Virus record (IMG/VR): IMGVR_UViG_3300044701_002172
Span: 62,001-126,000 of that record
Length of the DNA: 64,000 nucleotides
From: an uncultured virus (IMG/VR IMGVR_UViG_3300044701_002172)
Lineage: Duplodnaviria > Heunggongvirae > Uroviricota > Caudoviricetes
Reading direction: 5' to 3' (one strand)
Below, piece after piece: positions 1-64,000 of the stretch. The stretch's first letter is position 1. Each line of letters begins with the position of its first letter. A model generated the notes under the pieces. That model was not told the DNA's origin and searched no databases. It was given only the letters and a program-made list of their open reading frames with translations. The position numbers and the translations under genes were made by a program.

Positions 1-3000
1 TAATCTTCTGTCAGATGAAGCAAACGCTGTAATATCACCTGTACAAGACAAATCACCTGTATTGCTAATCCAAGCTACGTCAGAACTACCTCTACGGAAT
101 CTTACAACTTCAGTTGAACTTGCTCCAGCATTAATATACCATCTGTTTGAATGGTACTCAAGCTTACCTTCGCTAGCACCAGCATCGCCAGTCCAAGTAG
201 CAACGTTATCTTGACGGAAAGAGCTAGCTCCTCCTAGACGAAGAACACTGTTAGTTCCGCTAGTAAATGTGAATTGAGCACTACCAGCAAGAGCACCATT
301 GTTATTATATTGAACCTGAGTATTAGATCCACCAATATCAAATGTTGCCCATTCAATACCAGAAGCAGTTGATTTAATAAATTTACCAGCTCCACTATTA
401 GCTAAGAAAATAGTTGCTCCGTCTCCAGATTGATAAGGAACACTGCCAGCAGCACCGCCAGCAAGATTAGTGGCGGTTGTTGCTGTTGTAGCGTTACCAC
501 TCAAGGCAGCAGTAATAGTACCAGCAGAGAAGTTACCCGAAGCATCTCTGGCAACAAGATTTGTATTACCAGAGGTTGAAGCAGTAACATTAATTGTTCT
601 TGCTGTGCCACCATTAAATGTAGTGCCAGCGTCATAAGTTAGATATGTTCCAAGTGATAAAGCAGCAGCAGTTGAAGCAGTGATTGTAATGTTAGCACTG
701 CCATTAAAGGATACTCCGTTTATTGTTCTGGCAGTTTGTAGTGTCGTGGCAGTAGAAGCGTTACCACTTAAGGTGGCAGTGATAGTACCAGCAGCAAAGT
801 TGCCAGAACCATCTCTCTTAACCAGCGTGTTATTCGTATTTAATGAAGAAACTGGGTTATTGCCTGTGTGTAAAATAGTGTACTTAGTTGAAGTACCAAC
901 GGACCATCCACCCCAGAATAAATCGTTAGTAGCACCATCAAGACCAAAGTAACCAGCGTAATCTCCAGATACGTGGAACGTTAAGAAAGCATCTCTTCCA
1001 GCAGTATCATTGAAAATAGTTAATGTTTTATTACCAGAACCAGAACCTTGATCACCAGAAGTAGTGTTAATAAGTACTTGATTGCCAGCCAAGAAAGTTA
1101 AACTTCCTGACATAGTATCACCAGACTTCAATACGTTTAGAGAAGCAGCTCCAGTCAAGGAAGCGGTAATTGTCCCAGCAGCAAAGTTACCAGAACCATC
1201 TCTTTGAACAGCAGTGCTAGCATTGTTTAATGAGGAGAACGTAATATTACCAGCATTCCAAATTACGTTGCTGTTTAATGTAAGAGCATTAGCGTTTCCT
1301 GCTAAAATATTTAATGATCCACTACCATTGGCTGAGTTTCCGCCAGAAACAGCAAGACGTACATTATAAAGACCAGCAGGAGAACTACTAGATCTAAAAT
1401 CAATTACTGGAACAGAAGCAGTTCCATCAGTTCTTCCAAGTGATAATCTAGCAGTGCCAGAAACAGATTCTAGTTTAGCAACATCAAATGTTCCAGCAAA
1501 ATCACTGATATTGTAATCATTAATAATTTCATTTGTTTGTGTATTACCAATTCGGAAAGCAGCAGCAATATTACCAGATAATAATCTACCAGTTAAGATA
1601 GTATAATCTAGAGTGTCATCAATATTATTTGAAGTTGATACATTAAGAAGTTCAAAATCACCAACTTTAATACCAATCGAATCAAATAAATCAATCGTTA
1701 ATCCAGATACAAATGGTGCTTCCGAAAGAATCTTACCAGAAATATAAACATCAAAGAATGTTTGAGCAACATAAGATTTTACAGTTAATGAATTATCAAC
1801 TGATGTAGATCCCAAGAAAGAAGAAATGTGGGAAGGACCAATGATACCAGAATTAATATTATAAGCATTTTGATAGAAAGTACCTTGTCTGCCATCAAGT
1901 AGGTCGGCATCCATTCCAGTGCCAACACCATCATTAATAGAAGTCCAAACTTTAGCCCAGGTGCTGAATGAAGCAACACCAGAACCAGAACCACGAATCC
2001 ATAGGTTATTGTTATCAGTGAAAGCTAATTGCCTTACGCCACCACCAGAGGCATCAGAACCAGTACCAAATTGACGGAATGTAATTACACCGTGTCTTGT
2101 ACCACCATCGGCAAGACCGTCAGCAGTATTGTTTCTCGTATCAGCAATAACACCTTCATTGAAAGTTGATGGAGATGGCGATGAAGATGGGTTATTAACG
2201 CTTGTTGTTAATCTGAGAGTATTAGCTGATTGACCAGAGATATCAATGCCATACAAACCACTACCTAGTTTATCTGGGCTAATAGAAAGATTAACTAAAT
2301 TCTGACCATCTCTATAATATAAACCTTGTTGACCATCGAGTAAGTCGGCATCAAGACCAGAACCAGTACCAGTTTTAAGTTCTACTGAACCATCACCTGA
2401 ATCTCCAATGTTAAATTGTGACTTTTTAAACCTAGCAACGCCAGTGTTGCCATATTCATTAGCTTCAAGAGTTTTAGCATCAACACGCTTAATGTCGATA
2501 CCAACATTAGCAAAGTTTTTAACACTTGTATTTGTTTTTGCTTCAAGAACAGCATTAGCACCCAAACCAATTTGAACTGGCATTTGAGTGATAGAGAAAT
2601 CTGATGAATAAGCACTACCTCCACTAGTTACTAGTACAGTTGTGATGCTACCACCTTCAATGGTAAAGTTAGCTTTTAAACCACTTCCTGTACCACCAGA
2701 AACTGCTAGATCAAAATATTGTCCATCAGTAAATCCAGTACCACCAGAAGCGACTAAAATTTTATCTACAAAATTACTTAAAGTAAGTGTAGCATCTAGT
2801 AGAACAGGAGATTCTGGTCTACTAAATTCAATAATGGTATTTTGTGTAATAAGTTGGGTTACTGATGTTGAAAGAGTAACAGTAGTAAATGAAACGTTAT
2901 TAACTACTGTTACAAATGTATTTGCTACAGTAGTTCCTGTTGGAACACCTGGAGCTATTACCAAATGACCAATTAAAATTTGGTTATTTAATTTAAATTG

Positions 3001-6000
3001 TAATGTATTTTGATTTGCTGCTGTTTGATCAGTAGTAAAATCAAAATATCTTTCTTCTGCTGGTTTGATTGATTGTACTGCTAAAGCATAAGAAGAGTCA
3101 CCTCTCAAGAATGAGAAGGAGTTAGCTTCTCCAGCATTACCAGCAAGTCTGGAAGATGAAATAATACCAGAAGTAATATCTTGTGCTGAAATTGAAGAAG
3201 TGGAAAGTGATACCCAGTTACTTGGATTAGATCCAGAAGTATTAACTGTTCTTATTACAGGTACAGTAACTGGAGAAACGTTAGTAGATTGAATTGTGTC
3301 AGTATCAGCAATCTTGATGTTGTTTACAATATCAATATAAACTCTAGATTCAATTAAACCATTTGCTTCTGCTTGTACACCGCCCACTCCAGGGGCAGAG
3401 AACGAAATTGATGGAGGTGAAGTATAACCAAATCCGCCTTTGTAACCATTATAATCTACGATAGTTACTGTAACTACTCTTCCATTAACGACAGTACACG
3501 AAGCTTGGGCTGATACTCCTCCTGGTTGATCTGGAGCACTAATAGAAACTGAAGGAGGATTTAAATCGTCATAACCATTACCTTGGTTAGAAATACTAAT
3601 TCTATAAAGAACACCTTGACGATATTCTGTAACTTCTCCTTGGCCAGTAGAAAGGCTGCCAGTAATAAACGCCCCAGTAGCAAACTCTAAGTCAGTATTT
3701 ACTGAAATACCAATAAACTGACTTTCTAAATCATTATTTAAAATATATGATGTGGTTGTTCCAAGTTCAATAGCAATGTCACCAGCAAGTGGACCTTCTA
3801 AAGCAAGTCTTTCTGCTGTAGTTTGAATCGTAAATACGTTGAATGGTCTTAGAGCTGGAATTTGATCTAGAGAAATCTTACCAGAATCAGTAAGTTCTAC
3901 AAGGTTTCTTGGAACGGCGTTGGTTGAATATGGTTTGTTGAGGTATTGACCTAGGTTATTTGAAATGTAATCTTTAACAGCTTTCTGTGTTGGAATTTTA
4001 CTATCAGAAGAGAAATTACCACCAAGAGTGTTAGAAGCATCGAAACCAGTAACAACAACGTCACCTCCTTTTAGCTTAAGAAACTCAACTTCCGAGATCG
4101 AAACCGTACCAGTGAAGGTAATGTTACCAGTTCTGTTCTCAATCTTAGCAAAGTAACCTACTTTAAAGTCACCAAGTTCATCCGTACCAGAAGTATAAAC
4201 ACGACCGTAAGCTTGAGATACTTGCTCAAATGCTTCATTTTTAACGCCACCATTTTCTGGGAGTGCTCTATAGTCGTTACCAGCACCAGCATATTCCCAA
4301 GTGTGGGAAGATGAGTTAACAATTGATGGTCTGTGTAAACGAATTTGCTTGCCAACTAGTTCAGCATTACCAACTGTAATTGCTTGACCATTACTCTTTC
4401 TTTGGAGAAGCATTGCTTCATTAATATCAATAGTCGAAGTAAATGGAGGACCAACAGTAGTTAATCTTACGTTATCAACAAAATATTCAATATCAGAATC
4501 TTGGTTTTCGTAATCAGCAAATTTAACAATATAGTGCTCAAGAGGTTCTCTTCCGAGACCACCAACAGTAAATACAGTTCTACCTGTAGCAGTTGTAGTT
4601 ACATTAGTAATTGTACCAATATCAAATGCGTATGGATCTTTTCTGAATCCTCTAGCTCTTAGAGCATATGTACCAAAGTTGGTAGCTGAGTTTGTAACAG
4701 AAGCATAACCACCAGTATCAGCATAGATTCCATCCTGAGCAAATAGAACGAATACAGAAACTAACTGAACATATCCATCATTTACAATTCTATAACCAGT
4801 ACCACCGAAGGAAATAATGGTAAACTGAGCAGCAACCATCGACTTACCCTGATTTGGGAAAGTAGCTTTTGGATCAGCATTTCCAATTGGTGGATTTAGA
4901 CCTGGACGTGGGCAGTTTGGTTGACGTATTTTATCTCCGTCAATTTCACAACCACCACCACCAAGGAATGAAATTACAGAGGCGTTTTGAATATATGGAG
5001 ATGCCTCAATGAATGGAAGATCCAAGTAAATAGAATCTACGTTAACTCTCTTATTGTCAGCATCATAGATTGTATTTTCTGGGAATACAACTGTTGGTTC
5101 AAATAAAGTACCGAAACTCTTTTCTACTACGCTACCATTAGCAAGAATATCATCTAAAATGCTAAACGCTGTTGTAATAGTAGTAGCAACGTTAGCACAT
5201 GTTGGAGTATTTGTATCAACAATTGTAGTTGAATCAATGAATTGAGGAGCCGTAGCAAATTCTGGAATATAAACAACGCCAGTGCCATCGCCAGTCTTCC
5301 AATTTCTCATAGCAAGGATTGCTAAATCTCTTGCTTTAGTAAATGCTTGTCTAGTTGGTAGTAGTTCACTTTGTGGAATACCAGTTAAGGCATTTCCAGT
5401 GTAATAAGATTCTCCTGAAGTAACAATACCAGCATTACCACCAAGAATTAAATCTCTTCTGAGAGCACCCAGAATAAATCCAATATCTCTACGGCACTTA
5501 ATAGTGGTAGTAGTTAAGAAATCTCCTTCATTAATAGCAGGAAGTGAAGTTAAATTACCAGCAGCAATAGCAGTTGTAGCAATAGCAATAAGAGTACCAA
5601 TGCTATTACGTACATCAATACATGAATCTGGATTATTGTTATTGTTTAGTTCTCCTTCTACCCCATAACCAAATACAGTTGGAAGATATCCAGGATTTGG
5701 ATCACCTGTAATTGTTAAATCTCTTTCATTTAGCTGATTGGTTACAGCTAATCTCATTACATCTCTTGCTTTGTTGAAGGCAGTGATTGACTGTGAAGTT
5801 TCTCCTACCAATCCATTTGAAAGAGGAATTGTATTAGTTAAGAAATATCTCTTGGTTGCTCTAATAGTATTCTTGTTGCCACCATCATATAAGTCAGAAG
5901 CAACAGCGTCAACGATATAACCAATGTCTCTACGGCACTTGCTTTCGCTAGCAAAATAAGTAGTAGCAGTCTCAGCAGGTAGACCAGTTAGATTACCAGC

Positions 6001-9000
6001 ACTAATTCTATCTGTGATGAGTGTAGTAAAGTTAGTAATTGCTGTCTGAACATCTGAGCAAGCAGCAGGATCTGTATTAGCTACATTTCCACCGCCACCA
6101 CCGTAGGTAGCAGGACCAGTGCTGACTGTAAGATCCTTATAGTATAAACCGTTATAAACGGCAAGCTTCATCATGTCTCTTGCTTTATTGAAAGCAACTA
6201 CAGACTGTGCTTCTTCTCCTAATAAACCGTCAGAAATTGGTGATCCGCTATTAAAATATTGAAGAACAAAATTTCTCGAATACTTGTTGCTTCCAGAGAA
6301 AAGATCTAGAGCAATAGCATCAACAAAGTATCCAATATCTCTACGGCACTTGAGATTACCACTTGCTTTTCTCACAGCAGGAAGACCTGATGTATTGCCA
6401 GTTTGAAGTGTAGTTGTGAGAATAGAGACAAGGTTGCTAACAGCAGTTCTAACGTTAGCACATGAAGATTCGCTAATGTTAGATAGTGTATCTGGATCTG
6501 CTGTAATAGTTGTATCCTTAACATATAGCTGATTTGTTAAGGCTTTGTTCATCCAATCTCTTGCTTTGTTGAAGGCAACAATAGACTGTGATACTTCACC
6601 ATCCAATCCATTTGTTAATAGAGTGGTAGCATTTTCAAAATATCTGAGGGTATAATCAATAATTCTTGAGTTACCGCCTGTTTGAATATCATAGGCAACA
6701 GCATCTACGATGTAACCGATATCTCTACGACACTTAGCTTCTCCAGCAGGAGTTACGCTAGCACCTGTAGTAGTTGGTGGAAGAACATTAGCACCATTAA
6801 TATTGCCAGCAAGTAATCTTGTTTGAGCAATAGTTGCTAGTGTTTCTACGGCAGTTTGTACATCAATACAAGCAGCGGCATTTCCTGATTCTAGAACAGC
6901 AATATCTGGACCTGGAACACCATAAGAAGCAGGACCAGCAGTTATAGTAAGATCCTTTATATAAAGCTGATTACTTACAGCTTTCTTCATCATTTCTACT
7001 GCCATAGTAAAAGCAGTATCAGCTTCTGATTCTTCTCCAGATAATCCGTTGGCAATTTTAATACCAGTTTCTGGATCAAAGTATAATTTAGTAAATCCTA
7101 AAGTAAATTGGTTGCCACCATCATAAATGTCTAGAGCAATAGCATCAACAAAGTAACCAATATCACGCTTACACTTAGCTTCGCCAGCAGTTACGAAAGA
7201 ATCTCCAGTAGTTGGTGTTGGTAGAGCATTAGCGCCATTAATATTACCAGCAGTAATTCTGTCGGTGATTAATGTGGTGAGTGTTTGTAGTGCTGATTGA
7301 ACGTCAGAACAAGCTGTTGGGTCGGTATTAGAAACTGATCCGCCACCACCACCATAATTAGTAGGACCAGCAGTTACACTAAGATCTATGTAAGCTAACT
7401 GATTAGTTACAGCTAAAGCACACTGCTCTCTCGCTTCATTAAAAGCAAATACTGATTGAGCAGTTTCTCCTACTAAACCATTAGAAATAGCTAAACCACT
7501 TCCATCAAAATAAAGTTTTGTGAAAGCAATTGAATACTGGTTTCCTCCAGTTGCCATGTCAAGAGAAATGGCGTCAACAAAGTAACCAATATCACGCTTA
7601 CATCTAGCGTCGTCATTACCAGGCACAGTAAATCCTGGGTATTGTGTTTGCATTGAAGCAAAAGCATTATCAATAATTAATGTTCTGTTCTTCTGAATTA
7701 AACGATAACCATCTTTAAATCTAGATCTAGCGTTAGTTTGAGCATCACCAGGATAGTAAAAATCTGGATAATCTACAGCAATTTGTGCTGCTGCTCTATC
7801 AATAATTTCTTGACGATTCTGTTGAATTAATCTGTAACCATCCTTAAATCTTGATCTAGCAGTAGTTTGAGGATCATTTGGATAGTAGAAATCAGGGAAT
7901 TGAATAGCAATCTCAGCAGCAGCTCTTACCTTAATTTCTTCTTTGTTTGCTTTGATTAAATTGGCAGCATCATAGTATCTGCTCTGGTAATCTCTGTTTA
8001 TATTTGGAAGACCAATTAGGTTTCCAGCAGTTAATCTTGTAGTAATAATTGCTGTTAGGTTAGCAATGTATGTTTGTACATCAGAACAAGCAGTTGGATC
8101 TGTGTTAGGTACTGTAGTGCCACCAGAAGCATAGATAGCAGAACCAGCAGTTACACTCGTATCAGTTACACCAAGCTGGTTAGCAACTGCTTTCTTCATC
8201 TCATCTCTTGCTGAATTAAAAGCAAGAACAGATTGTGGAATTTCACCAGCTAATCCATTAGTAGTCAAACTACCAGCATTATCAAAATATTGCTTTAAGA
8301 AAGCAATAGAATTTGAATTGCCTCCTAAGAATACATCAAGAGATACAGCATCAATAAAGTAGCCAATATCACGCTTACACTTAGTACCATCTGGATCGGC
8401 AGGAATAGAGCCACCAGAAGAAGTATAAGCAGTGTCAATGATAGCAGTTTTATTTTGCTGAATTAAACGATAAGCATCAGCATAACGGGAACGCTCGTTA
8501 GTTTGTAGATCACCTGGATAATAGAAATCTGGATATTGTACAGCAATTTCAGCAGCAGCTGTATCAACAATAGTTTCCTTATTCTTTTGAATTAAACGAT
8601 AAGCATCATTGTATCTGCTTTGAGCATTAGTCTGAGTATCACCAGGATAGTAAAAATCTGGATGCTCAACGGCAACTTCTGCTAAAGCACGGTCAAGAAT
8701 TTCTTCTCTGTTAGCTTTAATTAGATTTGTAGAATCCTTGTATCTGGCAGCAGAAGCATTAGGACTGATAAAAAGTTCTGGATAAGCGTCTTCAATGTAT
8801 CGTGAAGTTTCTTGCTTAATAAACTCTTGGTTTCTAGCAATTAAATAGCTAGCTTCTACAAATCTATCTGTTTGGTTATTGGAAATAATAGCAATGAAGA
8901 GATTTGCTAAGTTATTAATAGCAGCTTCTACGTTAGCACAATAAGGCCAAACAGAATCAATTGTTACATCTGGATCGAAGTATCTAGAAATATTAGAAAA

Positions 9001-11448
9001 CTGAGGAGAATACAAATCGTCATTTTCATTAATTCTCCATCCTCTCATAGCAAGGACAGCTAAATTTCTAGCAATATCAAATGCTCTAATTGTTTCTGAA
9101 AGTTCGGTAGCAATATAGCCAATGCCAGTACCTAAAACATAATACTTAGCAGCTTCAATAGTGTTATGGTTTCCACCATATTCCATATCACGAAGAATAG
9201 CACTTACAAAGTGTCCGATATCTCTAATACACTTTGCTTCGTTTGGATTGGTAAATTCAGGAAACTCAGCAATTACTTGCTTATAAGTTTCATCTTTGAT
9301 AAACTCAAGATTATTCTTAATTAGATTTCTAGCATCTTGATATCTTCTAGAAATATAAGGAGTAGCTTCAAACTTGTTTGGTGAGTTTAAAAGAGATAGA
9401 GTTACATAATGTGATACAGGAGAAACTGTAGCATTTGCTGGAGTGTAATTGCTATCAGTAAACTCAGGCATGTTATCTTTAGGGATAACAAATCTTCTAG
9501 ATCTACTATCATCATCAATTAGCACACCAACTTTATCAAGGTCGTAAATCCTTTGAATGCCATTTAAGTTTGCTAATTCAGGAGGAAGACCAGAAATTCT
9601 AACTTCTTGACCTTCGTGAAAATCATGAATATTATCTATACCTTGTAATTGATTTGTATAGAAAATAATACCACCAACTTGAGCTTGTTGAGAAGCATCA
9701 ATTCTTACAATTGGGAAAGTTGTTGTTGTATCAGTTCCATGTTCTACAACTTCGCCTTCTGGTCTGATAGATGAAAGATCTACAATAGTAAAAGTAAATT
9801 CTTGTGCCCAATCAGATCCATTCCAAGTATATGTAATACCATCATTTGGATGGGTGTATACATCACCAATTGATGGTGACGATGGCCACCCAGTATATTC
9901 TACGGGAGCTTCAATATAATAACGAACACTTTCACCCTCAGCAAATACACCAACAGAAGTCTCAAAATCAACAGAACCTTTTTGATATGCTGTTGGTCCT
10001 GTAGTCGAATCAAAAGTTACAACTTTAACAGAACCAATAGCACTAGTGTTTACACCGTTAATTGTTTCTCCAACAACTAACTTATTACCGCCAGCATTAA
10101 AATCAAATACTGCTCTAAAAAGTGTTTTGCCGAAAATTTGATGACCAATAGGGAATCTTCTCTTGAAGTCTCCTCCGTATGTTGGATCATAATATAATCT
10201 TTGCTTATCATCAAATACACAAGCAAAGTTCCATGTGGATACGGGATTACCCAGAGTGTCTAGTTTATCCCTAAAGACCATACCAGTGATATAGTTTTTA
10301 TCGGCAAACTTAAATACGTTTTTACCAGGATTGTTTGGTCTTACAATTACAATTCTAAGCGAGTCACCAACAACCGAACAATCGGGTGGAATAGAAATTG
10401 GGTTATCTTCTACATAATCACCACCAGCGATAATAACAGTTTCTTTTATATTTCTAGATTCTGTAGCAATTTGACAACCACGTTTGATTGTTCTTACGGG
10501 AGAAGCTACAGATCTACCATCATTTTCATCATCACCAATTTGCTGAGAAACATAAACACGACCACCAACGTCATTGGTAGCAAGATTTAATACGTATTCA
10601 GTGGTAGCAATTTTATTTGAATTATCTCCTAGAGGAGGAGTGATAGATCTTGGCCAAGAAAGTTCACCAAAATATGGTTGGTTTGAATCATTTACACGGA
10701 AACCAACATGCTCTAACTGAACTGTTCCATTGGTTACTATTCCCTCAGTATGTAATGGAGGTGTTGTTCCAGTAATGCCAGTATTTTTTGCTCTATATAA
10801 ATTTCCTTCGAAATAACGGATAGCATTTTTCGTTAACGAAACATTCGAAACCCAAACTTGTTCTGAATTATTATCAAATAATTTAAGATATGGTGCTCTA
10901 ATATTAAGATCCGCAGTTACAAAATTTTCTAGGTCTAGATTAAGAATACGAGCAGTATCTGAAATGATAGATGAAGACGTTCTAATAGCACCGTTTACAT
11001 CAATTTCATAATCGATAGTATCCAGTGTACATGTCGCTACAGCACCGCCACCTGTAGTATCACCCTCGGCATTTTGAATTGTGATTGAAGGTGGTGTGGA
11101 ATAACCAGATCCTGGATTAGATACAATAACAGCTATAACTCTACCGTTAGATAAAATTGTGCTGGCGGTAGCTTGAATAGAACCGATACCAGCGGGCGGA
11201 GGATCTATAATTACTAAAGGGGGGGAAGTATACCCCGTTCCTTGGGCAGTGACATTAATATTATCTACACGACTTCCTGTTCTATTAACACCAATTCTTG
11301 GTAATTTGGTAGTTGAATCAATTAAAGCTCTAAAAACTTCCTTTTCATCAGATCCTTGACCCGATCTAATTATAAAATTATCGCTACCAATAATATTAGG
11401 CGAATCAGATTTGATGTATTGCTTATCAGAATTAAATTCTAATCCCAT
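1..11448 (-). CDS. Giant tail fibre/tailspike-like virion protein (>3,816 aa, 3' end outside window): N-terminal GSGY-type repeats, split pectin-lyase-like beta-helix, 8 phycobiliprotein-like helical repeats, fibre repeats, start of a peptidase-S74 autocleaving chaperone
   Basis: ATG at 11448 (MGLEFNSDKQYIK) downstream of GATAAATA. Segments translated at 10560, 9350-5150, 5000-4650 and 60-1 all fall in the same frame. Last residues are TGDLSCTGDITAFASSDRRL (S74-type SDxRL motif). Absent from the ORF track, most likely because its stop lies outside the window. Confidence 0.85.
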   Translation of the reverse strand, partial: MGLEFNSDKQYIKSDSPNIIGSDNFIIRSGQGSDEKEVFRALIDSTTKLPRIGVNRTGSRVDNINVTAQGTGYTSPPLVIIDPPPAGIGSIQATASTILSNGRVIAVIVSNPGSGYSTPPSITIQNAEGDTTGGGAVATCTLDTIDYEIDVNGAIRTSSSIISDTARILNLDLENFVTADLNIRAPYLKLFDNNSEQVWVSNVSLTKNAIRYFEGNLYRAKNTGITGTTPPLHTEGIVTNGTVQLEHVGFRVNDSNQPYFGELSWPRSITPPLGDNSNKIATTEYVLNLATNDVGGRVYVSQQIGDDENDGRSVASPVRTIKRGCQIATESRNIKETVIIAGGDYVEDNPISIPPDCSVVGDSLRIVIVRPNNPGKNVFKFADKNYITGMVFRDKLDTLGNPVSTWNFACVFDDKQRLYYDPTYGGDFKRRFPIGHQIFGKTLFRAVFDFNAGGNKLVVGETINGVNTSAIGSVKVVTFDSTTGPTAYQKGSVDFETSVGVFAEGESVRYYIEAPVEYTGWPSSPSIGDVYTHPNDGITYTWNGSDWAQEFTFTIVDLSSIRPEGEVVEHGTDTTTTFPIVRIDASQQAQVGGIIFYTNQLQGIDNIHDFHEGQEVRISGLPPELANLNGIQRIYDLDKVGVLIDDDSRSRRFVIPKDNMPEFTDSNYTPANATVSPVSHYVTLSLLNSPNKFEATPYISRRYQDARNLIKNNLEFIKDETYKQVIAEFPEFTNPNEAKCIRDIGHFVSAILRDMEYGGNHNTIEAAKYYVLGTGIGYIATELSETIRAFDIARNLAVLAMRGWRINENDDLYSPQFSNISRYFDPDVTIDSVWPYCANVEAAINNLANLFIAIISNNQTDRFVEASYLIARNQEFIKQETSRYIEDAYPELFISPNASAARYKDSTNLIKANREEILDRALAEVAVEHPDFYYPGDTQTNAQSRYNDAYRLIQKNKETIVDTAAAEIAVQYPDFYYPGDLQTNERSRYADAYRLIQQNKTAIIDTAYTSSGGSIPADPDGTKCKRDIGYFIDAVSLDVFLGGNSNSIAFLKQYFDNAGSLTTNGLAGEIPQSVLAFNSARDEMKKAVANQLGVTDTSVTAGSAIYASGGTTVPNTDPTACSDVQTYIANLTAIITTRLTAGNLIGLPNINRDYQSRYYDAANLIKANKEEIKVRAAAEIAIQFPDFYYPNDPQTTARSRFKDGYRLIQQNRQEIIDRAAAQIAVDYPDFYYPGDAQTNARSRFKDGYRLIQKNRTLIIDNAFASMQTQYPGFTVPGNDDARCKRDIGYFVDAISLDMATGGNQYSIAFTKLYFDGSGLAISNGLVGETAQSVFAFNEAREQCALAVTNQLAYIDLSVTAGPTNYGGGGGSVSNTDPTACSDVQSALQTLTTLITDRITAGNINGANALPTPTTGDSFVTAGEAKCKRDIGYFVDAIALDIYDGGNQFTLGFTKLYFDPETGIKIANGLSGEESEADTAFTMAVEMMKKAVSNQLYIKDLTITAGPASYGVPGPDIAVLESGNAAACIDVQTAVETLATIAQTRLLAGNINGANVLPPTTTGASVTPAGEAKCRRDIGYIVDAVAYDIQTGGNSRIIDYTLRYFENATTLLTNGLDGEVSQSIVAFNKARDWMNKALTNQLYVKDTTITADPDTLSNISESSCANVRTAVSNLVSILTTTLQTGNTSGLPAVRKASGNLKCRRDIGYFVDAIALDLFSGSNKYSRNFVLQYFNSGSPISDGLLGEEAQSVVAFNKARDMMKLAVYNGLYYKDLTVSTGPATYGGGGGNVANTDPAACSDVQTAITNFTTLITDRISAGNLTGLPAETATTYFASESKCRRDIGYIVDAVASDLYDGGNKNTIRATKRYFLTNTIPLSNGLVGETSQSITAFNKARDVMRLAVTNQLNERDLTITGDPNPGYLPTVFGYGVEGELNNNNNPDSCIDVRNSIGTLIAIATTAIAAGNLTSLPAINEGDFLTTTTIKCRRDIGFILGALRRDLILGGNAGIVTSGESYYTGNALTGIPQSELLPTRQAFTKARDLAILAMRNWKTGDGTGVVYIPEFATAPQFIDSTTIVDTNTPTCANVATTITTAFSILDDILANGSVVEKSFGTLFEPTVVFPENTIYDADNKRVNVDSIYLDLPFIEASPYIQNASVISFLGGGGCEIDGDKIRQPNCPRPGLNPPIGNADPKATFPNQGKSMVAAQFTIISFGGTGYRIVNDGYVQLVSVFVLFAQDGIYADTGGYASVTNSATNFGTYALRARGFRKDPYAFDIGTITNVTTTATGRTVFTVGGLGREPLEHYIVKFADYENQDSDIEYFVDNVRLTTVGPPFTSTIDINEAMLLQRKSNGQAITVGNAELVGKQIRLHRPSIVNSSSHTWEYAGAGNDYRALPENGGVKNEAFEQVSQAYGRVYTSGTDELGDFKVGYFAKIENRTGNITFTGTVSISEVEFLKLKGGDVVVTGFDASNTLGGNFSSDSKIPTQKAVKDYISNNLGQYLNKPYSTNAVPRNLVELTDSGKISLDQIPALRPFNVFTIQTTAERLALEGPLAGDIAIELGTTTSYILNNDLESQFIGISVNTDLEFATGAFITGSLSTGQGEVTEYRQGVLYRISISNQGNGYDDLNPPSVSISAPDQPGGVSAQASCTVVNGRVVTVTIVDYNGYKGGFGYTSPPSISFSAPGVGGVQAEANGLIESRVYIDIVNNIKIADTDTIQSTNVSPVTVPVIRTVNTSGSNPSNWVSLSTSSISAQDITSGIISSSRLAGNAGEANSFSFLRGDSSYALAVQSIKPAEERYFDFTTDQTAANQNTLQFKLNNQILIGHLVIAPGVPTGTTVANTFVTVVNNVSFTTVTLSTSVTQLITQNTIIEFSRPESPVLLDATLTLSNFVDKILVASGGTGFTDGQYFDLAVSGGTGSGLKANFTIEGGSITTVLVTSGGSAYSSDFSITQMPVQIGLGANAVLEAKTNTSVKNFANVGIDIKRVDAKTLEANEYGNTGVARFKKSQFNIGDSGDGSVELKTGTGSGLDADLLDGQQGLYYRDGQNLVNLSISPDKLGSGLYGIDISGQSANTLRLTTSVNNPSSSPSPSTFNEGVIADTRNNTADGLADGGTRHGVITFRQFGTGSDASGGGVRQLAFTDNNNLWIRGSGSGVASFSTWAKVWTSINDGVGTGMDADLLDGRQGTFYQNAYNINSGIIGPSHISSFLGSTSVDNSLTVKSYVAQTFFDVYISGKILSEAPFVSGLTIDLFDSIGIKVGDFELLNVSTSNNIDDTLDYTILTGRLLSGNIAAAFRIGNTQTNEIINDYNISDFAGTFDVAKLESVSGTARLSLGRTDGTASVPVIDFRSSSSPAGLYNVRLAVSGGNSANGSGSLNILAGNANALTLNSNVIWNAGNITFSSLNNASTAVQRDGSGNFAAGTITASLTGAASLNVLKSGDTMSGSLTFLAGNQVLINTTSGDQGSGSGNKTLTIFNDTAGRDAFLTFHVSGDYAGYFGLDGATNDLFWGGWSVGTSTKYTILHTGNNPVSSLNTNNTLVKRDGSGNFAAGTITATLSGNASTATTLQTARTINGVSFNGSANITITASTAAALSLGTYLTYDAGTTFNGGTARTINVTASTSGNTNLVARDASGNFSAGTITAALSGNATTATTATNLAGGAAGSVPYQSGDGATIFLANSGAGKFIKSTASGIEWATFDIGGSNTQVQYNNNGALAGSAQFTFTSGTNSVLRLGGASSFRQDNVATWTGDAGASEGKLEYHSNRWYINAGASSTEVVRFRRGSSDVAWISNTGDLSCTGDITAFASSDRRL
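5150..9350 (-). repeat. Eight nested intragenic protein repeats (A half RY-D---LI--N---I-D-A---IA---PD; B half KC-RDIGY--DA---D---GGN...C-DV)
   Basis: CxRDIG Cys codons at 9229, 8377, 7600, 7171, 6730, 6346, 5935, 5494; second Cys at 8938, 8086, 7309, 6868, 6460, 6058, 5620, 5197. Confidence 0.9.
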
Positions 11449-11497
11449 GATTGTATCTCTTCCAAGAATTGTTGTTATTACAGGAATTTATTATTAC

Positions 11498-11505
11498 TAT
11501 TTATC
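11498..11505 (-). promoter_or_regulatory. T4-type late promoter (GATAAATA)
   Basis: Intergenic, about 50 nt upstream of the fibre ATG. Confidence 0.7.
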
Positions 11506-11510
11506 AGGTC

Positions 11511-12020
11511 TTACCAAGAAACTGATACAACTTGTATGTTAGAAATCCACTTAACAACGCCAGTTGCTCCATTAGCTTCTACGCTAAAACTAAACTCACC
11601 AGCGTTACCAGTATCGTAATTTTCTACTGACCAAGTTTGTCCTAATGGAACATCATCTCTAATAATTGTATTTAAAGATGCTAAAGTAGAAACATCACCA
11701 TTAGAGGCACATTTAACTGTTGTTTCTATTTTAGTAGAGTAAATTCCTATACCATTTTGCCCAACAGCAATTATATTAGCGGTAATAAAATTTACTGTAT
11801 TATTTTCTAATTGAATATAAGAATTTTGTGTACTACTTTTAGATAAAATAGCAGTATTTAATGCTTTTAAAATAAAATCAGATTTTTTCGTGTCTGTATA
11901 ATTAACATTTTTTAATTCAAACGAGTTAACATTTTGAAGATCATAATTATCAGAAATAATAGTGGTTTGTTTTACTCCAAACCCACCTTCTGAATTAAAA
12001 GTTTTTGTATCTACTGGCAT
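11511..12020 (-). CDS. Putative virion structural protein (169 aa)
   Basis: Packed in the tail operon between two structural genes; beta-rich composition. Confidence 0.7.
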   Translation of the reverse strand: MPVDTKTFNSEGGFGVKQTTIISDNYDLQNVNSFELKNVNYTDTKKSDFILKALNTAILSKSSTQNSYIQLENNTVNFITANIIAVGQNGIGIYSTKIETTVKCASNGDVSTLASLNTIIRDDVPLGQTWSVENYDTGNAGEFSFSVEANGATGVVKWISNIQVVSVSW

Positions 12021-12025
12021 TTGTA

Positions 12026-15000
12026 TTATCTAATAAAGGTTTTTAAAATAGTAAATTCTATACTGGAACCATCGGAAATAGCATTATCTAATGTAGTTGT
12101 TAGTCTAACATCTCCATTAGAATCGAAATCAAAAGTAGCGTCGTATAAAAGATTTCCCGAAAGTAAGCTTTCGTACTCTATGTTATATATGTTTGCTCCG
12201 TTAGCAATAATATTATAATCAACCATATGTTTTTCGTAAGTTGATAAATCAACAGCTATAATAGTTAACTTACAAGCAGAAGCTAAATCAGGATCATATA
12301 AAACATAAGAATTAAAATTATTAGTTCCTTTTAATAAAGTAAATTTATTAGTTTCTAATACAACATTTGCCAAACCAAAATAAGTTAAAGTTCTATCTAA
12401 AATTTTCTCTCCTGTATAAGAACCTTCAGTAAAAGTTTTATTTACGTAGATATCACCAGTAGCACTTAATCTTAGTAAAGCATCATTAGTAACACCAGAT
12501 TTTAATCCGATATCTAAATTATTTTTGCCAGAATAAAGCTTTGTTATTGTAGAACTTGTCGAATCAATACCAAAGGTATCACTGGAGTATCTGACACCAT
12601 CGACATTAATGTTTAGGATATTATTATTTGATGTTATAGTATTTGCTGTTTGGAATGTTAGTGCTGTTTTTGTAACACGTAAAGTATTGTCTCCGTCATT
12701 ATAAAAATATAAGATGTTTTCATTAGCTCCAGATGATGATTCTGGGATAATATAGGTATTACCATCAACGTCTCTTACACCACCTAAACTTGTCCAAGCA
12801 GTGCCGTTATATCCTTCGTATTGTGTTGTTGCTGTATTAAATCTAACAGCACCAGCTTGAGGAATTCCTCTATTTGAACTATTTCCTACAGGAAGAACAA
12901 ACGAAGTAGTTGAGTTAACTTTAACTAATTTTCCAGTAAATGGAGTAATAGTAATATCTTCTGTTACGCTAGAAATATCACTATCCGTAAGTTTTAATTT
13001 GTTGTTTACATTTACTACACTATTAATATTAACGTTATTAATATTATTAAATGTCAAATTACCGTAAATAGTTCTAATAAATTCATAATCATTTGTAGTT
13101 CCTGTTGTATGTGTAGGACCAGCACCACCAGAAGTTAAGTTTGTCGTTATTCTATAAACATTAGTTTCATTATATACTAAATTATTTTCCTCATAAACTG
13201 TAGCAGGCTCCCATTTTTGAACACCAACTATATCAATTGATGATATAGTATTAGCAGATCTAAATTCAAGTTTATCCTGATCTAACTGTAATGAATTAAA
13301 GTTATTATTGTAAAAATATAAAATATTTTCGTTAGATCCAGCTGAAGTTTCTGGAATAATATACGTGTTGCCATCAACGTCTCTTACGCCACCTAAACTA
13401 CTCCAAGCAGTTAATCCATAACCTTCAAATTGTTGATTGCTTGTATTAAATCTAATAGCTCCAGTTGTTGCTGAACCTCGTTGTCCAGTTGTTCCAAAAG
13501 GAATAACTAAACATGACTGAGAATCAACAACTACATTAGTGCCCACAGAGGGTCTGATTGTTAACCCAGATGATTGGGTTGCTATTAAATTTGAAGTAAA
13601 AGTTAAATTTTGATTTACACTTAATGAAGTATTATTTAAATTAAGAGAACCATTAGAAGAAACTATGGAATTTATACCTTCAAAAACTAGTTCATTTTCT
13701 GTGATGTTTAATGTATTTGTATTATTATTATAGAAATAAAATACATTATCATTTGCTCCTACAGAAGATTCGGCAAGCAAATATGTATTGCCATCAGTAT
13801 CTCTAACACTTCCTAAGCTAGACCAAACATTTGTGTCGCCATCGTAACCTTCAAATTGTCTGGTATCAGTATTAAATCTAATAGCTCCAGTTTCAGCATC
13901 TAGCTGTGGTCTTTGTACCTGAGAACCTACAGGAACAATTAGTGCTCTGTTAGAATCGAGCTTTATATTTTTTCCTGGGGAGGGCTTTAAAATTAATGGA
14001 GTTTCTAAAAGAGTAGAAATTGTATTATCTACAATAGTTGTAATATCATTTACATTTAATCCATCAAGACATTTAACTTCACCGTTGGTAGTTAGATTAC
14101 CGTTAGAAGATTCAATTGATAAGGTTGTGGCATTATTATCAATAATATTAATTCTACTTGTATTGATATTAATATCGTTAACTACATCAAATTCTAAAAT
14201 ATTTGATGATGATAATTTTGGTGTTGAAATATCTGTTATTGCTGATAATGTGTCTGTTACGATTACATCTGAAGCAATATTATCAATAAACCCAGATGTT
14301 CCTGTAAATGATACTGCCTCGACATCTCCAGTTAAAACTTCTACTTTTACTGGATTTGTTACAGATATACCAGTTGCTGTGAATATAAATCCACTACCAT
14401 CACTCGTATCTATAATTTCATATGTTGCTTGGTCAGCAATATTATTAACACCAGATATTACAATTACATCTTCTACATCATATCCTGTTCCAGGATCATT
14501 TATTTCAATATTAGTAATATTGCCACCACCGATTTCGGTAATTACAATAGTGGCGGTTCCACTTCCAATAGTAATTAAATCATTGATTGAATATCCCGAT
14601 CCAGGAGTATTAATTACTGCCGAAGTTACTTCTCCGCCAGTTACTCCAGATACAGAAAATTGACCTCCCGTACCATCAGGAATTGTTAATACGTCACCAA
14701 TTTCATAATTTTGCCCGCCGTTTACAATATTAATACCTGAAATAGTGCCACCCAAAACAGATGTTACTGTTGCTGTGCCTCCAGTACCCCCATCAATAGT
14801 TAAAATATCATTTACTTGATACTCAACTCCCCCTGAATTAATAATAACTGAAGAAATCTCACCTCCAGGAGTAACCGAAGATATAGATAATATAACATCA
14901 TCTGGCGCTGGCTCTCCAGTCTCTGGATCTAATGCCTGAGAACCAGGAATAGACACAAGTTCTCCTTGAACATATCCACTACCACCAGAATTTATAGTTA

Positions 15001-16156
15001 TATTTGATGGAATTCCTCCAGCATCAACCACGTAATCAAAAGTTAAACCAACCCCAGTTGATAAGAAATCTAAGGGATTTGTTGGTTGATTTGTATATGT
15101 TCCTGGAGTGTAAACGCTACCAACATTATCTACATTAAAAGAAGAAACAACATTTTGTGGTTCTGCTATAATATCTATCGTAGCATTATTGCCAAATCCA
15201 CCGCTTACAGTTGTTGTTGATGTGGTGTATCCAGAACCAACCGAAGTTAAACTAAGTTGATCGATTTCTCCAGCATTTAGTACAGAAATTGAAACTGATG
15301 CCCCAGTTCCATTTCCTCCTGTGGGACTATAAACTCCATCAAAATAATTAGAACCAGGAATTATATTTTCTATAGTTCCAATAATACCTCCCGTTGAGGC
15401 AACAATATCTAGAGTAAGACCAGAACCTAATCCACCAGTGGTAGATACGTTCTGTGTAGTAACATATCCTTCTGTTCCATTTAAAAATCCAATCTGTTCA
15501 GGAACTCCATTTACTGAAGCAGTAATATCTACTGTTAGACCAGTTCCAGATCCGCCAGTCGTAGGTACATTTAAACCAGAAACATAAGTTTGCCCACTGG
15601 TTATTAAACTTAATTCGACTACTCTTCCCGTGGGATCATTCGATATTCCTTGAGGAGCAACAGTTAGATCATCACCAATTACATAACTATAACCGCCATC
15701 AGTAATAATTACATCAGAAACAGATCCATTGACATCTACGGTAATGGTAGCTTTTGCTCCCGTTCCTGTACCACCCAAAACATTTATATCTGAATAAGTT
15801 CCTTCAGCATATCCAGATCCATTATTAGTAATTTGTATATTTGCTGTTGATAAAGATCTTTTTTCAGTGTATAAATTTTGAGCAAAATATGATCCAGTGG
15901 GGGATAATGATAAAACAGGTTTTCCACCACCAGCAAAACCTAGACGTTGAGCGCCATCTTTGTAAATTCCTAAAGTAATATCAGATTCAAATGTCAATGA
16001 TGGCGAAGTTAAAGATCCATCAGCATATTCTGTTTTAAAAACAGTAATGCTAGATTGTCCCGATGTATAATCATACACATCTTGAGCAATTAAATTAATC
16101 TTTTGCCTTTGAGTTTCAAATGTGTCTGTTTTAGCAACGGATCTAAGAACTGCCAT
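12026..16156 (-). CDS. Virion structural/fibre protein (1376 aa) with Gly-rich GSGY repeats and three GAIRFN..FEGY..W.SLG.VRD.DGNTY repeats
   Basis: Long ORF; repeat types typical of cyanomyovirus tail/baseplate fibres. Confidence 0.8.
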   Translation of the reverse strand: MAVLRSVAKTDTFETQRQKINLIAQDVYDYTSGQSSITVFKTEYADGSLTSPSLTFESDITLGIYKDGAQRLGFAGGGKPVLSLSPTGSYFAQNLYTEKRSLSTANIQITNNGSGYAEGTYSDINVLGGTGTGAKATITVDVNGSVSDVIITDGGYSYVIGDDLTVAPQGISNDPTGRVVELSLITSGQTYVSGLNVPTTGGSGTGLTVDITASVNGVPEQIGFLNGTEGYVTTQNVSTTGGLGSGLTLDIVASTGGIIGTIENIIPGSNYFDGVYSPTGGNGTGASVSISVLNAGEIDQLSLTSVGSGYTTSTTTVSGGFGNNATIDIIAEPQNVVSSFNVDNVGSVYTPGTYTNQPTNPLDFLSTGVGLTFDYVVDAGGIPSNITINSGGSGYVQGELVSIPGSQALDPETGEPAPDDVILSISSVTPGGEISSVIINSGGVEYQVNDILTIDGGTGGTATVTSVLGGTISGINIVNGGQNYEIGDVLTIPDGTGGQFSVSGVTGGEVTSAVINTPGSGYSINDLITIGSGTATIVITEIGGGNITNIEINDPGTGYDVEDVIVISGVNNIADQATYEIIDTSDGSGFIFTATGISVTNPVKVEVLTGDVEAVSFTGTSGFIDNIASDVIVTDTLSAITDISTPKLSSSNILEFDVVNDININTSRINIIDNNATTLSIESSNGNLTTNGEVKCLDGLNVNDITTIVDNTISTLLETPLILKPSPGKNIKLDSNRALIVPVGSQVQRPQLDAETGAIRFNTDTRQFEGYDGDTNVWSSLGSVRDTDGNTYLLAESSVGANDNVFYFYNNNTNTLNITENELVFEGINSIVSSNGSLNLNNTSLSVNQNLTFTSNLIATQSSGLTIRPSVGTNVVVDSQSCLVIPFGTTGQRGSATTGAIRFNTSNQQFEGYGLTAWSSLGGVRDVDGNTYIIPETSAGSNENILYFYNNNFNSLQLDQDKLEFRSANTISSIDIVGVQKWEPATVYEENNLVYNETNVYRITTNLTSGGAGPTHTTGTTNDYEFIRTIYGNLTFNNINNVNINSVVNVNNKLKLTDSDISSVTEDITITPFTGKLVKVNSTTSFVLPVGNSSNRGIPQAGAVRFNTATTQYEGYNGTAWTSLGGVRDVDGNTYIIPESSSGANENILYFYNDGDNTLRVTKTALTFQTANTITSNNNILNINVDGVRYSSDTFGIDSTSSTITKLYSGKNNLDIGLKSGVTNDALLRLSATGDIYVNKTFTEGSYTGEKILDRTLTYFGLANVVLETNKFTLLKGTNNFNSYVLYDPDLASACKLTIIAVDLSTYEKHMVDYNIIANGANIYNIEYESLLSGNLLYDATFDFDSNGDVRLTTTLDNAISDGSSIEFTILKTFIR

Positions 16157-16340
16157 TTCTTATTATCTCTCTGAGAAGCTGTTTGATTTCAGATATTTCT
16201 TCCTTCAAAGTATTTATGTCATCTCTCATGACATTAAATTCTGTTGACAATTTTTTTGTGGGGCGTTCTTTACTTATGATCGCCCCAGTAGTCATGTCTC
16301 TAACTAAACTTGGATGCCCCTCTACAGAAATGTATTTCAT
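16143..16340 (-). CDS. Small hypothetical protein with C-terminal coiled coil (65 aa)
   Basis: Overlaps both neighbours (TGATG coupling at 16340); heptad pattern INTLKEEISEIKQLL. Confidence 0.7.
   Translation of the reverse strand: MKYISVEGHPSLVRDMTTGAIISKERPTKKLSTEFNVMRDDINTLKEEISEIKQLLREIIRNGSS
16211..16218 (-). promoter_or_regulatory. Possible late promoter (CATAAATA)
   Basis: 55 nt upstream of the 1376-aa gene, inside the small ORF. Confidence 0.45.
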
Positions 16341-19300
16341 CAGTATGAAGCAACGGCACGAAGATCTTGAATCTTCGGAATATAAGCTGGGTCTTCAGTT
16401 TTCATAACAATTTTAATAGCAAATGATGTAAATTCTGGTAAATTATTAGCACTATATTTAAATTCTTGATAGAATGATTGCTTTTCAAATTGCCCAGAAA
16501 TTGAATTAGATACTGTAGCTAAATCATCATTATCAGGATTGCCATCTACATTGAAATAATTCCAATTAATGTCATCAAAATTAGATTGAGCCGATGTTTC
16601 TTTAATTTTATACAAAACTTTAACATTTTCCGTATCTTTTAAATTAATCGTTAATCTAACATCAATAGAAGTTCCTGGAGAATTGATCGAAACTTCTTTA
16701 GTGACATATTTAGAAACAGCGGAGCTATTCTTAGCATCAGTTTCTTTAACATAATCAACTCCAGTAGTAAATTCCATGGAAGCAACTTCCACATATTTTT
16801 CGTCAGAAGATCTTAAAATATCGCCAACTCTAAAAATATCTGGAGTTTGATTTGCTGAATTTTCTTGTCTAACAAAAGGACTATCTTTAGTAATTTTACT
16901 AGTATAATCATTATTAATTGGAGCATATGAATTTTCAACAATCATTTCTTTATCTTTGGAATCCCAAATAATTACTCTACCGTTAATTTTGTTTGAATAA
17001 TCTACGTTTACATTTTGTGGATAATAAGCAATTACGTTAGAATTTTCACTAAAGTTAAACTCTAGCTCAGAAATTGCCGAAATTGTAATATTTATTGTAT
17101 CAATTATAATCCCATCAGAACCAATTAATGTGGCAGTTTCATTTTGAATAAACGGAGTTTTGGTTTTTAATCTAATTAAAACAACGCTGTTAGTAATTTG
17201 AACAATTGTACCTTCTGCTTTAGATGTTGTTCCCACCAAAGTTTGGTTTTGTCCAAGCTGACCAGCTGTTCCTACAATGTTTAAAGATAAATTGTATAAA
17301 GGTAAGAAACGCAATATTTGATTTCTTTTTCCATATCTATTTTCAAACCCAGTAGAATTTTCTACACGAGAAGATTGAGTTTTTACCGAAGATAATCTTA
17401 AATCAATAACAGGAGAAATATTAGAATTGGAAGAAGATAAAATAAATTTATATGTGAGAGATCTATCAATTTGATTTAATGTTTCGTTAATTCTGGATGA
17501 TAATATTTTTTGATTAGTGAAAAACTGCTCTTCGTTAATAAAAGTCTTTTCAAAATCTGTTTGAGAATATGAAACATAATTAGTGGTGTTTGAATCTACA
17601 GGAACAATGTTAGTTGTCTTGACAAAAGATTCTACATTAGTGCCATCTAGTTTTAAAAATGCTACCTGAGCATAAAGTTTTTCGAATTTTCTATTATAAG
17701 AAGCGAGAACTTTATTTCCTCCCCCCAAAACGCTAGCCCCAGCTCTATTAGGACCCACAATATTGTATGTATCGATACCCGAATTAGTAATTTTGAATAA
17801 TTCACTATTTAAACTTACCGATGAAATACCGCCAACGTCTTCACAATTTTTAAAGAATACGTAAGATTTTCCTTTATCTTCAAATCCATTATCTCTGTGA
17901 GATACTTTAATAATAGAATTATTATTTTTAAATAATGATGAAGTAGCATTAGTAGCAGACCTTACACTAGTTTCAAATGGAGAAGTATCTAGAAGCTCGT
18001 AACCTAGGTTTTCATTTGTCACCAAAAGCTCGGCATTTCTTGAGGTATCAAATTCTGCTTTATAAAGGTTAAATTTAATATCTTCAAATAAATCTTCCGT
18101 CCAGTTGTCTGTGTTTTGTGATTTGTACACTGATCCTAATGAAGGTTGAGCGGAAACTACGTTGCTAGTAGAAATTTCAGTTTCTCCCAACTTAGAAGCC
18201 CACAACTCATATTCAATAGAATCTGTTTCAACGTTTAAAGCATACTCTGTGTTATTTTGTAAGTAAACTGGATATTTAAAATTAAATCTAGTAGGAACAG
18301 TAGATGGTGTCACACCGTCTCTATCGACAGCTACACCCATTGAAACCGCTGGGGCATCAATCTCAATTACTGACTCGATTACAGCTCCTCCTGAGCCCGT
18401 ACCGACGCCTCTAATAACAACTGACGGGGCTTCGGTATATCCCCTACCAGTTAATGATAAGTTTGTGTTATAAATTTTTCCTTCAGAAACATCAACTGTA
18501 CCCGTGGCTGTACTGCCACCTGGCAATTGAGGACTTTCAATAATAATAGTAGCACTTGTATAATTTTCGCCCACCTGAGTCACTTTTAAGTCAACAACTT
18601 TTCCAGAATCCTTAGCTATAAACACAGACACATTAGTATTGTTTCTGGCATTATACTCTCGAATAGAAGGTATAATTAATTGTTCATTTTGTACAAATGA
18701 TACTCCATTATGATTTTCTAAAATTAAAGTATATACTTGTTCTTTATTTAATTCAAAAGTTGTTGATGTTTCGTCTCCAATTTGAATATTATTTTTATCA
18801 AATACTTTTAAAACAGGTCCACTAGCGTTGGAATTTTTTCCATTGACGAATTCAGATTTTTTAATGGAGATAGTTTCTACATCTCCTGTTACGTAAATTT
18901 TTAATAAAGTTTCTGGTCTTAGAGTACATTCAGATCCAGGAACAATATATTTTCCAGGCTTACCAGTATCAACGTTAGTCAAATAAGTTCTAATTGGAAT
19001 CGAAGAACTCTTCTTGGCAAAATATAAATCAACGCCAGTAACAAATATACCCCCCTCGTAATTTTCAATTTTAATAGTTTGAGCTAGAGGATTTGGTTTA
19101 ATTTCTAAATCAGTATTGCTATTAACAAGCTGAACTCCTTCGTTTGCTTTAAAGAATGCTGTTTCTGTAGATACAATAGAAGGAGGATTTTGTGGAATTA
19201 CACCAGTAGCATAGAATTTAACATCAGCATAAGTATCTACATTTTCTTTAATTTCGTTTGAAGAACTCGAAGTAAATCTAATTGTTTTAGCTCCAGCAAC

Positions 19301-22300
19301 AAATCTAATTTCTTCTGAATTTTCGTCATAAGAAATTGTGTCTGGATTACCAGTCCATCTGCTATTTTCAGTTGGTGCTTTGCCAGCAGGAATCAATATA
19401 ATACCACTCAAATTTCCATTAATGTCAGTTACTAAAGGAGAATTAAATGTAGATAAAGAATTTCCAGGTACACCAGTAAACCTAGTATCAGGAACAATCC
19501 ACTTACCAATATCTCTATTGTCCATAAAGACGTAAACTTTGGTATTTGGTTTTAATCTATTGACAACAAATTTTACAGGAATAGATCTAGCAAAGAATTG
19601 TAATTCAGTAGAAACACTAGTTTCGTTTACTGTTTTTGAGTTTACTCCTTTAGCTAATTCGTTGTTTTGTGTGCTTACATTTGAAGAGCTAGCAACTAAA
19701 GCATTTGTTACAGATGATTGAATTTCTTCACTATTAATATTGGCAAGTGATTCAATATTGTAGAAAGATTTATTAGTTCCTGTCCAATTAACAATAAATG
19801 AATTGTGTAAACTAGCAAATGATTCTTTTACATCTTCTTTGGCTAAGAAAATTGTATTTAATTTTGTGTTCGTATCGTTTACTAATGGAGCTACAGTTGT
19901 GTCATACCATTGATCTATAGTGGGAGAAAGCGACCCCTCTCCAACATATTGAATTACAACAAATGGATTTGGATTTAAAGTTTTTGTAGCATTATCATTG
20001 CCTAAAAATTTTAAGCTCTTGAATGGAAGAGTGATCACTCCATTATTATTAACATATCCAGCAACACTTCTTTGATCAGTTCTCGTATTAACTTCAACTA
20101 AACCAAAACAATCTTCTTTTGTTTGTGGTCTTAATACAGATTGCTGTGAGTCAATAGCACATCTATAATCAATGGAAGATAGATTGCCTACTTTATGAGC
20201 TTCAAAGTTATCTACAATAAAACCGCTCTTAAATCTATCTAAACCAATTTCATCCTTAACTTGCATATTTAATGCTTGCTGCTCAAGGATACTTAAAGTA
20301 GTATAATATTCTAGTCTTTCAATTCTTTTCTCAAGCTTTCCAATATCCTTCATTGTATAACGTCTATTGTTAACAGGGATAATTCTTACATCTTTACTGT
20401 TATTTGTGTAAGCAGGAATATGAAGATAGCATAAAGCAATAGCATCATCAACAGGATCTGGTTTCGATGGATTTAATGAAGAATTGCCTTGTTTTACGAT
20501 AAAATCACCTTTCTTAGTTAAGAATACACCATCAATACGATCTAAGTACTGAGTTTCTGTAAATGAAACTGTATATTCTAAATTACTATCGGATGCTGGG
20601 GTTAAGGAAGTTACACCACCAGATCCAACAAAGTTTACATAATCTCTTCCGTTTGGATTGGATAAAATTGAAATGTCTTGGAAACCAGTGACGGTAGTTT
20701 CACTGTCTACTTTTGGTCTAAAATCAATAGCATCCTTGAGTGAAATTACGCCATTAACAGAAGAATTGAATAGTGGAATTTCATCTACAGAAACTCCAGC
20801 TTCGTGTAGATAAGAATCTACAGTACAAAAATCTCCTTGTGAATGTTCAAAATAATCAAACGCAACTACCAATTGTCCAGTTGGGGGATCAAAACCAGGC
20901 TTCAATACAATTCTAGAAACATCGTAGAAAGTATCTCTTTGACCATCATCAAAAGTAAATTTGTATGTAATGTCAGTACCACTTACTAGGTTGCCATTGG
21001 CATCCACATTAGGTGGGTTTGTTGTTGTGCCTTCGTAAATATATCTTAATTTGTAAGCATCTGAATATGAGAAAGTTTCAATGGTTTCTCCGTCATAATC
21101 CTGCCCCCTCAAAGGAATTACTCTATCTCCACTAGAAATCACTACAACTCTTTTATTTCTTATAGCAGTTTTTAATCTAGGTCTTGCTTTATCAATTTCG
21201 ATAGTAGCAGTTAACTTAAGTTTGGGAAATGTGCCACCTAGAGGAATATCCCCAAAGTAATTTGTTGGTAAATTAATTACAAAAGCTCCAGCAGAAACTT
21301 GATTAGCACTAATTTCCGATTGAATAATACTTACATTATCTGGAGAAATGTAAACAATATCACCATTATCAACTACAGTAGAAGAACCTCTATCTAAAAC
21401 AGTTACAATATAATTATTTTCGTTAAAGTTTACAAACCTTTGTGTTCCTATTGGTAATTGAGCAGTAAATGTTATATTTCCACCACTGGAAGAAAGATCA
21501 GTAATAAAATCTTTTCTCACATAATACTTGAATTTTGTATCACTAGTATCTTTAATTAAAGAACCAACTTGCTTAGAGCCTGTTGGAAATACTAATGTGG
21601 AACTATTAGCATTTTGAATGTTTGGTCTTAGTCTAATAATAGAAGCATTACTAATATCATCTGGAAGAGCATAATCTAGATAAATTCTAGATTTGATAAT
21701 TCCTTCTGGATCAGTTACGTACTGAACAATATTTCTAATCACATTGTTATTCACATCGGTGAATTGAATAAGATCACCTTGAACTAAATCCTTGGATAAA
21801 TTAGCACCAAAACCATTACACTCAATATATTTTCTTCCTCTATATCCAAAGAAAGTGAAATCTGTTATTTGAGTATATGTAGAATATTCTGTATTTGAAA
21901 CGTCAATATCAGCAGTGAATTTGTAATTATTGTATGTCGAAGAAAATGATTTAATATTTTGTGGCGTGTAAGTTAAAACAGAATTTTTATTTAAAACTGG
22001 AACTACTGTAGCAGCATTTGTTGATATAGATGGTGCTGGGGTTACTGTAACTATGGGTGGAGATGAATAAGTTGAGGAAAGTCCATTTCTATCGACGATA
22101 GAAACTGAATAAATTGTCCCTCCGTATTCTTTTACTAATACTTTCGATTGATCAATTTCTTGTCCATTTACAACAATTTTTGAAGTTGATGGATATGAAT
22201 TTCCTCCATTAGTAACAATAAAGTGAGAAATTGTATTATCTTTAGCAATTTTAAGTGAGTTACCATCTTCATCAAGAATTGTTTCTCCTGAAACAAATGT

Positions 22301-24415
22301 ACCAGATAATGTGGTTACAAATAATGTATTACCAAAAGTATAATTTGCTGTTGTATCTGATTCAATAACACCATAAGCACCACTAGTTCTGCCAATGATA
22401 TATTTGCCTGTAGTAAACCCAGTATCTACTAATGTATCAGTTTTAATTTTAGTGAAAAATACAGGATTAAAATAAGAAAAATTAAATGTAGCATCGTAAG
22501 GTCTGGTGTTAGAACCAGTCCTTCCCTTGGAAATAATAATATCAGTATCGTCGTTAAACCCAGATGCTCTTTTTACCAATGAAAAATCCTTTGGTTTGGC
22601 AATACCAATAATTGGGGTAATAGTTTCGTTGTAGTCAACAATTAATCCATAAACTGATTGACCTGAATTTGATAATGCTTCTACTTCAGTTAAATATAAA
22701 AATCTTTTTTTCGAAGGACTGCCTTCATCATATTCAAGAAAATAAGAATCTAGTAACGCTTTTTCTCCTACAACAGTAAATTCAATATAAAATTGACCGC
22801 TTGATTCGGAAACTTCTGGTCTTCTAACCACCGAATGACCAATAACATCAGCATAATCAACAGTTGATGCTAGTCCACCACTTCTGGTTTTAATAAACCA
22901 AAGTCTAGTTGGAAAATCAGTTTCCAGAGAGGGAAGTTCTCCTGTTACTTGTACGTAAATAGTTTTAATAGCATCACTTAAGGTGAAAGGAATAGATCTT
23001 CTATTTTTAGTTTGTTTAAAATATAAAGAAGATTCTTCGTTATTTAAACCAATAGTTCCATCATTAAAAACAGAATTTAATAGAATGTTTGGCGTTGAAG
23101 TAATTTCATCGCCAATCGTGTTTAACGGAACAGTGCCATATAAATTAGTAATTTTAAATTGAGATAATCCTTTAGTTTTAATAGTTACATTATCTCTAAC
23201 TATAGTATCTCTAGCTTTGTCAACAGTAATATTTTTAGTTTCTTTGTTTACAATTTCAAATCCTTTTACGTAAGCTTTTCCAGAACCTACACCAAGAATC
23301 ATTTTAGCTAAAGCTTCCGAAGGCTCTAGATCATTTACTTTATTAGTTGTAGAATTTAATTTATAAATTCCATTGTTGTTATCTTTTTGGTAGTATTCTC
23401 TTACATCAAAAGCAAAATTATCTACAACATAATCACCAGATTCATCATAAGTTCTTCTGGCGAGAGTTTCTTCTAATAATGTATAATCAGCAGGTTTAAT
23501 TTGCTTTTCAATTACTCCAGAATTAATTTGAAGTAATTGAATAAAGTTTTTATCCGTTTGAGCTAGATAATCAAATTTTTGTAGCTCTAAATCTATTTTT
23601 AATCTATGTGCTCCAGGAGAAGAAAAATTAGAATATCCTCTGGAATTATCATACAAAGAGGCATCTTCTTCTGGAGTTACAATAGATTCTTTGATTACAA
23701 AACCAACTTTTGCTGATGGTTTATCGTAATATTTGTCAATAATTGATATTTGAGTTTTATTTTGTACAAAATATCCATTTACAAAATACACACCCTGGTT
23801 TACTTCCACAGCAGAAGCAAAGCCCATAGCAGGGCTTTGTAGACTAGTTGTTTCTTCTGTGATGGGATTAGTTACAAAAATACTAGTTGGAAGAACACTA
23901 CCATCTGTTCCTACAACTAGTAAAGGAGTATTTACGCCACCAACAACTTCTAGAGTTTCTCCTTGTCTAAAAGTAGTTTCGTTATTGGCGTCACCACTTG
24001 TTAAATAATTGACAAAAATTGTATCTGCTTCTGTTTCTGAACCATAAGAAGTTTCGATAACAGAAGCAACCACGCCCGAATTAATGCCTCTTAATTCGGA
24101 GCCAATTAATTGTTTAATATCATATTTTTTGTATACAATATTGCCATTCTCGTTAACAGCAACTTCAGATACAGAAGACAATTTAACATAGTTTAGTTTG
24201 TTGTTTAAACCAACTTCACCTGGAATTACTAATTCCCCTTGCTTAAATTGAAACTTTCCGTAATTCTCAATTTGATTTTGAAGAATAGACTGGAGGGAGG
24301 TTAACTCCCTCGTCTGAATTGAATATCCAGGTCTAAAAAGAACTTTATAAAAATTCTTTGAAGGATCAAAATCGTCATAATATGGCGCTACATTAAGATT
24401 TGTCTTCTGTGGCAT
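16340..24415 (-). CDS. VrlC-like / DUF4815 large baseplate-tail structural protein (2691 aa)
   Basis: N-terminus MPQKTNLNVAPYYDDFD..FYKVLFRPG..Q.RELT.LQSILQNQ; LARRTYDESGDY; RYTMKDIGKLEKRIERLEYYT; C-terminal P.IQDLRAVA. Confidence 0.85.
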   Translation of the reverse strand: MPQKTNLNVAPYYDDFDPSKNFYKVLFRPGYSIQTRELTSLQSILQNQIENYGKFQFKQGELVIPGEVGLNNKLNYVKLSSVSEVAVNENGNIVYKKYDIKQLIGSELRGINSGVVASVIETSYGSETEADTIFVNYLTSGDANNETTFRQGETLEVVGGVNTPLLVVGTDGSVLPTSIFVTNPITEETTSLQSPAMGFASAVEVNQGVYFVNGYFVQNKTQISIIDKYYDKPSAKVGFVIKESIVTPEEDASLYDNSRGYSNFSSPGAHRLKIDLELQKFDYLAQTDKNFIQLLQINSGVIEKQIKPADYTLLEETLARRTYDESGDYVVDNFAFDVREYYQKDNNNGIYKLNSTTNKVNDLEPSEALAKMILGVGSGKAYVKGFEIVNKETKNITVDKARDTIVRDNVTIKTKGLSQFKITNLYGTVPLNTIGDEITSTPNILLNSVFNDGTIGLNNEESSLYFKQTKNRRSIPFTLSDAIKTIYVQVTGELPSLETDFPTRLWFIKTRSGGLASTVDYADVIGHSVVRRPEVSESSGQFYIEFTVVGEKALLDSYFLEYDEGSPSKKRFLYLTEVEALSNSGQSVYGLIVDYNETITPIIGIAKPKDFSLVKRASGFNDDTDIIISKGRTGSNTRPYDATFNFSYFNPVFFTKIKTDTLVDTGFTTGKYIIGRTSGAYGVIESDTTANYTFGNTLFVTTLSGTFVSGETILDEDGNSLKIAKDNTISHFIVTNGGNSYPSTSKIVVNGQEIDQSKVLVKEYGGTIYSVSIVDRNGLSSTYSSPPIVTVTPAPSISTNAATVVPVLNKNSVLTYTPQNIKSFSSTYNNYKFTADIDVSNTEYSTYTQITDFTFFGYRGRKYIECNGFGANLSKDLVQGDLIQFTDVNNNVIRNIVQYVTDPEGIIKSRIYLDYALPDDISNASIIRLRPNIQNANSSTLVFPTGSKQVGSLIKDTSDTKFKYYVRKDFITDLSSSGGNITFTAQLPIGTQRFVNFNENNYIVTVLDRGSSTVVDNGDIVYISPDNVSIIQSEISANQVSAGAFVINLPTNYFGDIPLGGTFPKLKLTATIEIDKARPRLKTAIRNKRVVVISSGDRVIPLRGQDYDGETIETFSYSDAYKLRYIYEGTTTNPPNVDANGNLVSGTDITYKFTFDDGQRDTFYDVSRIVLKPGFDPPTGQLVVAFDYFEHSQGDFCTVDSYLHEAGVSVDEIPLFNSSVNGVISLKDAIDFRPKVDSETTVTGFQDISILSNPNGRDYVNFVGSGGVTSLTPASDSNLEYTVSFTETQYLDRIDGVFLTKKGDFIVKQGNSSLNPSKPDPVDDAIALCYLHIPAYTNNSKDVRIIPVNNRRYTMKDIGKLEKRIERLEYYTTLSILEQQALNMQVKDEIGLDRFKSGFIVDNFEAHKVGNLSSIDYRCAIDSQQSVLRPQTKEDCFGLVEVNTRTDQRSVAGYVNNNGVITLPFKSLKFLGNDNATKTLNPNPFVVIQYVGEGSLSPTIDQWYDTTVAPLVNDTNTKLNTIFLAKEDVKESFASLHNSFIVNWTGTNKSFYNIESLANINSEEIQSSVTNALVASSSNVSTQNNELAKGVNSKTVNETSVSTELQFFARSIPVKFVVNRLKPNTKVYVFMDNRDIGKWIVPDTRFTGVPGNSLSTFNSPLVTDINGNLSGIILIPAGKAPTENSRWTGNPDTISYDENSEEIRFVAGAKTIRFTSSSSNEIKENVDTYADVKFYATGVIPQNPPSIVSTETAFFKANEGVQLVNSNTDLEIKPNPLAQTIKIENYEGGIFVTGVDLYFAKKSSSIPIRTYLTNVDTGKPGKYIVPGSECTLRPETLLKIYVTGDVETISIKKSEFVNGKNSNASGPVLKVFDKNNIQIGDETSTTFELNKEQVYTLILENHNGVSFVQNEQLIIPSIREYNARNNTNVSVFIAKDSGKVVDLKVTQVGENYTSATIIIESPQLPGGSTATGTVDVSEGKIYNTNLSLTGRGYTEAPSVVIRGVGTGSGGAVIESVIEIDAPAVSMGVAVDRDGVTPSTVPTRFNFKYPVYLQNNTEYALNVETDSIEYELWASKLGETEISTSNVVSAQPSLGSVYKSQNTDNWTEDLFEDIKFNLYKAEFDTSRNAELLVTNENLGYELLDTSPFETSVRSATNATSSLFKNNNSIIKVSHRDNGFEDKGKSYVFFKNCEDVGGISSVSLNSELFKITNSGIDTYNIVGPNRAGASVLGGGNKVLASYNRKFEKLYAQVAFLKLDGTNVESFVKTTNIVPVDSNTTNYVSYSQTDFEKTFINEEQFFTNQKILSSRINETLNQIDRSLTYKFILSSSNSNISPVIDLRLSSVKTQSSRVENSTGFENRYGKRNQILRFLPLYNLSLNIVGTAGQLGQNQTLVGTTSKAEGTIVQITNSVVLIRLKTKTPFIQNETATLIGSDGIIIDTINITISAISELEFNFSENSNVIAYYPQNVNVDYSNKINGRVIIWDSKDKEMIVENSYAPINNDYTSKITKDSPFVRQENSANQTPDIFRVGDILRSSDEKYVEVASMEFTTGVDYVKETDAKNSSAVSKYVTKEVSINSPGTSIDVRLTINLKDTENVKVLYKIKETSAQSNFDDINWNYFNVDGNPDNDDLATVSNSISGQFEKQSFYQEFKYSANNLPEFTSFAIKIVMKTEDPAYIPKIQDLRAVASY

Positions 24416-24449
24416 TTTACCCCGACATTATACTAGTATCTCGTAGTAT

Positions 24450-24456
24450 TATTTAG
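24450..24456 (-). promoter_or_regulatory. Late promoter (CTAAATA)
   Basis: Intergenic between gp8 and the VrlC-like gene. Confidence 0.55.
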
Positions 24457-24474
24457 AAGGGTAAAATGTATAAA

Positions 24475-26304
24475 TCAGAACTCAATAACTAGCTTGATAT
24501 CTTCGATTTGGTCAGGGGCTCTTGTGATGAGTCTTCTGTTTTCTACGTAGATAATTTCGCCAGAATTGTTTTCGATTTCTGGAGTAGCAACACCAGAAGC
24601 AAAAGTTACACCAGCAAGAACAGCATTGTTAGCTGTATCTACATTACCAGAAGATAGAGAAGAAACACCAGTTACAGCATTAGCACCATTTGATTCAAAT
24701 GCTCTTACTACTCCATTATCGGTATGTAAATCAGGGGATTGGATATACTTAAGAACACCTGATGTGGTGCTTCCAGAATCCAATGTCCAAGAAACTACAG
24801 TACCAAAAGCAGTGCCACCAGTAACAGTCTGTGAAATAACTTCGTCAGATTGATAATCAGCCGTAGCCCCAGTAATTTTAAGAGCACGTACACCACTCAG
24901 AGTCGAAGTGGTAGCAAAAGTAGTAGTACCAAAAGCATATGGATCCTTGATAATACCAATTCTACGGAAGTCGTTATCTACAGGGAAATCGCCATTTCCT
25001 TCGGCATAAGTCAAACGAATGTTTGTCATTACACGCTTTCCGTTAAGCTCCATTTCCATGTCAGAACCATGACCACCCTGAGGTGAAATGATAGGCTCTA
25101 GAGCGCCAGTAGCAGTGCCACCAACGCTCACAGAAGCTGTTAAAGCACTATCGCTGAATAATCCATAAGCAGTAGCTCCAGAACCAGTACCAGTTTTTAA
25201 AGGAACTGAAGCATAAGTATATCCAGTGCCAGCATCAACTACTGATACGCTAGTTACAGCACCGCCACTAACTACTAATGTAACTTTACCACCAGAACCA
25301 TCGCCAATAATAGGAGCAAAGTGTGTTCCAGTTGGGAGGTTAGCTCCAGCATTTTCAATTAGAGCAACATGTACAGCACCATTTACGGCACCAGCTTCTA
25401 CAGCAACTCTAGAAGGCTCTGTAGGAGCTACGATAGGCATAAAGTCAGTTGATAGGAAACGTAGTACGTCATCAGTTGGGATGGTGTACATGTACTTCCA
25501 AACATAGCCAGCGGTTCCCGCCTCTTCGGTGAATAAACCACCACTATAAGTGCCTTGGCCAGCTGAAGGAGTTGTTTTTGGTTCGTTTGTAGCGTTTTGG
25601 CCAGTTGTGTTTGCTGGAGTTTCACCATTATATAAACACTTAAATACTTCGTAATTTGAGTTAATTACATAGAACTTAGCATCAGCAATAGAAGTAGCAC
25701 CAGTAGCTGAAGCCTTACCAATTAGACCACCACTACCTGGGGTAGCAGAATAGTCAGGTTTCCACATGTCAAACTTAGGATTGGCAACCAAATCCCAGTT
25801 ATAACGTCTAATTACAGTTCTAGCAAATTCCGAAGTAACTCTTTTAGCAGCAATAATGTCATCATAGACATCATACTTTTCTTTTTGGTTGTCTAGTGGT
25901 ACTGGGGGAACATCTTCCGTAGCGTAACGATATACCCCAGTTAAAGCTTGGGCACCAGTATCAGCAACACCATTCCAACCTTTTAGTGTAGAACCTACAG
26001 CAGGAGCAGAGCTAACGGTAGGTCCAATGCTATAAAGTAAAAGGCTATTTTCGTATACTTTTCTTACAACTGCTTTGAATGTGGCAGCGCCATAAGAAGA
26101 GCCAACATAAACCTCATCGCCATCAACAAAAGCGGTGGCATTTTTGTTATAAACTTCTAGGTAAGCATCCCAACGCTGAGGACGACCTACAAAAAAATAC
26201 ATTCTAGTTCTTTCGGCGCTGGTGTCTGTACTGCCTTCCGAAAGAGATTCTAGAAACTGTTTAGCATTAAAAATTCTAAACTTATCTGAAATAATAGCAG
26301 CCAT
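24475..26304 (-). CDS. gp8: Baseplate wedge subunit gp8
   Basis: MAAIISDKFRIFNA; FYVINSNYEVFKCLYN; GYVWKYMYT; DFRRIGIIKDP; SGEIIYVENR..ITRA.DQIEDIKLVIEF; synteny gp6-gp7-gp8. Confidence 0.9.
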   Translation of the reverse strand: MAAIISDKFRIFNAKQFLESLSEGSTDTSAERTRMYFFVGRPQRWDAYLEVYNKNATAFVDGDEVYVGSSYGAATFKAVVRKVYENSLLLYSIGPTVSSAPAVGSTLKGWNGVADTGAQALTGVYRYATEDVPPVPLDNQKEKYDVYDDIIAAKRVTSEFARTVIRRYNWDLVANPKFDMWKPDYSATPGSGGLIGKASATGATSIADAKFYVINSNYEVFKCLYNGETPANTTGQNATNEPKTTPSAGQGTYSGGLFTEEAGTAGYVWKYMYTIPTDDVLRFLSTDFMPIVAPTEPSRVAVEAGAVNGAVHVALIENAGANLPTGTHFAPIIGDGSGGKVTLVVSGGAVTSVSVVDAGTGYTYASVPLKTGTGSGATAYGLFSDSALTASVSVGGTATGALEPIISPQGGHGSDMEMELNGKRVMTNIRLTYAEGNGDFPVDNDFRRIGIIKDPYAFGTTTFATTSTLSGVRALKITGATADYQSDEVISQTVTGGTAFGTVVSWTLDSGSTTSGVLKYIQSPDLHTDNGVVRAFESNGANAVTGVSSLSSGNVDTANNAVLAGVTFASGVATPEIENNSGEIIYVENRRLITRAPDQIEDIKLVIEF

Positions 26305-26339
26305 TGAAGAATCTCTCTATTGAAATTATTTGTCTGATT

Positions 26340-26353
26340 TATTTATATTTATA
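26340..26353 (-). promoter_or_regulatory. Two overlapping T4 late promoters (TATAAATA x2)
   Basis: tatttata at 26340-26347 and 26346-26353, upstream of gp8. Confidence 0.75.
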
Positions 26354-29300
26354 TCAAACCGAGTAAGGAATGACATCATTTCCTGAATCTATAACATTAG
26401 ATCCAGATATTACTGTACAACCAGTAAAGGATGTTGAAGTTTTTCCTGTATAGGAAATAACAGTGTATTGAGTAGAAGAACCTTGGAATAATCGGCCATT
26501 TGTCGGGAACTTAGAAGTATTGCCAACTACAGTTAAAATATTTGTTACTGAAAGATCAGTTGAAACAGATAATACAACTGGATTTTGAATTGTTGGTATT
26601 GCTAAATTAAAACGATCTCCAGATAAAGTAATTGCTGAATTTTCTCTTTCTATAAAATCATTTATAGTAACTAATGGATACATCATTGAAAGTTCTTCAA
26701 TTGTATTGGCAGTAGATAGCAAACCAGTGTCAACAAATCTATTTCCTTCGTATGTTCCAAAATTAAATCCAGCATTTATTGAATAATATGAAGTATAAAA
26801 TTCATCAATTATAATAGCTTTATTTTGTACTTCTACTATTCCGCTGTTTCTGGTCAATACTTCATTTATAGGATCTTCTAAAATTACTTCTCCTGTTCTT
26901 GTAAGAATAACATTATCTAATATAATTGATTCCAAATAATAATCTAAAGTTCCTGTTTTATAGAACCTAGTTACATCAGCATTTTTAGCTAACTTAGAAG
27001 ATAATAGATTTGATAATGTGTATACAGTTAATGGAACGTCTAATTCAGTTGTAATTGTATTAGACGATTGAATATATGTATTATCAGCATATAAATTATG
27101 ATTTAATTTTATTTCCCTAGAAATAGGATCAGATAAAATAGTAGTTAATGTAGATACTACAGATAAAGCATTTGCTGCTAATATAGTAATATTAGTTGAT
27201 TCCACTAAATTAGTGTTATCTAAACCAATATTAACAAAGTTTGTAATTAATCTATCGCTAGTTACTAAAGAAGTGCTAAGTACACTAGATACAGAGCTAA
27301 AGGTATAATCAACTTCTGTTGTAATTGTGGAAGAAGTAATTATATCTAATTCTAAGTTAATCGATTGTACTGTTGTAATTTCTTTGTCTGTCTCACCAGA
27401 CATTTGAACATTAACAGCATTCGATACATTTAATACTCCTGCTTCAGCAAGTGTAGAAACATAACTTTGAGTCGAGTAAATATTTGTGACAATATTATAT
27501 GATGTTGGGGGAATTATAATTATTTCCTTAATAACATCAATTTCTTTTACATTAGGTATTTCAAAGTTATGTTGAGTATTAATTTCTCTCGAAACATCCT
27601 CTACTACATTTACTTCAGCAATTAATGAAATTGATTGTATTAATACAGTAGGTTGTGGAATGACCGTAGAAGTAACTTCGGTAGTAAATATAGTTGTAGG
27701 TCCAACAGGAACTATAGAAATTAGTTCTGGTAAATGTCTCAAATAATCACCAGCTTGGTGAGTTATTGCTGTTGTTCCAGCAGCTCCTCTCTCCACTCCA
27801 AGAAAACGATCAGAAAGCTTTTTAGCATATCTAACAATTTCCTTGCCGATAAGAAGCCTACTAGCATCAGGGAATCTTCTGGTATCAGGAATATAAACAA
27901 TAGTATCTGTTAAAGATAATGGGGCGTCTAAGAAAGCACCAATATCATTTGTAGCATCGGAAGGAATTTCAATAATAGCATTATTTAAAATTTTATTAAT
28001 GTTTAAAGTAATTTCTTTATCAATAGAAGATATTGTGGAAGAAGAAACAATATCTGCTGGAATATCAATAATAGAAGTAATTTCTCTTGATACTGTATAT
28101 TGAAGAGCCTCAGCAATCAAAGTTTTCGAATCAATTAAAATTTCTGTATCAAATTTTTTCTGAGCAGTTGCCAAAATTTTTGGCTTTGGTGTTATAATTT
28201 GAGTAACAAATCTTTGTAATTCTTGATTATCTACTAACCCACTGAGAGTAATAAGAGAAAAGACTCCGATTGCTGCTGGACCATCACCAGAAATAGTTAT
28301 AGTAGAAATTGTACTATACTCAGTTGTAATAGTTACACTAGAAGAAATGTTTAGTACAGTTGATGAATCAATTTTTCTACCAAATTGTTTAATTCTATTA
28401 TATCCTCTAGCTACAACAACCTTGGGCGGTTGAGTATACCCAGAACCCCCATCAATTAATACAATATCAAGTATTTGGCCCCCGTAAGCTATTACCTCGG
28501 CCTTAGCTCCTCCGCCATTTCCGTCAACTGGAATAAAGTAAACTTTTGGTGTTGTGTAATATTGATACGCTGTTGGTTGTAATAAAACACCCTTCTCAAA
28601 ATAAAGTTGTAAATCTCTCTTATTATATTCAATATCTGAAACATTCAAGGAACTAATTGAGCCATCTTCAAAATCTACATTAGCAGTAATACTTAATCCT
28701 TCGCCCCTTGTAATGCCTTCATAATTTGTAGACCTTACTTTAGTATAAATCTGATTTGAAATATATTCTGACGGATTGTAATTTCGTGTGTTAACAAAAT
28801 TAGGCAAAGATACTATTTCACGGTAATCAAATTCTCCATCAATTTGAATTTTATCTCCAGGATATAAATTAGCATTTAATACATTTTTTTCCAACCAAGC
28901 ATCATCGCCTAATTTAGTATCAAACAACCAAGCTGGAATATTTCTTTTTAATATTCTAGTTCCTTCAGAATCAACTTCGTAACTATACTCAATAGAATCT
29001 ACATTGTTTAATGGATACTCTTTATATTGTGTAGTTACTTGGGGAACAAAAACTGGATCACTTGACAATACATTAATTTCTCCATAATAAGGACCAAAAA
29101 CATCGACATAATAATATTTTTGTATATTTGTGGATGCCGATAATTCCCAAGTAATAATATTGTTAAAAGATCCATTATTTTGAACAGGATCGACCTCATA
29201 GTTTTGGTTGTAATATGTTCCTGTGTAATCAGTAACAAAAATTCTTCCAAAAACAGAAGGATTTGAATCTAATTGATAATAATATAAAGATGTAGTATCG

Positions 29301-32300
29301 TTTGGAACAATCCAAGAAATTGTTCCTGTAGATTCTCCATTATTGGTAATATTTTCTGTTACAGCGATTTTATTTCCAAATCCATCGTCTTTAACAATAG
29401 ATACAGAACTTGGAGAAGTGATATTTAAATCTAATGTATTATAGGCAGCAATAAAAATAATTGGATTTGGATCTGTAGGTCTTCCTACATCAATAAATGA
29501 AGTTCCATTATATGAAATATTATATGGGGTAGTCTCAATATTTTGTGGTTCTAACCTATCTAAAATATAGAAAGGTCTTCCATCAGAATTTACATTAAAT
29601 GATACTGTGTTTCCTTGTCTAAGTGTTATTGTAGAAGAAGCCAAATTTTGTGTTGGATTTGCTGGATTGGTGACAACCCAATCATTTACATCGACAGGAA
29701 AAGCAACATCATAATTATAACTAGCTGTATCTAATTGTTCAACTAAAATAACAGATTCTGTAAATTCTTCGGTGTTTATAATTTTTAAATCAGGATCCGA
29801 CAAATCTATAGTATCAGATAAATTATGATTTATCAAATATACAATAATTTCGTCATTTGATATTTTATTATATCCTCGTATATAACCTAATGTATTTTCT
29901 CCTTCATTTAAAATAATTTTATCGGTAGATAAAAATGTATATAAATCACTAAACGTCTGATAAACGTTATTGCCAACAATCGTTAGATTAATTGAATTAT
30001 AGTAAGTATCTGGCTCAAAATCATAGAACGTTAATGTTTTTGGAAGATCTCTTCCATAAGCCAATATAATAGAAACTTGTTGATAAATTATTTCGCCAGA
30101 TTCAGAAATATATTTTTGAAGAGGATTTGTGAATGTAATATTAGGTCCTACAATTTGATAGGCATCTCCCTCTCTTTGTAAAACACCATCAATAATAACA
30201 AAAGCATATAGTGGCTCATCAATTTTCTTTACTCGATTTTCTATTTCATCTAAAATTAAGTATGGACCACCACCTCTAAATTCAATCAGTTTATTTTCAA
30301 TCGTAAATCTTTCGTAATTGCCAATTGTGTAAATAAAACACTTTTCATTTCCTTTTAGTTCAGAGGGAACATCGTTAACATATGGATCTTCTTGATCTAT
30401 AGGAGCGGAAGAAAAAACAATCTTATCTGTTACATTAAGATCTTCTGATCTTAAAATATAATATGAATTGCCAAACTGAGTGTCTGCCGAAGACTTAGCA
30501 TTTTGAATAACACCATTAAGAGTTACAATTAAATTTTCATTTTGTTCGGTTTTGACGATATTATTATCTTCATAATATAAATCAAATTCTTTCTTGATAC
30601 CATCAAATTGATTAGCTATTGATTTAATTTTTTTAAAATAGCGAGAATTTAAAGAACTATTTTTGAATTTAATTGCTCTTCCGTAAAATCTTTGAGCAGC
30701 AACTTCCTGCCCCTCAACAACTCTAGTTCCAAATGGAGGTTGAGAAAATTCAATATTAGTACCAGAAATAGTATATGATTTTCCTGGCTCTTGTAAGACC
30801 CCATCCAGAGTTACAATCAATTGCTGAGAATTGTTTAAAAATAATGGTAAACCATTTTTAGCATCAATTAATGTAAATTGTGTAGTTCCCACAACTTTGC
30901 CAGTATTGGGATCAAAATCTCCGTTAAATTCTGGAGATAATGTTACTTCGTAAGCTAATGTTTCAGATGAATCAAAAGTATCTACTGAAACAGCACCCAA
31001 TCCTCTTTCTACAAGTAAAGACTCGTATTTTATGTAAGAAGTAGTAATATATTTTTTAGTTTCGATTACTGTAATATTAATTGGACCAAGACTGATAGAA
31101 CTATACGTTTCTATAGTTTTTTGTTCGGATGGCATCGTTATTGAGCTATCCGTTTCAATTAATACTTCACCAAATAATTGGAAACCAGCTGGGTGAGTAG
31201 TTTCTTTAATTAAATCTTTCCATATTTGAATTGGAGTTTTAGATTTAATTACATAAGAATAATCTTGATAAAAATAAGAATCTAATAATTTTTGTGAGTT
31301 AGCTCCAATTTTTCCTTTATCAGAAGAATAAAATCCTAGATTATCGTAATACGATCTGATATCAGAATTAAATTCTGTAGAAATTTGAGCAACTAATGTA
31401 GCAGTTCTATTATTATCTTTTCCTACAATAGTATAATTATCTTCAAATATACCCTCAATGTTCTCTACTTTTAGGAGATTGCTACCTGCTCTCCAACCAT
31501 TTTTTGATACTTTTGCTTTTGCTCCTGTAAATGGTTGAACAATAAATTCTCCAGGGTAAAAATCATAATCATTAAAATCTTTTAATAGAAATGTTGTAGT
31601 TGATTTATATAATGGCGTGGTTGTTTTATCAGCATTAAAATAATATCCATTATTTACAATTGTGATATTTTGAGGTACGCCAATGTTGTCAGATTCTAAA
31701 AAGACATTCAAATCAGATTCAACTATTTTTACTGAAGGTTTTTGATCAAATTTGCCTCCATTTAAAACAATAATTGAAGTTATTTTGCCACCTTCTTGAA
31801 TACATTTAAAGTTGTATTCAGAAGATGAATTAGTAATAATTGCTTTTGGTTTTGAATAATTTATTCCAGGTTCAATAATATTAAAACCAACAACAGTATT
31901 GTTTAAGGTATCGTAAATGGGATCTACGATACACTCGTATACAGAGGAAGGAAGAATACCATCAATAGTTGGTATTCTTTTATAATTTTGTCCAGTGTTG
32001 GTAATTTTTATGCTATTGATTTTTCCAATAGCAAAAGGAGATGTGGTTGTATATGTAATTTGTCCTGAACCATCATATTCTGGTGTAGATGATAGAGTAT
32101 AAACAATTTTATTATTAGTTACATAACTTACTGATTTTTCTCCAATTAAAGGATCATCTACAATTTTTAAAAATGAATTATTGGTATTAACGTCGGGAGA
32201 TACTTTGATGAAATAAAAATAATTACTAAAATTAATTCTTTTTCTTTCTGTAAAACTATTATTAGATATATTTGGACCAAATCCTAATTTTATAGTTACA

Positions 32301-35300
32301 AAAGACCCAGGATTTCCTGGGGAAATAGTACTTACAAATTTTTCTTCCGTGAAAATATTGTAATTTGAGCTAGCAGAAAAATCTAAATAAGTGCTAGCCA
32401 TTGAAAAATGACTAACATCAAATTTATATTTGTAGTATTTTTGAATCTGTATAATAGGATTAGTTATTAAATTATCTTCAGATCCCTTAGAAAATTCCAA
32501 ATTAAATTCTGGCTCTTCTACAGTTTTGATTGTTACCAGTTTAGCTGGTGTACTAGAATCAAAGAAAATAGAACTTTGTAATATTTTTACTGGAGATGTT
32601 GTTCCGTAATCATAAGATACAAAAATTTGCTTCTTAAATTCATCATATGAAATAATATATGGAGTATTAACTTGATCACCAAATGGTCTGTAATTTTGAT
32701 CAAATCTATAATTTCCTTCAAATAAAGAAACTGATAACCCGTCAAAATGATTTGATGGTCTTGTTCCTTTTTGTCCTCTTTCTACTCGAACAAGTTTTTC
32801 TTCTATACTAACGCTACTAATTTTTACAATTTCTTCGTTTAATTTTAAATAATCTCCAATTGATAAATTATTAATATTAGATAATTTTAACAAAGAATTA
32901 CTAGCAGAAAAACCTACGTGATCGACAGCAATGTAAAGTCTTTGCTCATTACCTGTATTAGATAATCTATTAAGATCTTCATCCGATACAGTTAAAACAT
33001 CTCCAGGTAAGTAACCAATACCTTTATTTGTTATAGTTACTTTTCTAACTGGACCATAGCCTAAACCATCAATATTTGAAATTTCTATTGTTGCTCTGGC
33101 ATTATTTGGATTACCTGAAAGTCCCAATCCATCTCTTGCTTTCGTAGAATCTTGAAAAATTAATTCTACATCCTCGTAAGTAGCAAACGAATAATCTGCT
33201 CCGCTGTTTAAAATGTCAGCACTTCCTATTCCTTTATCAATAATACGAGAAGAATGTGTTACCGAATTTAAAATAGCTGTTTGATATAATCTTTTTCTTA
33301 CAAAATAAGTCGTTTCAGTTAAATTATCATTTGGTAAAACATCAACATTAATTTTATCGCCAATAGCAACATTGTGATTTTCGTTAGTTTCTAAAATAGC
33401 AACTTTATCGTCTATTTCAAAAATGTTCAGATTTTTGCTTAAAGAAAATTTACTTATAATTTTTGATCTGGAAGTATCTCCTAAGTTACTACTTTTTAAG
33501 AAATATGTGTTGTCAACAATAAACTCTCCACTAATTACTTTTATTTTTAATGAATTTTGACGTAAAATTCCTTCTAAAACTTCTCCTACAGCAATGTTAG
33601 AATTACTCTTGCCTTTGCCGTCAGTTAATGTTAAAATAGATCCTTTGGTAAAGGTAGAGTTTTTATCTAAAATTAATGTTAATACTTCAGTAGAAGACGA
33701 AATAGGATCAGTTAAATTAAATTCGCCAGAAACATTTCGTAAGACAAATTCATCGTCATTTAACACATCTCCAATTAGTACACCACCAGCTTCATTTCCA
33801 TCACTGTGGAGTTGAGTAATTGTATCCCCTTCAAACAAATATGCTATATTGGTAGTTCTTATTTGAATTGCTTTTGTTTGTTCTGATTCTAAAGAAACAA
33901 CATCTTTACCTTCTACCGAAGAAACAATAGCTTCAGCTCCAGAACCTTCCGTTAAAAAGTCATTAATTGAAACAAATGAATTAACAGAGAAATTTTCTGG
34001 TGAGTTGTAAATAGTGGCTTTAGAAACATTACCCGATTTTACGTCTTTAATAAAGCCAAAAAATTCAGCGCCATTTTCTTCAAAATCAGAAGTCTTTAAT
34101 CTTTTTACATTTACTGGAATATCATCTTGAGAAATTTTAGAATTGTAATTAGAATCTACTGGCAACGAGTAATAATTGCTTCCCAAAACATAAGGGAAAA
34201 TGGGAGTATTATTTGAATCTATTGAAAGGAAATAAGCATATACTCCATTTGGATAATCTGGGGTTACACAAAATCTTCCATTATTTTGATCTAACTCAAG
34301 TTTTCCTGATTGTACACTAGGAATCCATACATAATCATCAATAAAAGATCCTAATGGATATTGAGAAATGGCGGGGCCGTTTAATCTAGAATTTCTTAAT
34401 TGATAGCCACTAGATAACCTAGCAATAGAAGAACTACTGTTTACTGGATTAGAATAACCATACGGACCATAAATTGGATTGCCATCATAAGCATACCCAA
34501 TAATAGGAGAATGCTTCAATGTAGCGGTTTCTTCATAAACAGAAGTTAAGTTATCACTCAACCTTCTTCTTAAAACTACAGGATTTGCTACTACACCATA
34601 ACCATAATTTTTTGAACTGTCAAAATTTGGGAAAGCACCTGAATTATTTGTGTCTAAAGATGTTTTAACATTTTCATATCTATTTTTTACCCATCTTTTA
34701 ATTTTTGCTGATGCTTGGGCACCTTTTCCTATCGGATCAACAAAAATAGTTACGGATCCTCTAGTGTAAAATCTTCCTCCACTAATTCTTCTACAGGAAT
34801 CGATTTTTCCTTCGTTGGTTAAAATAGCTTCATACTCAGCAAAATTGCCTTTTCCTAGTTCATCAATAATTCTAATAATCGGAGGAGAAGAATAATATTG
34901 TCCAGAATTAACAACATTAATACTGGTAATTCTGCCATCAGTAACAACAGCAGAAAGTTTTGCTCCTTCACCAGAAGTAATTCTAATTACAGGATCATCT
35001 TCATAATTATCATTTGAAATTAAATTTATGGAACCAACAGTTTGCCCAGATAACGTTGACAATGCTTTATTTGGTTGCTCATTAACTAAAACATAAGGAG
35101 GTGCTTCGTAACCATTTCCTTTACTGTCAATATTAATGGTTTCAATGCCACCAAATTTTACTGAATCAAAATCTTTATAACCAAAAATTGGAGAACCATC
35201 GACTAAAATACCAACATCTCTAGAAGTAGTCTGATATACTTCAGTTGTAGTAATTGGTTGTTTTCTTATTAGCTTTAAATGTTTTTGATCAGATAATATC

Positions 35301-36781
35301 TCAGTAGTTTCTAAAGTTAATAGAACAGAAGCAGACGGATATGAAGATGAACAAATGTAATAATACTGCTCGTCCTCATAAATGGCAGAAATATCTGCAT
35401 TTAAATCACCTACCTGTGAATTTACTCCAGGAACAATTGAATTTACTTTTGTGAAATCCGTATTTACAAACCAGCGGATTGAATCAGTTTCTGTACTATA
35501 AATTATTGGATTTCTAGTTTCGACGCCAGAAGTTTTAACCTGGATTAAATCTCCTGTTTCTGAATATGGATACCCTTGTTTTGGTAAAAGATTGTATAAA
35601 ATTCCTAAAGTAATTAAAGAAACTCCAGATCCCTCTATTGTCGAATAGCTGTATACCTTTTGTCCTTCTGTATGTAACTGTTGAGCAGAACGATCATCTA
35701 TTACGAATTGATTGAGATTTTTTTCGGTGTATTCAAAAATTTCCGAACCAATTTGAATTTTTCCTTGTTTTGGAAATCCTTGGGTGGAAAATACATCAAT
35801 TCTATTTCCATTACCATAAGAAGGAGAAATTGTACTTCTTAATGTTGTTTTACCAGCAACTTTAAAAGAACCATTCACTGATGAAGGTTCTAAAACAATT
35901 TCGTAAATCTCTTCGTTATCTACTTTTCCTACGTATGAAACACTATCAACAACAGCAGAAGCGAATGTAATTGATTTATCAAAATCGTCAATAGATTGTG
36001 TAATTATATTGCCAATTAAATTATTTACATTGCCAGAAACTACCTTGACTTTTAAGGCATATTTGTTGACCCAATCAGATGTAGAAGATTTTAATGTAAA
36101 ATCCTTGGGATTGTAAACAGATACTGTTTCTTCTGGGTCTTTTGAAATTATCGAGTTAAAAATAAATTTTATAGATCTCTCAGTACCTTTTGCTTTATAA
36201 AAATCACTAATATTTTTAATTAATGTTCTTTTGTCTACATTGCCCTTGAGATATTTTTCTGGGAATGCACCAAGATACTCCTGCTCAAAGTTTTTAACAA
36301 AAGCATACAAAAACAAATTGCTAATGTTGAAAACTTCATCTCCAGTATAATGTGGAGCTGATTGTGTAGTGACAAATTCTGAAGATGTGTATAGATCTCC
36401 TAGCGTAGTGTTGCCACTTACACCTCTCGATACTTCTAAAAATTGTGTGTCTGTTCTTTCTTTGTAAAAACAAATTTCATCACCAATTCGTAAATATCCA
36501 TTTTCTACTGGAAAAGATGTAGCATCTTCTACAACAATAGTTGTTACTGAATTGGAAATTGATGAAACTAATTTTGTTTTTTGGTTTAATAAATTACTTT
36601 CATAATAATTAATATCACGGTATTTTTCGATATTATGAAGTATGTCTAATGGCTTTCCAGTAGATTCTAACTGCTCGTAGTATTTTTCTACGAACGTGCT
36701 AAATTTATCGTATTCAGATGATATAAACCCTGGTAATTGATTTTCAATTAGGGTTGAAATTTTTCTTATCTTTTCGGCCAT
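26354..36781 (-). CDS. gp7: Baseplate wedge initiator gp7-like (3475 aa)
   Basis: ISTLIENQLPGF; LIKNISDFYKAKGT; DSYFYQDYSYVIKS...HPAGFQLFGE; YHYH-like HSPIIGYAYDGNPIYGPYGY; lies between gp6 and gp8. Confidence 0.85.
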   Translation of the reverse strand: MAEKIRKISTLIENQLPGFISSEYDKFSTFVEKYYEQLESTGKPLDILHNIEKYRDINYYESNLLNQKTKLVSSISNSVTTIVVEDATSFPVENGYLRIGDEICFYKERTDTQFLEVSRGVSGNTTLGDLYTSSEFVTTQSAPHYTGDEVFNISNLFLYAFVKNFEQEYLGAFPEKYLKGNVDKRTLIKNISDFYKAKGTERSIKFIFNSIISKDPEETVSVYNPKDFTLKSSTSDWVNKYALKVKVVSGNVNNLIGNIITQSIDDFDKSITFASAVVDSVSYVGKVDNEEIYEIVLEPSSVNGSFKVAGKTTLRSTISPSYGNGNRIDVFSTQGFPKQGKIQIGSEIFEYTEKNLNQFVIDDRSAQQLHTEGQKVYSYSTIEGSGVSLITLGILYNLLPKQGYPYSETGDLIQVKTSGVETRNPIIYSTETDSIRWFVNTDFTKVNSIVPGVNSQVGDLNADISAIYEDEQYYYICSSSYPSASVLLTLETTEILSDQKHLKLIRKQPITTTEVYQTTSRDVGILVDGSPIFGYKDFDSVKFGGIETINIDSKGNGYEAPPYVLVNEQPNKALSTLSGQTVGSINLISNDNYEDDPVIRITSGEGAKLSAVVTDGRITSINVVNSGQYYSSPPIIRIIDELGKGNFAEYEAILTNEGKIDSCRRISGGRFYTRGSVTIFVDPIGKGAQASAKIKRWVKNRYENVKTSLDTNNSGAFPNFDSSKNYGYGVVANPVVLRRRLSDNLTSVYEETATLKHSPIIGYAYDGNPIYGPYGYSNPVNSSSSIARLSSGYQLRNSRLNGPAISQYPLGSFIDDYVWIPSVQSGKLELDQNNGRFCVTPDYPNGVYAYFLSIDSNNTPIFPYVLGSNYYSLPVDSNYNSKISQDDIPVNVKRLKTSDFEENGAEFFGFIKDVKSGNVSKATIYNSPENFSVNSFVSINDFLTEGSGAEAIVSSVEGKDVVSLESEQTKAIQIRTTNIAYLFEGDTITQLHSDGNEAGGVLIGDVLNDDEFVLRNVSGEFNLTDPISSSTEVLTLILDKNSTFTKGSILTLTDGKGKSNSNIAVGEVLEGILRQNSLKIKVISGEFIVDNTYFLKSSNLGDTSRSKIISKFSLSKNLNIFEIDDKVAILETNENHNVAIGDKINVDVLPNDNLTETTYFVRKRLYQTAILNSVTHSSRIIDKGIGSADILNSGADYSFATYEDVELIFQDSTKARDGLGLSGNPNNARATIEISNIDGLGYGPVRKVTITNKGIGYLPGDVLTVSDEDLNRLSNTGNEQRLYIAVDHVGFSASNSLLKLSNINNLSIGDYLKLNEEIVKISSVSIEEKLVRVERGQKGTRPSNHFDGLSVSLFEGNYRFDQNYRPFGDQVNTPYIISYDEFKKQIFVSYDYGTTSPVKILQSSIFFDSSTPAKLVTIKTVEEPEFNLEFSKGSEDNLITNPIIQIQKYYKYKFDVSHFSMASTYLDFSASSNYNIFTEEKFVSTISPGNPGSFVTIKLGFGPNISNNSFTERKRINFSNYFYFIKVSPDVNTNNSFLKIVDDPLIGEKSVSYVTNNKIVYTLSSTPEYDGSGQITYTTTSPFAIGKINSIKITNTGQNYKRIPTIDGILPSSVYECIVDPIYDTLNNTVVGFNIIEPGINYSKPKAIITNSSSEYNFKCIQEGGKITSIIVLNGGKFDQKPSVKIVESDLNVFLESDNIGVPQNITIVNNGYYFNADKTTTPLYKSTTTFLLKDFNDYDFYPGEFIVQPFTGAKAKVSKNGWRAGSNLLKVENIEGIFEDNYTIVGKDNNRTATLVAQISTEFNSDIRSYYDNLGFYSSDKGKIGANSQKLLDSYFYQDYSYVIKSKTPIQIWKDLIKETTHPAGFQLFGEVLIETDSSITMPSEQKTIETYSSISLGPINITVIETKKYITTSYIKYESLLVERGLGAVSVDTFDSSETLAYEVTLSPEFNGDFDPNTGKVVGTTQFTLIDAKNGLPLFLNNSQQLIVTLDGVLQEPGKSYTISGTNIEFSQPPFGTRVVEGQEVAAQRFYGRAIKFKNSSLNSRYFKKIKSIANQFDGIKKEFDLYYEDNNIVKTEQNENLIVTLNGVIQNAKSSADTQFGNSYYILRSEDLNVTDKIVFSSAPIDQEDPYVNDVPSELKGNEKCFIYTIGNYERFTIENKLIEFRGGGPYLILDEIENRVKKIDEPLYAFVIIDGVLQREGDAYQIVGPNITFTNPLQKYISESGEIIYQQVSIILAYGRDLPKTLTFYDFEPDTYYNSINLTIVGNNVYQTFSDLYTFLSTDKIILNEGENTLGYIRGYNKISNDEIIVYLINHNLSDTIDLSDPDLKIINTEEFTESVILVEQLDTASYNYDVAFPVDVNDWVVTNPANPTQNLASSTITLRQGNTVSFNVNSDGRPFYILDRLEPQNIETTPYNISYNGTSFIDVGRPTDPNPIIFIAAYNTLDLNITSPSSVSIVKDDGFGNKIAVTENITNNGESTGTISWIVPNDTTSLYYYQLDSNPSVFGRIFVTDYTGTYYNQNYEVDPVQNNGSFNNIITWELSASTNIQKYYYVDVFGPYYGEINVLSSDPVFVPQVTTQYKEYPLNNVDSIEYSYEVDSEGTRILKRNIPAWLFDTKLGDDAWLEKNVLNANLYPGDKIQIDGEFDYREIVSLPNFVNTRNYNPSEYISNQIYTKVRSTNYEGITRGEGLSITANVDFEDGSISSLNVSDIEYNKRDLQLYFEKGVLLQPTAYQYYTTPKVYFIPVDGNGGGAKAEVIAYGGQILDIVLIDGGSGYTQPPKVVVARGYNRIKQFGRKIDSSTVLNISSSVTITTEYSTISTITISGDGPAAIGVFSLITLSGLVDNQELQRFVTQIITPKPKILATAQKKFDTEILIDSKTLIAEALQYTVSREITSIIDIPADIVSSSTISSIDKEITLNINKILNNAIIEIPSDATNDIGAFLDAPLSLTDTIVYIPDTRRFPDASRLLIGKEIVRYAKKLSDRFLGVERGAAGTTAITHQAGDYLRHLPELISIVPVGPTTIFTTEVTSTVIPQPTVLIQSISLIAEVNVVEDVSREINTQHNFEIPNVKEIDVIKEIIIIPPTSYNIVTNIYSTQSYVSTLAEAGVLNVSNAVNVQMSGETDKEITTVQSINLELDIITSSTITTEVDYTFSSVSSVLSTSLVTSDRLITNFVNIGLDNTNLVESTNITILAANALSVVSTLTTILSDPISREIKLNHNLYADNTYIQSSNTITTELDVPLTVYTLSNLLSSKLAKNADVTRFYKTGTLDYYLESIILDNVILTRTGEVILEDPINEVLTRNSGIVEVQNKAIIIDEFYTSYYSINAGFNFGTYEGNRFVDTGLLSTANTIEELSMMYPLVTINDFIERENSAITLSGDRFNLAIPTIQNPVVLSVSTDLSVTNILTVVGNTSKFPTNGRLFQGSSTQYTVISYTGKTSTSFTGCTVISGSNVIDSGNDVIPYSV

Positions 36782-36785
36782 CTAA

Positions 36786-38588
36786 TTACTCGGGATAAGC
36801 AGTAAATTTACTTCTAGCAATATCTACATCCAAATAAACATTACGTAGGGCATTTATGTCGTTAGACAAAGGTTTTGCTCTAACTTCTATACGATTGTCG
36901 TCAAAACTACCTTTTATGATAGTCAAATTATATAAAAGAACTTCGCCTTTTTCATAATTAATAATCCCCAATGAATCATTGAGTGTGATTTTATCACCTG
37001 TTATAGAATCTAACTTATATAGGACAATTTTTCCAGCTGAATCTTCAAAATACACAGTATCATTAGGATATTCGCTTACGACAAATCCAGATGACATCAC
37101 AGAAGGTCCTTCACAATCAAGATCAAATTCATTTTGATAACAAATTTCATAGAAAAATGTTGAGTTTAAAGATGGAAAGAAATCTTTCCTCATTATTACT
37201 GAAGTTTGATTTGAATTAATAGATCTATCAGAATCATCTATTACAGAAATAAACTTACTGTATCTAAATTTACCATTAAATTTTTCGGTATCTGATTGAC
37301 GAAGATATTGATCTAATCCAGAAATAACTTTGCTACGAATCTCTTCAGGAGACTGAGTAGTTTTTGATCTATCATAATAAATTTTACTAATCATTTCGAC
37401 ATAAACAATGGAAGGATCTTCAATATCAGCAGTTACAGATCCAACCATATACGGCTTTAATTTTCTAATTATTTCTTGTTTTGTTGTATTTGAGAGAAGA
37501 GCAGTATTTTTTGGCTTAACAACAATTTTGACTTTGCCATATTCTGGATTTCTTGCTTCTTCTCCGCCATATGTTATAATATCAGCAACTGCTGGATAAA
37601 TGTTTTTAACAATGGCACCATAATCTTGAGCAGTTACCGCTCTGTCCTGAGTTCCAAAATACTTAGGAGCATTGTATTTAATTTCATTAATTGTTTCAAT
37701 TTCTTCTCCGCCAGCAGCAGCTACTGTATTTGTATTAAAAATACTTATACTTACTGGATAATTACTGTTACGATTAACATCTTCTAATACACCAGCAAAA
37801 GTAAATGATTTCGAACCATTTGTTAAAGAACCATTAGTAATTAAATAACTAACTTCAATAAATTCTCCGTTATCTAACTTCCTACCTAAACTACCATCTC
37901 CAAAAAATATTTCGTATCTTTCATCTTCAATTTCTTCTACAAAATATACTTTAGAATCTTTTGTTACATTTAAAATATTATTGGAAAATTCGTAAAATTC
38001 AAATGATGTGCTGTTTTGTGATTCAAAAACTTTAACTCTAATTGTTGATATATCCGCTCCTGGGTTATCAATAATAAATCTTTGAGACTTTACAGCAGTA
38101 TTAACTGTATATGAATTTGTTACTAGACTTCCTTCGTAGATAGGAATATTTCTAAAATTAGCAATGTTATTAACTACAGGAGCTTCTTGATCTTCTACAA
38201 CAACATATTGATATAAATTATTATCAAAAATTGTAGTAAACCCAGTTCCTTTCTTCAGAAAAATAACACTTGGGCTACTTCCAGTAAAAGTAACATCAAA
38301 ATTGACGTAAGCAATTGGAGCAGTAATTGATTTTGGTTTGTACCCTAATTGCTTCGCTAGAGCCACCACGTTGTCCCTCAAGGTGGCTGAAGACAAGAAT
38401 AGCTCATTTACCACCATGTTGGTGTTAAACGCCGTGTAGTAGGTATTATAAGCGAGCAGATCAATAAGAACGCTCAGAGTCGAACCTTCAAAGTCGTAAT
38501 CGGTAAAGTCAGACTGCGCTCTCATGTATTCTATGAGAGAAGTTTTAATCTCGTTAAAATCTAGATTGTTAACTTGAACGTAAGACAT
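36786..38588 (-). CDS. gp6: Baseplate wedge subunit gp6
   Basis: LDFNEIKTSL..FTDYDFEGS.LSVLIDLLAYNTYY; EIFFGDG; QDRAVTAQDY. Confidence 0.93.
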   Translation of the reverse strand: MSYVQVNNLDFNEIKTSLIEYMRAQSDFTDYDFEGSTLSVLIDLLAYNTYYTAFNTNMVVNELFLSSATLRDNVVALAKQLGYKPKSITAPIAYVNFDVTFTGSSPSVIFLKKGTGFTTIFDNNLYQYVVVEDQEAPVVNNIANFRNIPIYEGSLVTNSYTVNTAVKSQRFIIDNPGADISTIRVKVFESQNSTSFEFYEFSNNILNVTKDSKVYFVEEIEDERYEIFFGDGSLGRKLDNGEFIEVSYLITNGSLTNGSKSFTFAGVLEDVNRNSNYPVSISIFNTNTVAAAGGEEIETINEIKYNAPKYFGTQDRAVTAQDYGAIVKNIYPAVADIITYGGEEARNPEYGKVKIVVKPKNTALLSNTTKQEIIRKLKPYMVGSVTADIEDPSIVYVEMISKIYYDRSKTTQSPEEIRSKVISGLDQYLRQSDTEKFNGKFRYSKFISVIDDSDRSINSNQTSVIMRKDFFPSLNSTFFYEICYQNEFDLDCEGPSVMSSGFVVSEYPNDTVYFEDSAGKIVLYKLDSITGDKITLNDSLGIINYEKGEVLLYNLTIIKGSFDDNRIEVRAKPLSNDINALRNVYLDVDIARSKFTAYPE

Positions 38589-38981
38589 TTATCGGGTTCT
38601 CTCTAAAAAGAAGGTAATGGATACAGGAACATCATCTCTTCCAGTAATTTCAAATACTAATTCTACATCAAATCCGTTATTATCAAAATTTGGATTTGTT
38701 GATAATGAAAGTATACTAATTCTAGGTTCGTAAAATCTCAACGTATTTTGTATTTCAGTATTTACCAAAGAAGCAGTACCAAAATCTAATGGTTCAAATA
38801 ATAATTCGGACAGAGAAGACCCAATACGAGAATCAAAAAATCTTTCTCCTCTATTTGTCAACAACAAATTAATAATCGCCTGTTTAATGGCAGCCTCATC
38901 CTTTAATACAGTAAGGTCTCCTGTAATAGGATGAGGCTTAAACGTAATATTCAGATCTTTGAAAGTCTGAAAAGTAGGCAT
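38589..38981 (-). CDS. gp25: Baseplate wedge subunit gp25
   Basis: FKDLNITFKPHPITGDL; AIKQAIINLLLTNRGERFF; YEPRI. Confidence 0.92.
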   Translation of the reverse strand: MPTFQTFKDLNITFKPHPITGDLTVLKDEAAIKQAIINLLLTNRGERFFDSRIGSSLSELLFEPLDFGTASLVNTEIQNTLRFYEPRISILSLSTNPNFDNNGFDVELVFEITGRDDVPVSITFFLERTR

Positions 38982-38997
38982 AATAGGAGTTTTTTAT

Positions 38998-39005
38998 TAT
39001 TTATA
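38998..39005 (-). promoter_or_regulatory. T4 late promoter TATAAATA
   Basis: Exact consensus 17 nt upstream of the gp25 ATG. Confidence 0.85.
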
Positions 39006-39197
39006 TTACTCCTCAAACCTCTCCACAAAGTCATCAAAACCACCAGCACCACCACACGGCTTTGAAAGCCTGTCTTCGGGAACCTGATATTTTTTCTTGT
39101 GTACTTTTCTTAGGTACTTATCTGAAGCAGGGTCTGAAATCAGAGTCATACCTGATTGAATAAACGCCTGACTTTTATCTACTGGACTCATAGCCAT
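39006..39197 (-). CDS. Hypothetical protein (about 63 aa, MAMSPVDKS...)
   Basis: ORF track 39006-39254; ATG at 39197 preferred; TAAATA at 39257-39262 upstream. Confidence 0.6.
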   Translation of the reverse strand: MAMSPVDKSQAFIQSGMTLISDPASDKYLRKVHKKKYQVPEDRLSKPCGGAGGFDDFVERFEE

Positions 39198-39282
39198 CTG
39201 TTTTCTCCATGAAGGTTTAAACAGAACTTTTAAAGGGGTTGCTATCCCTTTCACACTATTTACACAACCTCAAATAAACAAC

Positions 39283-39303
39283 AAAAAAGCGGCTTTCGCC
39301 GCT
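39283..39303 (-). terminator. Rho-independent terminator
   Basis: AGCGGC-GAAA-GCCGCT hairpin followed by a T-run on the minus strand, just after the 47-aa gene. Confidence 0.8.
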
Positions 39304-39308
39304 AAAAA

Positions 39309-39452
39309 TCAATTACCTTGTCCACGATAACGCTTACGAGCATTGTTTCGACTTGTGGAGGCATACTTGGTATGCTTTCCAGCTCCCTGACGGGATTTCT
39401 TAGGTTTGGACTGAATACCAGGATTGCCAGTAAACGAAGGACGCTTAGCCAT
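39309..39452 (-). CDS. Small basic protein (47 aa, MAKRPSFTG...RKRYRGQGN)
   Basis: Hand-translated; below the ORF-track cutoff; followed by a terminator. Confidence 0.7.
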   Translation of the reverse strand: MAKRPSFTGNPGIQSKPKKSRQGAGKHTKYASTSRNNARKRYRGQGN

Positions 39453-39489
39453 AGAATTTAACCTTAACTACCCTCCTAGTATACCCCAT

Positions 39490-39819
39490 TTACTTCTTCG
39501 TGTCAACAAAGACGGAGGTGGCACCAAATGCCGCTACCTGCCCAGCAGGACCGTATTGGCAGGTAAGTAAACTACCAATTACTGCCATGGGTTGCTTATT
39601 CACGAAAACAGTCGGAGATCCAGTGGAAATCCTATCTGTGTGAACATCAGGTGGCAAGTGGAAGTGGGGTAGAGTCTCATTCCCTACATGGTGTACTTGC
39701 TTGCTATTGATGTAGACGCTTCCAGAAGCCCCTGTAGGGGGCACCGAGTACCCTACAGGTGGCCAAGGTCCATGTCCGCTTGTCATGTCATCTGGGGTGT
39801 ACAGAGCAGGTATATCCAT
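39490..39819 (-). CDS. PAAR-repeat spike tip protein (gp5.4-like)
   Basis: GHGPWPP; SVYINSKQVHHVG; H..H..H metal ligands; ISTGSPTVFVNKQPMA.IG; VAAFGATSVFV. Confidence 0.85.
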   Translation of the reverse strand: MDIPALYTPDDMTSGHGPWPPVGYSVPPTGASGSVYINSKQVHHVGNETLPHFHLPPDVHTDRISTGSPTVFVNKQPMAVIGSLLTCQYGPAGQVAAFGATSVFVDTKK

Positions 39820-40682
39820 TATTCCTCTTCGAAATTATCCCCTTCAATATTTAGAATAGCATTTCTTCTTCTACGTTTTAAAAGAAACTTTAATCTTTCG
39901 TTTGCTGCCTTCTGATTATACTGTACAATCATATAAGCAGTGAAAGGATACACTCCCAATGTTGAAGTGACTGTAACATCAAAGTAAAATCTAAGTTTTT
40001 TGATGTCTGTACCTTTATATGATATAACTTGACCAATACTATTGAAATATCCTTCAAGAATCTCAGATTCTGTCTTATAAGCAGCAGCAACTGTTAAAGG
40101 ATAAAACGTGTTAATGTTTACACCAGATGGTAAAGGAATATTAATCTTTTTTAAATCAAATGGTAAATTTGCTGGAAAATTCTCTAAAGGAGCATAAAAG
40201 AACCCGTTACTTGTAAATTTAGTAATAGCATTCAAATATGACACCACAATCTCTCGGTCATACCAGTTTCTCTCCGTGAAATACCCAGAGATCGTTGCTG
40301 CTGGTCCAGGAGTACACACAACCAGAGGTTCTAAGAACAATCCAGGTGCCCAAAATGGTGACACAGGTATCTTGAGTTCTTTGTTTAATGATTTCGTTGT
40401 GTCACTTCCAGGTAACGGATCTTCTAATATACACTTATTTGGACCAAGTATCACAACACTCGTAATCACTTCAAGTGGTGCCGTGGGTATGGCACTCACA
40501 GTTAATGTGAATGGCTGGTAAGTGCTGATATAATTGGCATTAGGTCCGCCTTCACCATCAGGTAACTTATTTGCTACTGGACGAAACTCAAACGCTGCTG
40601 GAGGCAACGTAGGGTTCGCTGTCGGTGGTCCTGGAAGTGGTGCTGGTCCTACTGTGAGACCATCAACTAGTAACGTTGCCAT
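39819..40682 (-). CDS. Hypothetical protein (287 aa), probably virion-associated
   Basis: Translationally coupled to the PAAR gene. Confidence 0.65.
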   Translation of the reverse strand: MATLLVDGLTVGPAPLPGPPTANPTLPPAAFEFRPVANKLPDGEGGPNANYISTYQPFTLTVSAIPTAPLEVITSVVILGPNKCILEDPLPGSDTTKSLNKELKIPVSPFWAPGLFLEPLVVCTPGPAATISGYFTERNWYDREIVVSYLNAITKFTSNGFFYAPLENFPANLPFDLKKINIPLPSGVNINTFYPLTVAAAYKTESEILEGYFNSIGQVISYKGTDIKKLRFYFDVTVTSTLGVYPFTAYMIVQYNQKAANERLKFLLKRRRRNAILNIEGDNFEEE

Positions 40683-40866
40683 TTTCTAATTTTCTAAGTC
40701 TTTCATCGAGTTCATCCAGAAACTCAACAATATTTACATATTCTTCCCGTTGGGGAGGCTTGTACATCATTTTGAATGGCACTGGAAGTTGATCGAGTTT
40801 AGCCTTGAGGCTCTGGACCAGTTTCACCAAGGAATTCCATTCCTCTAGACTCACTTTGTTGTTCAT
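40663..40866 (-). CDS. Hypothetical protein (67 aa)
   Basis: ORF track; operon packing. Confidence 0.6.
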   Translation of the reverse strand: MNNKVSLEEWNSLVKLVQSLKAKLDQLPVPFKMMYKPPQREEYVNIVEFLDELDERLRKLENGNVTS

Positions 40867-41047
40867 TAGTAACTCTCTCCTTTCTTACCATATTATCATA
40901 GATCGTCTCCACCGAAATCTCGGGCTTCATGCCAGCATAGAAATTCGTGGCGACCTCTTCAATGCTATCGGCAAATTCATTGAAGCTGTCAAACATTTTC
41001 TCTTGTAATACCCCATCGGGGGTTTTGAAAGTAACTCTGTGTTCCAT
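40799..41047 (-). CDS. Hypothetical protein (82 aa)
   Basis: ORF track; first gene after the non-coding region. Confidence 0.6.
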   Translation of the reverse strand: MEHRVTFKTPDGVLQEKMFDSFNEFADSIEEVATNFYAGMKPEISVETIYDNMVRKERVTNEQQSESRGMEFLGETGPEPQG

Positions 41048-41174
41048 AGCGACTTTTTGAGTGATTTTTTCTGGGGGAAATTTTTTGAAATCGAAGGATT
41101 TGAAGTTTCGAATTTCTTTTAATATTTAGAGGGCTCTGGGAAACGTTTATAGCTTATAACAATGGGTCCCCTTT

Positions 41175-41299
41175 TACGATTAACTGTTATTATTAATAAC
41201 GAACGATTACGATTAACTGTTTATTCTTTATACTCAAACATACGATTACCTGTTTATTCTTTATATCGTGTAATCCTAATTAATTGTTTATTCTTTATA
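41175..41299. repeat. Four direct repeats with 33-34 bp period (TACGATTAACTGTTTATTCTTTATA consensus)
   Basis: Copies start at 41175, 41208, 41241, 41275 in AT-rich non-coding DNA. Confidence 0.8.
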
Positions 41300-41308
41300 T
41301 TTACAAAT

Positions 41309-41338
41309 AAAAAAAGAGAGTGATAATAATCACTCTCT
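41309..41338 (-). terminator. Rho-independent terminator ending the early region
   Basis: AGAGAGTGAT...ATCACTCTCT inverted repeat with a T-run on the minus strand. Confidence 0.7.
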
Positions 41339-41398
41339 AATAAATCTGTGATTCTATTAATAATAGAAACAGATGTTTTTTATGAAATACTTTCTCCC

Positions 41399-41677
41399 TC
41401 AATCTTCAGGAAATTCGATAATCTGAAGATCGCCAATCTTCCGTGCTTTCGCTATCACCGAACCGAGGGAGAATCCCAGGAGATCGGGTGATTTAATGAT
41501 CTCGGCAAGGTGTACAGCAAAGCGGGATGTAGCGTCGAAAGCGTATGCTTTCTCTGTGTTGCTGTGGAAGATGATTTCGACGCAATTCTCGTCGATCTCG
41601 ATGTTGTAAATTGCCGAGGATTCGTCAATAGTGAAAGTCCGAAAAATCGGGGCTTTTGAGATAACGAAGGAAGGCAT
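41399..41677 (-). CDS. KTSC-domain-like protein
   Basis: SSAIYNIEID..VEIIFHS...AYAF...SLG pattern. Confidence 0.55.
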   Translation of the reverse strand: MPSFVISKAPIFRTFTIDESSAIYNIEIDENCVEIIFHSNTEKAYAFDATSRFAVHLAEIIKSPDLLGFSLGSVIAKARKIGDLQIIEFPED

Positions 41678-41746
41678 GGTTTCTGTAAAGAATTGGGGTT
41701 GGGGTGGGGGGCTGGAGTGCCCCCCGTTGCTCGCTATCCTAGCACA

Positions 41747-42043
41747 TCACAGGCGGCTGTTCCGATCCTGTGCCCACATGGCGAGGCGCTTGGTGCTCGC
41801 CTTGCTGAACACCCGATCGGTCTGGGTGATGCTGCCGTCGTCGTGGCTGACACGGTGGCGGTTGGCAGCCTTGGCACACTGCTGGAGGGCACGGCGTCCC
41901 TGGGCGTTGGTCTGGGCGAGGTTCAGCAGCAGGGTGGCACGGTGAGCGCCGATCACCTGGGGGCGGTTGATCAGGATCTGAGCGACTCGCTCGGCGTCAC
42001 CCATGAAGGCGGCGAAGCGGGAGGAGGGGATGATCTTGAGCAT
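41747..42043 (-). CDS. Hypothetical early protein (98 aa, MLKIIPSS...)
   Basis: Start chosen downstream of TATAAT at 42089-42094. Confidence 0.6.
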   Translation of the reverse strand: MLKIIPSSRFAAFMGDAERVAQILINRPQVIGAHRATLLLNLAQTNAQGRRALQQCAKAANRHRVSHDDGSITQTDRVFSKASTKRLAMWAQDRNSRL

Positions 42044-42088
42044 GGATCTCGGTGGTAGTGGGGGGCGGTGGTGCCCCCCGATGTCGTA

Positions 42089-42145
42089 ATTATAGCGGAT
42101 CGGGGGTGGCTGTCGAGGGTCGGCAGCCAGTTCCCGAAGTGGCAC
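42089..42145 (-). promoter_or_regulatory. Early promoter cassette (22-bp palindrome + sigma70 -10)
   Basis: TATAAT 42089-42094; palindrome 42124-42145. Confidence 0.65.
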
Positions 42146-42331
42146 TCAGTGGCGGTCGGAGATGTTCCAGGTGCCCCAGCCTCCATGCTGGCGCTCGTGC
42201 TCCAGCTGGCGGGTGTCGATCGCTTCGAGGCGCTGGGCGCTGCTGTACTTTGCCCAGCCTTCGGCGGTCTCGCTAGCGAGGCAGCTGCCGTAGCAGGCGT
42301 TCCAGATCAGGTTCGCTTCGTCGATGGTCAT
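42146..42331 (-). CDS. Hypothetical early protein (61 aa, MTIDEANL...)
   Basis: ATG directly after the repeated leader. Confidence 0.7.
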   Translation of the reverse strand: MTIDEANLIWNACYGSCLASETAEGWAKYSSAQRLEAIDTRQLEHERQHGGWGTWNISDRH

Positions 42332-42418
42332 CGGTCGGTGTCGGTGGTTGACTTGATCAGTATAGTGCCCCTCAGGGCATCTGGCAGCTGCCAGGTGTGA
42401 CAGAATTGTAGGTGGCAC
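42331..42418 (-). promoter_or_regulatory. Early promoter cassette with repeated leader
   Basis: TATACT 42359-42364; palindrome 42397-42418; leader GATCAAGTCAACCACCGACACCGACCG-ATG. Confidence 0.7.
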
Positions 42419-42548
42419 AGCGGGCAGCGGTTGCTTGGTTGACCGCTGCCACGGTGTCAGCAGCGAACCCGATGGCAGCACCGCCCACGGTGGCGATGGG
42501 AGCGTAGAAAGCAGCACCGAGGGCGAGGAGGGCGATGGTCTTGATCAT
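42372..42548 (-). CDS. Small hydrophobic/secreted-type protein (58 aa, MIKTIALLALGAAF...)
   Basis: Hand-translated; preceded by the same leader and TATACT. Confidence 0.65.
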   Translation of the reverse strand: MIKTIALLALGAAFYAPIATVGGAAIGFAADTVAAVNQATAARCATYNSVTPGSCQMP

Positions 42549-42611
42549 GGGGTGTCGGTGGTTGACTTGATCAGTATAGCATGGAAAGGGGGCAGATGCC
42601 CCCCTGGTGGT

Positions 42612-42887
42612 TCAGAACATCTCCCCGATCGGCATGATGTCGGGGGTGGGATCGTAACCGTCGAAAATCGCCTTTACGATGTCATCGTAGGATCGCTGGC
42701 TGAGAATACCCTCCACAGCGATCTCCTCTGCCCATTCATAGAATCCACCCGAGAGAAAATCACAGGGGAACAGATACGGATGGGTTTGATCCATCAAGTC
42801 TTCGATCTTACCCAGCTCGGTGTTCAGATCGGTGGGGATCTCCCAAGCTTCGTCGATCTGAACGGTGTCGGTGAAGGCGTAGGTCAT
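42612..42887 (-). CDS. Acidic hypothetical early protein (91 aa)
   Basis: ORF track; repeated leader and promoter upstream. Confidence 0.7.
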   Translation of the reverse strand: MTYAFTDTVQIDEAWEIPTDLNTELGKIEDLMDQTHPYLFPCDFLSGGFYEWAEEIAVEGILSQRSYDDIVKAIFDGYDPTPDIMPIGEMF

Positions 42888-42974
42888 CGGTCGGTGTCGG
42901 TGGTTGACTTGTTCAGTATAGGGGCAGGAGAGGGGGGCTGTGTGCCCCCCGTGTGTAGGTTGTCAGGCTGGCAC
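42887..42974 (-). promoter_or_regulatory. Early promoter cassette with repeated leader
   Basis: TATACT 42915-42920; G/C hairpin; palindrome 42953-42974. Confidence 0.7.
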
Positions 42975-43691
42975 AGCTGCCCGAACCTTGACCTTCTGGA
43001 CCTTACGATTCGCCCTCGATGCCTTGCCCCACTCGCTGCCAGCGGGTTGGGTGCCGTGAACCAGCAGAGCGAAGGGACCATCCTCAAAGCAGGAGCGATC
43101 CTTTACATCAACCTTGAAACCTGCTGCCATAGCGTCATCCTCAGTCATGAACACTTTAGCATAACGAGGGAACACACCTTCGTCGATGAGATAATCAAAC
43201 TTGCCACCATAGCTGGCGGTGAAGTAGAAATTATCTGGCAGGTTGAGTCCTACAAACAGGGGCAGATTCTTGCTGTAGCAGTAGAACTTGATCGAAGGAT
43301 TAGCGTGAGCAACCAACAACCAAGCGAGCAAATACTCAGCAGAGAAGAAGTCACCACTCTCGTGAATCCTCACTTTAGTGATAGATTTAGTGAGATTCTG
43401 GCGGAGTTCGGTGTTGATGAGACCAGCACAGTTACCCTCCTTGAGAGCTTCACGGATCGCCTGAAGGTTACGCTGGCGGGATTCATAAACTTTCGTGTAC
43501 TGTACTTCACTGCTAGCAGCAAAACAGCGAAACTCAGTTTGAGGACCATCCCAGATCTTGCGTTTGCCGTTAGAATCAATCCGAACCATAGAGAGGCACT
43601 GATTAGCACCTGGGCAGGTTGTGCCTGCTGGCAGGTTGAAAATCAGGGTGTGCTTGTCGAGCTTGTCGTTGCCTTTAGAGAAGCTGAGCAT
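42963..43691 (-). CDS. Gp88-family protein (242 aa)
   Basis: GNDKL..FNLPAG.TCPGA..C...CFA; VRIHESGDFFS.EY..AW...A...P...FY.YSK. Confidence 0.75.
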   Translation of the reverse strand: MLSFSKGNDKLDKHTLIFNLPAGTTCPGANQCLSMVRIDSNGKRKIWDGPQTEFRCFAASSEVQYTKVYESRQRNLQAIREALKEGNCAGLINTELRQNLTKSITKVRIHESGDFFSAEYLLAWLLVAHANPSIKFYCYSKNLPLFVGLNLPDNFYFTASYGGKFDYLIDEGVFPRYAKVFMTEDDAMAAGFKVDVKDRSCFEDGPFALLVHGTQPAGSEWGKASRANRKVQKVKVRAAVPA

Positions 43692-43774
43692 CGGTCGTCT
43701 GTGGTTGACTTGTTCAGTATAGGGGGCAGGTGGTGCCCCCTGGTGGTGCTGGTGGACAGTGCCCCAACTGGCAC
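43692..43774 (-). promoter_or_regulatory. Early promoter cassette
   Basis: TATACT 43716-43721; GGGGGCA..TGCCCCC hairpin; palindrome 43753-43774. Confidence 0.7.
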
Positions 43775-43778
43775 AGGG

Positions 43779-43970
43779 TCAGAAGTCTACTGCCCAGTGT
43801 GGGTCATTCTTTATATCAACCCAGAAGAAGTTTTTCCCATTGTGAGAACGAAGGAACACACGGTTCTCTTTAATTTGCTCCACAATACACTCTGGGTTGT
43901 TGTTCATCAGGTTAGCGAATCTGTTCTTCGCTTTGTTAGATTTAGGAGTGACAAAAGCGAGGTCAAACAT
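43779..43970 (-). CDS. Hypothetical protein (63 aa)
   Basis: ORF track. Confidence 0.7.
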   Translation of the reverse strand: MFDLAFVTPKSNKAKNRFANLMNNNPECIVEQIKENRVFLRSHNGKNFFWVDIKNDPHWAVDF

Positions 43971-43979
43971 GTTAGAAAC

Positions 43980-44159
43980 TCACAGAACGTAGTAACCTTG
44001 AGCAGCAAACAGTTGGGGTTGATTCTGTTGCCAACCCACCAGCATCTGCTGGAGTTGTTGATCAGAATAGTTGTTCACCCAGAGATACTCAGCGGTGGGT
44101 TGAGTGTTCACAATCCGAAGGAAATTAACGATGGTTTGAATAGCTTTGAGGCGATTCAC
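43980..44159 (-). CDS. Hypothetical protein (59 aa, GTG start, MNRLKAIQTI...)
   Basis: Hand-translated; downstream of the promoter at 44182. Confidence 0.55.
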   Translation of the reverse strand: MNRLKAIQTIVNFLRIVNTQPTAEYLWVNNYSDQQLQQMLVGWQQNQPQLFAAQGYYVL

Positions 44160-44181
44160 GTTGTTTGTTTCAACTGAGGTC

Positions 44182-44239
44182 AGTATGGCACCCCCTAGGC
44201 ACGTTTGGGGGTGTTAGTGGACAGTTCAGAAAGTGTCAC
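44182..44239 (-). promoter_or_regulatory. Early promoter cassette
   Basis: CATACT 44182-44187; palindrome 44218-44239. Confidence 0.6.
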
Positions 44240-44452
44240 ATCACATACCCAATAGTACGCTTTCTCTGTGCTAGAACTCACAAACAGCAGAAACTGTTGG
44301 GTATATTTTAGGAGGGTTTCTCGCCCACCTGAATTATACCAATCGCTGACACGGTTAGCAACAAACAATGTCACACCTACGATGATAGCAACCACTGTTG
44401 CTAGATTATACATCAGGGTGGACACGAAAGACTTCACAAACTCGTTGTTCAT
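44195..44452 (-). CDS. Hypothetical membrane protein (85 aa)
   Basis: Hydrophobic segment LATVVAIIVGVTLFVA. Confidence 0.65.
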   Translation of the reverse strand: MNNEFVKSFVSTLMYNLATVVAIIVGVTLFVANRVSDWYNSGGRETLLKYTQQFLLFVSSSTEKAYYWVCDVTLSELSTNTPKRA

Positions 44453-44508
44453 GGTTGTTGTTAAGAATTGTTTGGTGGGTTGAGTATATTTCCCTCAACC
44501 ACACACCA

Positions 44509-44603
44509 AGCATAGCAACAACAACCCCACCAGTCAAGGGGCAGTGGACACTAGACAAACTGGCACACAACCCCTTGACAAACACTAAAATACCCTCTAG
44601 ATT
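44509..44603. promoter_or_regulatory. Divergent sigma70 promoters sharing one palindrome
   Basis: Minus: TTGACT(44532-37)-17-TATGCT(44509-14); palindrome 44545-44566; plus: TTGACA(44575-80)-17-TAGATT(44598-603). Confidence 0.65.
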
Positions 44604-44799
44604 GTAGTCTAGAGGGTATAATATACTACTCTTGAGTAGTATAATCTATATCTACTACTATACTATAATCATCATACTCTAATTCTTTATTCTTTATATC
44701 ATATTCTTCTAATTCATTCTTTATATAATCTTGAAAGGTTAATGTATTAGACATATGATTAAAGATTAAAGTTTAATTTTGAAATTATCTTAAAATTGA

Positions 44800-44848
44800 A
44801 AAAAGTGAAAAATCTTAATTATTGAGTTTTTAAGATTTTTCACTTTTT
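44800..44848. repeat. Perfect 19-bp inverted repeat
   Basis: AAAAAGTGAAAAATCTTAA / TTAAGATTTTTCACTTTTT, 11-nt loop. Confidence 0.8.
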
Positions 44849-44855
44849 GGGATTC

Positions 44856-45032
44856 TCAACTTTCCAGCAATTCTGGATAATAGTCCTCCACCTCAGTCAT
44901 CAGCTCTTCATCACTATACTTATCATAACCTTCATCAAGATAATCATAACACAGTTGTGTCATAGTCTTGAGATCCATGTCATCAATCAGTTGTTGAATG
45001 AATTGATCTTGAAGTTCAGAACGATTAGTCAT
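44856..45032 (-). CDS. Acidic hypothetical protein (58 aa, MTNRSELQDQF...)
   Basis: Hand-translated; ATGA-coupled to the upstream ORF. Confidence 0.7.
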   Translation of the reverse strand: MTNRSELQDQFIQQLIDDMDLKTMTQLCYDYLDEGYDKYSDEELMTEVEDYYPELLES

Positions 45033-45160
45033 TTCCGAAGGGGGGAGTTGTTGTAACGTCGAAAGGCAGTGGTGATGATTAGAAGGGTGCTCAGCACCCC
45101 CACAAATCCTAGAACAGTGATAGCATCACCTTGAAAACCGAGTGTGTCAACAGTCATCAT
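45029..45160 (-). CDS. Small single-pass membrane protein (43 aa)
   Basis: ITVLGFVGVLSTLLIITTAFRR; ATGA overlaps on both sides. Confidence 0.6.
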   Translation of the reverse strand: MMTVDTLGFQGDAITVLGFVGVLSTLLIITTAFRRYNNSPLRK

Positions 45161-45324
45161 ACATCATAGCAAAGGTACTGAGCCATTTCATCCTTGTAAG
45201 AGTCAATCTCATCATCATTCAACCAAGGCATAGTCAACACAAAATTGAAGTGTTCAACCATCCAAGCATTGAGTGTCATGTGTTCATCATGACGGCTGAT
45301 GATGTTGCTGTTGAAGTAATCCAT
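45157..45324 (-). CDS. Hypothetical protein (55 aa, MDYFNSNII...)
   Basis: Hand-translated; follows the promoter at 45349-45377. Confidence 0.6.
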   Translation of the reverse strand: MDYFNSNIISRHDEHMTLNAWMVEHFNFVLTMPWLNDDEIDSYKDEMAQYLCYDV

Positions 45325-45348
45325 GGTGGATCTCTCAGGAACAAATTA

Positions 45349-45406
45349 AGAATAACATGGGTGGGGGCTGGTGTCAACCCCCTTGTGCCACTTAATCAGA
45401 TGGCAC
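45349..45406 (-). promoter_or_regulatory. Early promoter cassette
   Basis: TTGACA(45372-77)-17-TATTCT(45349-54); palindrome 45385-45406. Confidence 0.75.
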
Positions 45407-45575
45407 TCGTGCCCTTGCTCACCCACAGGGCAAGCCTCATGGTGCTAGCCTTGCCCACCTGCTCCTTGCTACGACCCGCTGCCATAGCAGCAGTCCGAAG
45501 GGCGGGACGACCCGAATCGGTCTTGGTGGCGGTCAGCACGTTACGAGCGGCTTGGAGCAGTTGCTGTTGGGTCAT
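45396..45575 (-). CDS. Basic hypothetical protein (59 aa, MTQQQLL...)
   Basis: Start chosen downstream of CATACT 45621-45626; palindrome 45658-45679. Confidence 0.55.
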   Translation of the reverse strand: MTQQQLLQAARNVLTATKTDSGRPALRTAAMAAGRSKEQVGKASTMRLALWVSKGTSAI

Positions 45576-45736
45576 GATCCTCTGGGATAGTGTTGGTCGG
45601 GGTGTTCCCCCGATGAACATAGTATGGCACCCACCAGAGCCACCTGGAAGCCCCTCTGTGCCACCTCTAGAACTGTCACAGTGTCACAGGCTCAAATATT
45701 CTGAAGTGTGCTAGGAAGGGCTTCTGGACTAGGTAT

Positions 45737-45760
45737 AAAAAAAGGGGCTCATTGAGCCCC
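45737..45760 (-). terminator. Rho-independent terminator
   Basis: GGGGCTC-AAT-GAGCCCC followed by T7. Confidence 0.8.
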
Positions 45761-45770
45761 CGAGTATACC

Positions 45771-45935
45771 TTAGTCCCAATCCCCATAGTCATCGTAATC
45801 CTTGAATTTAGACTGACGTTTATTCCTTGTTGAATAACGTTTCTGATTTTGGACATCATAACCAAAATCTTCAAAGTCTTCTTCAAGGGTCAGATCCTTA
45901 ACAGAATCTGTGTACTTACGAGTGCTTTTTGCCAT
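45771..45935 (-). CDS. Hypothetical protein (54 aa, MAKSTRKY...)
   Basis: Hand-translated; followed by a terminator. Confidence 0.65.
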   Translation of the reverse strand: MAKSTRKYTDSVKDLTLEEDFEDFGYDVQNQKRYSTRNKRQSKFKDYDDYGDWD

Positions 45936-45974
45936 TTTTAACTGAAATTACTCCTGTTTTCGGTTATTTATTGC

Positions 45975-46202
45975 TCAAACGGTCACAATTTGAAGAGTTT
46001 GGTCTTCTTTGAGTGCTCGATTGAACAAACGACCCACACTTTGGTGGTTTTCGATAGCATTTTCCACAGTTTCTACAAAATTACCGTTCATATCACGGTA
46101 GTTATAGCTATTACCACTCTTAAATGTAATAGTGACAATGTTATCACTATCTACACTAACAGTCTGAATAGCAGTAGAATCAATGTTGTTAATGGTTTTC
46201 AT
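45975..46202 (-). CDS. KTSC-domain-like protein
   Basis: STAIQTVSVD...VTITFKSGNSYNY...SVGRLFN. Confidence 0.65.
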   Translation of the reverse strand: MKTINNIDSTAIQTVSVDSDNIVTITFKSGNSYNYRDMNGNFVETVENAIENHQSVGRLFNRALKEDQTLQIVTV

Positions 46203-46334
46203 GTTTATCAATTAAAGGTTAAAGTTTAACTTTGAAGTTTTTGGAAAATCTCAAAAACCTTAAATTTCAAGTTTTTGAGTTTTTTAAGTTTTTGGGATTT
46301 CTCGATTTCTGAGATTTCCGAACTTCATGAATAC

Positions 46335-46392
46335 AGTATAGGGCATTTGCCCAGGGTTGTCAAGGGGGCTGTGCCAGTCCCTGAACTGTCCT
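46335..46392 (-). promoter_or_regulatory. Early promoter cassette
   Basis: TTGACA(46358-63)-17-TATACT(46335-40); palindrome 46371-46392. Confidence 0.8.
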
Positions 46393-46399
46393 CCGAGAC

Positions 46400-46668
46400 T
46401 TTTCCACAGGGCTGTGGAAAACTTTGAGTGTCTTAGAGTGGTATCGGTGATACTGTCAAGCCCCTGTGTGCCACTTTGAGAACTGGCATATTTCGGCTTG
46501 ACTTTCGAGTGGTGGCGGGCTTAGACAACAACACCTCCGTAGATTTCCATGCTTTCAGCAACATTTAACGAAAGCATTTGTCAGCGATTCAAAACACTCA
46601 ACTATGTTTATTTTAACATTTATTAATAACATAGTTTTCCACAGGTTTTTCCACAGGGTTGTGAAAAA
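46400..46668. promoter_or_regulatory. Cluster of cyanobacterial-type DnaA boxes (TTTTCCACA) around an AT-rich stretch; candidate origin
   Basis: Exact 9-mers at 46400(+), 46413(-), 46635(+), 46647(+); one-mismatch copy at 46660(-). Confidence 0.55.
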
Positions 46669-46711
46669 CTCAAAGGTATCGTTGACAACAACCTAGTAAT
46701 ATCAATAGTTC

Positions 46712-47194
46712 TCATAATGCGGAAACTAAGAGTGTTTTCTCATTAACTTGCTTATACAATTCAATTAAATCATTTTGATACCAGTATCGTTTATCATGAT
46801 TGCCCATCTGTTCTTTCATTTGAATACGAATCTCTTCCCATTGTTCAATAGTAGTATTCATATCAACTTCATCAACGTAATTAATTACAAATCCAATAAA
46901 CTGATGAATATAGTCCATTACATGATGAAAGTCTGTATCTCTCCAATACTCACAAAGAATAGTATTAATTGTTTGTGGAGTTTTAAGAAGATCAATAAGA
47001 TGATAGATCTCAATACGTTCAAACTTATATTGATAGGTAGAAGAATACCCATTATCTTCATACCGTTTAACTGTATCTTTCCAATCTTTTAGTTCACGAT
47101 CATAAAGACGAAAAGGATTGTAGTCTTGATAAGAAAGTTCATTCGTGATCATTTCCCATTGAGGGAGGCTGAGCCAGATGTTACGACGAGACAT
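46712..47194 (-). CDS. Hypothetical protein (160 aa)
   Basis: ORF track; own promoter (TATACT 47218-23, palindrome 47254-75). Confidence 0.75.
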   Translation of the reverse strand: MSRRNIWLSLPQWEMITNELSYQDYNPFRLYDRELKDWKDTVKRYEDNGYSSTYQYKFERIEIYHLIDLLKTPQTINTILCEYWRDTDFHHVMDYIHQFIGFVINYVDEVDMNTTIEQWEEIRIQMKEQMGNHDKRYWYQNDLIELYKQVNEKTLLVSAL

Positions 47195-47284
47195 GTGAAG
47201 TTGTTTGAACTGAAGTTAGTATATGGTGTTTTGTGTGGTGATGGTGGTCATGTGTGCCAGTTTAGGAAGTGGCTGGTGGTAGTA

Positions 47285-47854
47285 TTATTCCGCTGTTCCT
47301 ATATTAACATCAAACACTACTACCCAACGAGGTGTAGTAATAGGTGTAGTCCAATGGAGAATCTTACCTGGGAAGATCATCACATCACCTTCTTTACATT
47401 GTGTCGAAGATACAATACCATCAAAGAGAGGATAAGTATTTGATGAATTGTTTGTTGGTAGGAATTTGGTTGGATTAGGTTCTTCTAGATGTAGGAGATA
47501 GATCCCTGTGAAATCTGATTGATAATGCCTATGAGGATTACAGACTTCATGGGGATCATAATAATTCCACCAGATAGTTTTTACATTAGATTTGACCAGT
47601 TTAACCTTGTTTAGATTAGAATCAAATTCTTGTAGCATCTGGTTAAATGGATTCCAGATAGCATCAGTTACAAACTCTTTGTGGAATAGATCAAAATTAA
47701 CTAGACCACTGGTTGTAATACCTGTACCATTAACTTCACCACGATGAGCACGTTCTTTATCCTTTTCGAGTTTAGGAAGAAGAATATCTTTGTGTTGTTG
47801 GTGATTAGGTACAGATTGATAGAAGAAAAACTCTGGTGTGAATGTGTGAATCAT
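47285..47854 (-). CDS. 2OG-Fe(II) oxygenase-like protein (cyanophage TIGR02466-type)
   Basis: WWNYY....NPHRH..SDFTGIYLL; EGDVMIFPGKILHW; RWVVVFDV. Confidence 0.8.
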   Translation of the reverse strand: MIHTFTPEFFFYQSVPNHQQHKDILLPKLEKDKERAHRGEVNGTGITTSGLVNFDLFHKEFVTDAIWNPFNQMLQEFDSNLNKVKLVKSNVKTIWWNYYDPHEVCNPHRHYQSDFTGIYLLHLEEPNPTKFLPTNNSSNTYPLFDGIVSSTQCKEGDVMIFPGKILHWTTPITTPRWVVVFDVNIGTAE

Positions 47855-48096
47855 TTTGCTTTTCTTTCTTTGTAATCTTTTTTAAGTTCATGCTCATTGT
47901 AATACAAGAACACTTCATCAGGATACTGACCAATCCATTCAATGTATTCATCACCAATGGCAATGGCATCATCCATACGATTATCTTCCATGAGTTCTTG
48001 GAAGCGATCTTGCATGTATAATAAGATCTGGTCTGATTGCTCAGACACAGATTCATATTCTCTTTCTTGAAGTTGTTGTAGTTCGTGTTCGTTCAT
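47851..48096 (-). CDS. Hypothetical protein (81 aa)
   Basis: ATGA-coupled operon. Confidence 0.7.
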   Translation of the reverse strand: MNEHELQQLQEREYESVSEQSDQILLYMQDRFQELMEDNRMDDAIAIGDEYIEWIGQYPDEVFLYYNEHELKKDYKERKAK

Positions 48097-48329
48097 ACAA
48101 TCTCCACGGTAATACGATTTGATAAGTGATCATACGAGACAAACTTGTATGGTTGAGGGAGAGATTCTTGAATTGCTTTGGCGAAGTCATTTGGAAAATG
48201 CCCATGATAACGCCAAAAGAGATTAGCTTCTCTTAACGAGAGGGATTCTTTAGGTGATGGTCTGTAGGTGGACTCATCTAATTGTGTCAGACAAAGAAGT
48301 TGCTTGACATGATCTGCTACGATGTTCAT
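48093..48329 (-). CDS. Hypothetical protein (78 aa)
   Basis: ATGA-coupled operon. Confidence 0.7.
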   Translation of the reverse strand: MNIVADHVKQLLCLTQLDESTYRPSPKESLSLREANLFWRYHGHFPNDFAKAIQESLPQPYKFVSYDHLSNRITVEIV

Positions 48330-48544
48330 TTGACGTACATGGCTTTAGTGTTTGCTTGAAGAAAATCAACTGCTGCTTTGAACAGGTCATAATCATTAGG
48401 CAGGAGTTCCATCCAGTCAATTAAATCAAATGAATCCCAGTCTACTGTACCATCTGGATTCATGTCACAAATAACTGGTGTACCCATTTGATCAATCATA
48501 ATAGCTTGACCATTAATTACGAAATACATTTCGTCGTGTTCCAT
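48326..48544 (-). CDS. Hypothetical protein (72 aa)
   Basis: GGAGG RBS; TTGACA/TACACT promoter at about 48569-48598. Confidence 0.7.
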   Translation of the reverse strand: MEHDEMYFVINGQAIMIDQMGTPVICDMNPDGTVDWDSFDLIDWMELLPNDYDLFKAAVDFLQANTKAMYVK

Positions 48545-48600
48545 GTTCCTCCGTTGTTGTGTGATGATAGTGTAGCAGGGTTTCAGGCAGGTGTCAAGCG

Positions 48601-48861
48601 TTATGCTTCATACTCTTTGATGACCACATTCTTTTGTGCTGGATACATTTCTTGTTTGTGTAGCACAAAATCAATAAACTTCTCCACACGATCCAAACAG
48701 GTATCATGTGATTGCATCATCATTTCTTGTGAATACATCAATGGAAGAATTAGATCTTTGTTACAATCAATCCAAATACCGAGTCGTTTGATCTGAGCAT
48801 GATACCAAAACACATTCGATTGACCCAAAAGTGATGGACGTTGCTGAATTCTCAGTTTCAT
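48601..48861 (-). CDS. Hypothetical protein (86 aa)
   Basis: ATGA-coupled. Confidence 0.65.
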   Translation of the reverse strand: MKLRIQQRPSLLGQSNVFWYHAQIKRLGIWIDCNKDLILPLMYSQEMMMQSHDTCLDRVEKFIDFVLHKQEMYPAQKNVVIKEYEA

Positions 48862-49151
48862 GGCTGTGTTTCAGTTGGTGCTTGTGGGGCTACTGGAGGG
48901 GCTGGAGGGATTTGTGGCGTGGGTGGCAGCTGAGTTGCTGCTGGAGCCTGTTGTAGGGGCTCCTGGATGGGTGTGGAGAGCTTTTCTTCTAGTTTCTGCT
49001 CCAACTGTGTTAGTTTCTGCTCAATAGCAGGCTGTGGCTCCTCTGGTTTGTAGTCTGGTTGAGTTTGTGCTAGTTTCCAACCAGCAGCACCAGCACCAAA
49101 GATACTAGCCAGTGCTGCTACTGTTGAAATAGTAGATTGAAACTTACTCAT
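48858..49151 (-). CDS. Membrane-anchored coiled-coil, Pro-rich protein (97 aa)
   Basis: N-terminal hydrophobic segment, coiled coil, Pro/Gln tail. Confidence 0.7.
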   Translation of the reverse strand: MSKFQSTISTVAALASIFGAGAAGWKLAQTQPDYKPEEPQPAIEQKLTQLEQKLEEKLSTPIQEPLQQAPAATQLPPTPQIPPAPPVAPQAPTETQP

Positions 49152-49335
49152 TTTTGTTGTTAATGATTGCTTTCAGTTCATAGATGGCGTTGCTTACAGT
49201 CGCCTCAAGATAACCATAACAATAGGGATAACCATGCTCATTTTGAATGGCAGGGTTCTTTGTCACCTTAAGAGCATCCTCAAGACCTTCCAGAATGGTT
49301 TCCAGATGCCAGGTGGTGACTTTGGTGGTGCTCAT
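49144..49335 (-). CDS. Hypothetical protein (63 aa)
   Basis: Own promoter (TAGACT 49358-63; palindrome 49393-49414). Confidence 0.7.
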   Translation of the reverse strand: MSTTKVTTWHLETILEGLEDALKVTKNPAIQNEHGYPYCYGYLEATVSNAIYELKAIINNKNE

Positions 49336-49507
49336 GTCTGTTGTGTGAACTGAGATCAGTCTACAACGCTCAGGTCATCCAGCAGATCCTCTGGGACAGT
49401 TTCAAAACTGGTCTCCATCCATTGATCCTCAGCATTCCGTAAGATATTCTTACGAACGCTGTAATCATCATAATAGTATTCAGTTGTTTCAAAATCAGAA
49501 AAATAAG

Positions 49508-49726
49508 TCATGATTCGTGGGAATGATTACCGTTTACAAGTTCAAGTTCGTGTTGTTGATTTTTATAGACGAGCATACAAACATCTCGTCTTGGATCATC
49601 AGGAAAATGGCGAACACATACAGTCATGTATTCGTCACAGGTAAATTTTACTTTACCATACAATCCTCTATAATATACCTCTGTTCCTTCTGGCAGCATA
49701 TTCGTACTCAGTAACTGGTGTTTCAT
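49508..49726 (-). CDS. Hypothetical protein (start may be MLPEG)
   Basis: ORF track. Confidence 0.6.
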   Translation of the reverse strand: MKHQLLSTNMLPEGTEVYYRGLYGKVKFTCDEYMTVCVRHFPDDPRRDVCMLVYKNQQHELELVNGNHSHES

Positions 49727-49931
49727 TTACACTGCTGCCAACATTATCAGGATACATGGTTTGTACAATGTACAATGCTTGGTAATAGCTTGCTGCTACC
49801 ACATACACATCAGCATCAATGGTGCTTGGTGCTTCATCTGGAGCATCTTGTAAAGGTAATGATACCTCCGCAAGATACACATGCCCATTTCTTAGGCTAT
49901 TATCAAAATCAACAACCATATCAGACATCAT
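49668..49931 (-). CDS. Hypothetical protein (about 85 aa)
   Basis: ORF track. Confidence 0.65.
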   Translation of the reverse strand: MMSDMVVDFDNSLRNGHVYLAEVSLPLQDAPDEAPSTIDADVYVVAASYYQALYIVQTMYPDNVGSSVNETPVTEYEYAARRNRGIL

Positions 49932-50091
49932 ATTCTTTGTTTAATTGAGATGATAGTTCAAAACGTATTTCTTCAAGCTCTTCACGAAGATGCTTGATTT
50001 CTTTTTGAAGACCAATGATCTCACCTTGCTGTGTCTTGATTAACTCAGCGTACTCTACGATAAGAGCTTCTGCTTGTTCTAGACTAGTCAT
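49921..50091 (-). CDS. Coiled-coil hypothetical protein
   Basis: ORF track; MTSLEQ start preferred. Confidence 0.6.
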   Translation of the reverse strand: MTSLEQAEALIVEYAELIKTQQGEIIGLQKEIKHLREELEEIRFELSSQLNKEYDV

Positions 50092-50205
50092 GTTAGTTCC
50101 TAGAGGACAAATGATATTTAGTGTGTTCAATGTTACTGATTTGTGACTCTCGTTGTAGTGTATATTGTGCTACACCAAGAGCAATCAAAGCAATCATGAT
50201 TGATT

Positions 50206-50415
50206 TCATCCCATACCTCGTGGAAATTGATGCTTACAATCAGGACACAGCCAATAGGCAATACGATCTTCGTGAATAGGTTCTACACCAATCACTCGTG
50301 AAAAGAAATACGGAGCTGAATAGTATTGTCGATACTCTTTGGGGATAGGTTTATCCACCCAGTTTGCCCCACATTCAGGACAGTTCCGCATTTTGGTAAT
50401 ACATGTGTATTTCAT
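50206..50415 (-). CDS. Zinc-ribbon protein
   Basis: CPEC ... CPDC motifs. Confidence 0.7.
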   Translation of the reverse strand: MKYTCITKMRNCPECGANWVDKPIPKEYRQYYSAPYFFSRVIGVEPIHEDRIAYWLCPDCKHQFPRGMG

Positions 50416-50535
50416 TTACATAAACTCCGCCATGTAATAATCAACAGTCACCTCAAGTTCCGCGGCTTTCTCCTCAATGGCAGCCATGAATGCGGAATCA
50501 ATGTCCAGTTGATCGTGCTTTTGTTGTTCAGTCAT
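50416..50535 (-). CDS. Small hypothetical protein (..EEKAAELEVTVDYYMAEFM)
   Basis: 3' part of track ORF 50416-50691. Confidence 0.55.
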   Translation of the reverse strand: MTEQQKHDQLDIDSAFMAAIEEKAAELEVTVDYYMAEFM

Positions 50536-50701
50536 TGGTTTCAAGAGCTTCCCAAGCAGTAAATAGTTTAGCATGGAGTTCGTTTCCGTCAACTTGTGTG
50601 TGATTTTCGAGATGAACTTGGACAAGTTTGTTGAGGTATTGGAGAGAACCGATAAGATAGTTAAGTTCTCCAGCACTGAGACGTACATCAACCTCAGGCA
50701 T
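50528..50701 (-). CDS. Hypothetical protein
   Basis: ORF track; overlap-coupled start. Confidence 0.55.
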   Translation of the reverse strand: MPEVDVRLSAGELNYLIGSLQYLNKLVQVHLENHTQVDGNELHAKLFTAWEALETND

Positions 50702-50885
50702 CGTATCCAGCATAGCGTAGCATGGCTCGGCGGGCATCATAAGCAGTCAACTCATTGGGGTAGACTCCAAGGCAGTGGCGAGTCTCACGATCAATGATCT
50801 CCCACTTGCTGGTGCCAATCCTACCACGAACGATCATGGGGTTGTCAATGCCCAGGGGGTAGGGCTTCTTGGTGGTGGTGCTCAT
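50694..50885 (-). CDS. Hypothetical protein (63 aa)
   Basis: Promoter TTGACC/TATGAT at 50911-50938. Confidence 0.7.
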   Translation of the reverse strand: MSTTTKKPYPLGIDNPMIVRGRIGTSKWEIIDRETRHCLGVYPNELTAYDARRAMLRYAGYDA

Positions 50886-50910
50886 AGGGATCTCCCTTGA
50901 CTACCCTCGT

Positions 50911-50944
50911 ATCATAGCACAAAAAAGGGGCTGGTCAAGCCCCC
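50911..50944 (-). promoter_or_regulatory. Composite terminator/promoter (-35 box in the hairpin loop)
   Basis: GGGGCT-TGACC-AGCCCC-TTTTTT, then TATGAT. Confidence 0.65.
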
Positions 50945-50951
50945 GAATCAT

Positions 50952-51173
50952 TTAAAATTTTAATGTATACAAATGTGTATGATCATGATAATGTTGGGAT
51001 GCTGTAGTTGTATCAAAATGTGTCAATTCATAATTGTTTTCGACACACCATTTCTTCACTCGATTGTAGACAGTATTTGCTTTTTCGCATGTGCTCTCAC
51101 CATATTGTATCAGTTCGTTGTTGTCTTGATCAAGATAGTGAAGCTCGAAATACCAATGAAAGGGAATTGCCAT
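50952..51173 (-). CDS. Hypothetical protein (73 aa)
   Basis: ORF track. Confidence 0.6.
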   Translation of the reverse strand: MAIPFHWYFELHYLDQDNNELIQYGESTCEKANTVYNRVKKWCVENNYELTHFDTTTASQHYHDHTHLYTLKF

Positions 51174-51244
51174 TGTGGTAATTTGATCTGATTTAGTTTA
51201 CCAATGTTGTTGGTGGTTGTCAACCGACATAAGTTAATTTAATA

Positions 51245-53269
51245 CTATTCAGCGTTTCCTATTAGATAATATGGGGTTGACCTAAAACCAAGAGCATCTG
51301 ATATACTGCCATACTTCTTCTGACCAGCTTTCTTTCCAGATTTATAGAGACCAGCTGGCTCTAGTGTAAAAATCTTAGATCCTTTCTTTGTAATTAGACC
51401 ATATATGGTCATTGCTATTTGTTTCTTAAAATAATGATTTAATTGTGATGTGCCACCACTCATGAAAAACCACAACGCTTCTAGTTTTGCTACTCTATTC
51501 TCTTGATGAGTGACCTTAGAGTATTGTTTTATTGCTCTTCTTTGTTTACCTGATTGTGTCTTTGATCCATAATTATAAGCATCTCTAGTTGATTTTGGTA
51601 GTAAGCTTTCAATCTTTTCATTTGATATATCTCTACCAAATTGACCTAAAGCAGCCCAGATTTCTTTGATTTCTTTTTCATCACTATTAGAAGATCCTGT
51701 TATGCTCTTGTCTATTAATAACGAATTTAATGTCACTAAGTACAATCCATAGATGTTATTCTTTAATGTATTGTCAGCAATGTTTTTGGGTAATAAACTG
51801 TTGATAGACAATTTTATTTGCTCTTGATCTCTAGACTCATTGATAATTGTTTGTTTGTTTAATACTTGAGGAAATTTGTTACTTGGAACCGTGACACCAA
51901 TGGCAGCCATAGCAGCAGCAAATGCCATCTTTCTCTTTTGTATTATTTGATTGAATATAGTTCTTGTGCCTGGATACTTTTTCAATATATCTGCTACCAG
52001 AGTAAAACCAGCCCCACCTGTGTATGCTCCAATAACTCTACCTTCTCTATTAGTTGGTAAAGCATTCCATGTCATAGAAGCAGTGACAAGACTATAATGT
52101 TCATCTGTTAATACTATGTTTCTATCCTTTAATCTTGGTATGTTTTGTGATAGATTTGAATAGTTAAAACTAAAATTTACAGCGAAAGTTTCTATAGTAT
52201 GCTTGTAATCTATTTTATTAATTGTAACAAGTGTTTCAATCTCTTTCTTCAATGTGTTTGGATCATTGATACCAGAAAAGTAATCAATTATCTCAGTATA
52301 TTCATCAACTAATTCATCCAACTCAGGTGGAAGATTTTGTGACATTCCAGTAAGATATACTGTTGGATTTTCTGATATACTTTTCTTCAATGAAATTGGT
52401 ATGACAGCTTTTGTTGTTATCAGTCTACGGGTTAATAAATTAAAACTGGCGGCATTTGAAACTTCTCCACTAACAATCTTATCAGTTTCTTTCTTATATG
52501 AATCGATTGTTGATTTAAATGAGGATGTTTTGATAGCATAAATGTCTGCTGGGTTGAGCATGTCAGCTCTAGTATTAATTCCTTGCTCAGCAATGATTCT
52601 CAAACATGCTTCAGTCAGTGGAATGTCTTTAACAAGTCTAACATGATAACTTGTTGAATGACAATAAATGTATGAGGCATATCCTCCTTGTATTATATTT
52701 TTGCTTTTTAGTGCTTTGGCTGTCCAGAAAGCACTCTTGACCCAGCTCAAAGCATCTTCGTTCTCGCCAGAGAAAATGTATAACTTATTTTGGAGAGAAG
52801 ATTTTGATGTTGACCTACCACCAACCAAAGATGATTTTTTATTTTTAAATGTATCTACTTTCTTAACTAATCCTTCTTGTTTCTTTTTAAATGATGCTAA
52901 ATCTCGTAAGTCTTTTTTTGTTCTTGTATCAACTTTCTTTCTTGTGATTGTCTTTATGCTTTGCTTCAATTGATGTAATTCTTCTAATGTAGATAATATA
53001 GAAGAATTGAGCAATGGTAATGCTTCGTGTATAGATCTCAGATGTTTCTTTTGTGTGTCGCTTAAACTAGATGAGATTAGAGGATATGAAATATATCTAT
53101 TGTATTTTGTGTATTTGTCTTCACACAAAGCATCTATTAATCCGTCTATTGATGGCTCTTGTCCTCTGGTTTCACATACAGCAAAATAAGCCAAGGCAAA
53201 ACAATGAACCATTTCCTTGGCTGTAGTGTCTCTGCTTAAACTAAAATCACCCTGATATCTTTCTCTCAT
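51245..53269 (-). CDS. Large basic protein with a possible PD-(D/E)xK nuclease-like motif (674 aa)
   Basis: LNPADIYAIK ... VIPISLKK; late promoter AATAAATA at 53289-53296. Confidence 0.55.
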   Translation of the reverse strand: MRERYQGDFSLSRDTTAKEMVHCFALAYFAVCETRGQEPSIDGLIDALCEDKYTKYNRYISYPLISSSLSDTQKKHLRSIHEALPLLNSSILSTLEELHQLKQSIKTITRKKVDTRTKKDLRDLASFKKKQEGLVKKVDTFKNKKSSLVGGRSTSKSSLQNKLYIFSGENEDALSWVKSAFWTAKALKSKNIIQGGYASYIYCHSTSYHVRLVKDIPLTEACLRIIAEQGINTRADMLNPADIYAIKTSSFKSTIDSYKKETDKIVSGEVSNAASFNLLTRRLITTKAVIPISLKKSISENPTVYLTGMSQNLPPELDELVDEYTEIIDYFSGINDPNTLKKEIETLVTINKIDYKHTIETFAVNFSFNYSNLSQNIPRLKDRNIVLTDEHYSLVTASMTWNALPTNREGRVIGAYTGGAGFTLVADILKKYPGTRTIFNQIIQKRKMAFAAAMAAIGVTVPSNKFPQVLNKQTIINESRDQEQIKLSINSLLPKNIADNTLKNNIYGLYLVTLNSLLIDKSITGSSNSDEKEIKEIWAALGQFGRDISNEKIESLLPKSTRDAYNYGSKTQSGKQRRAIKQYSKVTHQENRVAKLEALWFFMSGGTSQLNHYFKKQIAMTIYGLITKKGSKIFTLEPAGLYKSGKKAGQKKYGSISDALGFRSTPYYLIGNAE

Positions 53270-53287
53270 TGTAGAAGCGATTTTTAG

Positions 53288-53458
53288 TTATTTATTTTTC
53301 TTTCTGGTTCTTGTGGGTTTATTCAGTTTTTCTCTATGTTTCTTTAGTGCTTCGATAGCTTGCTCATCAGTCTTGTGATCACTGATTTGAAAGCCATTGT
53401 GTATTAAAACAAAACGGTTCCCCCAGGGAACCGTAGCATATCCATCTTTAGTTATCAT
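53288..53458 (-). CDS. Hypothetical protein (56 aa, MITKDGYATVPWG...)
   Basis: Hand-translated; TAAATA at 53479-53484 upstream. Confidence 0.6.
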   Translation of the reverse strand: MITKDGYATVPWGNRFVLIHNGFQISDHKTDEQAIEALKKHREKLNKPTRTRKKNK

Positions 53459-53615
53459 ATCCTAATCGTTCTCTACAGTATTTAAACCTCCCCCATTCCT
53501 CGTCAGTGAAGTTATCGCTAGCATATGGGATACCCACTACATAAGCACAGAATCGGTTGATTTGCTCGGATTGATTGCTAGAAGCAATAACAGCACTGGC
53601 GAGGAGTTCAATCAT
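53448..53615 (-). CDS. Hypothetical protein (55 aa, MIELLASAVI...)
   Basis: Hand-translated; ATGA-coupled. Confidence 0.55.
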   Translation of the reverse strand: MIELLASAVIASSNQSEQINRFCAYVVGIPYASDNFTDEEWGRFKYCRERLGYDN

Positions 53616-54019
53616 TTGTTCATTTGGAGAGTAGGGACGGGCATTCCACCTTCGGTGGGCACATAGATGGTCACGTTACCTTTCTGTGAACCTTCTTCAA
53701 TACCAGTGATATACAGATACTGAAGATACTCACGATTGTCCTTCAGACTATCACCAATGATTTGGTTTGCCTTAGCAACACCACCAGCACGAATAATCTC
53801 TGCTTCAGCAAGTTGTTGAGCAGAATCTTTCTTTGCTTGTGCTTCAAGCACTGCTACCTGACGGGTATATTCTGCTTTCTGTAGTTCTGCTTTACCAGCA
53901 AGAGATTGTGACCACACATTATAGATAGGACCACCCAAAAAAAGAACGGCGGCACCAACAATTACAATTGCACCTACAACAACAGCAGCAGGGTCAATAA
54001 ATCCGTTTTGTTTGTTCAT
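53612..54019 (-). CDS. Membrane protein, SPFH/band-7-like coiled-coil tail (135 aa)
   Basis: N-terminal TM helix; Ala/Glu-rich AEAEIIRA.GVAKAN.IIG.SL; IYVPTEGGMP. Confidence 0.65.
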   Translation of the reverse strand: MNKQNGFIDPAAVVVGAIVIVGAAVLFLGGPIYNVWSQSLAGKAELQKAEYTRQVAVLEAQAKKDSAQQLAEAEIIRAGGVAKANQIIGDSLKDNREYLQYLYITGIEEGSQKGNVTIYVPTEGGMPVPTLQMNK

Positions 54020-54134
54020 TTGTCATCCTCCAGAGTAGATTTCAGTAGTTCGTCCACAACACGACGAGCACGATAGTTTTGAATAATATCCATCACACAA
54101 TAGCCAAAGGCAAATCCTGCCATAATACTAGTAA

Positions 54135-54401
54135 TCATAGTGCTTGTACCTCTTCCATAATGTTTTCCACATCTATCTCATCACGATGACCCATAACGTC
54201 ATCAGTGACAGTAGTATCATAGCACAGATCGTAGCCATCCTCGTTACCTTGAATGACTGCTACCTCGTACAAATCTTGCTCGTAACCATATGAACCAGGA
54301 AAACGAACAACGCTCACGCCATAACCATTAGGAAAGAAATGACGAGCTTGAACACCACCATCAATAGAATGTGGTTTGAAATTAAGATCAGTGAATTTCA
54401 T
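54135..54401 (-). CDS. Hypothetical phage protein (88 aa)
   Basis: FPNGYGVSVV..SYG...LYEVAV motif. Confidence 0.75.
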   Translation of the reverse strand: MKFTDLNFKPHSIDGGVQARHFFPNGYGVSVVRFPGSYGYEQDLYEVAVIQGNEDGYDLCYDTTVTDDVMGHRDEIDVENIMEEVQAL

Positions 54402-54681
54402 TGTCAGAATTAATGTTGAAACGATCAGACCAAGCAGTGTTGAACCTCTCTCGGAGGTTCTCGATCATAGTATAGCGTTGAACCAGCTCGCTGTCAATAG
54501 GCATGTCACCGATGCCATACGGACAGGCAAAATCTATCATGGTTTCTGCTTGACACAAAATGTCACACATCATCTCATGCTCAGCGTAAGTGAGAGTCAC
54601 AATAACATCATTTTGATCAATGTGACTATCATCTGTGGTATCCTCAACAACAGGATAGTTGGCAACAGAAAGGGCAATCAT
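54388..54681 (-). CDS. Hypothetical protein (97 aa)
   Basis: ORF track. Confidence 0.65.
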   Translation of the reverse strand: MIALSVANYPVVEDTTDDSHIDQNDVIVTLTYAEHEMMCDILCQAETMIDFACPYGIGDMPIDSELVQRYTMIENLRERFNTAWSDRFNINSDNEIH

Positions 54682-54683
54682 GA

Positions 54684-54839
54684 TCAGAAAGAAATTTCGT
54701 CGAGAGTGGGCACGTTCATGTCGCTGGTAGCGTCAAGAATTTCAGTGACACTGTTGCTGGTGATAGCATCGAGAATGTTAAGGATTTGCTCGCCGTTAGC
54801 ACCTTTACGAAGCATGGAAATCAGAACTTGCTTGCTCAT
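54684..54839 (-). CDS. Hypothetical protein (51 aa, MSKQVLISML...)
   Basis: 3' part of the track ORF. Confidence 0.6.
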   Translation of the reverse strand: MSKQVLISMLRKGANGEQILNILDAITSNSVTEILDATSDMNVPTLDEISF

Positions 54840-54864
54840 GGTAATAAAATAATAAGGTTTACAA

Positions 54865-55026
54865 TCAGTTTTCGATGGGGAACAGCTGCCAGGTGTCTGG
54901 GTGAATTCCCATTTCCTCACAGCGAACCTCGTAGGCAATACGTTGGAGCAGACGTAGATCCATGTTCATGACCGCTTTACGGATCGTGTGGCGGATCTGG
55001 GCGTCTTGGGCGGTGTCAGTAACCAT
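54865..55026 (-). CDS. Hypothetical protein (53 aa, MVTDTAQDAQIR...)
   Basis: Hand-translated; repeated leader, TATACT 55052-57 and palindrome 55089-55110. Confidence 0.65.
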   Translation of the reverse strand: MVTDTAQDAQIRHTIRKAVMNMDLRLLQRIAYEVRCEEMGIHPDTWQLFPIEN

Positions 55027-55098
55027 TGTCGGTTCCGTTGTTGACTTACTCAGTATAGGGGTGGAACCACCCCGATGTGGGGTGGTTTGGGTCAGTTG

Positions 55099-55563
55099 TC
55101 AGGCTGGCACAACCTCAGGCATTTCCAGCTCGTGAGTGTTGCCACTGCCCCAGCCGATCCTGTAGGCTCGCCACTTGCCCTCTGTGGTGTAGAGGTAGGC
55201 ATACTCTTCCCCAGAGTCACCGCTGGTGAACTCCTCAAAGGTGCCATGCTGAACCCACAGCTCTTCGCCACGCTCAGTGTGGTAGAGAGGCTGAGGGGCA
55301 CGAGTGGGGGAGTAGACCCAGTTGCCGTCCATGTCACGAGCGATGTCACCGTTCACATCACGAACCACCGAGGTGATCCACAGATGAGTGGTACGAAGCG
55401 AAGACATGCTGCCACCGTCGATCAGCTCACGAACAGCCTCACGATCCTGGTAGTGCTCAGCCAAAACACGCCCGTTGCCCTCCAGGTAGCCATCGTAGTG
55501 GCAGTAGGTGCTGACGATGCTGTTGTCAGGAAGTTGGTAGCCGATCCGAGAGCGAGTGCCCAT
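55099..55563 (-). CDS. Hypothetical phage protein (MGTRSRIG...YCHYDGY type, 154 aa)
   Basis: Motifs YCHYDGY..GNG..L and EEYAYLY. Confidence 0.75.
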   Translation of the reverse strand: MGTRSRIGYQLPDNSIVSTYCHYDGYLEGNGRVLAEHYQDREAVRELIDGGSMSSLRTTHLWITSVVRDVNGDIARDMDGNWVYSPTRAPQPLYHTERGEELWVQHGTFEEFTSGDSGEEYAYLYTTEGKWRAYRIGWGSGNTHELEMPEVVPA

Positions 55564-55609
55564 GGTTGTTTCTGGTGGTGGTGGAGGTCCGTTTGCCTCC
55601 GATGAACCT

Positions 55610-55667
55610 AATATAGGGCAAAGCAAAGGGGGCGTCAAGCCCCCTGTGCCACTCTGTCAACTGTCAC
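55610..55667 (-). promoter_or_regulatory. Early promoter cassette
   Basis: TTGACG(55633-38, inside a GGGGG/CCCCC hairpin)-17-TATATT; palindrome 55646-55667. Confidence 0.75.
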
Positions 55668-55913
55668 ACACCATGTTCTCTCATGCTTCTCACAAGATAC
55701 GATGTAAATTGTTCCATTTTTTCTGGTGATACTGATTGAGGACAATAATGAATGGCATTCCGTAGAGCGACCATTTCATTGTATTCTTCCTGAGTCAGTA
55801 GATCTTTTTTGTTTGAATAGGTCATCTTGTGTCAGCGTTTCAACACATTATACTAGTATTTAACTAAAAACTACTAGTTCTTAATGTTGTGTTTATATTT
55901 GTGTGTAGTAATG

Positions 55914-56135
55914 TTACGCTCCAAATGGACCCCAACTACCTTTATCACCACCCATACGCTGTTCAAGTTTATCAATCAACTCATCGATTTTCATGAGTTG
56001 ATCAATATCACCAATCATAGCAGAGATAGTTTTACATACCAGTGGTCGTTCTTGGCGAGCAGCATAAGCAAGAGCATTACGAAGTGATGCTTCAGCTTCT
56101 TTCAGACTGGATTCAACAGATTCAGACAATGCCAT
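55914..56135 (-). CDS. Hypothetical protein (MALSESV...)
   Basis: ORF track. Confidence 0.7.
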   Translation of the reverse strand: MALSESVESSLKEAEASLRNALAYAARQERPLVCKTISAMIGDIDQLMKIDELIDKLEQRMGGDKGSWGPFGA

Positions 56136-56137
56136 AA

Positions 56138-56383
56138 TTAACTCCAAATTTGAATAAGTTTAATAGTTTCTACAGTAGCAAAAAACCCACGAATAGCTAA
56201 TATATCATACATTTTAATTTTTTGAAAGTACGGCCACGAAAGAGCATTGCCTACCAATCTAAACATGATGCCAACTTCTACGCTGGTAAACAGCAGTACA
56301 CCATATCCAACAATAAACATGGAATTACCAATAATTCTGCCGTAACTTAATAACTTATATTTCGGATCTATAAACTGATTCAT
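56138..56383 (-). CDS. Small membrane protein (81 aa)
   Basis: Hydrophobic segments. Confidence 0.65.
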   Translation of the reverse strand: MNQFIDPKYKLLSYGRIIGNSMFIVGYGVLLFTSVEVGIMFRLVGNALSWPYFQKIKMYDILAIRGFFATVETIKLIQIWS

Positions 56384-56655
56384 GTCATTGTCTCATAATG
56401 TTTAGCGAGAGTGTCAATCAATTTTTTAGTTTCTTTTTTTGTAAACAACACCTCAGCAAATGCCCCACAACCATACCTGGATTTCTTTCCCAAGACATAC
56501 AAAAAGGCATACTTAATACGATTCCACAGCCCCATGTCAGACAGATGAACATGAAACCAAATAGTATCATTAAAGTCTGGGTCTGGATCAAATGACAAAA
56601 CAATTTGGTGATCAATCTCACCACATTGACAAACAAATAGAGTATTATTTTCCAT
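56380..56655 (-). CDS. Hypothetical protein (91 aa)
   Basis: ORF track; operon packing. Confidence 0.65.
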   Translation of the reverse strand: MENNTLFVCQCGEIDHQIVLSFDPDPDFNDTIWFHVHLSDMGLWNRIKYAFLYVLGKKSRYGCGAFAEVLFTKKETKKLIDTLAKHYETMT

Positions 56656-56917
56656 GATTGCTAATAGTAGTTTGCCAAAATGTACTAGTCATGTGTTGTG
56701 ATCCTGCCATTTTTGCTACAATGTTGCCATCAATCAACGCCACAAGCGTTGGTGTTGCTTCAACGCCACATTGCTTAGCAAAATCAGACCACACACCGTC
56801 AACTTTAGCAGGAGTGATGTTTACTACATCTTCCCACCCAGAAACTTTTTTCAGTTGAGTTTCGGCGTACAAGCAGGGACGACATCCCTCTTGTACAAAT
56901 AAATGAATTTCTTTCAT
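56645..56917 (-). CDS. Thioredoxin/glutaredoxin-like protein
   Basis: CRPC motif and cis-Pro loop GVEATPTLV. Confidence 0.8.
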   Translation of the reverse strand: MKEIHLFVQEGCRPCLYAETQLKKVSGWEDVVNITPAKVDGVWSDFAKQCGVEATPTLVALIDGNIVAKMAGSQHMTSTFWQTTISNHGK

Positions 56918-57270
56918 GATAGCAGTTCTTTAATAGTCATGTCATTGGTCATTGCTTCCATTTCCTCCTCAGTATATTGAGGATTTTCAGGATTCTTGAG
57001 GCGAGAGAGTTCAGCTTTCACACTATCAAGTTCTTTTCCTGCTTGAATAGTAGTTTGAAAAGCATCAAGAAATTTATTATGATACTCATCAGCAACAAAG
57101 TTTAGATACTTGTAGGTGATGTTGAGAAGATCTCCTGTCTCATTTCGCCCAGGATAGTCATTCTCGAACGAATCCAAGCAAGTAGAAACAAGAACCTTGA
57201 GTTCATCGAAAGAGCACTCACAAAGAGAAAGTTCGTTCATCTTATCCCAAACTTCACGGTAGCTGGTCAT
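56914..57270 (-). CDS. Hypothetical protein (MTSYREVW...)
   Basis: ORF track; AGGAG upstream of the ATG at 57270. Confidence 0.65.
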   Translation of the reverse strand: MTSYREVWDKMNELSLCECSFDELKVLVSTCLDSFENDYPGRNETGDLLNITYKYLNFVADEYHNKFLDAFQTTIQAGKELDSVKAELSRLKNPENPQYTEEEMEAMTNDMTIKELLS

Positions 57271-57454
57271 GGGAGGTCTCCTGGTTGACGATGGGTGTAT
57301 TGTAGGACGCTTGCTCCAACCTGTCAAGCCTGTTCAGGATCTCATACACAGTATTATCTGTCTCAACCAATTCAGTTTTGAGACGTTCTACTTCATTTTC
57401 AAGATAGTTAATTCTATCTTGTAAGGATTCATATTCAAAGTTGTATTCACTCAT
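57254..57454 (-). CDS. Coiled-coil hypothetical protein (66 aa)
   Basis: ORF track. Confidence 0.65.
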   Translation of the reverse strand: MSEYNFEYESLQDRINYLENEVERLKTELVETDNTVYEILNRLDRLEQASYNTPIVNQETSHDQLP

Positions 57455-57455
57455 G

Positions 57456-57968
57456 TTATGCTACCCATTCTGGTTTACGTTCTGGCATACGAAGATAATT
57501 AGATGCAACCCAAGGTTTGGACGAAATATACATTTTGTAAGCAGTAAAAGTGTCAATGCTTGTGTCAAGTTTAAATTCATCTGGCATCGCTCGTGTAAAT
57601 TCTGTTACTTCTGTGATCTTACCCTTGGGAAACAAATAATATGCTTCAACTAAAGTATTATAACATGAATGAATTTTATTGTAACGAATAGCATATTCAT
57701 CACAAAGGTTCATGCCATGTTTAATCAGCCAATAGGCATTGTGAATAGATGCCGCTGCCCACTGTGTACAGGGATGATTACGAAATGCTCCTTTTGCTGT
57801 AGCATATGGAGTTTGATCTATTTTGTGAATATCGCCATAACTATGATACCATTTAGATGCTACAATAGAGAGCATTTGACAGCATTCAAGAGGCATCTTA
57901 ACAATATGCTTGTCGGGAAGACAAATAGCAGATTCAGCTGGCCATTGAGAAGTAACAAAAATGTTCAT
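57456..57968 (-). CDS. Pyrimidine-dimer DNA glycosylase / endonuclease V-like protein
   Basis: MNIFVT....SA..LPDKHIVKMPLE.CQMLS; NHPCT.W; EY..RY.K.H; F.RAMPD. Confidence 0.8.
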   Translation of the reverse strand: MNIFVTSQWPAESAICLPDKHIVKMPLECCQMLSIVASKWYHSYGDIHKIDQTPYATAKGAFRNHPCTQWAAASIHNAYWLIKHGMNLCDEYAIRYNKIHSCYNTLVEAYYLFPKGKITEVTEFTRAMPDEFKLDTSIDTFTAYKMYISSKPWVASNYLRMPERKPEWVA

Positions 57969-58132
57969 AGGATTCCAACTTCCTTTAAGTAATTACGATA
58001 GCGCATAAATCGACCAAGACTGGGTTGGTTCACAACTTGTAACTGATGGCAAATTTCACAATAGCACAACCAATCATACCATGGTGTGCTAGGATCTAAT
58101 ACGTGATACTTTATTTCTGATTGCTTCGACAT
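57965..58132 (-). CDS. Small hypothetical protein (55 aa, ..HVLDPSTPWYDWLCYCEIC..)
   Basis: Hand-translated; ATGA-coupled to the glycosylase gene. Confidence 0.55.
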   Translation of the reverse strand: MSKQSEIKYHVLDPSTPWYDWLCYCEICHQLQVVNQPSLGRFMRYRNYLKEVGIL

Positions 58133-59507
58133 AATCAAGATGATGTGTTGTGTCAGTTTTGTATTCTGGTTGCTTGAAGGGTAATACCTCAGAAGATATG
58201 TCCCAATTATGATCTTTAGCCGCTATAGTGTGCATAAACATAATATAATCATCATGATCAATATATTGATCACCTAAAAGATTTATAATATGTTCTTGAT
58301 AATCATATTTTACATTTTTATGGTCTATCCAAAATCGAGTATCATCACGTTGACATGTTTTATATTGAGTTAAAATAAAAGCTGCCCAAAACTTGTATCG
58401 ACTTTCAATCCTATCATTAATAACTTCCCTCAAACTATTCACAATATTTTTATCTGGAATATCTTTCCATTGTTGTAAAATAGGTTTTAAATGATTAATG
58501 ACATCAATTGTCAATGTTAGCCCAGGAGCATCTAATGGTTCTAGAAATCCATTAGCTAAACCAAGAGTACAGTAATTTTCGTGATATGTTTTTTTATTAT
58601 ATCGAGGATAAAAATTAACGAGCCTCGGTTCTATATCTACACCAACATCATTAATAAACTCTTCTCTGGCTCTATCTTCACTGACATAGTTAGAACTAAA
58701 TGTATACCCTGTACCAATTCTCGAATAAGTTGGTGTTATCCATCTCCACCCATACTTCATAGTTTTTGCTACTGTGTATGGATGAAATTGATTTCTTTTA
58801 TCAGTATATTCTAGTGGATATACAAAAGCTTTGTTTGTTAACAATACATCAGACAAATCAACATATTCTTCATTCAAAATATCATTGTAACCAGTGGCAA
58901 TAATATAATAATCTGCTGTGATTACGGTGTCTTTATCAGTAATAAGTCTCTCAATTTTATCATTTGTTTTTTCTACTTTAACAATAGTTTCTGCTAATGT
59001 AGAAACATGTTTGTGCTTCTTACAATGCTTAGAAATAAAATTAATATACTTACCAGCATCAAAATGCCATGATTTTGGATAAAAGAAATCAGATTTAAAT
59101 ACGTGATTATCTTTTACTGTATCATTTAAATTACAGGCAATAAGATCATTGATTGAAACATCTTTCGGTTTATTTGCCAAAAGTCTATAAAACATAGTTG
59201 TATGAATGCTCATGGCATTCGATGACCTATTGTTTTTGAAATTGTGAATAAAGTTGTTTTTAGACCAGTTCTTATAATAGACACCATACTTCACAGCAGC
59301 ATCGGATTCGGCAATAAAAATATCATGGTTTACACCAATTTCTTGATGAAAACCATTTAACTTAATTGTATTGGATTCCCCAACCCCAATGCTAGGAATA
59401 TGGGGAGAACCTACAATTATAATTTCACTAAAAAACTCTTTTTTAACTGCCATAGCAGCACAAGCCATCCAGCCTGCTGCCCCAGTTCCAACAATACAGA
59501 GTTTCAT
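58089..59507 (-). CDS. Flavin-dependent (tryptophan-halogenase family) halogenase (472 aa)
   Basis: IVGTGAAGW FAD motif; SIGVGES; AAVKYG (catalytic Lys position); WHFDA; GWRWITP; GFLEPLDAPG. Confidence 0.88.
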   Translation of the reverse strand: MKLCIVGTGAAGWMACAAMAVKKEFFSEIIIVGSPHIPSIGVGESNTIKLNGFHQEIGVNHDIFIAESDAAVKYGVYYKNWSKNNFIHNFKNNRSSNAMSIHTTMFYRLLANKPKDVSINDLIACNLNDTVKDNHVFKSDFFYPKSWHFDAGKYINFISKHCKKHKHVSTLAETIVKVEKTNDKIERLITDKDTVITADYYIIATGYNDILNEEYVDLSDVLLTNKAFVYPLEYTDKRNQFHPYTVAKTMKYGWRWITPTYSRIGTGYTFSSNYVSEDRAREEFINDVGVDIEPRLVNFYPRYNKKTYHENYCTLGLANGFLEPLDAPGLTLTIDVINHLKPILQQWKDIPDKNIVNSLREVINDRIESRYKFWAAFILTQYKTCQRDDTRFWIDHKNVKYDYQEHIINLLGDQYIDHDDYIMFMHTIAAKDHNWDISSEVLPFKQPEYKTDTTHHLDYVEAIRNKVSRIRS

Positions 59508-59725
59508 AGTTTTCCGCCTACTGTTCCTTCGTGTTGTTTGGTTTCTGGAAATCCTTCTTGAAGCCATTTAAGATAGCATCGAGTAGCATTAACACATTGT
59601 TCTTCTGTGAGAGAAGTGATGATGGGTTTCTCGTCTTTGTCAAAAGAATGCCAAAGTCCATAGTTAGTTTGTTTTAAATAAAACGCCCCCTCGTCATAAA
59701 AAATTGGCTCTTGCTGGTTGCTCAT
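59504..59725 (-). CDS. Hypothetical protein
   Basis: ORF track; GGAG RBS before MSNQQ. Confidence 0.65.
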   Translation of the reverse strand: MSNQQEPIFYDEGAFYLKQTNYGLWHSFDKDEKPIITSLTEEQCVNATRCYLKWLQEGFPETKQHEGTVGGKL

Positions 59726-59921
59726 CTGGTACTCCTTCAATAATAATTTGTGCTGGTTTATCATTCCAATGACGAACTACTCCAGCAATGATAAAACAGT
59801 TAGTAATAAGATACGTAACAAAAATAATAGTTCTAACGATTGCCACTCGGTCTGCCACGTCGTCTTTTTTGTGTGCTTTCTCCCCCAGTGCTAGTGCCCA
59901 CAGATGCCACAGGTGTTTCAT
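59694..59921 (-). CDS. Small membrane protein (MKHLWHLWALALGEKA...)
   Basis: TM segment TIIFVTYLITNCFIIAGVV. Confidence 0.7.
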   Translation of the reverse strand: MKHLWHLWALALGEKAHKKDDVADRVAIVRTIIFVTYLITNCFIIAGVVRHWNDKPAQIIIEGVPDEQPARANFL

Positions 59922-60210
59922 TTGGTTCAAAAAATTGATCGAGAGATGAGAATAGTTGTTGTTTGGGTTTCCTGCCACGTTTCTTTGGTGTTTCTACTGG
60001 TTCTTCCTTGTCCACTACAGGAAGTGGCACAGCAAGAGTAGGATCTTGATAATGGATGGTAGCATCCTTGGTCTTGATGCTGTAACGAGTCAGATGTTTA
60101 TCAAGGTGATTCTGGCATTGAAACCAGCAGATTTTATGTTCCTTCCCGTCCTGATACTCTAGACGAATCGGAAACCCAGTGTGAGGGAACAGGTCTTGGT
60201 CTTGCTTCAT
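59833..60210 (-). CDS. Hypothetical protein with basic tail
   Basis: ORF track; FP.RLE..CWFQC..HL.K motif. Confidence 0.6.
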   Translation of the reverse strand: MKQDQDLFPHTGFPIRLEYQDGKEHKICWFQCQNHLDKHLTRYSIKTKDATIHYQDPTLAVPLPVVDKEEPVETPKKRGRKPKQQLFSSLDQFFEPNETPVASVGTSTGGESTQKRRRGRPSGNR

Positions 60211-60556
60211 AATGTTGTAGTTTGCCGTTAAGGAAAGTAAGAGAGCATTCTGGCCAGTCATCCCACTGACCTTTGTGAGTCTGTGGATATACTACCACAG
60301 TTTTGGACAGTTGGCAAGCCTTGACCCTGCCATGGTTGCCGTTGAGGATGTATTCTAATCCTAGTAGGTTTTCATCTGAATCTACAATGTCATAAATGTC
60401 TTCATCTTCGATCACCCACAACCTACCAGATGGATCCAACCAATAAAGATCTAAGAATCCCCTGTATTTCTCATTGAATGTCTTAGATTGACACACAGTT
60501 TCAGTAAATGGTTCGCCCAGATCGTATGATGAGCGAAAGTAATCAAACATTCCCAT
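60134..60556 (-). CDS. Hypothetical protein (MGMFDY...)
   Basis: ORF track. Confidence 0.7.
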   Translation of the reverse strand: MGMFDYFRSSYDLGEPFTETVCQSKTFNEKYRGFLDLYWLDPSGRLWVIEDEDIYDIVDSDENLLGLEYILNGNHGRVKACQLSKTVVVYPQTHKGQWDDWPECSLTFLNGKLQHYEARPRPVPSHWVSDSSRVSGREGT

Positions 60557-60560
60557 GGTA

Positions 60561-60728
60561 TTATGTGGTAGTGATTCTAAAGTTAAAACTATCTATGAAG
60601 GTTTGCCATGCCCCATCATTAAATTCTTTTGTCTCATAAGAAAAACGATACCCGTTTTCTTCTTGTATAGCATAGTCAATCTCACACTGAATGAGTGCTC
60701 GGAGTTGTTCGATTTGTTCTTTAGTCAT
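60561..60728 (-). CDS. Hypothetical protein (55 aa, MTKEQIEQLR...)
   Basis: Hand-translated; ATGA-coupled. Confidence 0.55.
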   Translation of the reverse strand: MTKEQIEQLRALIQCEIDYAIQEENGYRFSYETKEFNDGAWQTFIDSFNFRITTT

Positions 60729-61261
60729 CCCAGTTTCCTCTTAATAGTTTCAAGACAGTCATTCCAACCTTCTACCAGTTCTTCAACACCAATAGATTGA
60801 GAACCTTCAGCAGATTGTGGTTTAGGCAACCACTTCTTGATACGCTCAATCAAATCATCAATTGATTCATTGGATGACAAACTGGATTTAACTGTGAAGA
60901 TATCACTCCACCAATCATCAATCACATCACCAAGAGTGGGACCAAAGGTGAATTTGAGTGATCCTTGTGGATTAGCAGAAATGTCAGCAGCAAACATCTT
61001 CTCAAGCAGTCGGAATGTTTCAGCATCATCTACACGAGTTAGAATGCCACCTTCATCGTTCTCACGCCACCACTTGACCCAACCATCACTATGACGATAG
61101 TGATTACGATAGTATGTGGTATTGTTGTAATCAACACAATACACCGTGCCTTCTTTCAGCGATTCCATTTTAGGAATGGGTGTCTTCTCAATCTCTTCAA
61201 GCAGTGCTACTTTCTTTTCAAGTAGTTTGATTTGTGCTTTTACTTCTTCAATTTCAGTCAT
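60725..61261 (-). CDS. Hypothetical protein (178 aa)
   Basis: ORF track. Confidence 0.7.
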   Translation of the reverse strand: MTEIEEVKAQIKLLEKKVALLEEIEKTPIPKMESLKEGTVYCVDYNNTTYYRNHYRHSDGWVKWWRENDEGGILTRVDDAETFRLLEKMFAADISANPQGSLKFTFGPTLGDVIDDWWSDIFTVKSSLSSNESIDDLIERIKKWLPKPQSAEGSQSIGVEELVEGWNDCLETIKRKLG

Positions 61262-61463
61262 TTTTTTCTACCCAAGTACAAGCAAAACAAATCTTCATCA
61301 TAAACCTCACAAATCTATTAGGAACAGTTCCTTCGTTTGGTGTCCATTGAATACCATTACCAGGAGAACCACCAAACATATAACAAGTCCAGTCAGATAG
61401 CTTTGGATTGTGAATTTGTAATTGATAGTCAGGGAATTTAGTTTCGTAGAATTTATCAGTCAT
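61254..61463 (-). CDS. Hypothetical protein (69 aa)
   Basis: ORF track. Confidence 0.65.
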   Translation of the reverse strand: MTDKFYETKFPDYQLQIHNPKLSDWTCYMFGGSPGNGIQWTPNEGTVPNRFVRFMMKICFACTWVEKND

Positions 61464-61645
61464 AGGTCAAAAGGTTGTTGAGGGTCTCGGGTCCACACTT
61501 TCGTATACACTAACCACTTCTCTTGTTTGTTATCCATCTCAGCAGTCCAGTGATACCCATTCTCATCAATAGCATCAAGGTAATGAATACCTTTACGGTC
61601 ATCAATCACACGAGTGACTGATACAAACTTTACTTTTTCAACCAT
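61460..61645 (-). CDS. Hypothetical protein (61 aa)
   Basis: ORF track. Confidence 0.65.
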   Translation of the reverse strand: MVEKVKFVSVTRVIDDRKGIHYLDAIDENGYHWTAEMDNKQEKWLVYTKVWTRDPQQPFDL

Positions 61646-61766
61646 AGTCAGTTACCGTTAATGATGTTCCAGAATTGTTTAGAATTAGCACCAGGAAGAT
61701 GTGGTAGTTTCTTCTCCCAGTATCCTGTGATGTGATAATACCACGATTTTAGCACATATGGGAGTT

Positions 61767-62093
61767 TCATACTCCATCTCCAGTTTCTTGCCACAAAGCA
61801 ACAGGACTATATTTTTGCTCTACTTCTTTCACACGTTCCATGAAACTATCATCACCATGATCACCACTATACAGATAATCAATATGCCTCATAATTTCTG
61901 ACATCTTACGAAGTTTAGGCAGTTGCTCTTTCAAATACTCAATCACTTCATCAGGATAGTTTGAATAGTAATAAGAATGGTCTCCATCTGTGCCTGCTTT
62001 ACCATTGTGTCGGATTTCTTCCTCCAACTCATCAGCAAATTGTGATACCTTGTAATAATCGTAACCGCAGTTACCGAAATGTCCGCCGCTCAT
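61767..62093 (-). CDS. Hypothetical protein (108 aa, MSGGHF...)
   Basis: ORF track; IDYLYSGDHG.DSF motif. Confidence 0.7.
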   Translation of the reverse strand: MSGGHFGNCGYDYYKVSQFADELEEEIRHNGKAGTDGDHSYYYSNYPDEVIEYLKEQLPKLRKMSEIMRHIDYLYSGDHGDDSFMERVKEVEQKYSPVALWQETGDGV

Positions 62094-62293
62094 TGTTGTG
62101 CCTCAATAATAGATTTGATTTGTTGAAGATCTTCTATGCGTTCTTTGGTAAGATCATACTCTTCACAATACCAATCAAGATCAGGATTTTCCTGATTGGT
62201 TTCCTCCCGAATGTCCCATTCAATACACTGAAGATGTCCTTCTTGGTCTCGAATGAAATAGTTTAGAGTGTCAAATAAAGTCATGATCTTCAA
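62090..62293 (-). CDS. Hypothetical protein (about 65 aa)
   Basis: ORF track. Confidence 0.6.
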   Translation of the reverse strand: MKIMTLFDTLNYFIRDQEGHLQCIEWDIREETNQENPDLDWYCEEYDLTKERIEDLQQIKSIIEAQQ

Positions 62294-62453
62294 AAGTAAA
62301 GTAATCAGTAATGGCAGACATCACAGCATCATTAATACGATCAAAAATAACATGTTCTTCTGGGTTTTCTACATGTTTGTGGGCAAGACGCCAACCACGT
62401 TGAACACCTTGTTCAATTGCCATTTCAAGAATAACGTGTGTTTTAGGTTTCAT
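62271..62453 (-). CDS. Hypothetical protein (60 aa)
   Basis: ORF track. Confidence 0.65.
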   Translation of the reverse strand: MKPKTHVILEMAIEQGVQRGWRLAHKHVENPEEHVIFDRINDAVMSAITDYFTFEDHDFI

Positions 62454-62696
62454 TAGTCTTCAGGGTCGTTGTGGTGAATAGCATAGTTAAACACTAATGC
62501 AATAAAAGCAAGGGCAAACCAAGATCCAAAAAAAGTAATCATCGGATGTAAAGATGTTTTTTGTTTTCAATCATATGATCCAAAACTTGTGCTAGTTTTT
62601 GTTCATATGTGGCATTGTTATGTTTCATACACTCCACATAAGCATCATGAAGGCGAGCGTACAAGTCATCCCAATGAGTTTTGTCGATAGGTTTAA

Positions 62697-62900
62697 TCAT
62701 TTCCAAATGCCAGAAACAACAGCAATACCAAGAATAATAGCAAGAAAACCAAGAGCGATCAGGAAACTAATCCAAATAGGAGAAATAACCCAAATCCAAG
62801 GCCAAGAAATAAATCCAGTGAGTTTTAGACCAACAAACAGAATAGTCAACCATCCAGCAAATCCCATGCCAGAGTTGACGGTAGTAGTGTTGCTAGACAT
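62697..62900 (-). CDS. Small two-TM membrane protein (67 aa; LKLTG.I.W.W.WV.SPIW motif)
   Basis: Start downstream of the promoter at 62923-62951. Confidence 0.7.
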   Translation of the reverse strand: MSSNTTTVNSGMGFAGWLTILFVGLKLTGFISWPWIWVISPIWISFLIALGFLAIILGIAVVSGIWK

Positions 62901-62922
62901 GTGTTTTGTTTGAACTGAAGAC

Positions 62923-62980
62923 AGTATAGACCATAAAAAAGGGGGCGTCAACCCCCTTGTGTCGGTTTCAGAACTGTCCA
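62923..62980 (-). promoter_or_regulatory. Composite terminator/early promoter cassette
   Basis: GGGGG-TTGACG-CCCCC-TTTTTT, 17-nt spacer, TATACT; palindrome 62959-62980. Confidence 0.8.
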
Positions 62981-63438
62981 TTTCCTTGACCAACATCAAA
63001 CACCCAGATGCCACGCTCAATCCACATGTTCACCACACGCTGGCGGTCATCAAAGACACCCAGAATCCTATGAGTTTTAATGATTTCATCAGCAATCTCA
63101 CCTTTAACAATAGCATCATCACGGTGATCTTTATACTTTCTCATATACAACCCATCCCATTTGAAACCAAATTTGGTGAGCCACTCTTCTGTTTGATCAC
63201 GATAATCATCTGACCGACCAGATACAAAGAACAGATCAGCATTCATAATTCCCTTACTGGCATGTAGAGATTTGTATACAAGTTCTACTGCTAGGTTGGG
63301 AACATCTTCACTCAGTCCTTTGTTCCAAGCATCCCAGTTACGGGGTTTGGTTGCCACATACTGACGACGATGGCGAACATCACAGATAGTTCCATCGAGA
63401 TCGAAAACGAAGCACTTCTTTTGTTCCACATTCAACAT
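62968..63438 (-). CDS. HAD-family polynucleotide 3'-phosphatase (PseT C-terminal-domain-like)
   Basis: FDLDGT, VSGR, LYMR..KDHRDD.IVK, VFDDRQRVV.MW. Confidence 0.85.
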   Translation of the reverse strand: MLNVEQKKCFVFDLDGTICDVRHRRQYVATKPRNWDAWNKGLSEDVPNLAVELVYKSLHASKGIMNADLFFVSGRSDDYRDQTEEWLTKFGFKWDGLYMRKYKDHRDDAIVKGEIADEIIKTHRILGVFDDRQRVVNMWIERGIWVFDVGQGNGQF

Positions 63439-63889
63439 AATCAAATCCTTCAGATACAGTTGGTTTTTCAAATTGATGATACATTCTTTTCAGAATGTCT
63501 TTGGGAATGAACTTACCTTCACGATGATTATTTCGTTCCAGTGCTTCTTCTAAAGGAATCTCAAAGTAAACTGCTCCTCTGTGACAATGTGACGGCAGTT
63601 TATTGAGTTTTTTCTTTCGTGCTTTGACACTGAGATTCGTCTGATCCCATATAATATTTTTGCCATTGTCAATGGCATATGGGATCAGTTTCTCCATCAT
63701 CCGTGTTGCTTCTGTGATATACTGATCGAACACTTCATTATATGTTTTGCCTTCTTTTTTGGCATAATAATCAATATAGTAATCTGTCGAGAGAACCACA
63801 GAATTTTTCCAATAGTCCAGAGCAAGAAGTTTATCCACATAGGTAGATTTCCCACTGGTGGGTATACCACAGAGCATTACACATTCCAT
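63380..63889 (-). CDS. P-loop polynucleotide kinase (AAA_33, PseT N-terminal-domain-like)
   Basis: GIPTSGKST, LSTD, IIWDQTNL...R, ALERN..R. Confidence 0.85.
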   Translation of the reverse strand: MECVMLCGIPTSGKSTYVDKLLALDYWKNSVVLSTDYYIDYYAKKEGKTYNEVFDQYITEATRMMEKLIPYAIDNGKNIIWDQTNLSVKARKKKLNKLPSHCHRGAVYFEIPLEEALERNNHREGKFIPKDILKRMYHQFEKPTVSEGFDYVECGTKEVLRFRSRWNYL

Positions 63890-64000
63890 GACAAACCTCC
63901 AAACAACCAGCGATTCTGGTCAATTTTAGTTTGAGTGGTGAGTAATTTGCTGATCATGTCAACAATGGTCTGGCGAGACCCTTTACCACCTTTCATAGCA
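63877..64000 (-). CDS. C-terminal fragment of an upstream gene (possibly RNA ligase, by context only)
   Basis: Open frame ...MKGGKGSRQTIVDMISK...GGLSWNV* overlapping the kinase start; no diagnostic motif visible. Confidence 0.35.
   Translation of the reverse strand, partial: AMKGGKGSRQTIVDMISKLLTTQTKIDQNRWLFGGLSWNV

Follow-up and report, generated by a model that had tools for sequence, protein, structure and literature searches.

Evidence for nested phycobiliprotein beta-like globins in a giant protein of tail-fibre type from a T4-like cyanophage

The window analysed here, a stretch of 64,000 nucleotides, is part of a linear virus record of 128.8 kb (G000) which is about 66% complete and derives from a T4-like cyanophage. 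Among the open reading frames of the record, baseplate gp6 and gp8 are recognized by Pfam, and others, with their N-termini read by eye, we take to be psbA-like, ferredoxin-like and T4-core-like genes. The left end is occupied by a giant fibre-type reading frame (Table 1), which matches PHROG 5342 'tail fiber protein' with an E value of 0 and is found in the same gene order as p091 of phage S-PM2. The last 89 residues, located outside the window's left end, constitute most of a Peptidase_S74-type chaperone, whereby the C-terminus of the full protein from G000 was assessed by eye and the Peptidase_S74 C-terminal domain (PF13884) was identified with E 1.5e-18 on P0002, a homologue of the same length. 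Peptidase_S74-type chaperones are folders of trimeric fibres.

With respect to the remainder of the window, the gp7-like protein of the upstream baseplate cluster (26354–36781, 3,475 aa) possesses a YHYH domain and lacks a phycobiliprotein-like domain, unlike the gp7-type proteins of P-HM2 and S-SZBM1, which do have it. Between 41600 and 44200, reading frames overlap on both strands and the GC content reaches up to 55% (at 42–44 kb), compared with approximately 30–38% elsewhere.

Table 1. Features of the window (A, N-half and B, C-half of the repeat; partners and branches as predicted by bracket pairing)
Feature	Position	Strand	Remark
Giant fibre-type ORF	1..11448	-	Continues past the left edge of the window, which contains 3,816 of its 3,905 aa
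A1	9235..9345	-	Domain 1, N-half with helices A/B; contiguous with B1
B1	8866..9234	-	C-half (helices E–H) of domain 1; Cys740 in CxRD, Cys837
A2	8746..8865	-	N-half of the outermost nested domain; partner B8
A3	8617..8745	-	Partner B7
A4	8488..8616	-	Partner B6; branch point, loop with two children (A5–B2 and the A6–B5 block)
A5	8383..8487	-	Contiguous with B2; tip of the short branch
B2	7981..8382	-	
A6	7852..7980	-	Partner B5; first part of the inserted three-domain block
A7	7723..7851	-	Partner B4
A8	7606..7722	-	Contiguous with B3; tip of the long branch, depth 6
B3	7177..7605	-	A8 and B3 resemble phycobiliprotein beta subunits
B4	6736..7176	-	
B5	6352..6735	-	Last part of the inserted block
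B6	5941..6351	-	
B7	5500..5940	-	
B8	5131..5499	-	Closing half of the nest
Two upstream genes	11511..16156	-	169 aa and 1,376 aa; order as in S-PM2 and S-WAM2; annotated as virion structural proteins
Upstream baseplate cluster	16340..38588	-	DUF4815 protein, gp8, gp7-like, gp6

Residues 702–2106 of the giant protein (window 9345–5131) form an array in which a motif scan reproduces exactly the order of halves claimed by the initial annotation, A B A A A A B A A A B B B B B B, with eight A and eight B, and iterated HMMs recover the same 8+8 halves. The subtype motifs quoted at that stage are present, although CANV is found in B5 as well, three residues follow SLD in the B2/B3 motif and the ending PDFYYPG is missing from A2. 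As a single 8+8 order has a 1-in-9 chance of being balanced like brackets, the window by itself proves little, and the case for nesting is carried by the homologues and by half-to-half similarity.

One N-half combined with one C-half is a phycobiliprotein beta-like globin, a fold that had gone unnamed initially. The giant protein matches the Pfam family Phycobilisome (PF00502) with E 2.7e-20, and a profile of 49 contiguous A+B units retrieves 130 PDB sequences at E ≤ 1 (best E 6e-6); the 60 matches listed are phycobiliproteins or their derivatives, with alpha subunits first. That the best PDB matches on the sequence level are alpha subunits is a point against our reading. In a structural comparison of A8–B3, taken from an AlphaFold model, each of the top 50 matches is a beta subunit or a chain of beta type. 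A8–B3 superimposes on beta chains of phycoerythrin and phycocyanin over 133–142 residues with Z 15.4–17.1 and a core rmsd of 2.0–2.3, and among 48,161 chains phycobiliproteins score higher than every other globin; with Foldseek by itself, there was no match at E ≤ 0.001.

The PF00502 match and the predicted model display the globin fold of helices A–H, with helices A/B in the A half, helices E–H in the B half and the split point in the B–E loop. N-terminal X/Y helices, involved in alpha-beta pairing, are absent, with the core match beginning at approximately chain residue 32, and Asn72, which is methylated in beta subunits, falls in a gap, the B–E loop that is the insertion site being shorter here. 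Instead of a free subunit of 160–180 aa, the domains are embedded and split in a giant protein. As the X/Y helices and the Asn72 loop are missing, the repeat is not a phycobilisome subunit.

Balanced nesting with bracket pairing, the core proposal of the initial annotation, is supported by the balance of the homologues, the similarity of the halves and the model of A6–B5, and for domains 2–8 we hold it with high confidence. The 190 distinct proteins parsed were drawn from 78 viral loci (the 80 best among 130 matches), five named phages and the best 120 of 615 protein matches. B halves were scored by four part-HMMs, as whole-B HMMs produce a false imbalance because B can itself be split, and the balance was tallied on A and helix E because the G and H parts are often missed. 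Comparison of repeat number in homologous fibres, recommended as a check, showed 157 of the 159 homologues uncut by a locus end to be balanced over a range of 1–15 domains and a depth of up to 10, with 30 balanced among the 32 distinct orders. The exceptions are P0114, which terminates within a domain, and the apparently whole P0029 with nine N-halves and ten C-halves. Even where a domain is split at other loops, the four-part parses still close. The P0001 family comprises 20 distinct proteins with the order A10 B7 A2 B5 and a depth of ten.

Congruence of the halves was assessed by correlation of similarity matrices instead of separate A and B trees, because A provides 33 columns only. For 225 split domains from 55 non-redundant proteins, r was 0.57 with bracket pairing, 0.11 with first-in-first-out pairing and at most 0.15 in 300 random pairings; the corresponding within-protein correlations were 0.64 and 0.23, with a random maximum of 0.42. 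For the window alone, bracket pairing gave r 0.74 versus 0.10 for sequential pairing and ranked first of 120 with the adjacent pairs fixed and 111th of 40,320 overall, the next pairing being close behind (0.739 versus 0.731). The top column couplings, learned on contiguous domains, reached z 2.81 for bracket pairing, 1.68 for sequential pairing and at most 1.89 in 20 random pairings, and whole coupling maps differ weakly between pairings (0.564 versus 0.543).

With respect to structure prediction, an AlphaFold model of A6–B5 (18 rows) has a pLDDT of 85.7 and a pTM of 0.88, and the single globins 4uii_B, 2d2m_D and 4u8u_C align with 110–133 residues across positions 1..529–531 of it (Z 6.0–7.2), bridging the first N-half and the last C-half as the proposed pairing predicts. 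In this model the alignments, which give range ends only, indicate that A6 and B5 form one domain. A model from A3 to B6, which contains one N-half in excess, has a pTM of 0.68 and a pLDDT of 79/86/80 in A3 versus 87/88 in A4; in fold searches, the two contiguous domains alone gave globin rows, and one non-globin row covers 20..913, beginning in A3 and not in A4. For the outer pairs A2–B8, A3–B7 and A4–B6 it is the sequence evidence that argues for the assignment.

The inner three domains had been described as a block duplicated into itself. The five domains of S-PM2 and of P0103 map to A1–A5 plus B1, B2, B6, B7 and B8, and in other five-domain homologues the B halves map likewise and the A halves less cleanly. 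As five-domain homologues match the window's array minus A6–A8/B3–B5, this block is a later insert into the loop of domain 4, so that part of the description stands, while a copy-of-self is clear for domains 3 and 6 alone. Domain 3 is closest to domain 6 (61%), domain 5 resembles domain 8 marginally more than domain 4 (63% versus 62%), and the likeness of domains 4 and 7 is weak (58%), domain 7 not being the closest relative of domain 4. Self-duplication of the block is plausible; it may also have been imported from a related fibre. L006 and P0004 possess additional paired units.

Insertion always into the same loop holds true in the window's protein, but homologues use two further sites, after helix E (L060, L062 and L076) and between helices G and H (L011, L015, L030 and others). 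Within a C-half of L060 (7948–9849), helix E is followed by an unrelated, beta-rich insert of about 90 residues. A 93–94% identical homologue (L004:3599–15121) has an in-frame internal deletion in the middle of B7 (helix G) with both cysteines kept.

The repeat was detected by tblastn in 224 of 50,697 phage records, 223 of them named cyanophages and one a 'marine virus', and many genomes encode the domain in two or three giant genes. A record identical to G000 across the giant fibre gene (G025, 98% complete) has a second giant gene (C1:2912–13423, 3,504 aa) with four phycobiliprotein-like domains in the order AABBABAB, in a region missing from G000. A profile search found 1,458 representatives at E ≤ 0.001. 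A plasmid collection yielded nothing beyond noise at E ~9. Members of a distant family (L094–L132, P0121–P0261) are giant proteins with up to approximately 34 mostly tandem CxRD globins, the A halves of which are poorly detected (60 of 141 proteins shown). They occur in T4-like phages of 200–330 kb, and psbA was absent from eight of eight such records tested. One member, P0268, is encoded on a contig of 569,909 bases.

When the profile is aligned with 76 phycocyanin-beta sequences, its invariant D, N, C, D and C coincide with Asp39, Asn47, Cys82, Asp85 and Cys153, the Cys153 part with low confidence (local E 7e-4, probability 27%). Asp39 and Asp85 are the residues that bind the two bilins. The chromophore cysteine in CxRD (Cys82/84) is present in all eight domains of the window and, among 974 segments, C is found in 99% and D in 100%. 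The equivalents of Arg84 and Asp85 are near invariant, and 407 of 420 fully parsed domains retain the complete set of D, C, R, D and C (equivalents of Asp39, Cys82, Arg84, Asp85 and Cys153). Among 205 distinct domains of the distant family, CxRD is conserved in 96–99%, the Asp39 position is D in 7%, and any second Cys was found in 16 of 142 domains. Residues aligned with those for pigment attachment are retained in the eight domains, and pigment may therefore be carried by the virus particle itself. With respect to the chemistry, T-type lyases are described to attach bilin at Cys155 (PMC2327270, available part), and CXRD globins of heterotrophs to bind bilin without a lyase and to be photoinactive (PMC10151467, available part). 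The combination of nesting and bilin binding we judge to be the somewhat more probable state of affairs.

All ten cpeT-bearing cyanophage genomes tested have the domain. In a tally of ten cultured cyanomyoviruses plus G025, G033 and G038, cpeT was found in nine genomes, each of which also has the domain, whereas B3 and G038 possess the domain alone and P-SSM2 and S-SSM7 have neither, an association that is not significant (p 0.08) and that concerns related genomes. Canonical cpeT is located at most ~3.5 kb upstream of a domain-bearing gene in six of six genomes (S-PM2, S-RSM4, S-WAM2, Syn1, G033 and G025), which may be one inherited arrangement. The sole cpeT of G000 is divergent and 53 kb away from the giant fibre gene; this divergent cpeT-like gene (PHROG 488) is found at G000:C1:8669–9193, outside the window, and at G025:C1:14615–15136. 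As G025 combines the divergent gene with a canonical cpeT, 1.2 kb upstream of its second domain-bearing gene, it possesses two CpeT paralogues. No cpeT is present in the four distant-family genomes tested.

The distant family tends to occur together with a phage bilin reductase. Among records at least 90% complete outside the cyanophage set, partial records being excluded, the domain is present in four of five genomes with a bilin reductase and in none of six without. Reductase and domain co-occur in G023, G049, G051 and G053, the genomes in which psbA was tested, and G068, G070, G071, G077, G086 and HTVC008M have neither. Fisher's test gives p 0.015, and 0.033 when G023, a genome located by way of the domain, is excluded, for genomes that were chosen via domain, reductase, ClpS or gp23 among larger contigs and are not independent. 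In the 320-kb group as well as in the 200-kb group, one member with both and one with neither are present. Of the partial records, 21 of 24 in one set and seven of eight in another have the domain and no reductase match; records of this kind include G004, G013, G075 and G076. Pelagiphage Mosig encodes a heme oxygenase and a reductase and lacks the domain in a full-sensitivity search, and P-SSM2 and S-SSM7 likewise have the reductase with the domain absent; a strict link between reductase and domain is ruled out by these three phages.

Heme oxygenase adjoins the reductase in G002, G003 and G023, and the two genes of Mosig (L224 39650–40886) lie directly upstream of neck genes. In three large phages (L133, L134 and L135), heme oxygenase and bilin reductase are part of a conserved cluster together with genes which, named by eye, are presumably small heat-shock-like and ClpS-like. 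G063 has two adjacent reductase genes. No reductase match was found in G000 (66% complete) or G025 (98%), and the neighbours of the giant gene are baseplate genes. What phages use their heme oxygenase and bilin reductase genes for is described as 'still enigmatic' in the available part of a published account (PMC11480375).

Cumulatively, we propose that the array would form a branched stalk of eight phycobiliprotein-beta-like globins within a tail-fibre-type virion protein. Domain 1 is contiguous; domains 2–8 would be nested, each child occupying its parent's B–E loop, and the chain would go out via the N-halves and return via the C-halves, six deep and with a fork at domain 4. Homologues with 1–15 domains suggest that such stalks would grow by insertion of whole domains or blocks into the B–E loop. 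Judging from the C-terminal S74 chaperone and the gene neighbourhood, a trimeric fibre anchored to the baseplate is probable. That every domain carries covalent bilin at the equivalents of Cys82 (beta-84) and Cys153 (beta-155), the bilin being provided by the host and the second site served by phage CpeT, we regard as reasonably likely; loading would take place in the infected cell, with CpeT acting at the second site. Evenly poised is the broader proposition that in many T4-like phages of water, not in cyanophages alone, virion bilin-globin arrays are the missing acceptors for the phage bilin genes, the second site being served by CpeT in cyanophages and the pigment being supplied by heme oxygenase and a PcyX/PcyA-type reductase where hosts lack a phycobilisome, which would make the virion a biliprotein particle. 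For the free virion, light screening or stalk stiffening by the pigment is a tentative, speculative suggestion, which we nevertheless favour over light-gated adsorption.

A nested globin stalk without pigment, where the captured fold serves as a rigid spacer or host-binding arm and the cysteines form a disulfide or are a relic, is the alternative that survives best, and still unlikely. The presence of the domain without cpeT in B3 and G038 is in line with it, bilin on the fibre is a prediction made from sequence, and two Cys per domain would suit one disulfide. The two Cys sites are, however, far apart in beta subunits, which counts against the disulfide version. Nor does an unpigmented stalk readily accommodate the distant family, where the CxRD Cys is kept without its partner Cys and Asp39 is lost along with the second Cys, or the near invariance of Arg84 and Asp85. 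Early mutations in a 3,338-aa protein of S-PM2d, which agrees with the orthologue in length, during coexistence with the host would fit a role in adhesion (PMC9910659, available part).

Within the pigmented stalk that we prefer, a more specific form would have the bilin act as a light sensor gating adsorption, which we consider improbable. Light-dependent adsorption of phages, for which a mechanism is lacking, has been ascribed to host receptors and/or tail fibres, with no dark adsorption by P-HM1 and P-HM2 and partial dark adsorption by P-SSM2 (PMC6628666, available part). The domain is present in P-HM2 and absent from P-SSM2, but a comparison of two phages proves nothing, and P-SSM2 still adsorbs less in the dark. 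Moreover, the domain also occurs in phages without psbA, and BBAGs, globins associated with the biosynthesis of bilin, were photoinactive where tested (PMC10151467, available part). Finally, we regard it as very improbable that the halves are merely loosely repeated or follow a different pairing register, such as one between the chains of a trimer, where swapping is invisible in a one-chain model: the A3–B6 model, with no globin row joining A4 and B6, and the weakly separating whole coupling maps leave room for it, but matching counts over 1–15 domains, four-part parses that close, the bracket similarity correlation and the globin alignments across the A6–B5 model all argue against it.

A pigmented, nested stalk would bear on three questions at once, the phage bilin genes, the target of CpeT, which in phages is assumed to serve host phycoerythrin (PMC10452541, available part), and light-dependent adsorption, and it is testable in cultured phages such as S-PM2. 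If true, the functional claim is possibly much larger than the structural one.

Compared with phycobiliprotein beta subunits (CpcB, CpeB and cryptophyte beta; PF00502), the phage domain shares the globin core (chain residues ~32–172, Z 16–17) and the CxRD cysteine, and residues of it align with Asp39 and, at low confidence, with the Cys at the beta-153/155 position. It differs in that it lacks both the X/Y helices and the Asn72 loop, in its identity of 11–20% only, and in being split and repeated in a 3,905-aa protein; a separate alpha partner was not found in the window's record. BBAGs, too, are CXRD globins that do not belong to the phycobilisome, and they are linked with genes for heme oxygenase and bilin reductase, but they are bacterial and encoded in a bilin gene cluster, and the available part of their description, by which we set them apart, mentions no phage or repeated form (PMC10151467). 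Their hallmark cluster with heme oxygenase and a pre-PcyA reductase is absent around the phage gene.

The giant 'tail fiber / short tail fiber / baseplate wedge' proteins of Kyanoviridae (S-PM2 p091, S-RSM4_214 and Syn1_032; PHROG 5342 and 4527) are encoded by the orthologous gene in the same position and are annotated merely as fibre or hypothetical. S-PM2 p091 has the layout of the window's protein minus the inner block, and the domain counts are eight in the window's protein, five in S-PM2 and four in S-WAM2. In listings and abstracts of the open-licence literature, and in the available parts of PMC2984593, PMC10452541, PMC13446030 and PMC9910659, we found no description of phycobiliprotein-like domains in phage structural proteins or of nesting in this protein.

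The closest parallel for the architecture is the Si3 insertion of cyanobacterial RpoC2, likewise a recursive insertion of one domain family, with eight domains on six levels (PMC13114784, available part). Six-level self-nesting is already known from Si3, and the phage globin array is a further case, which matches nesting over several levels, with one split pair seen in a model. Si3 consists of hybrid-motif beta domains in an enzyme, whereas the phage array is a helical globin in a virion-type protein, with 1 to 15 copies, up to ten levels and three usable loops. As a self-inserting globin, ten deep, forked and with three insertion loops, it equals or exceeds the six-level Si3 as given in the available part of the 2026 survey (PMC13114784).
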